Assembly (NCBI GenBank): GCA_951406725.2
Contig: OX597833.1
Span: forward strand, 10,974,001 to 11,038,000
Origin: Octopus vulgaris
Lineage: Eukaryota
Length of the DNA: 64,000 nt
Direction of reading: 5' to 3'
The translations under genes were made by a program, and so were the position numbers. Positions 1 to 64,000 of the stretch are shown here, one piece after another; the first letter of the stretch is position 1, and each line of letters opens with the position of its first letter. The notes under the pieces were generated by a model. It saw only the letters and a list, made by a program, of their open reading frames with translations, did not search any database and was not told the DNA's origin.

Positions 1-1260
1 AATGAGAATTTTAATGTTAATTATTTCGATGTTAATTTTAATCTAATTACAGGTAAAACACAACCATATCATAAACTTAATGAGAACCTTAGATATATAA
101 ATGTTAATAGTAATCACCCACCATCAATTAAAAAATCGTTGATTAATAATATAAGTAAACGTATATCATTACTTTCTTATGATTTAGAGATTTTTAATAA
201 ACATGCTCCTTATTACAATGAGGCCCTTAGAGAGGCAGGTTATAATAGTATTATAAATTTTTTTATTAAAAATAAAGATAAAGATATAACTAATAATATT
301 AGAGATAAAAATATTAATAATAATTATAATAATTTTGTTAGTAATAGTGGTAATAATATTAGAAATTATAAAAATAAAAATAAAATAAATAAAAATAAGA
401 ATAAAAATAAAAATAAAATTAATAACTTTAATAATTCTTTAAATGTTAATTATAAATATAAATCTGATAATAATAATATAAATAAGATAAAGAAATATAA
501 TAACAATAATAATGACAGTTTTAGTAATAAGAAGAAGGAAAATAAGAATAAAATTTGGTTTATAGTTACTTATGGTGCTCAAGTTAAAACGAACATTATT
601 AAAGAGATTTTAGATATTATTGAACTATTTATTCGAGATAATCGTAAATATAAAAACATTTTCTCTAGTAATAATTTTGGAGTAGGTTATTCCACCACTA
701 ATAGTGTAGGTAACATTATTTCTTCTTTTAACAAATTTAAACTGAATAATTTTTATAAAAATAAAGTATATAATAATACCAATAATAAAGACAAGACACT
801 AATTAACTGTGCATGTAGAGATAAAACTAAATGTAAATAATATAATAAATGTGATACTAATGATGTAGTGTATAAATGTATAGTTACATTACATGATAAG
901 AATAATAAGAATAATAATAACTCAAACGCGATATATATAGGGTCCACTTCCTCTAAAATAAAATTAAGAATCGCACAACATATGAATTCATTTGAAAATA
1001 AAAACTTAATTAACTCCACTGGACTTAGCAAGTACATTTGGAGACTTAAATCCCAAAATATTAATAATAATTTATCTTGGAAAATAATTAGTAAAACTAA
1101 ATCATATACTATAGGAGCGAATTTTTGTTATTTATGTTCTAATGAGTTTAAGGAAATTTTATTTTATAAGCATGATAATTTACTGAATAGCTGTGATGAG
1201 CGCAAAATAAAATGCAGAAACAAGTTACTTTACTTATATAATAAATTTCTTGATAAATAA
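1..1260 (+). pseudogene. C-terminal part of the PLE RT-GIY-YIG polyprotein with one premature stop
   Basis: ORFs 139..840 and 868..1260 are in the same frame. The TAA at 838-840 corresponds to TTA in copy B. Confidence 0.85.
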
Positions 1261-1786
1261 TGATTATTTCGTAGCCTTAATTAGCTCCCTATTTGTTGTT
1301 TTATGTAATAGTATTATAAATATACCAGGTGATTTGTAGTACTTATTATATTAGTTTATTTTAGTTATTTAGGTTCTGTTTTTAATTATAGTTAGATTAT
1401 AGATGGTTGTTGATTTTATTACTAAATATTTTATTACTAAATATATTTTTAATAAATATTTAATGGTTTATTGAATATAGAGTCTGGTAAGTTACAATTT
1501 TATTTATTTTATATATTTTGTTATATTTCTATTATAACTTCGTTAAATTATAATTTTGTTATATTAATCTATTTGTATGTAATCTCATTATATTTGAAAT
1601 AGTTTTATTTAGTTGTTTATTTAATCCATATTATTTAATATAGAAGTATAGATTAGTAGATTAATATTTTAGATTTAACTTAATATTTACCTCTATTTTG
1701 TATTGTAGTATGATTATAGACATTTATATATCTATTTATTTATAATATATGTGGATGTGTGTGTATGTATATATGTGGATATGATG

Positions 1787-1830
<44 letters not shown>

Positions 1831-3452
1831 ACATTTATTTATATGTATGTGTGTGGGTGTGTATATATTGGTGTAAGTGTATATATTGAGTATTGTATGT
1901 ATGTACATGTATGTATGAGTGTGCATATGTGTATGGGTGTAAGTGTGTGTATGTATGTGTGTATATATGTATATGAATGTATGTGTGTATGTATGTGTAT
2001 ATGTGTATGTATATGTATATGTATGTATATATGTATATATATATGTATATATATATGTATATATATATGTATGTATATTTTCTTATATATTTATGTATAC
2101 GTATGTATAGTTATACTACAAATTTTGATAAGTATTTATAGATTTGTTATGATCACTAATTTTAGCTTATAATTATAAGGGCATGGGAAAGAATTTATAG
2201 TATGTAGAGGGGTTATTATATAAATTAATTTTTATGTATTTATTAATCTTATAAGATTTTTAGAATATATTTAATAATTAGTGGTTTTTAATCATTTAAA
2301 TCATTTAATTTAATTTGTATTAAGTTTCATTTATCATAGTTATTTTATTTATAAATATTATAGTATAGAGAGATTTCATTCTTTATTTGTGAATTCATTC
2401 TTTTTACAATGATAAACCTATAATTTTCCATTCATAATCTTTAATAAACGTAGGTTCCTCGCGCGTAATGAATTCTTCAACAATATATTCTTTTTTTTGC
2501 TAATAACGTAATTCCATGAGTATTCTTATAAACGCTGTAAAAGACGTTTTTTGATTCAAAATTTTAGTTCATTGATTAAACCTCGCCAAGTTAAGTATGT
2601 ATTTATTTAAGATCTTCAAATTGTAAATTTTAATATTGTATAAGCCTTTGGAGTAATAATATTCTCCTTATGTAAATATCGCTGTTTATGTAATGATCTA
2701 ATTATCGTAAGTTTCTATATTATTAGATATTAAATTTAAGTTTATTCGTAAGATACTTTTTAGTGATAGATTTATTATTTGATAGCAAGCATACTAGGTG
2801 TATTAAGTTAGGCTTTGTATATACACGTTTTAATAGTATTAATTGTAGTTTTAAATTTATAATCAAATTAGATAAACTTTGATAAATTTAGATATGTTTC
2901 GACTATAGATTGGTCTAGGCCATGACTAATTTAATAGCATAACTTAGTTATTTCTTTAAATTTATATTAGATAATTATTCCCATTCATAATTATATTTAT
3001 AGTACTTATAGTATTTATTCGATACTATATTGCTAAGAATTGATTATTTCTAAAAGTATTTTACATAAGATTTCTGAAAGTCCGTTTAAGTTTGTTTATT
3101 TGGATTTTGAAATTAGCTATTTCATCTTTAAATATGAAAAATTAAATTTATTAGGTTTTTATTATATACAATTATTTATAGAGATTATTTTAGATCTTGA
3201 TTATAATATTTATATATATATTTTCATTGATAATTTATATATATTAGTCATTTTAAATATTTATGTAATTAGATATAGACTAATATTGATATTAGATTAT
3301 GGGTTTCCTACCTTATAAATTAAAATTAATATTTAACATTATAGTCGATTTGGATATAATCATATTTGATAATAGAGTTTATTATAAGTAAAATTATTAT
3401 ATTATATATATTATTTATATCTTAAAAATATTGATTATATTTTAGATATTTA

Positions 3453-3521
3453 AACCACCTGATGAATGACTGTAACTCGAAAATTTAAAGAAATTAACAG
3501 CCATGAAACGATCGTAGTGTT
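3453..3521 (+). ncRNA. Type I hammerhead ribozyme in the PLE 3' pseudo-LTR
   Basis: cac-CTGATGA(3459-3465)-atgactgt...acagccat-GAAAC-gatc-GTA-gtg. Stem II is 8 bp with one mismatch, stem III is the palindrome ACGATCGT, predicted cleavage after GUA (3516). Confidence 0.85.
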
Positions 3522-3744
3522 ATATTAATAATATTTTTTTAATAATTTTGTTATATATTTAAATAATATAAATTAAATAATCTTATGTATTGGCTTAGGT
3601 TTTTCATTGTATGATTTGCCTAATAGTGGTTTTATCTCTAATTTAATATAATATAATATTTTACTACAAAATTGGATTCAATCCTAAATCTGATTTTACA
3701 CTGTAAGTTTGGATTTATTCCCTAATATTTATTATTATTATATG

Positions 3745-3830
<86 letters not shown>

Positions 3831-3836
3831 TATATA

Positions 3837-4710
3837 AATGCCAGGTCGAGCATCTCCTTGCTAGCGAAAGTCATGCCCCCTCAAATGATTCTGTAAACTA
3901 CGAAACAAATGGTAATCTGAAGGAGGAAGATCGGGAGAATAAGGTGGATGAGGAATTTTTCCCAACCAACCTCTTCGATCCTCTGTGGTGTGATGTTTGC
4001 ATAAGAAGAAAAGACCCCCTTTACCAAGCTACTGCTTACGACGTTTAACATTTCGATAGAAGATCCATTTTTCGTCACCAGTCACAAGTCTATCCAAAAT
4101 GGGTGAAATGAGTTCGCGAGAATGGAGAGAAGAGCAGATGTCAACTGGGCACTTGCGGTTGCTTTCGGACAATTCCTGAGGTACCCATATTCCAACTTTT
4201 GGAACCTTTCCAAGTTGCTGAAGATGACAATGAACAATTGTCTGGCTTGAAATAAGCTTTATTGCCAATTCTTCAACTAAAAATGAAGGATTTTCTTCAG
4301 GTAAGGCCTCATGGGAATTATCACTAAACTCACCTGGACGTCGTGTTCGATCCTCATCTTCTAGGCTGAAATTTCCACTTCTGAAATTTGCAAACCATCT
4401 TCTACAAGTTCTTTCATTCAAGCATTCTTTCCCATAAACCGAGTGTATGTTTCGAGTCGCTTCGTCTGCAGAGTTTTCTTTTCTTTTGTACTTATAAAGA
4501 ATTAAGTGCTTCAGATGTTCTTTGGATACTTCCACGTTAGAAAGGGTTTTAATCAAAGAAATTTTACTTTTATTATTCTGCAAAATAATATTTATTTAGT
4601 AAATATACAAATGCATAAATATCATTTTTAATTCCATTAGACATTCTAAAATATTAAATTTCATTCGATTTAAAAGAGAAAAATCGGACGGAACTTATGG
4701 GATGACCTGA
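3837..4710 (-). mobile_element. Internally deleted, truncated mariner (Tc1/mariner) transposon
   Basis: ORF 4029..4583 has the mariner HTH region (RRWFANFRSGNFSLED), WVPQEL and LVTGDEKWIFY. A shifted frame further on gives PHPPYSPDLPPSDYHLFRSLQN. The TIR-like end tcaggtcatcccataagttccgtccgattttt abuts TA at 4711-4712. Confidence 0.9.
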
Positions 4711-5372
4711 TACACACACATATACAGACACTCACAGAAACACACACATACACACACACAGACACGCACAGACACTAACAGACAAACACACAGACACACA
4801 CACTGAGACACACATCACACACACTCACACTCATATATATGTACATAAACAACATCCGTGATTGGGAAACCAGGGTACCAAAGTTACAGTGATTTGAGGG
4901 CTGTGGAAGCACATCTTACCCCTTTTGTTCCCAGATGTAACCTGACCCAGGTTAGTAGCACATGTTAGGGTCCCAGCTAGGATCCTAGTCTAGGTAAAAG
5001 AAATCCTCGATATAAAACCACTGTAGCGCTGGATCTGTCGTGCAGACCTTGATTATATCTGATGTACCCGGTAGCACGCTGCATCCACCCCAACCAAATC
5101 TAGTTTATCCCCAATCCCTATTGTGCTACTGTTGAGGGCAGGTGGCTACGTGCGGGAGCGCTGTAATCTCTGGATATTATTCACACGAAAGAAAATCATC
5201 TTTCAGTCAGTGTCGCCCGCTACAGATTAGTCATTCGGGTACAAGTAAATACCGACTACGACTCATATACAGTGAGGCCCCCACCCGGCTGTTCTCGGCG
5301 TCCTACATGTTGGAATACCTGCATTCAAACGGATTCTAGAATTATATGAAACTAAACACACACACACGCACG

Positions 5373-5426
<54 letters not shown>

Positions 5427-5454
5427 CACACACACGCAAGCATACACACACGCA

Positions 5455-5521
<67 letters not shown>

Positions 5522-5869
5522 GACATTTTGATTATCATAAGTTTATCGTCAGCAGAAATATTTTAATACGATTAAGTGTAAATAAAATGGAATAATCTTT
5601 AACATCATGTCTGTTATGAACTAACCAATAAAAACACTAGACTGCATTAAATAAAGCTTTGCAGTTACAGTCTGAACAGATGTTGAACGGACAATGTAGT
5701 CCCCTACATGAATATTACAGCAGTTTCGCAAAAATAAAGAAGTAAACATTAAGAAATAAATAAATAAGAATTCTCCAACAAATAGGCATTTGTTTTCAGT
5801 TTACAAATTTGTGCTGAAGTCAGTAAAATATTCTGCTGACTGTTCTGTGTTAATCGTGGATCATCTCCA

Positions 5870-6090
5870 TCCAATCACAAAAGGTGTCATTTAAAAGGTG
5901 ACACCCACCATTATTGTAATCTGATTGGGTCCTGAATTTACGATTAGATTTTCGGCAGGGTTGGGTTGTGGAGGGGGAACAATATCAAAAAGCCGGAATC
6001 AGACGTCAACAATTTTCAGTTACGATCCCAAAGCGAGAAGCTCACACTTATAAACTCCAGCTTACATCAACTTCAGATTTATCATTAAAC
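5870..6090 (+). promoter_or_regulatory. Putative core promoter of gene copy A
   Basis: CCAAT (5871) and reverse CCAAT (ATTGG, ~5924), TATAAA at 6049-6054, Inr-like TCAGA/TCATT 25-35 nt downstream, ATG at 6132. Largely conserved upstream of copies B and C. Confidence 0.4.
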
Positions 6091-6131
6091 CAAAACGAAA
6101 TAACAGGCTGCACGGACGACCGAAAACCGCA

Positions 6132-15420
<9,289 letters not shown>

Positions 15421-15712
15421 AGGGAATATAGTTGAATTTGCTTCTCTATGAAAACTTATGTTAACCAATTACAAGACATAATATAATATCATAAAACAAT
15501 ATAGACATTTTAAATTCTGTTTGATAATATTTTATCGAAGTTATATAAATCGTTAAAATACTCTGCGCTACTAGTTAACAGAAAAATATTATAATGGGGA
15601 GAAAATCGGCGCCCGAGAATGTGAGAATTATGCTTATAGAACATTGCAAAGCGGGGTGAATAATTCTAGATAAACATTGTATAAGGATCAGTTCATAAAA
15701 CTAAAATGTGGA

Positions 15713-15718
15713 AATAAA
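15713..15718 (+). terminator. Putative polyadenylation signal of copy A
   Basis: AATAAA ~290 nt after the stop, followed by a GT/T-rich tract; conserved after copies B and C. Confidence 0.45.
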
Positions 15719-17949
15719 ATCGTATTTCGTTTAACTGTATTTTCTGTTCTGTCTTAAATATCAATAAACCCCACTTGAAGTAATATCAGAGAAATATATG
15801 ATGGTTCCATCATTTTTGAGAGGAATGTAAGTAGTAATCCTCTCACCACCTATTTGGTTTTCACCTGTACCTATACAACCTCGTGGCCCCGCCACAAGAT
15901 TAGTTGACATCCTCATAACCGGAACAAGTAACCCTCACACCTTGCACCATTTCCTAAACACTGATGCACAACAATCAGGAATGGAATCACCTGGGAGTAT
16001 CGAATGCGAATAATTCTCTCACTGAAAAGCAGAAAAATGGTAAATTGGAGCAAAGATTTGCTTTACAACACTTACCACATACATAGAAAGCAGAGAAAAG
16101 ACAGCAAAAGGACGTAGAAACATAATGAGGGTAAGCAAAGTTACTCTGTGTAAACTTTGTGATATGTTGAGACTGTTACACCACATCCAATAAGAAACAT
16201 CACTATGTGTTAGTGTAGAATATTCCTTAGATTAAAGAGAAGAAGATGGATATTTGGGAGACACAACGTCTTTCATGCAAGTAATTGAGTGCCATAAGCT
16301 TGCCATTAAGAAAATGCATGTATTTAGACATTTATAATAGGAATCAGCATTAAAGGTATACATGTGTGTGTGCTTAACCCAATGAACCTTTTGGAAAATC
16401 GGACCGCCAGGGACTGGTCCTTCAACGCAATCAAGAATGGAAGCTACAGGACGATCAAAAATCCTGTCAAAGGACAAATTCATTCAGTTGAGTCATCGTT
16501 CATTGAACAACTTGGGGCGAAAGACTCTTGATCGATGGAATTGAAGGATTACGAATTGTTGTTTGAACATCTTTCAATAAGGTGAAGTCGTATAAAAAAT
16601 AATCCTGCAGTGGAATTGGTTTTCTGGTTGTCTCCATTTCGTTTGTGTCATTGGTGTTAGTACAGCAGAACTGTTTATCCACTCAAAGCAAATTTACATT
16701 CAGGACCATCTTGGATTCTTGGAACGGTACATGGAGGGCAATGGAAAATTAATGAATGATTGAAGCTTTAAAAGGTGGGAGGTTGTAATTGTAAAGTCAT
16801 AGGTGGCGTGTAGGGATTTTGGTTGCTTCATCTTCTATGATAATGGTGGTATTTAGCAGCATCCCGAGTGACTGAGCAGCACATTTCAGTCATTGCATTG
16901 CTCACCTTCTGGCGAATGGGTTCGAGAAAATGTGGTTTAAAGAAAGTTTGAGACTACCAAACAGGTCAGCACTCCGAGTCTATTTGCTGTTCACTCATTC
17001 GGGGATAATACCAACATCCGACGTGAATCATGGACTGTCATTGGAGAGTCCTGAACAGCCCCATGTGACCGAAGGTTGAGGAACTGGCTATAGGAAACAG
17101 GAATTGAATGAACAGTGAGTTACCGTTGGTGGTGTAAGTTCAACAATCGCTTATGGAAAAGTGCATGCAGGGTATCGGACTTACGTTCGAGTAGCGCAGA
17201 GTGCGTTTTGTGTTGACATATATTTCTGCGATAGGTTAGTTCTAGATAGTCAAAACCAACAATTTATTTGTTCAATACCATTATACACCAGACGTGTATA
17301 ACTACGTCATAACATTTTTAGCGACGAAGTTATTCGAAGCTCATACCGGACCGATTTGTCTCTTCACGTGAGAGCTTTACTAGCCTCGGTAATTTAATGA
17401 CAGCAACAAAACCAGCAAAAGCAATAAAGATAAAGACAACAGCCGTTGGAATTACAGAAACAGCAAAAACAGCAATAAAAACAGCAACAACAACAGTTGT
17501 TGGAATTTGAGAAGCAACATCAATTGTTAGTACAACTGATACAGAAGAAATCAGAAATGAGAATCGTAGCTACGTTCGAGAGGCACAGAATGCGTTCTCT
17601 TTTAATAAATATTTCTGCGATTATGGAATTATGGAATTCACCTAGAAATAGACTTTGTCAAAACGTTATGGAGGTCATCCAGTTGTCATATAGAAGTGAA
17701 AAATGTGATCCCTGACTGTTGAAATTAGAAAAACAAATATGCGTTTGGCAGAACGCAACACGGATTCTGATTTTAGACAATGTACGAATGTACCCACAAA
17801 ATATCGAAGAACCGGTCACACTACAGAAATGAATGTTAAAAGAAATTCACATTGTTCACCCGTGGATTTTAAGAATGAAATTTTTGTTGAGAAGCTATGT
17901 GTATTGGCCAGAAATGGATTGAGTGTTTGAAGAACTTTTGTGCCTGAAA

Positions 17950-18134
17950 TGGCCTTTGGATACTTCCATGTTAGAATGGGTTTCAATCAAAGAAAGTTTA
18001 ATTCTATCATTTAATTAGTTAATACACAAATGTATAAAAATGTTTTTTAATTGCTTTAGACATTCTGAAATACTATTAAATTTCATTCAATTTTAAAAAC
18101 AGTAAAATCGGACAGAACTTATGGGATGACCTGA
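17950..18134 (-). mobile_element. Mariner 5'-end remnant upstream of copy B
   Basis: Same TIR end (aaaatcggacagaacttatgggatgacctga-ta) and start of the transposase region as 4520-4710. Confidence 0.7.
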
Positions 18135-18725
18135 TACACACACAGACATAGACATATACAGATACACAGAGACACAGAGAAACACAGAGATACACTCAAA
18201 CACACACACAGACACACACACATACACACACACACATAAACACACACACACATACACACACATACACACACACACACACACACACTAATATATACGTACA
18301 TAAACTGCATCCGGGAGTGGGAAAACATGGTACGAATATTCTGGGATTTGAGGGATGTGGAAGCACCTTTTACCCACTAATATTCCCAGATCTAACCTGA
18401 CCCAGGGTAGTAGGACATGTTAGGGTCCCAGCTAGGATTCACCCTAACCAGATCTAGTACATCCCCAATCCCAATGGTGCCACTGTTGAGGGCAGGTAGC
18501 CACGTGCGGGAGCGTTGTAATCTCAAAATAAAATCATGCGAAAGTCATCTGTGGCTTGAATAATAAGTCTCTTTCAGTCAGTGTCGCTCGCTACAGATTA
18601 GTCATTCGGGTACAAGTCAATACCGACGACGACTCATATACAGTGAGGCCCCCACCCGGCTGTTCTCGGCGCCCTTCATGTTGGAATACCAGAATTCTAA
18701 CAAATTCTAGAATTGTATGATACTA

Positions 18726-18773
<48 letters not shown>

Positions 18774-19466
18774 AACACACACACACACACAAGCAAACAT
18801 ACACACACACACACACGCAGGTACGCACACACACACACATACGCACAGAAGACATTTTGTTTATCATAAATTTGTCGTCAGCAGAAATATTCTAATAAGA
18901 TTCAGTGTAAATAAAATGGAATAATCTTTAACATCATGTTTGTTATGAAGTAACCAATAAAAACACTAGACTGCATTAAATAAAGCTTTGCAGTTACAGT
19001 CTGTACAGATGTTGAACGGACAATGTAGTCCCCTACATGAATATTACAGCAGTTTCGCAAAAATAAAGAAGTAAACATTAAGAAATAAATAAATAAGAAT
19101 TCTCCAAAAAATAGGCATTTGTTTTCAGTTTACAAATTTGTGCTGAAGTCAGTAAAATATTCTGCTGACTGTTCTGTGTTAATCGTGGATCATCTCCATC
19201 AAATCACAAAAGGTGTCATTTAAAAGGTGACACCCACAATTATTGTAATATCAATCTGATTGGTGCCTGAATTTACGATTAGATTTTCGGCAGGGTTGGG
19301 TTGTGGAGGGGGAACAATATCAAAAAGCCGGAATCAGACGTCAACAATTTTCAGTTACGATCCCAAAGCGAGAAGCTCACACTTATAAACTCCAGCTTAC
19401 ATCAACTTCAGATTTATCATTAAACCAAAACGAAATAACAGGCTGCACGGACGACCGAAAACCGCA

Positions 19467-28711
<9,245 letters not shown>

Positions 28712-31301
28712 AGGGAATATAGTTGAATTTGCTTCTCTATGAAAACTTATGTTAACCAATTACAAGACATAATATAATATCATAAAACAATATAGACATT
28801 TTAAATTCTGTTTGATAATATTTTATCGAAGTTATATAAATCGTTAAAATACTCTGCGCTACTAGTTGACAGAAAAATATTATAATGGAGAGAAAACCGG
28901 CGCCAGAGAATGTGAGAATTATGCTTATAGAACAATGCAAAGCTGAATGAATAATTCTAGATAAACATTGTATAAGGATCAGTTCATAAAACTAAAATGT
29001 GGAAATAAAATTGTATTTCGTTTAACTGTATTTTGTGTTCTGTCTTAAATATCAATAAACCCCACTTGAAGTAATATCATAGAAATATATGATGGTTCCA
29101 TCATTTTTGAGAGGAATGTAAGTAGTAATCCTCTCACCACCTATTTTGTTTTTACCTGTCTCTATACCACCTCGTGACCCCACCACAAGTTTAGTTGACA
29201 TCCTCATAACCGGAACACGTAACCCTCACCCGTTGCACCATTTCCTAAACGGCAAAAGGACGTAGAAAGATAATGAGGGTAAGCAAAGTTACTCTGTGTA
29301 AACTGTGTGATATGTTGAGACTGTTACACCACATCCAATAAGAAACATCACTATGTGTTAGTGTAGAATATTCCTTAGATTAAAGAGAAGAAGATGGATA
29401 TTTGGGAGACACAACGTCTTTCATGCAAGTAATTGAGTGCCATAAGGTTGCCATTAAGAAAATGCATGTATTTAGACATTTATAATAGGAAGCAACTTAA
29501 AGGTATACATGTGTGTGTGCTTAACCCAATAAGCTTTTTGCAAAATCAGACCGCCAGTGACTATAACGGCAAAGCAATCAAGAATGGAATCTGGTTTTCA
29601 TGGGACACCCTGCAGGACGATAAAAAATCCTGTCAAAGGAGAAGTCAATTAAGCCGAGTCATCGTTCATTGAACAAATTGGGGCGAGAGACTCTTGAGCG
29701 ATTTTGTTGTTAGAATGTCTTTCAAGGAGAGGTTAAAGTCGTATATAAAACCCTGCTGTGCAATTGGGTTCCTGGTTGCTTCCACTTCGTTTGTGCCCCT
29801 GGTGTTGGTACAGCACATCTGTTTATCCACTGAAAACAAATTTAAGCCTAGGATCATTTTGGATTCTTGGAACGGTACATGGTGGATCAAAATGGCCAAC
29901 GGCAATGGAAAAGTAATGAATGATACAAACTTTAAAAGCTGGGAAGTTGTAAATATTTTAATCCAAGTACGGATTTGGTTGCGTCACCTTATGTGATAAT
30001 ATTTGATAATAAAGGCATTCAGTGACTGGGCGGCACATTTCAGTCAGCGCAATCACTGCTCACCTTCTAGCGGATGGGTCCGAGAAAAGGTGGTTTAAAG
30101 AAAGTTTACCACTACCAAACAGTCCAGGAGTTCGAGGGTGTTTACTGTTCACTCATGCGGGTGTAATACACCCATCCGACTAACATCATTGTCTGTCATG
30201 GGTGAGTCCTGAATAGCCCCATGTAACCAAAGGTGGAATAACTGATTATAGTAAATAGGAACTGAGAGACAGTTGGCGGTGTTAGTTCAACAATAGTTTA
30301 TGGAACAGTGTATGCTGGGTATCGGACTTACGTTCGAGTAGCGCAGAGTGCGTTTTGTGTTGACATATATTTCTGCGATAGGTTACTTTTAGATAGTCAC
30401 AACCAACAATTTATTTGTTTAATACCATTATACACTAGACGTGTATAACTACGTCATAACATTTTTAGCGACGAAGTTATTCGAAGCTCATACCGGACCG
30501 ATTTGTCTCTTCACATGAGAGCTTTACTAGCCTCGGTAATTTAATGACAGCAACAAAACCAGCAAAAGCAATAAAGATAATGGCAACAGTCGTTGGAATT
30601 TGGGAAGTAACATCAATTTTTAGTACAACTGATACAGAAGAAATGAGAAAATTCATCTGATTCGTTCATCCCTGTCCCTGTCGCAAAACTTGATTGGAGG
30701 GTTCGCACATAAGCCAGAGGAAGGTACAACCTTCCCTGCTTACTTTTGAAGATATAAGAACATTTTTACAGAAGAATGCTGTACCTGGCAAGACGAGAAA
30801 ACACTGGACTTTTGTTGAGAAAGCTGGCACCAGCCGAGTATGTGAAATATTGAAATTATATATTATGAAAGAAACTGAGTGAAATCTGTTTTGAAGAAAC
30901 GGTGAATATTCTATCAAAGATTTTCAACCAAAAATGCTTAATAGCGAATGCGAAAGATTTAAAATTAATGAATCAACATCAGATATGTTTAAAAGCTTAA
31001 TTTATTTTCTTTCAAGTTTTAAGTGCCAAGAAAGTTGCAGGAATTCGAAACAGAATATTGACTAAATTAGTGCAGGATGAGAAGCAAACACGACAAGAAA
31101 TATCTGAGGAATAGCAGAGAATGATGAACCTATTGCACGATATGAAGAAACTGAAGGAAGGAACTGCTCCAGTACACAGTGGATATACAATTTACATTGG
31201 ATAGGGTACTTTGGTGTGTATATGTCTGAATAAATGCAACTGCATAAGTATACACACACACACACATATATATATGTATGTATAAATATATACATACACA
31301 C

Positions 31302-31355
<54 letters not shown>

Positions 31356-31747
31356 TACATAAGATTTCTGAAAGTCCGTTTAAGTTAGTTTATTTGGATT
31401 TTGAAATTAGCTATTTCTTCTTTAAATATGAAAAATTAAATTTATTAGGTTTTTATTATATACAATTATTTATAGAGATTATTTTACATCTTGATTATAA
31501 TATTTATATATATATTTTCATTGATAATATATATATATTAGTCATTTTAAATATTTATGTAATTAGATATAGACTAATATTGATATTAGATTATGGGTTT
31601 CCTACCTTATGAATTAAAATTAATATTTAACATTATAGTCGATTTGGATATAATCATATTTGATAATAGAGTTTATTATAAGTAAAATTATTATATTATA
31701 TATATTATTTATATCTTAAAAAATATTGATTATATTTTAGATATTTA

Positions 31748-31816
31748 AACCACCTGATGAACGACTGTAACTCGAAAATTTAAAGAAATTAACAGCCATG
31801 AAACGACCGTAGTGTT
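31748..31816 (+). ncRNA. Hammerhead in the 5' pseudo-LTR of PLE copy B
   Basis: cac-CTGATGA-acgactgt...acagccat-GAAAC-gacc-GTA-gtg; the loop-3 palindrome is broken by one substitution. Confidence 0.75.
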
Positions 31817-31818
31817 AT

Positions 31819-32193
31819 ACTCTTTACTCTTTTCCTCTTTTACTTGTTTCAGTCACTTGACTGCGGCCATGCTGGAGCACCACCTTTTAGTACTTATTCT
31901 ATCGGTCTCTTTTTGCCGAACCGCTAAGTGACGGGGACCTAAACACACCAGCATCGGTTGTCAAGCAATGCTAGGGGGACAAACACAGACACACAAACAC
32001 ACACACATACACATATATATACATATATACGACAGGCTTCTTTCAGTTTCCGTCTACCAAATCCACTCACAAGGCATTGGTCGGCCCGGTGCTATAGCAG
32101 AAGACACTTGCCCAAGATGCCACGCAGTGGGACTGAACCCGCAACCGTGTGGTTGGTTAGCAAGCTATTTACCACACAGCCACTCCTGCGCCT
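31819..32193 (-). mobile_element. tRNA-derived SINE (cephalopod type) inserted into the PLE 5' pseudo-LTR
   Basis: Reverse strand starts aggcgcaggagtggctgtgtgg (A box) ... gggttcagtccc (B box), has an internal CA/TA repeat and a short tandem tail. Absent from the other two pseudo-LTR copies. Confidence 0.85.
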
Positions 32194-32464
32194 ATATTAA
32201 TTATATTTTTTTAAATAATTTTGTTATATATTTAAATAATATAAATTAAATAATCTTATGTATTGGCTTAAGTTTTTCATTGTATGATTTGCCTAATAGT
32301 GGTTTTATCTCTAATTTAATATTATATAATATTTTACTATAAAATTGTATTCAATCCTAAATCTGATTTTTCCCTGTAAGTTTGGATTTATTCCCTAATA
32401 TTTATTATTAATTAATATATTGATAAATTACGTATATTGAGTGTAACATCTCAACTTCGTAATT

Positions 32465-34917
32465 ATGGAATTTACAGGTAAGATAGAACCGCTATTTTGG
32501 AATTCATCATTGAAGGATATTCCAGTACCTTCTAGAAAGGAATTTATTTTGAAACTTATTAATAATATTAAGGATTTTTTTCTAGAATTAAATGGAAAGC
32601 TTACTATTATAACTATAATATATCTAATCTCAATGATAGTATGAATGATAATTTTACCTCTAATTTTAAATCCAAAAAGGAACCCCATTTAATAGAGAAT
32701 TACAAAGACTAGAAGATAATATTTGGAAGGTGGTGAAAAACATTAAATTTCATAAATACCCAAACAGAAATAATGAATCTTTAAGAAATTTAGCAATTAG
32801 AATAAAAGAAATGAGAAATATGGATGGTATTATTGTACAATCTGATAAAACTAGGAATCTCTATAAATTAGATGTTGAATTATATGATAACCTTTTAGAG
32901 AAAGAAATAATTAAAAAATATAAAATTGTTCCAGATAGTAAACTTTATAATATTAATAAGGCCTCTAAATTAGTAATGATAAACTATGAATTGGATAATA
33001 AAACTGAACCTTATGTACCTATGCACCCTAGAATTACTCTGAAAGACCATTAAGATAATTTTTATTCAGACCCTAAAGTTTAATTTGTCCATGTAAATGT
33101 GACCTCGGTAAATTAAGTAAACTTATTTTAGATAAATATATTAAGAAATTAAATAAACTTAATTACTTAAAATTATGGTTTAGTAATGATAATACTTTGA
33201 ATTGGCTTAATAATATTAAAGATAAAAATCGATATAAATTTATTCAAATAGATATAGTTAATTACTATTCTTCTATTAATGAAATTGTGTTTAATAAGGC
33301 CCTTATTTTTGCAATGAATAAAGTGGGAATGACATTTGAAGAAGTTAATGTAATTAAAATGGCTAGGAAATCGCTTATTAAATATAAAAATAAATTATGG
33401 GCCAGGAAAGATACTAGGGATTTTTTTGATATACCTATGGGAGCACCTGATTCTGCACAAGCTACGGATTTAGTAGGTATTTATCTTTTATCTGAACTCC
33501 AATTAGAAAATTTAAAAATAGAGGGTAGTTTATATAGGGATGACCTTCGACTAATTACTAAGAATTGCACTAATAGGAACCTAGAAGTATATAAGAAAAA
33601 ACTTTATAGTTTCTTTAAAAGATATGGTTTAAGTATCACTATATATAATGAGAATTTTAATGTTAATTATTTCGATGTTAATTTTAATCTAATTACAGGT
33701 AAAACACAACCATATCATAAACTTAATGAGAACCTTAGATATATAAACGTTAATAGTAATCACCCACCATCAATTAAAAAATCGTTGATTAATAATATAA
33801 GTAAACGTATATCATTACTTTCTTATGATTTAGAGATTTTTAATAAACATGCTCCTTATTATAATGAGGCCCTTAGAGAGGCAGGGTATAATAGTAATAT
33901 TAAATTTTTTATTAAAAATAAAGATAAAGATATAACTAATAATATTAGAGATAAAAATATTAATAATAGTAATAATAATTTTGTTAGTAATAGTGGTAAT
34001 AATATTAGAAATTATAAAAATAAAAATAAAATAAATAAAAATAAGAATAAAAATAAAAATAAAAATAAAATTAATAACTTCAATAATTCTTTAAATGTTA
34101 ATTATAAATATAAATCTGATAATAATAATATAAATATGATAAAGAAATATAATAACAACAATAATAATGACAGTTTTAGTAATAAGAAGAAGGAAAATTA
34201 GAATAAAATTTGGTTAATAGTTCCTTATGGTGCTCAAGTTAAAACGAACATTATTAAAGAGATTTTAGATATTATTGAACTATTTATTCGAGATAATCGT
34301 AAATATAAAAACATTTTCTCTAGTAATAATTTTGGAGTAGGTTATTCCACCACTAATAGTGTAGGTAACATTATTTCTTCTTTTAACAAATTTAAACTGA
34401 ATAATTTTTATAAAAATAAAGTATATAATAATACCAATAATAAAGACAAGACACTAATTAACTGTGCATGTAGAGATAAAACTAAATGTAAATTAAATAA
34501 TAAATGTGATACTAATGATGTAGTGTATAAATGTATAGTTACATTACATGATAAGAATAATAAGAATAATTATAACTCAAACGCATTATATATATAGGGT
34601 CCACTTCCTCTAAAATAAAATTAAGAATCGCACAACATATGAATTCATTTAAAAATAAAAACTTAATTAACTCCACTGGACTTAGCAAGTACATTTGGAG
34701 ACTTAAATTCCAAAATATTAATTATAATTTATCTTGGGAAATAATTAGTAAAACTAAATCATATACTATAGGAGCGAATTTTTGTTATTTATGTTCTAAT
34801 GAGTTTAAGGAAATTTTATTTTATAAGCATGATAATTTACTGAATAGCTGTGATGAGCGCAAAATAAAATGCAGACACAAGTTACTTTACTTATATAATA
34901 AATTTCTTGATAAATAA
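32465..34917 (+). pseudogene. PLE polyprotein (RT + C-terminal GIY-YIG) disrupted by stops and frameshifts
   Basis: N-terminal SLKDIPVPS...RIKWKA; RT motifs FIQIDIVNYYSSI, FDIPMGAPDSAQATDLVGIYLL, LYRDD, YFDVNFNL; GIY-YIG and CYLC..KCRH. Lesions near 32580, 33051, 33080, 34199 and 34590. Confidence 0.9.
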
Positions 34918-35440
34918 TGATTATTTCTTAGCCTTAATTAGCTCCCTATTTGTTGTTTTATGTAATAGTATTATAAATATACCAGGTGATTTGTAGTATT
35001 TATTATATTAGTTTATTTTAGTTATTTAGGTTCTGTTTTTAATTATAGTTAGATTATAGATGGTTGTTGATTTTATTACTAAATATTTTATTACTAAATA
35101 TATTTTTAATAAATATTTAATGGTTTATTGAATATAGAGTCTGGTAAGTTACAATTTTATTTATTTTATATATTTTGTTATATTTCTATTATAACTTCGT
35201 TAAATTATAATTTTGTTATATTAATCAATTTGTATGTAATCTCTTTATATTTGAAATAGTTTTATTTAGTTGTTTATTTAATCCATATTATTTAATATAG
35301 AAGTATAGATTAGTAGATTAATATTTTAGATTTAACTTAATATTTACCTCTATTTTGTATTGTAGTATGATTATAGACATTTATATATCTATTTATTTAT
35401 AATATATGTGGATGTGTGTGTATGTATATATGTGTATATG

Positions 35441-35483
<43 letters not shown>

Positions 35484-37107
35484 ACGATTTATTTATATGT
35501 ATGTGTGTGGGTGTGTATATATTGGTGTAAGTGTATATATTGAGTATTGTATGTATGTACATGTATGTATGAGTGTGCATATGTGTATGGGTGTAAGTGT
35601 GTGTATGTTATGTGTGTATATATGTATATGAATGTATGTGTGTATGTATGTGTATATGTGTATGTATATGTATATGTATGTATATATGTATATATATATG
35701 TATATATATATGTATATATATATGTATGTATATTTTCTTATATATTTATGTATACGTATGTATAGTTATACTACAAATTTTGATAAGTATTTATAGATTT
35801 GTTATGATCACTAATTTTGCTTATGATTATAAGGGCATGGGAAAGAATTTATAGTATGTAGAGGGGTTATTATATAAATTAATTTTTATGTATTTATTAA
35901 TCTTATAAGATTTTTAGAATATATTTAATAATTAGTGGTTTTTAATCATTTAAATCATTTAATTTATTTTGTATTAAGTTTCATTTATCATAGTTATTTT
36001 ATTAATAAATATTATAGTATAGAGAGATTTCATTCTTTATTTGTGAATTCATTCTTTTTACAATGATAAACATATAATTTTCCATTCATAATCTTTAATA
36101 AACGTAGGTTCCTCGCGCGTAATGAATTCTTCAACAATATATTCTTTTTTTTTGCTAATAACGTAATTCCATGAGTATTCTTATAAACGCTGTAAAAGAC
36201 GTTTTTTGATTCAAAATTTTAGTTCATTGATTAAACCTCGCCAAGTTAAGTATGTATTTATTTAAGATCTTCAAATTGTAAATTTTAATATTGTATAAGC
36301 CTTTGGAGTAATAATATTCTCCTTATGTAAATATCGCTGTTTACGTAATGATCTAATTATCGTAAGTTTCTATATTATTAGATATTAAATTTAAGTTTAT
36401 TCGTAAGATACTTTTTAGTGATAGATTTATTATTTGATAGCAAGCATACTAGGTGTATTAAGTTAGGCTTTGTATATACACGTTTTAATAGTATTAATTG
36501 TAGTTTTAAATTTATAATCAAATTAGATAAACTTTGATAAATTTAGATATGTTTCGACTATAGATTGGTCTAGGCCATGACTAATTTAATAGCATAACTT
36601 AGTTATTTCTTTAAATTTATATTAGATAATTATTCCCATTCATAATTATATTTATAGTACTTATAGTATTTATTCGATACTATATTGCTAAGAATTGATT
36701 ATTTCTAAAAGTATTTTACATAAGATTTCTGAAAGTCCGTTTAAGTTTGTTTATTTGGATTTTGAAATTAGCTATTTCATCTTTAAATATGAAAAATTAA
36801 ATTTATTAGGTTTTTATTATATACAATTATTTATAGAGGTTATTTTAGATCTTGATTATAATATTTATATATATATTTTCATTGATAATTTATATATATT
36901 AGTCATTTTAAATATTTATGTAATTAGATATAGACTAATATTGATATTAGATTATGGGTTTCCTACCTTATGAATTAAAATTAATATTAAACATTATAGT
37001 CGATTTGGATATAATCATATTTGATAATAGAGTTTATTATAAGTAAAATTATTATATTATATATATTATTTACATCTTAAAAATATTGATTATATTTTAG
37101 ATATTTA

Positions 37108-37176
37108 AACCACCTAATGAATGACTGTAACTCGAAAATTTAAAGAAATTAACAGCCATGAAACGATCGTAGTGTT
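37108..37176 (+). ncRNA. Hammerhead in the 3' pseudo-LTR of PLE copy B with core mutation CTAATGA (probably inactive)
   Basis: Otherwise identical to 3453-3521; G5A in the catalytic core. Confidence 0.7.
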
Positions 37177-37411
37177 ATATTAATAATATTTTTTTAATAA
37201 TTTTGTTATATATTTAAATAATATAAATTAAATAATCTTATGTATTGGCTTAGGGTTTTCATTGTATGACTTGCCTAATAGTGGTTTTATCTCTAATTTA
37301 ATATAATATAATATTTTACTACAAAATTGGATTCAATCCTAAATCTGATTTTACACTGTAAGTTTGGATTTATTCCCTAATATTTATTATTATTATATGT
37401 ATGTATATATA

Positions 37412-37513
<102 letters not shown>

Positions 37514-37580
37514 CATATATATATAAATATATATACATATATATATAAATATATATACATATATATATAAATATATATAC

Positions 37581-37644
<64 letters not shown>

Positions 37645-37650
37645 TATATA

Positions 37651-38523
37651 AATGCCAGGTCGAGCATCTCCTTGCTAGCGAAAGTCATGCCCCCTCAAAT
37701 GATTCTGTAAACTACGAAACAAATGGTAGTCTGAAGGAGGAAGATCGGGAGAATAAGGTGGATGAGGAATTTTTCCCAACCAACCTCTTCGATCTTCTGT
37801 GGTATGATGTTTGCATAAGAAGAAAAGACCCCTTTACCAAGCTACTGCTTACGACGTTTAACATTTCGATAGAAGATCCATTTTTCGTCACCAGTCACAA
37901 GTCTATCCAAAAAGGGTGAAATGAGTTCGCGAGAATGGAGAGAAGAGCAGATGTCAACTGGGCACTTGCGGTTGCTTTCGGACAATTCCTGAGGTACCCA
38001 TATTCCAACTTTTGGAACCTTTCCAAGTTGTTGAAGATGACAATGAACAATTGTCTGGCTTGAAATAAGCTTTATTGCCAATTCTTCAACTAAAAATGAA
38101 GGATTTTCTTCAGGTAAGGCCTCATGGGAATTATCACTAAACTCACCTGGACGTCGTGTTCGATCCTCATCTTCTAGGCTGAAATTTCCACTTCTGAAAT
38201 TTGCAAACCATCTTCTGCAAGTTCTTCCATTCAAGCATTCTTTCCCATAAACCGAGTGTATGTTTCGAGTCGCTTCGTTTGCAGAGTTTCCTTTTCTTTT
38301 GTACTTATAAAGAATTTGGTGCTTCAGATGTTCTTTGGATACTTCCACGTTAGAAAGGGTTTTAATCAAAGAAATTTTACTTTTATTATTCTGCAAAATA
38401 ATATTTATTTAGTAAATATACAAATGCATAAATATGTTTTTTAATTCCATTAGACATTCTAAAATATTATATTTCATTCGATTTAAAAGAGAAAAATCGG
38501 ACAGAACTTATGGGATGACCTGA
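37651..38523 (-). mobile_element. Mariner remnant (duplicate of 3837-4710)
   Basis: ORF 37842..38396 with WVPQEL and LVTGDEKW; same TIR end and same internal deletion. Confidence 0.9.
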
Positions 38524-39173
38524 TACACACACATATACAGACACTCACAGAAACACACACACACACACACACAGACACGCACAGACACACACAGACAAAC
38601 ACACAGACACACACACTGACACACACATCACACACACTCACACTCATATATATGTACATAAACAACATCCGGGAGTGGGAAACCAGGGTACCAAAGTTAC
38701 TGTGATTTGAGGGCTGTGGAAGCACATCTTACCCCTTTGTTCCCAGATGTAACCTGACCCAGGTTAGTAGCACATGTTAGGGTCCCAGCTAGGATCCTAG
38801 TCTAGGAAAAGAAATCCTCGATATAAAACCACTGTAGCGCTGGATCTGTCGTGCAGACCTTGATTATATCTGATGTACCCGGTAGCACGCTGCATCCACC
38901 CCAACCAAATCTAGTTTATCCCCAATCCCTATTGTGCTACTGTTGAGGGCAGGTGGCTACGTGCGGGAGCGCTGTAATCTCTGGATATGATTCACACGAA
39001 ATAAAATCATCTTTCAGTCAGTGTCGCTCGCTACAGATTAGTCATTCGGGTACAAGTAAATTCCGACTACGACTCATATACAGTGAGGCCCCACCCGGCT
39101 GTTCTCGGTGTCCTACATGTTGGAATACCTGCATTCTAACGGATTCTAGAATTATATGAAACTAACACACACA

Positions 39174-39258
<85 letters not shown>

Positions 39259-40133
39259 TACATTTTGATTATCATAAATTTATCGTCAGCAGAAATATTC
39301 TAATAAGATTAAGTGTAAATAAAATGGAATAATCTTTAACATCAGGTTTGTTATGAAGTAACCAATAAAAACACTAGACTGCATTAAATAAAGCTTTGCA
39401 GTTACAGTCTGTACAGATGTTGAACGGACAATGTAGTCCCCTACATGAATATTACAGCAGTTTCGCAAAAATAAAGAAGTAAACATTAAGAAATAATAAA
39501 TAAGAATTCTTCAACAAATTGGCATTTGTTTTCAGTTTACAAATTTGTGCTGAAGTCAGTAAAATATTCTGCTGACTGTTCTGTGTTAATCATGGATCAT
39601 CTCCATCCAATCACAAAAGGTGTCATTTAAAAGGTGACACCCACAATTATTGTAATATCAATCTGATTGGTTCCTGAATTTACGATTAGATTTTCGGCAG
39701 GGTTGGGTTGTGGAGGGGGAACAATATTAAAAAGCCGGAATCAGACGTCAACAATTTTCAGTTACGATCCCAAAGCGAGAAGCTCACACTTATAAACTCC
39801 AGCTTACATCAACTTCAGATTTATCATTAAACCAAAACGAAGTAACAGGCTGCACGGACGACCGAAAACCGCAATGGAAATCGCTCAGGTGGGGAAGATC
39901 ATTTGGCAGCGGTTTTCCGTTTCTTCTTTCATAACTTTTGGACTGTGTCTCGTGTTGACCATCACGATTCTTCATTTCGATGCAAGGACCAGAAAGATAG
40001 AAGAAAAATCAACCGCAATAAGTACAGGACACCTGAAGTTTCTATATTTTAGATGCAAGAAAATGTATATATCCATCCATATCCATCCATCCATCCATAC
40101 ATATATAGACACGTGTATATATATGTATGGTTT

Positions 40134-40173
<40 letters not shown>

Positions 40174-40187
40174 GGGGGGTTTATGTG

Positions 40188-40258
<71 letters not shown>

Positions 40259-40596
40259 ACATATATTTATGTATGTATATATTCATACATACACATACAC
40301 ACACAAACAAACACACATCATCTTCTCACATTCGTTTCTCTCTCTTTCACGTTCTTTTCCTCTTCTCCTTTTCATCATCTTAATCCTTTTTATCCTCTTA
40401 ATCCTTTTTTCCTCTTAATCCTTTTTATCCTCTTAATCCTTTTTATCCTCTTAATCCTTTCTGTCGAAAAGCGTGCGGTCGAAATACAAAAATCTCTTCC
40501 ATTCTACCCGAGTGTTGAAATTAATGGACTTGCTTGTGGTTTCTACACCTGTCCTTTTCTTTTGTTTTCTGTAAATTTGAAATCTCTCTCTCATTC

Positions 40597-40689
<93 letters not shown>

Positions 40690-40740
40690 ATCTATCTGTC
40701 TATCTATGTATCTATCTATCCATCTATCTATGTATCTATT

Positions 40741-40804
<64 letters not shown>

Positions 40805-40876
40805 AATACTTACACCGCCAAGTAGTAGTAATTCAGAAATTAGGTGAAAATTTAAAAACATTTACCCTAATTCATC

Positions 40877-40974
40877 TTTTAGACGATGCATCGTTTCTGT
40901 GTCATTAATGATTAAATTAGCTTAATTAAATTAAATTAAGCTAATCTACCATAGGTTACACTTCATCAGTAAAA
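40877..40974 (-). ncRNA. Type I hammerhead, R474
   Basis: Reverse complement of 42001-42098. Confidence 0.82.
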
Positions 40975-41349
40975 AACCTGGGAGAGACAAATATACACGA
41001 GGCGTCTGTATCGATGCCTACGGAATATCTGTCTTAAAATTTTCAAGACTGACGTATTCGCGCCAAACTTATCAGCAGTAAATATAAACTGCCGATTCAA
41101 TCTCAGAATTATTCAGAAAATTATCAATTAGTCAATTTAGGGTAGCAAAAAAATTCAATAGAAATTTGTCGCTACCAGCGGCCTAGTGGAAAGAGAAAAT
41201 AGTCAACGACTAAATATATAAATATAACAATTTAGGAGTGACCCTAACAGGTCATTCGTCCACCAGAAAGAGCAGCCATAACTCACACCGCCAAGTAGTA
41301 GTAATTCAGAAATTAGGTGAAAATTTAAAAACATTTACCCTAATTCATC

Positions 41350-41447
41350 TTTTAGACGATGCATCGTTTCTGCGTCATTAATGATTAAATTAGCTTAATT
41401 AAATTAAATTAAGCTAATCTACCATAGGTTACACTTCATCAGTAAAA
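41350..41447 (-). ncRNA. Type I hammerhead, R474
   Basis: Reverse complement of 42001-42098 with one stem II substitution. Confidence 0.8.
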
Positions 41448-42000
41448 AAACCTGGGAGAGACAAATATACACGAGGCGTCTGTATCGATGCCTACGGAAT
41501 ATCTGTCTTAAAATTTTCAAGACTGACGTATTCGCGCCAAACTTATCAGCAGTAAATATAAACTGCCGATTCAATCTCAGAATTATTCAGAAATTATCAA
41601 TTAGTCAATTTAGGGTAGCAAAAAAATTCAATAGAAATTTGTCGCTACCAGCGGCCTAGTGGAAAAGAGAAAATAGTCAACGACTAAATATATAAATATA
41701 ACAATTTAGGAGTGACTCTAACAGGTCATTCGTCCACCAGAAAGAGCAGCCATAACTCACACCGCCAAGTAGTAGTAATTCAGAAATTAGGTGAAAATTT
41801 TAAAACATTTACCCTAATTCATCTTTTTGCTACCCTAAATTGACTAATTGATAATTTTCTGAATAATTCTGAGATTGAATCGGCAGTTTATATTTACTGC
41901 TGATAAGTTTGGCGCGAATACGTCAGTCTTGAAAATTTTAAGACAGATATTCCGTAGGCATCGATACAGACGCCTCGTGTATATTTGTCTCTCCCAGGTT

Positions 42001-42098
42001 TTTTACTGATGAAGTGTAACCTATGGTAGATTAGCTTAATTTAATTTAATTAAGCTAATTTAATCATTAATGACACAGAAACGATGCATCGTCTAAAA
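42001..42098 (+). ncRNA. Type I hammerhead, R474
   Basis: tttta-CTGATGA-a-gtgt...(attagcttaatt/aattaagctaat hairpin)...acac-a-GAAAC-gatgcatc-GTC-taaaa. Stem I is 5 bp; stem III is the palindrome ACGATGCATCGT. Confidence 0.85.
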
Positions 42099-42474
42099 GA
42101 TGAATTAGGGTAAATGTTTTTAAATTTTCACCTAATTTCTGAATTACTACTACTTGGCGGTGTGAGTTATGGCTGCTCTTTCTGGTGGACGAATGACCTG
42201 TTAGGGTCACTCCTAAATTGTTATATTTATATATTTAGTCGTTGACTATTTTCTCTTTTCCACTAGGCCGCTGGTAGCGACAAATTTCTATTGAATTTTT
42301 TTGCTACCCTAAATTGACTAATTGATAATTTTCTGAATAATTCTGAGATTGAATCGGCAGTTTATATTTACTGCTGATAAGTTTGGCGCGAATACGTCAG
42401 TCTTGAAAATTTTAAGACAGATATTCCGTAGGCATCGATACAGACGCCTCGTGTATATTTGTCTCTCCCAGGTT

Positions 42475-42572
42475 TTTTACTGATGAAGTGTAACCTATGG
42501 TAGATTAGCTTAATTTAATTTAATTAAGCTAATTTAATCATTAATTACACAGAAACGATGCATCGTCTAAAA
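42475..42572 (+). ncRNA. Type I hammerhead, R474
   Basis: Same as 42001-42098; stem II base gtgtaa/ttacac is perfect. Confidence 0.85.
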
Positions 42573-43277
42573 GATGAATTAGGGTAAATGTTTTTAAATT
42601 TTCACCTAATTTCTGAATTACTACTACTTGGCGGTGTGAGTTATGGCTGCTCTTTCTGGTGGACGAATGACCTGTTAGGGTCACTCCTAAATTGTTATAT
42701 TTATATATTTAGTCGTTGACTATTTTCTCTTTTCCACTAGGCCGCTGGTAGCGACAAATTTCTATTGAATTTTTTTGCTACCCTAAATTGACTAATATAT
42801 ATATAAATATATATATGAACGCATTCTTTCAGCTTCCATTTAGAACAGAGGCTTCTTACCATGCAGCCAGGCCTGCACCTACAGAAATCGTTCCCATGCC
42901 GGCAATCGAACCCTGACCGACTGAACGATAGCTAGGAATTATATGTGTGTACATATAACATATACACACATAATTGTTATATATTTCAGCCAGTATAGGC
43001 CCAGGCTATGTATAACTTAATAGCACAAAGTGGTGAAGCAGTTTAGAATCTGATTTCCATCTCAGTCATAAGACTTTTTAATGTTGGAGACTTATCCGTG
43101 TGTCGGAGGCTGGTCGAAAAGTTTTGGGGGGAAAATTTGTCCTTAGAAATTTTAAATTTTATGGAATCTGTTTTCGCTTTAACGTATTCTGCTATAATAT
43201 TAAAGAGAGCTGGACCGGTTGAGGTAAAGTAGTCGCGTCATATACACATATACATACATATATACATATATGTATAG

Positions 43278-43310
<33 letters not shown>

Positions 43311-43350
43311 AATATATTATATATATGCATATATATATATATATATATAT

Positions 43351-43520
43351 AAAAAAGGAAAAATATTATTAATATAACACGACGATCGTTTCATGGCTGT
43401 TAATTTCTTTAAATTTTCGAGTTACAGTCATTCATTAGGTGGTTTAAATATCTAAAATATAATCAATATTTTTAAGATATAAATAATATATATAATATAA
43501 TAATTTTCCTTTTTTATATA
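43351..43520 (-). mobile_element. PLE pseudo-LTR fragment carrying the hammerhead (43376-43444, CTAATGA variant, GTC site) in (TA)n of copy C intron 1
   Basis: Reverse complement matches 3395-3535. Confidence 0.8.
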
Positions 43521-43550
43521 TCACCACTCGTGTTCGACATCTCCTTTTTT

Positions 43551-43584
<34 letters not shown>

Positions 43585-43614
43585 TACATATATATATGTA
43601 TATATATTTATATG

Positions 43615-43695
<81 letters not shown>

Positions 43696-43863
43696 ACATA
43701 TGTATACACGCACATATATAAAATTATGTCTTGTATATATATCTACTAACATATTAATGGTTGGACGATTTTTAATGTGTTTAGAGAGATCGATAGTTAG
43801 AACTATCGATCGTTTGATAAATAGATATATTGGTAGATAGGTGGACAGCCTGACTGAGTGTTT

Positions 43864-43925
<62 letters not shown>

Positions 43926-44418
43926 AATATCGATTGATTTGATAGTTTCATTCACGTTATATATTTTGCTTGGAAATTTTGGCTCGTGGTCATAAATGTC
44001 AGGAAGTTGTAGTTCGATTCCTTACAGGCCAGTGATGAACAGGTTCTGAATTCATGGACCTCGAAAGGATAAAGACAAGGCGCGACTACGCGGAATTTGA
44101 TCATTATCTTGAAATATTCAGTATTGTAGATGACAATTATAAAAGTCCCTAGAAAGGTTGTGCGATAGATAGTGTTGCAAAATAGAAAGCAATGAATTTG
44201 TCAATTACTATACGTAGCAAAGACATGGGATTACAAAAACTGAAAGGTAGTTTACAAGTCAATAATGAATTGTGTTCCATGTTGTAAGATAGAGATTGAC
44301 ATTTCTTGCTGAAACATTTTACATAGAAAGGCCTTATATATGTACGTCTGCCGCTTTCGTTTGTATACATAAATGAACATGTATGAATGCATCGCTTCAT
44401 GTGTATATTCGAATGTGC

Positions 44419-44454
<36 letters not shown>

Positions 44455-44628
44455 CCGCACACATATATGTATGTGTGTGCGTGTTTTTATTTCTGGATGA
44501 AATTTTTTCCTCTCTAGATTCAGCTCAGAGCTGCGTCCATGATGATGCACCATACATACATACATACACATATACATACATACATACACATATACATACA
44601 TACATACATACATACATACATACGTACA

Positions 44629-44662
<34 letters not shown>

Positions 44663-45039
44663 CATACATATAAAAGTACATACATACACCCATGCAGACA
44701 CACAGACACAATGACACACGCATACACACACAGAGATGCACAGAAATATAGATACATACACTATGGTCTGTTTCTTCGGATGACGTTTTCGTGCTTAATT
44801 GCCGAAGAATTCCTGGGATGATTTGTTTCCAGAGCTCCCTCCGTCAAATTAATGAACATGTCCAAAAATGTTCCATACGATCAATTGTCGATATATTTGC
44901 AGTGCAGTGCAAATAGTGTTGCTCAAGAACACAACGCCCTGCCTTCTGTTTGAATCGAACGCACAACCCATTATTCGTGAGTTTAAAACCTGAAGCACTA
45001 AACCACGTTTAAATATTTTAGCGTATATAAATATATGTA

Positions 45040-45426
45040 TCTCTCTATATATAAACGGCAGTTTGTCTGTGTGTGCTTCTGTGTGTCTGTTTGCTTGTAC
45101 CCTCACTCTGACCACGGCTTTCAACCGATTCTGATGAAACTTGACACACACATAGCCCAATGTCATAATTCAAAACTAACGCAGCGAAAATTTTGAAAAG
45201 TTCCCCCAGTTCTTAAAAAGATCGATAAATTCAACATGGGGTACACAATCAGAAATACAAACCACAGATGGTCATGGGGACGCAACTCGACCTTTTTAAC
45301 TATCAAAAAATAATTTACCATCTTTTTTTTCCCATTTTTTTGCTATTTTTTGGCTATAACTCTCAAAAAAAAATCCTTTATAGTTATTTCCTTACAAACC
45401 CGAGCAACGCCGGGCGATACTGCTAG
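45040..45426 (+). mobile_element. Non-autonomous Helitron-like element (duplicate of 9908-10291)
   Basis: Same TC...CTAG termini, hairpin and insertion site. Confidence 0.8.
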
Positions 45427-47976
45427 TCTATCACTATAAGGAAGACTTACATAAGCGAACAAACACGCATTCACATGCGGAAAGATACACACAAACGCAT
45501 ATATATCGGCTTGTTAGACCGCTGAATTCCGCGCAGGTCTTTTTCCGTGAAAATAAATATCTTTTCCATTGAAAGAAAAATATGTTTAAAAATATAATAC
45601 GTAGAAAGCGAAATGAATCGGGTCTGAGATATCTACCCGCCTTTTTGAAGATTTACAAACTGGAAGATTAGTTTTTCTAAATGCATTTGCAACATTCTCC
45701 GTGCGTGTTTTCGTTCGTTAGGCTTAATTAACTCTCATTGTGATGGGTTCGTTTTTGCCATATAAAAGCATGAAATAAAGGAGTACCCGATGCACAGAGG
45801 AGATAAGAAAGAGGTAAGCCACCAAGATGTAACACAATGATGAAAATTTGGTGGAATTAACAATGAAGTTGTCTGCCACATCTTCAAAAGAAGCTGTCCA
45901 AAAGTGCAATTATTGTATTGCTTAGCTTTAAATTCTAAACATTGATGAAAGTTCTGAAAATCTATTTCTATGATGTTATTTCAATTTTTTCACAGAACCG
46001 TTTCCTTTTCAAGAAATCTCTGGATGACAAAGCTGTTCACACGCCAAGTAAGAACTAATTTTATATCGTGCAAGATAAAAACGTAATAGAAATGTCCGTG
46101 GCCGAATTAAATATTATAAAATATTCTGTTTCAATCTCTTTTAGCTAAATTCATTTAAATGTGTCTCCTCACCTACTGGCTTCTAATTCTTTTCCGGTTC
46201 CATTCGTTTTTCATTACTTACCCTATCTGCTCAACGAAATACACAACTATAAGTTGGATGCGTAAATCAAATTGAAAATGTAACCCTCCTATGCTATGAT
46301 ATTAACTATGTTTATATGAGTTTATATGCAGGACCACGTCAATAAATGAAAGCAATTTTGTGTACACGTTAGACTATAATCTGGAAATAAGTATGTAAGA
46401 AATATTTTAATTTCAGATCTAATGTTAGTGTAAGCAATAAGAAATTGTAGGGTTTACCCTGTGTTGTAGTAAGAAAGAGAATCAATAAAACCATCCACAT
46501 ATTGTTGTTGCTCAGTAATTCTGCGAGTCTGGTGGTTGTAGAGAAACCAGGCACCTGTCTTTGAGTGACATTCCAGAGGGAAGCAATTGTTATTAAGATT
46601 ACCGGTTAGGTTGACATGCGTAACCAATTTGAGCCGATGGTATTACCTGCGCATCTCTTTTCTGGTCTATCCCCAGATCCCTCGCCGGCTGATCCAGATT
46701 GAAGAGTTTGTATTGTGATTCTTTTCTGTGAGATTGAAATCGCATGTCCTTAGTACAGGAGCTGTCATCTCTCAATGCAGAGAATCAGATGTTCGAACTG
46801 GAGACATTTGCTGATTTCTGATTAACCATCGCAGTCGAATAACGTTGCTCAAGAGATCCCTTGCAATTCGCATAATTTCAGTCGTAGTATTTCAGTCACG
46901 AAATTTTAACTTCTACACCAAATGTCAATGTTTTCTACGTTCAACACTAATGTAATGTTTTCTACCTTCGTGTTCCGTACTATTTCTGGTTTAATATTTT
47001 GCATCTTCTGTAAATTTGCAGGTTCAATACTTAAGAACATTCTAGAAATATTTTTAAAGACAAATGTTAAATTCTCTTTGCACCTAAAATTAAAAATAAA
47101 TTAATAGCAGCATATCTGTTACAAAAAAATACATTTCTACAGAATTTTTATTTTGAAATAATGTTATATTCTAATTACATCATTAACAAGTATTGTTGCA
47201 ATACGTGAAATTTATATTTTAATATGATTTTTATATGTTTAAGTTCTAATGCATAAAAACATATTAAAATATGAAATCGCAAAAATAAATTTCATAACTG
47301 TTTTAATATTTTTGGACGGGTTTTTTTCCAACGCATTTGTCTCACTGAACGATTTCATTTCATTTTAAATAATACATTTCTTCTCTCTAAAATGAATCAA
47401 TATTTTAAATTCTTATCAAAAACTTATTACCATTACCCTTTCGTTACTTAAAGCCACATAGCTGAATTTGTAGCACATATATTTTGACAAAGCTTTCACC
47501 ATAAGATTCATTTCATAGAACTCTTTAACCGGCAAAGCGGAGAAAGAAGCGGCTTGCAGCGGCTACAGAAAATCCATTGAAGCGCAAACTAGAATAAAGT
47601 GATCAATGAAATCAGATGATGCATTTCATAACACTAAATATCTTAGAATGACAAAAATATTCTCATTTATTTACAATGATTTCACGTATTTTGATCTAGT
47701 CTTTTATTTAATACGCCAAACTTGAATTAATTTATCTCAAAACATTTAGCTCAAGACTCGATCATCATTGCTAAAAACCGCATTGAATTCGGCTGAGAAG
47801 TGAATTAGTGATGAATCATGCAAATCTTTACCAGTAACTAAAAGTATACATTCACCCCCAGGCGTGGGGGACTATTTCTCGGAATCAGCTTTACGTTCAG
47901 AGGAGAAAGAATTTTCAAACCCTTTGTTTGTTTGTTTGTGTCTTTCTTTCATTCTCTCTTTTTTTCTTTCTTTGCT

Positions 47977-48051
<75 letters not shown>

Positions 48052-48349
48052 CTCTTTCTTTCTTTCTTTCTTTCTTTCTTTCATTCATTTTTTACTCATT
48101 AAATCCTCTGTCCTAGAAAACCTTCGTTCGTACGTTCGTTTGTTCGTTCCTTTCTACCTCCAACGCCTTTTCCTTCCTTCCGTCCTTCATCCCTCCTTTC
48201 ATTCCTTCCTGCTTTCCTTCCTTCCTCCTTTTCTTCCTTTCTATCTATCTCTCTTTTTGTCTTTCTTTCTTTTGTTCTACCTTTCTTTCTTTCTTTCCTT
48301 CTGTCTTTCTATTTGTCTTTTTTCTTACTTCCTACCACCACTCCTTCCT

Positions 48350-48393
<44 letters not shown>

Positions 48394-48866
48394 TCCTTCC
48401 TTATTTCATTCCTTCCTTTCTTCTTTCTTTCCTTCCTTTCTTCCTTCCTTCCTTTCTCCCTCCTTCCCACTCTTCCTTCCTTCCGTCCCGCTACCTCTTT
48501 CTTTCTTCCTTCCTTCCTTCCTTCCTTCCTTCCTTCCTTCCTCCCCTTCCCTCCCTCCTTCCTTCCTTCCTTCCTTCCTTCCTTCCTTCCTCCCTTCCTT
48601 CCTTCCTTCCTTCCTTCCTTCCTTCCTTCCTCCCTTCCTTTCTTCCTTCCTTCTAATCATTGTCTCCCCAATTCATTAATTCCCAGCCAAGAAATTCTCT
48701 CCCACATGGTTCACCAATTATTTTCTTTTAAACTACATTGTTTCCTTCGCAATTTCACAGGACCCTGTCCTGGATCCCTGTATACCCGGTGGGGTAGAAC
48801 AAAATGTACACGTAATTCAAGTCTGGTATACGATGGTTAGTATATTTTGTTTCTAATCTCTCACTC

Positions 48867-48908
<42 letters not shown>

Positions 48909-51882
48909 TCTCTCACTTTCCCTCCTTCTTTCTGATTATAGTATATAATCTTTTCCTATTATAGTATATCACGTTTTAAACGGCGATTATAGATTCTCCT
49001 GAGATTACACGAAACTACTTTCACCGTTGAATTTATTTGGTCATAGGCGAAATATAAATGCCGTCAAGAATGATCACACGAACAGGGTATCATCGAAATT
49101 ACCCCCTTGAACCCAACCACAGAATATAGTTACCTAAGGACTGTATGCATTCACTACGCACTATTCCACCACTTAATCACGCTAGTGCCTCATGGTAAGG
49201 CAATTCTGAGCTTTCCACTCAGAGGACACTATTTTCCACCTCTTCCCCATCAACTTTTCTTTCTATAAACGAGATTTTTTTTGCTTGAAATAGGATGGAA
49301 CAGATTTTACCTGTCTATAACCGAACCCTTAACAGTTTCCTTAAAGGTTTCCCAATTCAGCCTAAACTGAACCTTACAATCCTTTCTCCACTCACTTTCC
49401 TTAAGATTTAAAAGGACCCCAGTGATGCAGCAAATAAAGCCAACGTGACCATCACGTGTATCTTCACGTGACCTGTCCACGACTAGCCGAGAGTTTCAGC
49501 TACGCTGTGCAGGATGTTCTGTGAAATAACTTTTAACTACCCATCGACTGTCAATACTCTGCACCTCACCGTGATCTTCTATTTTATATTGGTTAAAAAT
49601 TCCTTGCATCGTTCTTCTATTTCATCTCCGTTAAAATTTGAACAAAATCGTCTTTTCCATTTTAGAGGAAATGCGTGACGTAACGGCCTTCCCTTCGCAC
49701 TCTTTTGACATCTGCACACAACCATCTACAGCCATGTATCTAGACATATTCATAAATATTACCTACACAAACACGTTGGCGTACACCTACAACATATATA
49801 CATATAAATCATAGACACGTACAGTTCTTAACTCATACACAAACATTCATTCAGCAACACGGCTTACACTCGCATCGATAGTAGTTTGTATACACAAAAC
49901 CTACACACGTAAACATAGTGAATGTTCAAACACATAGACACACGCACACGCGCACACACATAGACGCAAAGACACACACACACACATGCAGACACACCAC
50001 CGTATGTGTGTGTATATATAATCACCAATTTAAAATTGAAATTTCCTTTTCAAGGATTTCTTTTAATCCACGTTTTTCTTATTTCACTTTACTTAATATT
50101 TTCTTTATTTGATATATTCTTACCAATTCTAGGTGTGGTTGGTGGAACAGCGCATAACGAAACAGGCGGCGGAAGTAATCTCTTGTGTCTACCTAACGAC
50201 CCCATTTGGGCCAATTACATTGGCGTTGTTGCAGGTGGGGGTCACATATATGGCAGTGAATATCAAACATCAAATTCCTATTTGATAGAACACTTTTCTT
50301 TTGCTAACGCTGAATCACTTTTTGATCACAACGTTCCGTGTGCTGTCTGTTTGACACGACAACCTGCTGTTGTTATGATGTTACCAGCCAGGACACAGTG
50401 ATACCCTGGTTGGACAGCTGAATATTCAGGATATTTGATGACCGAACATCATACACATAAGGGTAGACATGAATATGTGTGTGTGGACTATGCACCAGAA
50501 GCTGATCCAGCAGGTTACAGAAACGAAAATGGAGCTTTATTATATTTTGTGAAGGGAGTTTGTGGTTCATTACCATGTCCACCGTATGTCTATGGTCGCG
50601 AATTAACCTGCGTTGTGTGCAGTAAATATTGAAGGGAATATAGTTGAATTTGCTTCTCTATGAAAACTTATGTTAACCAATTACAAGACATAATATAATA
50701 TCATAAAACAATATAGACATTTTAAATTCTGTTTGATAATATTTTATCGAAGTTATATAAATCGTTAAAATACTCTGCGCTACTAGTTAACAGGAAAATA
50801 TTATAATGGAGAGAAAATCGGCGCCAGAGAATGTGAGAATTATGCTTATAGAACAATGCAAAGCTGAGTGAATAATTCTAGATAAACAATGTATAAGGAT
50901 CAGTTCATAAAACTAAAATGTGGAAATAAAATTGTATTTCCTTTAACTGTATTTTGTGTTCTGTCTTAAATATCAATAAACCCCATTTGAAGTAATATCA
51001 TAGAAATATATGATGGTCCCATCATTTTTGAGAGGAATGTAAGTAGGAATCCTCTCACCACCTATTTGGTTTTCACCTGTACCTATACAACCTCGTGGTC
51101 CCCGCCACAAGATTAGTTGACATCCTCATAACCGGAACACGTAACCCTCACACCTTGCACCATTTCCTAAACACTGATGCACAACAATCAGGAATGGAAT
51201 CACCTGGGAGTATCGAATGCGAACAATTCTCTCACTGAAAAGCAGAAAAATGGTAAATTGGAGCAAAGATTTGCTTTACAACACTTACCACATACATAGA
51301 AAGCAGAGTAAAGACAGCAAAAGGACGTAGAAACATAATGAGGCTAAGCAAAGTTACTCTGTGTAAAATGTGTGATATGTTGAGACTGTTACAGGACATC
51401 CAATAAGAAACATCACTATGTGTTAGTGTAGAATATTCCTTAGATAAAAAAGAAGAAGATGGATATTTGGGAGACACAACGTCTTTCATGCAAGTAATTG
51501 AGTGCCATAATGTTGCCATTAAGAAAATGCATGTATTTAGACATTTATAATAGGAATCAACTTTAAAAGTATACATGTGTGTGTGCTTAACCCAATAAAC
51601 CTTTTGGAAAATTCGGACAGAGAATCGTAGCTACGTTTGAGTAGCACAGAGTGCGTTCTGTTTCAGTAAATATTTCTGCGATATGATATTTTAGATGAGC
51701 ACAACCGTCTATTTATTTGTTTAATACTATTATACACTCGACGTATTTACTCCCGTCATAACATGGACAAATGGCATGCATCTAATCAAATCTTAAGTTT
51801 CCCTGCTGGAATGTACGCACATGTTCAGACTCGCCCGGCTGCACACAATCTGACAGCCGTATTGCTTTTATAGCGAAGTAAC

Positions 51883-52559
51883 TGTTTCGATGTAACATTA
51901 AGATAGTTGTACTCTCAGAATCGAGGGACCTGATGACGGCCAGTTAAAAGATATTTGGATACACTTTATAACATGCCGGCTGGAAATATCATCATTGGGT
52001 GAGACAAGCTGACACTGAATCAGCTTCACTGACTGACAGGTGGCGGTCGTTTAGAGAATGCGCGGGCTAAAACTACGCTCCTTCACTAGTCAGTTAAGGT
52101 GAGACAGTTTCACGTGACAACTTGCTGGGGCTGCCTGCTGGAGCCTTGCGGCAGGTATTTAAAGGGAAGAATTTGACAAGTCAGTCAGTCACCGGCTGAC
52201 ACTCGCTGACGATACATCGAAGAGGCCGAGGAACACAAGAAAGGAGAAGAAAGAAGACATGCACCCAACACCAGAGCTCAAGACATCTACGAAATGGGGG
52301 CCACGTCACGTCAAAACAGTAGAGGAGTAGGGGCCGAAACCGGACGTGGTTCCTCCGGATGATGCCTTGAGCTAACTGGATAGTATAAAGGAGCTGTTGT
52401 GGTAGCAGACCACGAAACACGGTTGTAATTCCTACAGTGGTAGGCAAATGTACCAATTTAATGTTTATTTCCCTGATAAACGAAATTTTTGCAGCGTTTG
52501 GCAGGGCTTCCTCATAGTTAGTCGGAGTTAGTCGGGCACTGGGTTGGCAGGTTGAAACA
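51883..52559 (+). mobile_element. Possible solo LTR
   Basis: GC-richer non-coding block bounded by tgtttcga...ttgaaaca (TG..CA, imperfect inverted ends) with an internal TATTTAAA. No clear TSD, so weak. Confidence 0.3.
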
Positions 52560-53339
52560 ATTTATGGGAATGTTTATTCTTTATGCACCAACACTAGTCA
52601 GTGCAAGGGAGATGGGCTGCTCCTGCTCTAGCTGTATCAGGAGTGATGACTAATATCTTGTTCAACTGAAAGTATAAATAGAAGCATCCACGTTGAAGTC
52701 ATAAGAACATTCTTGATTATGTAATTGTCAACAGAAAAGACCCATCGGATGTAAAGCTGTCCGATTCATGCAGGGCGATGAATTTTGGACAGATGACAGG
52801 TTATTTTCTCCGTTGATTACACTGGTGATCACTGTCCCCCAAAGGCTGAGGTGTGAAGCACGAAGGCATCTTGGTGGGTTGATGCTTCTAAATGAAACTT
52901 TCATGCAGCACTTACACATTACAAAGTAGTAGCGAAATTAGACAATTCTACACAGAAATCAAGGATAAAGAAAGAAAATATAGAAAAGTACAAAACCAAG
53001 ACAAAATAAACATAAACAAACTACATTTATTAGCTACGATTCACATACAAACTCATTCTACTGCTCGACATTTTCAATTTATTGAACTAACAACCAGAAC
53101 TTTGAACAGAATCTTGACTGCTAACTGGCAGATTCTATACGTAGATAAGTGTTGAATGATTAGAAAAATGAATGTTTCATAGTTAAATTTGATATCTGCT
53201 GACTGCATGCACAGACAGAGAACGTAATTATTCAGTCATTGACCTAAATAGAAACAACTCCTGGCTTTTCTGCCACTCGACAGAGGAAATCTGAGAACAT
53301 TACTTTGGATCTGTCAGTAGATATGTTCATTGAACCGCG

Positions 53340-53470
53340 CCAGGCTTCAGTTTCCGGCTACCAAATTCTCTCACAAGGCGTTGGTCTGCCCCAGGCAATA
53401 GAAGAAGATACTTGGCCAAGGTGCAATGGAGAGGGACTGAACTCGGAATCAGATGGTTGAGAAGCAAGTT
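53340..53470 (-). mobile_element. Degenerate SINE head fragment (older relatives at ~7225-7340, 20485-20660, 42818-42930)
   Basis: Similar to 32040-32170 (ttcagtttcc..taccaaat..ctcacaagg..gaagatacttggccaagg..gggactgaac). Confidence 0.7.
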
Positions 53471-53473
53471 TCA

Positions 53474-53677
53474 TGTCAATTTAGTACGGCCGTGTCCAAC
53501 GACTACTTTAATTGATTAATGAAAATATTACACCATTGTAAAGAAGCCGTTTCTGCCAGATGAATTCATGAACATTAAAATCGTGAATTCTTCTGACGAA
53601 AACGATTTCTTTACAGTGATGTAATGTGTTCATTACTCCAATAAGGAGTCGTAAGAAACGGCCGTAATGGATTGACA
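53474..53677. repeat. ~200-bp imperfect palindrome (foldback, MITE-like)
   Basis: tgtcaat...tacggccgt...gaattcatga-loop-tcgtgaattc...acggccgta...attgaca; the arms are complementary over ~97 nt with scattered mismatches. Confidence 0.8.
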
Positions 53678-54039
53678 CCTGTACCTCTCCTGTTACTCAT
53701 TTACATTTTATTCACCTGTCCTGGAATTTGGTCTTCGTAAACATTATGGACCGCATTTATATATAATGTACATGTTTGAATAGCTCAAGAGCGGATTTCT
53801 TCCCTCAGCTGTGTTTAATTGTCTGCATACACGGCAAGAATATCATTCGGCTGGTTCTAAGGTACAAAGTTCGATATTTACTCAGTAGTGTTGTGTGTGT
53901 ATATTATACCTACCTATCGAGGTGTCTCAATTTAATGACCTAATTCAACAGAATTTTATTGATATTTCATAAACATATGTGTATACTACGTACGTGAATA
54001 CACAAACACACACATAATTATAGATCTTTCTCTATCTCC

Positions 54040-54101
<62 letters not shown>

Positions 54102-54110
54102 ATATATATG

Positions 54111-54147
<37 letters not shown>

Positions 54148-54177
54148 TTGTGTATAAATATATATATATATATATAT

Positions 54178-54480
54178 AGTAAAAAGGTAATAAAATAAAT
54201 TACTATTACCGGTGATCTAGCACGACCCTATACCAGAACCCTCTCTGTTTGTCGGGTATGTTTTGCGTCTGCGCAATGGTCTGAAAAGTTAGAGAATGCA
54301 AGTCGGCAGAACCGCACATGCTTCTAACGATATGTACTTCTAGGATAACAAAGGCTGCTTACTGAAGAGTCTAGCCTTGGCAGATAAATTATATTTTTCT
54401 GCTAAAAAAAAGACGAAACTGCAGTATAAGATGAGCCGAGTTTGTAAACGTTTTTGATTTTCATTTCATTGAATTTATCC

Positions 54481-54485
<5 letters not shown>
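54178..54485 (+). mobile_element. Partial retrozyme-like unit related to R445, in (TA)n
   Basis: Shares ttttgcgtctgcg, tgaaaagtta, agcctt..tgctaaaaa and gtaaacgtttttgattttca with 57200-57420; contains an HHR. Confidence 0.75.
54358..54430 (+). ncRNA. Type I hammerhead
   Basis: ctta-CTGAAGA-gtct...agac-GAAAC-tgca-GTA-taag; stems I and II are perfect and stem III is the palindrome ACTGCAGT. Confidence 0.85.
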
Positions 54486-54529
<44 letters not shown>

Positions 54530-55096
54530 CGGGAAGGTTTACGAAAATTAACAAAAGACCAAGGCAGGTGGAGTACAAACAAACAAGGTATTAGTATGGC
54601 GCTCAGGAATAGAAATATATATACATATTGACATTCATTGACGGATTCTTCGATTATTCCGATGATATCAAGCAAACAATTTGCCATTTTCAGGTGATAT
54701 TTAACAAATAACCACATTGGTATAGAGCGAACTTTAATTAACCCGCTTGATGACTGTTTCAGAAACACAAAGCGAATTTGCTAAAAGGAAAGTTGAATTG
54801 AAGAGGATATGAGTTAGATTTGGAAAGCAGAAATCAGGACCTACACAAGGTAGACAGATGACCATCCTGATTATTTAGGGGACCAGAGCGGACCGTAGTA
54901 AACATTCAACAATAAGAAATGAAAGGAGAAGAGAGAAAAGAAAGGAAATGAACGAAATCGTGGATATACAATTTACATTGGATAGGGTCCTTAGGTGTGT
55001 ATTTGTCCGAATATATGCAACTGCATATGTATACACACACACACACACATGTATATGTATAAACATATATATATATATACATGTATACATATATTC

Positions 55097-55133
<37 letters not shown>

Positions 55134-55140
55134 CACACAC

Positions 55141-55172
<32 letters not shown>

Positions 55173-55241
55173 ATACATATATATATATATATATACATAT
55201 ATATATACATATATATATATATATGTATACATATATGTATA

Positions 55242-55296
<55 letters not shown>

Positions 55297-55298
<2 letters not shown>

Positions 55299-55612
55299 CC
55301 TTAAAAAATCCTTAAAAATGTTTTAGCCCGAAGGCTGCGGCCATGCTGGGGCACCACCGCTGAATGAGCTACACTAATTTGTGAATCCACCTCTGATACG
55401 TGGCACTTGATCAACAAGGGAGGTCGATGCTGCTGCCCGCATCCGCGTCTCCTGTCGTGAGGTAGGTTCATCTGGGACTCCCAACAAGAAGAGATCCAGT
55501 TTAGTTTTAAAGAAACCCACATCCACACCATGTAAGTCTCTCAGGCATTTAGGGAGGATGTTAAAGAGCTGTGGTCCTCTGAAACCCAAGCTGTTGCAGT
55601 ATCTGGACCTGT
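55297..55612 (-). mobile_element. 3' end of a CR1/L2-group LINE
   Basis: ORF2 C-terminus GPQLFNILPKCLRDL...FKTKLDLFLLGVPDEP followed by a short UTR and tandem tail. Confidence 0.7.
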
Positions 55613-55674
55613 ATATTTATATATATATATATATATGCACATACATTTATATACATATACATATATACACGTAT

Positions 55675-55925
55675 TCGGAGACCCCCTTCGGTCACGACAC
55701 AGACCATGGGATTGCACCTAGAACTTTACCCTCCTAGACACGAGACCGGGCTAGGTTGTTTATGGAAGACCAGCAGTCGCCCATGCATACCAGCCTCCCC
55801 TCACCACGCCACCAGTGTTATCCAAGGGAAAGACAAAGGTCGATACAGCTTGGCACCAGTGACGTCGCAACTCATTTCTACAGCTGAGTGAACTGGAGCA
55901 ATGTGAAATAAAGAGCAATGTGAAA
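55675..55925 (-). mobile_element. SINE-like interspersed repeat fragment
   Basis: GC-richer non-coding block between TA repeats that resembles common octopus SINE bodies (ctacagctgagtgaactggagcaatgtgaaataaag); recognised from memory only. Confidence 0.5.
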
Positions 55926-55943
55926 TAAATATACACATAAAAT

Positions 55944-55976
<33 letters not shown>

Positions 55977-55982
55977 CATATA

Positions 55983-56070
<88 letters not shown>

Positions 56071-56071
56071 C

Positions 56072-56102
<31 letters not shown>

Positions 56103-56132
56103 CGTACAGATATATACGTACATATATATACG

Positions 56133-56164
<32 letters not shown>

Positions 56165-56192
56165 CATATATACATACATATATATATATAAG

Positions 56193-56267
<75 letters not shown>

Positions 56268-56270
<3 letters not shown>

Positions 56271-56612
56271 GCCCCGTGCCATCCGCCCAAAACAAAAATC
56301 GCACTCTCATCTCATAACAACAATACGGCATATTCACCTCAATTGGCCCCGCTCTCTTTAACATTACACCAAAACACATTAAAACAGAAACAGACCCTAT
56401 AGGGTTCAAGAAGTCTTTGGACAGATTCCTTCAAGAAATCCCGGATAAACCCCTACACCCGGATATGTCTCTGTAAACAATAACTCTCTACTTGAGTGGG
56501 CCATAGTGCCCAAATTCTGACTTGAAAGACTTCACCAGGTGGTGCTATTAAGTTAGACATGGCCTGGGCCAATAATGGCCGAAACCTATCAAAGTATCAA
56601 AGTCTCAAAGTT
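56268..56612 (+). mobile_element. 3' end of a second CR1/L2-group LINE
   Basis: Translates to [50 protein letters not shown]; ends in a (tcaaagta)n-like tail. Confidence 0.7.
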
Positions 56613-56614
56613 TA

Positions 56615-56676
<62 letters not shown>

Positions 56677-56774
56677 TAAGGGCTCCTAAATAAAGATGCC
56701 GAGTGCTGGGAACACAAAAAGGGGATGAATTTATCGAGAGTGAAAATCAAAAACGTTTACCGATAAATTTAACA

Positions 56775-56848
56775 ACTCGTACCGCGGTTTCTGCTTCTTT
56801 CTAGCAAAACACAGAATATGTTTGCTAAGGCTGTCTTCATCAGCGAGT
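56775..56848 (-). ncRNA. Type I hammerhead, R445 left arm
   Basis: Reverse strand actcg-CTGATGA...GAAAC-cgcg-GTA-cgagt. Confidence 0.78.
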
Positions 56849-57309
56849 CGCCTGAATTTAATCAAGGTCTGCAGCGATGTGGGGCTATATGTTAAACCCG
56901 ACTACTAGCAGATCTTAACTTTTCAAATCTCTGCGCAGACGCAAAATTTACACGGGCATGCCGGGAAGAATTTTACGAATAAATTCATCATGTAGTATGC
57001 AAATATAAACAAGGCATCTTTATTTAGGAGCCCTTAATTGTATAACCACATGAATAATATTTTTCTATATGAATAATATTTTTGTCTTATGATTAATTCG
57101 TCTTTTGTGCTGGGCACCTGGTAGTAAATAATATTACTACCCTTCTTGTTTATATTCGCATACTACATGATGAATTTATTCGTAAAATTCTTCCCGGCAT
57201 GCCCGTGTAAATTTTGCGTCTGCGTAGAGATTTGAAAAGTTAAGATCTGCTAGTAGTCGGGTTTAACATATAGCCCCACATCGCTGCAGACCTCGATTAA
57301 ATTCAGGCG

Positions 57310-57383
57310 ACTCGCTGATGAAGCCAGCCTTAGCAAACATATTCTGTGTTTTGCTAAAAAGAAGCAGAAACCGCGGTACGAGT
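57310..57383 (+). ncRNA. Type I hammerhead, R445 right arm
   Basis: actcg-CTGATGA-agcc...ttagcaaa/tttgctaa hairpin...gca-GAAAC-cgcg-GTA-cgagt. Stem I is 5 bp, stem III is the palindrome ACCGCGGT, and the base of stem II is weak. Confidence 0.8.
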
Positions 57384-57616
57384 TGTTAAATTTATCGGTA
57401 AACGTTTTTGATTTTCACTCTCGATAAATTCATCCCCTTTTTGTGTTCCCAGCACTCGGCATCTTTATTTAGGAGCCCTTAATTGTATAACCACATGAAT
57501 AATATTTTTCTATATGAATAATATTTTTGTCTTATGACTAATTCGTCTTTTGTGCTGGGCACCTGGTAGTAATAATATTACTACCCTTCTTGTTTATATA
57601 TATATATATATATATA

Positions 57617-57947
57617 TGAAGGGCAGTTTCTAGCTCCTCCTAGCTTGCGAAAGTAAGTCCGCGAAATGATTCTGTAAACTACGAAACAAATGGTAGTCTG
57701 AAGGATGAAGATCGGGAGAATAAGGTGGATGATGAATTTTTTCCCCAACCAACCTCTTCCATCTTCTGTGGTGTGATCTTTGCATAAGAAGAAAAGACCC
57801 CCATTACCAAGCTACTGCTTACGACGTTTAACATTTCGATAGAAGATCCATTTTCGTCACCAGTCACAAGTCTATCCAAAAAGGCTGAAATGGGTTCGCG
57901 AGAATGGAGAGAAGAGCAGATGTCATCTGGGGTGTGCGGTTGCTTTC
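57617..57947 (-). mobile_element. Mariner remnant running into the gap; marks the start of another gene-repeat unit
   Basis: Homologous to 3840-4168 with the same internal deletion (DRLVTGDE...EEVGW..PPYSPDL). Confidence 0.85.
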
Positions 57948-58047
57948 NNNNNNNNNNNNNNNNNNNNNNNNNNNNNNNNNNNNNNNNNNNNNNNNNNNNN
58001 NNNNNNNNNNNNNNNNNNNNNNNNNNNNNNNNNNNNNNNNNNNNNNN
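57948..58047. other. Assembly gap (100 N)
   Basis: Run of N. Confidence 1.
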
Positions 58048-58481
58048 TTCATAAAACTTTTTCCAAACTAATAATCTTCACCAAAAGTTCCTTAGCAATG
58101 AACACATTCTTTTAAATCTAATTATATACATTCCTTTAAAAATAACCAATATATGTTGATTCAAAGTGAAATTTTTATCCTTACCCTCCATTTTTGATCA
58201 AGTCTTTTATTTAATTTTTGATCAAACCTTTTATTTGATGCTCCAACCTTGAATTAATTTATCTCAAAATATTTAGCTCAAGACTCGATCATCATTGCTA
58301 AAAAACCGCATTGAATTCGGCTGAGAAGTGAATTAGTGATGAATCATGCAAATCTTTACCAGTAACTAAAAGTATACATTCACCCCCAGGCGTGGGGGAC
58401 TATTTCTCGGAATCAGCTTTACGTTCATAGGAGAAAGAATTTTCAAACCCTTTGTTTGTTTATTTGTTTGTTTGTTTCTTC

Positions 58482-58552
<71 letters not shown>

Positions 58553-58849
58553 AACACATTAAATCCTCTGTCCTACATAACATTAGTTCGTTCGTTCGTT
58601 CCTTTCTTCCTCCAACCCCTCTTTCCTTCCTTCCGTCCTTCATTCCTCCTTTCATTCCTTCCTTCTTTTCTTCCTTCCTCCCTTCCTTCCTTTCCTTCTA
58701 TCTGTCTTACTGTCTTTCTTTCATTTTTCTACCTTTTTTTCTTTCTTTCGTTCTTTCTTTCTTTGTTTCTTCGTTCCTTCTTTCCTTCCATCCCTCCTTC
58801 CTTCCCTCTCACCCTTCCTTACTTCCTTCCTTCCTTCCTTCCTTCCTTC

Positions 58850-58894
<45 letters not shown>

Positions 58895-59120
58895 TTCCTT
58901 CCTTCCTTCCCTCCTCCCTTCCTTCCTTCCGTCCTTCCTTCCTTCCTTACTTCCTTCCTTCCTTCCTTCCTTCCTTCCTTCCTTCCTTCCTTCCTTCCTT
59001 CCTTCCTTCCTTCTAATCATTGTCTCCCCAATTCATTAATTCCCAGCCAAGAAATTCTCTCCCACATGGTTCACCAATTATTTTCTTTTAAACTACATTG
59101 TTTCCTTCGCAGCTTCACAG

Positions 59121-59195
59121 GACCCGGTCCTGGGTCCCTGTATGCCCGGTGGGATGCAACAAGATGTCCACGCAACACCAGTCTGTAATACGATA
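59121..59195 (+). pseudogene. Degenerate exon 3 (unit D)
   Basis: cacag|GPGPGSLYARWDATRCPRNTSL* with an in-frame TAA. The flanking intron homology (58200-59416) breaks off before exon 4. Confidence 0.8.
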
Positions 59196-60813
59196 GTTAG
59201 TATATTCTGTTTCTATTCTTTCACTCTATTTCTTTCTTACACTCTCACTTTCTCTTCATCTCTCCCTCTCCCTCCTTCTTTCTGATCTACACAAACGTTT
59301 GTCCTATTATAGTATATCACGTTTTAAACGGCGATTATAGATTCTCTTGAGATGACACAAATCTACTTTCACCGTTGAATTTATTTGGTCATAGCCGAAG
59401 TATAAATGCCTTCAAGTGTGACACGAAATCCCAGTACACCGTCTGGAACGTCACCTGCAGAATTAATATTCGCTAGGAAGATTAGATCTGTGTTCGAGAA
59501 GATGCCACAGTGTAAAACTTGAAAAATATCGGACAAGAAATGTAATACAAAATATTTCATAATTGGTGACAAACTTTGATAAAAATAAATATGCAAAATG
59601 GCAAGAGAATGTGGGAAGACGGAGTAATTGCTAATCAGATTAGCAAAGAGTTATTTCCCAATATTAGTATAAAAGACTTATGAACCAACATAAAAAAATG
59701 TGGTTTACTGAGTTTTAACGTCAAAGGAAACCAAATTAATGAACAGGTCCAGAAATGTGCCATACGATCAGTTGTCGATATATTTGCAGTGCAATGTAAA
59801 TAGTTTTGTTTGAATCGAACGTACAACCCTTTGTTCGTGAGATTAAAATCTGAATCACTAAACCACGTTTAAATATTTTAGCGTATATAAATATATGCAT
59901 CTATCCCTATAAGGCAGACTTACATAAACGAACAAACACGCATTCACATGCGGAAAGATACACACAAACGCATATATATCGGATTGTTGGACCGCTGAAT
60001 TCCGCAGAGATCTTTTTCCGTGAAAATAAATATCTTATCCATTGAAAGAAAAAAAAAAGTCTCCAAAACCGTGTATCTCTCACTATACGTCAACATGCAC
60101 GAAGAATGTAGCAAATACATTTGGGAAAACAGTTGTTCCAGTTTGTAAATCTACAAGTAGAAGGGTAGATATCCCAGTATTAATTGATTTCGCTTTCTGT
60201 GTCGAATTGGCACCTGAATCTCATCGGCAAGTCTTACTACGTAAACTATTTTTTAAAATGTATTTAACTTTCCGTGCTCGTTTGTTCAGCTGAAGGCACC
60301 GTCACATCCGAACGAACATTAGCGAGCAAGTATAAATTCAAAATTGAAATAAATTATCATTATCTTTAAAAAATAATGATAAAATGGCCAACGAACATAA
60401 TCCAAATATGAAAAATATATATAAAAAGTCAGTGTACAGTAAGTAACTATTTGCATGAAAGAAGAATGAAATTGCAATCCCACGTATCTCTCAATATATG
60501 TAAACACGCACGAAGAATGGTGCAAATACATTCAGAATTTTCAATTTATGTTTGTTCGCCATTGTTGATTTTGGAAGTCGGGGGTCTTCAACGGAAAAAA
60601 GGTACACGGAAAGGTAAATATATTTTTAAAGTTGGTTACCTAGAAAGCGAAATGAATTGATTCTGGGATATCTACCCACCTGTTTGTAGATTTACAAACT
60701 GGAAGAATAATTTTTCTAAATGCTTTTGCTACATTCACCGTGTGTGTTTAAATTCTAAACATTGATGAATTTTCTGAAAATCTATTTCTATGATGTTATT
60801 TTTTTTTTCACAG

Positions 60814-63800
60814 AACCATTTCCATTACCAGAAATGTCTTGATGATAAAGATGTTCACACGCCAAGTAAGAACTAATTTTATATCGTGTAAGATAAAAAC
60901 GTAAAAGAAATGTCTGTGGCCGGATTAAATATTATAAAGTATACTGTTTCAATCTCTTTTACCTAACTTCATTGAAATGCGTCTACTCACCTACTGGCTT
61001 CAAATTTTTGTCGGATTCCATTCGTTTTTCACTTCTTACATAATCTGCACAACGAAATACACAACTTTAAGTTGCATGCCTAAATTAATTTGAAAATGTG
61101 ACCCTCTTATGCTATGATATTAACTATGTTTATATGAGTTTATATGCAGGACCACGTCAATAAATAAAATCAATTTTGTGTACATGTAAGACTATAATCC
61201 GGAAAAAGTATGTAAGAAATATTTTCATTTCAGATCAAATGTTAGTGTAAGCAATAAGAAATTGTAGGGTTTACCCTGTGTTGTAGAATGAAACAGAATC
61301 AATAAAACCATCCACATATTGTTGTTGCTCAGTAATTCTGCGAGTCTGGTGGTTGTAGAGAAATCATGCACAGTCTTTGAGTGCCATTCCAGAGGGAAGC
61401 AATTGTTATTAAGATTTTCTAGCCTTTTATTTAATTTTTCCTCTTGCCTTTTATTTGATGCTCCAACCTTGAATTAATTTATCTCAAAAAATTTAGCTCA
61501 AGACTCGATCATCATTGCTAAAAAACCGCATTGAATTCGGCTGAGAAGTGAATTAGTGATGAATCATGCAAGTCTTTACCAGTAACTAAAAGTATACATT
61601 CACCCCCAGGCGTGGGGGACTATTTCTCGGAATCAGCTTTACGTTCATAGGAAAAAGAATTTTCAAACCCTTTGTTTGTTTGTTTGTTTCTTTCTTAATT
61701 TCTTTCTCTCATTATTTCGTTCTTCCTTTCTTTCTTTTATTCATTCTTTCTTTCTTTTTTCTTTCTTCCTTCCTTTCTTTCTTACTTCCTTTCTTAACTC
61801 TTTAAATCCTCTATCAAGTTCCCATCTATCCTTCCTTCCATCTTTCCTTCCTTCCATCCTTCCTTCCTTCCTTCCATCCTTCCTTCCTTCCATCCTTCCT
61901 TCATTCCTTCCTTCCTTCCTCCCTTTCCCCTCCCTCCCTTCCTTCCTTCTTTCCTTCTTTCCTTCCTTCCTTCCTTCCTTCCTTCCTTCCTTCCTTCCTT
62001 CCTTCCTATCTTCTAATCATTGTCTCCCCAATTCATTAATTCCCAGCCAAGAAATTCTCTCCCACATGGTTCACCAATTATTTTCTTTTAAACTAAATTG
62101 TTACCTTCGCAATTTCGCAGGACCCGGTCCGGGAGCCTTGTATACCCGGTGGGGTAGAACAAAATGTCCACGTAATTCCAGTCTGGTATACGATGGTTAG
62201 TATATTCTGTTTCTTATCTCTCTCTCTATTTCTTTCTCACTCTCTCTCTTTCTCTTCCTCTCTCCCTCTCCCTCCTTCTTTCTGATCTACACAAAAGTTT
62301 TTCCTATTATAGTATATCACGTTTTAAACGGCGATTATAGATTCTCTTGAGATTACTCAAAACTACTCACTCCGTTGAATTTATTTGGTCATAGCCGAAG
62401 TATAAATGCCGTCAAGAATGATCACACGAACAGGATATCATCGAAATTACTCCCTTGAACCCAACCACAGAATATAGTTACCTAAGGACTGTATGCATTA
62501 ACTACGCACTATTCCACCACTTAATCACGCTAGTTCCTCATGGTAAGGCAATTCTGAACTTTCCACTCAGAAGACACTATTTTCCACCACTTCCCCATCA
62601 ACTTTTCTTTCTTTAAACGAGATTTGTTTTTGTTTGAAATACGATGGAACAGATTTTACCTGTCTATAACCGAACCCTAAACGGTTTCCTTAAAGGTTTC
62701 CCAATTCAGCCTAAACTGAACCTTACAATCCTTTCACCACTCACTTTCCTTAAAGACGTAAAATAACCCCAGTGATGCAGCAAATAAAGCCAACGGGACC
62801 ATAACGTGTATCTTCACGCGACCTGTTCACGACTAGCCGAGAGTTTTAGCTACGCTGTGCAGGATGTTCTGTTAAATAACTTTTAACTACCCATCGACTG
62901 TCAATACTCTGCACCTCACCGTGTTCTTCTATTTTGTATTGGTTAAAAATTCCTTGTATCGTTCTTCTATTTTATCTCCGTTAAAATTTGAACAAAATCG
63001 TCTTTTCCATTTTAGAGGAAATGCGTGACGTAACGGCCTTCCCTTCACACTCTTTTGACATCTGCACACAACCATCTACAGCCATGTATCTAGACATATT
63101 CATAAATATTACCTACACAAACACGTTGGCGTACACCTACAACATATATACATATAAATCATAGACACGTACAGTTTTTAACTCATACACAAACATTCAT
63201 TCAGCAACACAGCTTACACTCGCATCGATAGTAGTTTGTATACACATCCTACACACGTAAACATAGTGAATGTTCAAAACACACCCACACACATAGACAC
63301 ACACACACACATATAGACACACAACTTACACACACACATAAACTCAATCACACACACACACACCCGTATGTGTGTCTATTTATAATCGCCAATTTAAAAT
63401 TGAAAGTTCCTTTTCAAGGATTTCTTTTAATCCGCGTTTTTCTTATTTCACTTTACTTAACATTTTATTTATTTGATATGTTCTTACCAATTCTAGGTGT
63501 GGTTGGTGGATCACCTTTTAACGAAACAGGCGGCGGAAGTAATCTCTTATGTCTACCTAACGACCCCATTTGGGCAAATTACAATGGAGGTGTAAAACAT
63601 TGGGGTCACATATATGGCAGTGAATATGAAACATAAATTCCTATGCGAAAAAATACTTTTCTTCTGCTAACGCTGAATCAATTCATGATCACAACGTTCC
63701 GTGTGCTGTCTGTTTGACACGACAACCTGCTGTTGTTATGATGTTACCAGCCAGGACACAGTGTTACGCTGGTTGGACAGCTGATATTCGGGATATTTGA

Positions 63801-63994
63801 TGACCGAATATTATAAATCAAAGGGCAGACATGAATATGTGTGTGTGGATCATGCACCAGAAGCTGATCGGCAGGTTACAGAAACGAAGAATGGAGCTTT
63901 ATTATATTTTGTGAAGGGAATTTGTGGTTCATTACCATGTCCACCGTATGTCTATGGTCGCATTTTAACCTGCGTTGTGTGCAGTAAATATTGA
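60814..63994 (+). pseudogene. Gene copy E: exons 60814-60865, 62121-62195, 63497-63994; exon 1 not visible; four 1-nt indels in the last exon (real or sequencing errors)
   Basis: Splice sites are intact. Deletions near 63634, 63785 and 63869 and an insertion near 63888 relative to A/B (498 vs 500 nt). Confidence 0.75.
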
Positions 63995-64000
63995 AGTGAA

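Follow-up and report, generated by a model that had tools for sequence, protein, structure and literature searches.

Two ranges have been given for the length of the retrozyme unit, 170-400 nt (Cervera and de la Pena 2020, PMC7229834) and, later, 51-972 bp (Li, Clavereau and Pollet 2026, bioRxiv 10.64898/2026.07.22.740005). According to the accessible text of these two reports, retrozyme motifs from the axolotl cut better as dimers, and self-cleavage in vitro was seen in only one of nine predicted Xenopus retrozyme dimers (Li 2026, bioRxiv 10.64898/2026.07.22.740005). Animal retrozymes have been argued to be non-autonomous derivatives of Penelope-like elements, or PLEs (Li 2026), and their mobilization by PLEs has been proposed on the basis of co-occurrence and terminal-repeat homology (Li 2026; Craig 2021, PMC8557442), with the role of the PLE hammerheads described in the same sources as unclear. 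PLE hammerheads combine a palindromic helix III with an unpaired base at position 9/10.1 (Cervera 2014, PMC4209133).

The insertions of PLEs are likewise distinctive, in that an inverted, 5′-truncated copy and TA targets are typical of them (Craig 2021, PMC8557442). A PLE protein in purified form was found to nick AT-rich DNA, to extend both of its strands, and to prime within the RNA (Frangieh 2024, PMC11167929), and pairs of opposite-strand hammerheads 100-700 bp apart have already been noted in Schistosoma (PLE literature: PMC8557442, PMC11167929, PMC4209133). A literature search, with most subscription papers outside its reach, found no study of cephalopod retrozymes.

The window analyzed here is a stretch of 64,000 nt of Octopus vulgaris DNA. 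At the place given in a preliminary description made from the letters alone, it contains what that description had proposed, an array of near-identical tandem hammerhead units, here called R474, arranged as an inverted repeat of about 2 kb (Table 1). The array was confirmed by Tandem Repeats Finder, which reports a period of 474 in both arms (2.2 copies at 98% in the left arm, 2.1 copies at 99% in the right), and by self-BLAST, in which the arms are mutual reverse complements over up to 822 bp at 99.1%. The arms are about 0.4% divergent.

Table 1. Features of the R474 locus and of other elements in the 64,000-nt window.
Feature	Position in window	Strand	Details
Left arm, 2.15 units of 474 nt	40808..41827	- (ribozyme sense)	
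Right arm, 2.05 units of 474 nt	41824..42796	+ (ribozyme sense)	
Head-to-head junction	41824..41827	.	four T residues fit both arms (microhomology)
One cut-to-cut R474 monomer, 474 nt	42094..42567	+	
Type I hammerhead, left unit 1	40874..40977	-	core position 40969; predicted cut 40882/40881
Type I hammerhead, left unit 2	41347..41450	-	core position 41442; predicted cut 41355/41354
Type I hammerhead, right unit 1	41998..42101	+	core 42006-42012; extra A 42013 and 42077; stem II 42014-42076; GAAA 42078-42081; palindrome 42081-42092; predicted cut 42093/42094
Type I hammerhead, right unit 2	42472..42575	+	core position 42480; predicted cut 42567/42568
Target-site duplication, left copy	40794..40808	+	13-15 bp, TA repeat with AAA interruption
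Target-site duplication, right copy	42795..42809	+	
Host gene copy, "short-chain collagen C4-like" family	39874..50632	+	exons mapped with Octopus proteins
Host exons	39874-40017, 45996-46046, 48763-48837, 50132-50629	+	R474 array in intron 1
Second hammerhead repeat, 445-nt unit	56669-57599		cores 57315 (+) and 56843 (-); head-to-head between TA tracts
Third, partial hammerhead element	54180-54486		core 54362; between TA tracts
Decayed AT-rich Penelope-like element	31351-37180 (about 31350-37180)		duplicate 1-3836; fragment 43373-43511

Monomer positions are counted from the first base past the predicted cut. On this numbering, the left arm runs from a 5′ end at position 2-6 through two full units to a 3′ end at position 74, and the right arm from a 5′ end at about position 202-205 through two units to a 3′ end at position 229. 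The arms are joined 5′-to-5′ at the center, and their 3′ ends point outward into a (TA)n tract. Because the two starts differ, the palindrome is offset and has a loop of about 190 nt. Measured against the majority letter, the units, which together span about 1,990 nt, carry five substitutions and three one-base homopolymer indels, a count from which one mismatch at 41823, belonging to the other arm, was excluded. All eight differences are private to single units, and seven of them lie in the left arm. That so few differences separate the units supports the preliminary view of a young insertion. In stem II of left unit 2, one sense-strand A-to-G change at 41373 keeps a G-U pair; as a single event, it allows no inference about editing.

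Like the animal non-LTR retrozymes in the accessible descriptions, R474 is non-coding (no open frame of more than 55 codons in the monomer, even read as a circle), tandem, and low in GC (about 35%, below 45%), with one type I hammerhead per unit. Its monomer is highly self-paired (fold z-score of -6.5 against shuffles, 0/100), it forms dimers to short multimers, PLEs co-occur with it, and LTR features are absent. The preliminary description had regarded the monomer as unusually long, a claim that did not hold: 474 nt exceeds 170-400 nt (Cervera 2020) but falls within 51-972 bp (Li 2026).

A core-plus-stem scan of both strands found seven hammerhead cores in the 64 kb, four of them within the R474 array. 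Each R474 hammerhead contains CUGAUGA, GAAA, and a GUC cut triplet, and the core (C3-A9, G12-A15.1, U16.1-H17) and the three stems are complete in all four copies. Stem I has five Watson-Crick pairs plus three, and stem II retains G10.1-C11.1. The anatomy noted at the outset, with an AT-rich stem II (63 nt), an A on each side of it, and a 12-nt palindromic stem III, recurs in four of four copies. The 63-nt stem II and the extra A on both sides set R474 apart from the animal non-LTR retrozymes as described in the accessible text, whereas the palindromic stem III and the unpaired base at 9/10.1 are shared with PLE hammerheads (Cervera 2014, PMC4209133). Rfam models gave no family match at gathering score in the window and no hammerhead at E≤10 in 41821-42330, and because no family matches, the ribozyme assignment rests on core and stem anatomy. 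The long stem II is the likely reason for the absent hammerhead match; the core may suffer from the unpaired A that precedes G12. The preliminary reading of the array as a retrozyme gains support from the consecutive tandem units in each arm, each with a complete type I hammerhead. A plain satellite without a ribozyme is ruled out by the four intact cores, the dimer-type stem III, and the target-site duplication.

In the predicted fold of a two-unit sense RNA, stem III forms between neighboring units with a pairing probability of 0.74, compared to about 1e-6 for the monomeric arrangement, and an enforced double hammerhead reaches -171.8 kcal/mol versus -159.0 kcal/mol for two monomeric ones (12.8 better). 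The complete double hammerhead is predicted to lie 3.3 kcal/mol above the minimum fold, with low predicted probabilities for stem I (0.13 and 0.001). The R474 hammerheads are predicted to be self-cutting, with a palindromic stem III that follows the known dimer design. Among the 40 substitutions listed for contigs that match R474 (34 more exist), none falls in a core; in sequencing run X1, a variant at 42000 (21,500 of 68,445 depth) converts a U-G wobble in stem I to C-G.

One target-site duplication brackets both arms, which indicates that the array is a single insertion and rules out two independent ones. The AAA interruption of the duplicated TA repeat is found once at the paralogous site of gene copy 1 and on both sides of the R474 array, and TA tracts ending with it number 8 of 82 in the window. 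The paralogous introns of gene copies 1 and 2 do not contain the array. A MITE or fold-back DNA transposon is ruled out by the arms, whose tandem units are permuted and whose ends are unequal. The paralogous TA tract of gene copy 1 contains a different insert of 150 bp, at 7060-7214, which ends in (ATT)n and lies a few bases from the place that corresponds to the R474 site; no further copy of it was found in the window.

Near-perfect inverted repeats are a known artefact of long reads, and the structure could in principle stem from a fold-back long read or a mis-joined repeat in the assembly. The three homopolymer indels in one arm would fit such an origin, as would the center junction, which is not among the 32 contig pieces listed (3871 more exist). 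A fold-back read, however, would mirror the flank, and the flanks are collinear with those of two paralogs; the target-site duplication and the offset of the arms also argue against an artefact. Moreover, the right junction is bridged by a short-read contig of run X5, which is possibly the assembly's own sample (42746-42843, one difference, reaching 51 letters into one side and 47 into the other). An assembly error is therefore considered very improbable.

Based on these data, the array is, with good confidence, an animal non-LTR retrozyme that inserted once and recently, likely through PLE machinery that primed from both nicked strands of a (TA)n tract. Its kind is already known: the repeat belongs with the animal non-LTR retrozymes, and its inverted layout is one described for Penelope-like elements. 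The Penelope-type traits present at R474 are the inverted, 5′-truncated arm, the (TA)n target, and the target-site duplication. A simple model would suggest that, in tandem sense RNA, neighboring units pair through their palindromic stems III to form a double hammerhead, and that the RNA would then cut itself to monomers that could be circularized, as shown for the coral, mussel, and axolotl retrozymes. A PLE-like endonuclease and reverse transcriptase would be the likely insertion machinery. Each nicked strand would have primed inside the R474 RNA, at monomer positions 74 and 229, and each cDNA would have copied the same RNA about twice round, either as a circle or as a multimer still uncut. 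Joining of the two cDNAs end to end would yield the head-to-head arms. The arms cover the same sequence more than twice, so that a circular or multimeric template is needed.

The comparison with PLEs reveals both parallels and departures. The partial tandems, the inverted 5′-truncated copy, the TA target, and internal priming on both strands match the PLE insertions in the accessible literature. Unlike PLEs, R474 has no reverse transcriptase or endonuclease, and both arms exceed two units. It has no open reading frame and no PLE terminal-repeat homology within the window, and thus is not an autonomous PLE; alignment scores of R474 against the PLE repeats in the window lie within those of shuffles. 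The tail of 30-40 bp that PLEs carry between two priming sites, as described in the accessible sources, is absent from R474, where 155 nt of the monomer separate the two 3′ ends (one locus). LINE-1 twin priming likewise produces a single insertion in which the 5′ part is inverted and the 5′ ends meet at a microhomology, with one target-site duplication. R474 resembles it in the inversion, the microhomology at the 5′ junction, and the single duplication but differs in lacking poly(A) priming. The literature search found no study that links twin priming to Penelope. For retrozymes, a discussion of the head-to-head, two-arm layout with a duplication was not found in the accessible text of PMC7229834 and bioRxiv 10.64898/2026.07.22.740005, and the words "inverted" and "target site" are absent from the text of PMC7229834.

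Junctions of other R474 copies bear on how the inversion arose. Contigs from three runs contain 12 strand-switch joints of head-to-head geometry, which were retained from at least 16 in a single contig set after exclusion of three in flanking sequence and one same-strand deletion; the shorter sides of the joints span only 18-29 letters at 88% likeness. Among the joints listed, 5 of the 12 end at monomer positions 1-15 compared to 0.59 expected (P 1.6e-4, or about 0.02 when any 15-nt window is allowed). At the R474 locus itself, the 5′ end of the left arm lies 1-5 nt from the predicted cut, a proximity with a chance of about 2.5% for one of two ends. A tentative and rather doubtful extension of the insertion model is that the ribozyme cut sets the stop of reverse transcription in vivo and that the freed cDNA end is joined or snaps back to generate the inversion, in a layout that would also mask the ribozymes in any read-through RNA. 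A hairpin at about monomer positions 9-44 adjoins the predicted cut, and its snap-back explains the excess of joints at the cut equally well as ends set by the ribozyme. The center ends of the 445-nt repeat, at 212 and 80, are both away from its own cut. According to the accessible text of Frangieh 2024 (PMC11167929), cleavage is dispensable in vitro, and no RNA-seq ends fall at the cut.

The same joints could also reflect an inversion that followed a one-way insertion of the tandem retrozyme, by fold-back repair at the DNA level or by template switching at the microsatellite. Five of the 12 are symmetric fold-backs, which library artefacts can mimic (one of them recurs in two studies); three of the 12 have an end at 400-432, within the strongest hairpin, that of stem II, and the concentration of unit differences in one arm would also agree with a later event. 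Such a sequence of events is nonetheless quite improbable, as the single target-site duplication encloses both arms, and the ends (74 and 229) and starts (2-6 and 202-205) are unequal, from which it follows that neither arm copies the end of the other.

R474 belongs to an abundant family. The R474 stretch is present in 20 of 24 listed runs, from eight studies and three organisms, and contigs that match it number 2006, 1270, 576, and 26 in four runs of one organism. Variants and other junctions in the contigs of three runs identify R474 as a dispersed multi-copy family. In run X5, an exact 90-nt R474 contig has a depth of 3388 compared to 12.7 for the junction contig; depth does not equal copy number, and the ratio is a rough hint at hundreds of copies. 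At monomer position 188, all four units of the locus carry C, whereas the contigs placed at 42281 almost all carry T (148,174 of 148,189 in X1; 16,122 of 16,379 in X2; 1,194 of 1,194 in X5). The shared C hints at a single template for all units, with the proviso that contig placement among near-identical units may bias this comparison. None of the 24 listed runs is recorded as RNA, and the set thus says nothing on R474 expression. Parts of R474 are covered by contigs of run X3, which can only be guessed to be an RNA run, and one 300-nt contig spans the predicted cut; 3 of the 15 changes listed are A>G, and contigs of this type cannot show transcription, strand, ends, level, or editing. A tRNA scan returned none, and a bacterial promoter scan, a method unsuited to an animal genome, was at chance level.

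Two further hammerhead elements share the window with R474. The 445-nt repeat is distinct in sequence but, like R474, has stem II flanked on both sides by an extra A, and its 3′ ends, at 111 and 222 (one locus), both fall at TATA-like letters. Around the ribozyme, the partial element resembles the 445-nt family at about 71%, and it has neither of the extra stem II A residues. Over the whole unit, the similarity of R474 to the 445-nt family is within that of shuffles; in the R474 comparison, only the partial element exceeded every one of the 60 shuffles. All three families share a motif of about 21 nt, placed 16-20 nt 3′ of the predicted cut (42110-42130, 57398-57418, 56740-56760, and 54444-54464). 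Eight of nine window matches to its 14-letter form lie within these families, a count for which the shuffle test is partly circular, the pattern having been built from these copies. That the motif is a promoter or a protein-binding site is a guess.

The decayed Penelope-like element contains reverse transcriptase-like and GIY-YIG-like frames with stops, as well as a terminal-repeat hammerhead with a 6-nt palindromic stem III. Atlas neighbors of the reverse transcriptase-like frame have RVT_1 in 12-42% of their members, and the duplicate shows a weak GIY-YIG match at 841-1257 (E 1.8e-4); PDB and Pfam searches of the reverse transcriptase piece gave no match. Remnants of a mariner-type transposase are located at 37842-38408 and 4029-4595 (the first with HTH_48, E 3.6e-16).

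The gene copy that hosts R474 is the third in a tandem "short-chain collagen C4-like" cluster at 6132-63991. Its exons share 87-100% identity with proteins named from Octopus sinensis or O. vulgaris, which supports the cephalopod source assumed in the preliminary description. The donor of exon 1 reads AT, versus GT in two paralogs, and exon 4 has an in-frame stop, features of the sequence that make this copy a probable pseudogene. Elsewhere in the cluster, copies 1 and 2 appear intact, and the final exon of the last copy carries a frameshift.

The preliminary description had further proposed that transcription through the inverted repeat gives long double-stranded RNA, a likely substrate for ADAR or Dicer. 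This proposal stands in part. The array does lie in intron 1, and the predicted fold of a read-through RNA has 810 inter-arm pairs, with helices of up to 289 bp and an energy of -1499 kcal/mol; on the other side, the exon-1 donor of the host copy is dead, and its exon 4 is interrupted by a stop. The predicted fold buries both plus-strand hammerhead cores, and since the antisense arm comes first, read-through from either flank would mask the ribozymes. Action of ADAR or Dicer on such an RNA would be conceivable, and editing of such a hairpin, if it is transcribed, would be ordinary. A stronger version, in which a hairpin read through from the host intron undergoes hyper-editing or dicing and acts as a regulator of the gene or of the retrozyme family, would draw on the intronic position and the extensive predicted pairing between the arms. 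It is improbable, given that the host copy looks like a pseudogene, that conservation is not to be expected of an insertion so young and so specific to one copy, and that the inversion is an ordinary insertion layout, repeated in the same window by the 445-nt repeat. The long hairpin is better explained as a side effect of Penelope-type insertion than as a device for making double-stranded RNA.

As a locus, R474 is ordinary, a single young member of an abundant repeat family that lies in an intron of a probable pseudogene. Its value lies in the clean footprint, a two-armed, multi-unit insertion with one target-site duplication, consistent with double priming on an RNA that was circular or multimeric. 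If the ribozyme cut does set the ends of the cDNA, inversion joints would preserve in the genome a trace of hammerhead activity during Penelope-type insertion, and an excess of joints at the cut that held genome-wide would tie ribozyme cleavage to the insertion cycle.

Follow-up and report, generated by a model that had tools for sequence, protein, structure and literature searches.

The window (the whole 64-kb stretch of DNA analyzed here) holds three related non-coding retrozymes of Penelope-like build inserted in (TA)n, which we designate R474, R445, and U54 (unit lengths of 474, 445, and 308 bp, GC contents of 0.34–0.37, and a longest ATG frame of 43 amino acids). R474 and R445 are tandem: R474 comprises a direct array of 2.05 units of 474 bp (41824..42796, +) and an inverted array of ~2.2 units (40804..41827, −), and R445 a direct array of 1.3 units of 445 bp (57011..57601, +) and an inverted partial copy that includes its block, hammerhead, and motif (56672..57013, −). 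In both, a partial tandem and an inverted, 5′-truncated copy lie head-to-head (cf. the legend to fig. 2 of PMC8557442), and U54 is a single monomer of 308 bp within (TA)n (54178..54485, +). All three elements are flanked by (TA)n, and a paralogous site without R474 was found. The joint of 42333 to 41860 is also present in contigs from DNA-type runs, as expected from tandem DNA (the assignment of run X1 to RNA being a guess). A neighboring gene resembles mollusc and chordate proteins.

Each unit carries a type I hammerhead with its core boxes and helices I–III. That of R474 (41998..42101, +; core at 42006, cut after 42093) has a long helix II and a palindromic helix III, and those of R445 and U54 occupy 57306..57387 (+; core at 57315, cut after 57378) and 54358..54430 (+; core at 54362, cut after 54426), respectively. 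The R474 and U54 hammerheads were found by script and that of R445 by eye, the latter then being folded; Rfam model RF00163 scores 24.2 bits on U54, below its cut-off of 34. The order of parts is common to all three elements, namely a GGTAR..YTACC hairpin, a TTTKGCG/TGAAAA block, the hammerhead, and a motif. A preliminary description of this DNA treated them as three families; R445 and U54 share 71% identity across 129 nt, so these two are not independent of one another.

The motif is a 20-letter sequence common to R474, R445, and U54 that lies directly 3′ of the hammerhead. Written as GTAAAYGTTTTT(AAA/GA)TTTTCA, it matches the window eight times, where 0.11 matches would be expected and none of 100 shuffles reaches eight: five in R474 (42110–42130, +, with further copies at 42584 on the forward strand and at 41812, 41338, and 40865 on the reverse strand), two in R445 (57398–57417, +, and 56741–56760, −, the latter in the inverted partial copy), and one in U54 (54444..54463, +). 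The loop starts 17, 20, and 18 nt past the predicted cut in R474, R445, and U54, and the loop and stem sequences and coordinates of the preliminary description proved correct on recheck. Local alignment of the post-cut segments scores 29 for R474 versus R445 and 44 for R445 versus U54 (0 of 2,000 shuffles in either case), and 25 for R474 versus U54 (12 of 2,000). MAFFT aligns the R474 loop wrongly in a three-row alignment. When R474 and R445 are compared over their entire units, the motif is also the top local match (a score reached by 18 of 500 shuffles), and blastn gives no match for this pair at all. Between R445 and U54 it is identical at 20 of 20 positions, against 71% overall, and in this pair motif and block are retained, whereas the 60 nt adjoining the core upstream and the segment 121–180 nt upstream of it score no better than shuffles. 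None of the 19 changes listed at at least 5% of depth in three non-RNA runs falls inside 42103–42137, where depth is to be read as something other than copy number; a minor R474 subfamily differs in the terminal A (42130), at 42122, and in the stem, and has a longer U-run. The motif is an island of conservation at a fixed distance from the predicted cut, above the rest of the unit, contrary to one outcome that had been named as counting against another conserved element next to the hammerhead, and the claim of such an element is supported.

The upstream block, likewise anticipated for every unit, was found at 41908..41943 (+) in R474, 57212..57246 (+) in R445, and 54261..54295 (+) in U54, that of R474 consisting of a TTTGGCG hairpin arm and a TGAAAATTT strand complementary to the motif. 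Its conservation is significant between R445 and U54 (0 of 2,000 shuffles) and falls short of significance between R474 and either R445 (121 of 2,000) or U54 (457 of 2,000). The complementarity of block and loop, originally noticed over 6 bp, is present and extends over 12–13 bp, a length that fits a long-range helix no less well than it fits a kissing loop. Such a U-tract/TGAAAA helix can form in all three units and is significant in some tests only: within its unit the R474 U-tract has the block as its best partner (−10.7 kcal/mol; 4 of 500 shuffles), and the extended-window helix is matched by 3.3% (R474) and 2.9% (U54) of 3,000 shuffles, with nonsignificant values for R445 (81% of shuffles in one test and 25% in another) and for the U54 core (75%). 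In all three elements, the core duplex has a more favorable energy on the hammerhead strand than on the other strand (−6.6/−6.0, −5.3/−2.9, and −6.3/−2.9). When the hammerhead is enforced in R445, the helix has pair probabilities of 0.24–0.96 and UAAACG is unpaired; the helix is minor in the predicted ensembles of R474 (0.1–0.22) and U54 (0.06–0.16 as a linear and 0.01–0.02 as a circular molecule). The TGAAAA/TTTTCA core is invariant, so no covariation is visible there, and in a swap test the R474 block pairs with its own motif no better than with that of U54.

A covarying hairpin ~14 nt before one insertion end is also common to the elements, with the form GGTAG..CTACC in R474 (42273..42308, +; copy at 42747–42782, 14 nt before the far 3′ end) and R445 (57565..57585, +; ~14–16 nt before the far 3′ end) and GGTAA..TTACC in U54 (54186–54210, +; at the element start). 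Another R474 hairpin (42191..42212, +) has common variants at 42196 and 42207 that would jointly be compensatory. We set aside a GGTAG hairpin of L121, which lies ~550 nt away from the L121 hammerhead. The direct arrays of R474 and R445 meet (TA)n at their 3′ ends 229 and ~223 nt after the cut, the R474 inverted array ~75–78 nt and the R445 inverted copy 108 nt after it, and U54 ends at 59 nt. With the nearer insertion end at +59 to +108, the motif sits between it and the cut, 22–70 nt from that end. One of five 5′ ends is at the cut site, that of the R474 inverted array; its position 1–4 nt past the cut is expected if copying ran until a cleaved RNA template ended, and provides an indirect hint at self-cleavage.

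Searches beyond the window found no motif copy outside this animal's own data. Rfam gave no match on the motif in the window at gathering score and nothing credible up to an E-value of 10, the exact motif occurs in none of five assemblies containing animal Penelope DNA, a plasmid search gave no match, and a search of viral contigs for Penelope proteins was negative. Loose motif patterns match 118 unrelated contigs (11 viral and 107 metagenomic), 12 of which have a CTGANGA word at most 160 nt upstream; none of these 12 has a closing stem of more than 4 bp, and we therefore rejected the 118 as chance matches. A pattern combining block and motif matched 32 viral sequences, none with a hammerhead core or the full loop. 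Among the Penelope elements compared, neither the window's own decayed copy nor any of 44 animal-derived loci shows real similarity to the units; motif words are absent from a consensus file of the Naiad, Chlamys, and Hydra groups, and the 3′ end of Hydra-1_Obim is without the motif. Full-text search for the motif string returned unrelated papers only. The motif is undescribed in the covered sections of the retrozyme and Penelope literature, including 10.64898/2026.07.22.740005, PMC11167929, PMC4209133, PMC8557442, and PMC7229834 (supplements, Lunse et al., and Repbase could hold a description), and in passages of PMC3846280, PMC6765202, and PMC13725137; searches of the supplement of PMC8557442, in which wrapped lines could hide matches, and of three small supplement files of PMC11167929 gave no hit.

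We hypothesize, with moderate confidence, that the motif is part of a folded RNA domain that would be bound by a borrowed Penelope-like reverse transcriptase (RT) before copying; recognition by an RT is supported by the position of the motif and by analogy with the system described in sections of PMC11167929. Tandem transcripts would self-cleave, and the U-tract is predicted to pair over 12–13 bp with the upstream TGAAAA strand, forming a long helix that closes the hammerhead domain and exposes UAAAYG at its junction, with the local hairpin around the motif as a predicted alternative fold at the freshly cut 5′ end in R474 and R445. The borrowed RT may load on this structured domain and nick (TA)n, and cDNA would start at a TA-like site past the motif or directly past the GGTAR hairpin. 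Against this reading, the distance from the motif to the nearer end is variable, and the GGTAR hairpin lies closer to an insertion end and covaries better, and may hence be the true initiation signal.

The motif could instead be purely structural and unread by any protein, the U-tract/TGAAAA helix closing a rod that aids the hammerhead or holds the ends for circle ligation. This reading is less likely: the predicted fold of R445 is a long rod in which this helix occurs together with an extended helix I, R445 and U54 prolong the helix outward by different but matching sequences, and the circles of animal retrozymes have been described as extensively self-paired and as joined by RtcB (PMC7229834). 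A plain helix, however, should drift with compensatory change, whereas the core and the unpaired GTAAAYG show hardly any variation and the flanking stems turn over fully.

The fold originally proposed, in which a hairpin loop presents the motif for a loop–loop or pseudoknot contact with an upstream TGAAAA loop, appears doubtful. Its covarying stem was claimed for three elements and holds modestly for two of them (p 0.02–0.07): R474 has a perfect stem of 7 bp (42103–42109/42131–42137; whole hairpin 42103..42137) and R445 a perfect stem of 9 bp with a 4-nt 3′ bulge (57389–57397/57422–57430; whole 57389..57430) whose sequence is unlike that of R474, their energies being matched by 5.0% and 3.7% of random unit-segment pairs and by 7.0% and 2.0% of shuffles, respectively. 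A stem of at least 7 bp is rare among the chance matches described above (1 of 118), the local stem is dominant in the folded 3′ cleavage product of R474 (0.83–1.0) and reaches 0.5–0.6 in R445, and TGAAAA is able to occupy a small hairpin loop. Nevertheless, the stem is missing in U54, where its energy is at chance level (70% of random pairs and 68% of shuffles), has zero probability in the full-length R445 fold, and is weaker in the minor R474 subfamily.

That the motif is a functionless remnant of common descent, or a low-complexity A/T convergence, is improbable; it is A/T-rich, its loose patterns match the 118 unrelated contigs, only two lineages are independent, and the whole-unit test is modest, but its fixed offset, its complete identity between R445 and U54, and its persistence between R474 and R445 argue against this. 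Only a slight chance can be given to a pseudoknot or U-A-U triple helix in which both U-tracts engage the GAAAA strand upstream, and which would be switched on after cleavage and dock the RT as a telomerase-RNA-like module for template recognition. The ENE and the telomerase RNA pseudoknot are U-rich triple helices with two U-tracts and a distant A-tract partner; the motif likewise has two U-tracts and a distant A-tract partner, but its U-tracts are 2–3 nt apart, its A-tract is 4 nt long, and Rfam gives no match. A DNA-level or processing signal is highly improbable, whether TGAAAA in inverted repeat as the site of a dimeric protein, T5 as a terminator for polymerase III, or GTAAAY as a splice donor, the latter two by resemblance to such signals. 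Promoters and introns do occur in Penelope terminal repeats (PMC8557442, in part), but where the two arms differ, G-U pairing mostly accommodates the change on the hammerhead strand and not on the other, TTTTCA is not followed by an AG acceptor, and the R474 inverted array starts at the cut and spans the motif, so the template read through it.

Recognition of the motif by a borrowed RT would bear on how Penelope-like proteins select an RNA template and on whether animal retrozymes are mobilized by them. The covered sections of PMC11167929 map a minimal template and name no motif, and those of 10.64898/2026.07.22.740005 infer a partnership between Penelope and retrozymes from phylogeny. Non-coding parasites retain only what the borrowed protein needs, and islands common to diverged families hence mark cis-signals; the locus gives three short candidates (motif, upstream block, and end hairpin) that can be mutated singly in a 308-nt monomer, and the motif offers a sequence tag for finding the autonomous partner. 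Should its role be structural only, the motif would add modestly to the known architecture of retrozymes.

Animal non-LTR retrozymes, proposed to be non-autonomous Penelope derivatives, are likewise non-coding, low in GC, and tandem, with a type I hammerhead per unit (PMC7229834; bioRxiv 10.64898/2026.07.22.740005). The elements described here differ in having a conserved motif beside the hammerhead, which the covered sections of these two sources do not describe; R474 lies slightly above the 150–450 bp range given there, and in R474 and R445 the basal pair of helix II is A-A. Hydra-clade Penelope elements share (TA)n targets and a hammerhead with a palindromic helix III (PMC8557442, in part). 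Their 3′ ends lie 30–60 nt past the cut, with a conserved hairpin of their own near the end, GCTC..GAGCRCT rather than GGTAR..YTACC, which has no match in the window with one mismatch allowed. The motif occurs in none of 34 Hydra-clade post-cut segments (best score of 22, in the shuffle range, versus 25 for R474 against R445 in that comparison), and in several Hydra magnipapillata families helix I is followed by an A-rich and then a U-rich run. Telomerase RT is the sister group of the Penelope RTs (PMC8557442).

The Poseidon element PAc of the lizard Anolis has its cut at +26, its reverse transcription start at +111–118, and a minimal template of +20 to +172 (PMC11167929, in the sections covered). 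PAc is autonomous, its corresponding region is coding, and its copying begins at an AC-rich stem loop, unlike the units here; two alternative 3′ ends are found in PAc as in R474 and R445, differing by a 30–40 bp tail in the former and by ~115–150 nt in the latter. In PAc, too, copying starts within the RNA downstream of the cut and the RNA that is needed begins near the cut, and the motif, between the cut and the nearer insertion end, occupies a position comparable to the region that the lizard Penelope protein needs in vitro.

The motif GTAAAYGTTTTT(AAA/GA)TTTTCA occurs eight times in the window against 0.11 copies expected: five times in the family of 474-bp units (R474), twice in that of 445-bp units (R445) and once in a single 308-bp element (U54, 54178-54485). 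In all three it lies behind a type I hammerhead, as the preliminary description had proposed, starting at +17 (R474), +20 (R445) and +18 nt (U54) from predicted cuts after 42093, 57378 and 54426, respectively, and the TTTKGCG..TGAAAAKTT block reported upstream is likewise present in each. The hammerheads of R474 and U54 were detected by script and that of R445 was identified by eye and then folded; an Rfam scan gave no match at the gathering score, with U54 at 24.2 bits. The base of helix II carries an A-A pair in R474 (42013, 42077) and R445 (57322, 57366) and the usual G-C in U54.

All three elements carry the motif, but what had been counted as three families amounts to two lineages, because R445 and U54 align at 71% identity over 129 nt and blastn aligns R474 with neither. 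Across the 58 nt that follow the cut, the local score was reached by 0 of 2000 shuffles for R474 versus R445 and for R445 versus U54, and by 12 of 2000 for R474 versus U54; the motif is also the best match between whole R474 and R445 units (18 of 500 shuffles equal its score), whereas the upstream block is significantly similar only between R445 and U54 and the remaining upstream windows lie at or near shuffle level. This difference argues that the motif, at the level of sequence, is a true conservation island, conserved above the rest of the unit.

Our best reading, held with middling confidence, is that the motif would be a cis-acting RNA element of an RT-recognition domain; the boldest reading, a telomerase-like U-A-U module, seems improbable. 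In the models two folds compete, neither proven: a long-range helix, drawable in all three elements, and a local stem flanking the motif loop, drawable in two. The former realizes the proposed complementarity of the upstream block to the loop TTTTCA, the U-tract pairing with the TGAAAA strand over 12-13 bp, and is predicted to enclose the hammerhead and leave UAAAYG single-stranded. That the motif is part of a purely structural helix we consider unlikely, if credible. The long-range helix is the best partner of the R474 U-tract (equaled by 4 of 500 shuffles), and in all three elements the hammerhead strand gives it a stronger core than the opposite strand does; with flanks, 3.3% (R474), 25% (R445) and 2.9% (U54) of 3000 shuffles reach it, and without flanks it is not significant in R445 (81% of shuffles) or U54 (75%). 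Its 6-bp core shows no covariation among the three elements because it is invariant. With the hammerhead enforced, the helix is dominant in R445 (probability 0.24-0.96) and minor in R474 (0.1-0.22) and U54 (0.06-0.16), and in circular U54 it has 0.01-0.02.

A covarying stem had been claimed for all three elements. The local stem is indeed perfect in R474 (7 bp) and R445 (9 bp), with differing sequences (chance 2-7%), but in U54 it does not exceed chance (68-70%); its probability is 0.83-1.0 in the R474 3' cleavage product, where it dominates, 0.5-0.6 in R445 and 0.01 in U54. That the functional fold is the loop or kissing contact first suggested is doubtful; a switch or pseudoknot between the two folds is possible.

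Contigs of four public runs (1535, 928, 618 and 17), placed on one R474 unit, reveal a diverse family under three organism labels. Among the 19 changes listed (at least 5%; three non-RNA runs) none falls in 42103-42137; a minor subfamily (~2% of depth) alters 42122 and 42130-42132 and, in a run taken as RNA by guess (X1), has a longer U-run, so the R474 motif does show some variation. The common changes found at 42196 and 42207 would compensate for each other in a hairpin other than the motif stem and therefore suggest selection for RNA structure in the family. A functionless remnant has little probability, and a DNA or processing signal is the least plausible reading.

A second shared part, absent from the preliminary description, is the hairpin GGTAR..YTACC (R474 42273-42308; R445 57565-57585; U54 54186-54210), found in all three elements. 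It covaries at the fifth and sixth base pairs and is a strong candidate for a second initiation signal. In R474 and R445 it precedes the far 3' end by ~14 nt; in U54 it stands right at the beginning, so that this element has the appearance of a complete minimal monomer. Relative to the cut, 3' ends fall at +59 (U54), +75-78 and +229 (R474), and +108 and +223 (R445). One of five 5' ends examined, that of the inverted R474 array, lies at most 4 nt from the cut site, which hints modestly that copying ran to the end of a cleaved RNA.

The R474, R445 and U54 units are non-coding, A/T-rich and inserted in (TA)n, and the (TA)n site paralogous to that of R474 lacks this element and carries a different short insert, with TGAGCACT, at 7060-7215. 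Elsewhere in the window are tandemly duplicated genes with mollusc/chordate protein likeness and no Pfam match (14728-15420, 28172-28711, 49964-50630 and 63235-63636; the copy at 50.1-50.6 kb has an in-frame stop near 50399) and fragments of a mariner-type transposase helix-turn-helix (4032-4595 and 37845-38408).

A decayed Penelope-like element (31351-37395, part duplicated at 1-3836), probably of the Hydra clade as judged by eye from protein likeness, has RT remains (32670-34198), GIY-YIG remains scored at 841-1257, a degenerate hammerhead-like core near 31755 and 37093, and a long UTR rich in A/T. The motif is absent from it and from all 16 related Hydra-clade Penelope loci, which are animal DNA within microbial assemblies; of 34 post-cut segments examined, the one most like the motif (behind a Hydra-clade hammerhead in L121, 2546-2580) does not reach significance. 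These loci end 30-60 nt past the hammerhead and have their own hairpin there, and lineage-specific RNA signals behind the hammerhead therefore seem usual. The hairpin GCTC-N-(T/A)GAGC(A/G)CT, just past the TA-like primary end, has 13 matches in the 16 loci (among them L119 836, L122 1779, L124, L125 5858, L126, L127 2002, L128 and L129 1334), 12 of them no more than 160 nt from a hammerhead core, compared with one for the reversed pattern. It may be a Hydra-clade tail signal, and is visible also in Hydra consensus sequences of PMC8557442, in text passages of which it is not discussed.

Viral and metagenome contigs, when scanned, yielded chance matches only, which says little about the motif's range, because these collections contain little animal DNA. 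No match to the motif appeared in Rfam, the searched literature or one consensus supplement; the host class (retrozyme) is already known and the motif set appears undescribed.

R474, R445 and U54 fit the non-LTR retrozymes as portrayed in PMC7229834, a class that, in a 2026 preprint (10.64898/2026.07.22.740005), is derived from Penelope terminal repeats. The partial tandems of R474 and R445 stand head-to-head, a build described for Penelope-like elements in PMC8557442. According to PMC11167929, the Anolis Poseidon-type element PAc, source of the sole Penelope protein studied in vitro, has its hammerhead cut at +26, reverse transcription starting at +111-118 and a minimal RNA of +20 to +172; its RNA determinants thus lie directly 3' of the cut site, the same place as the motif.
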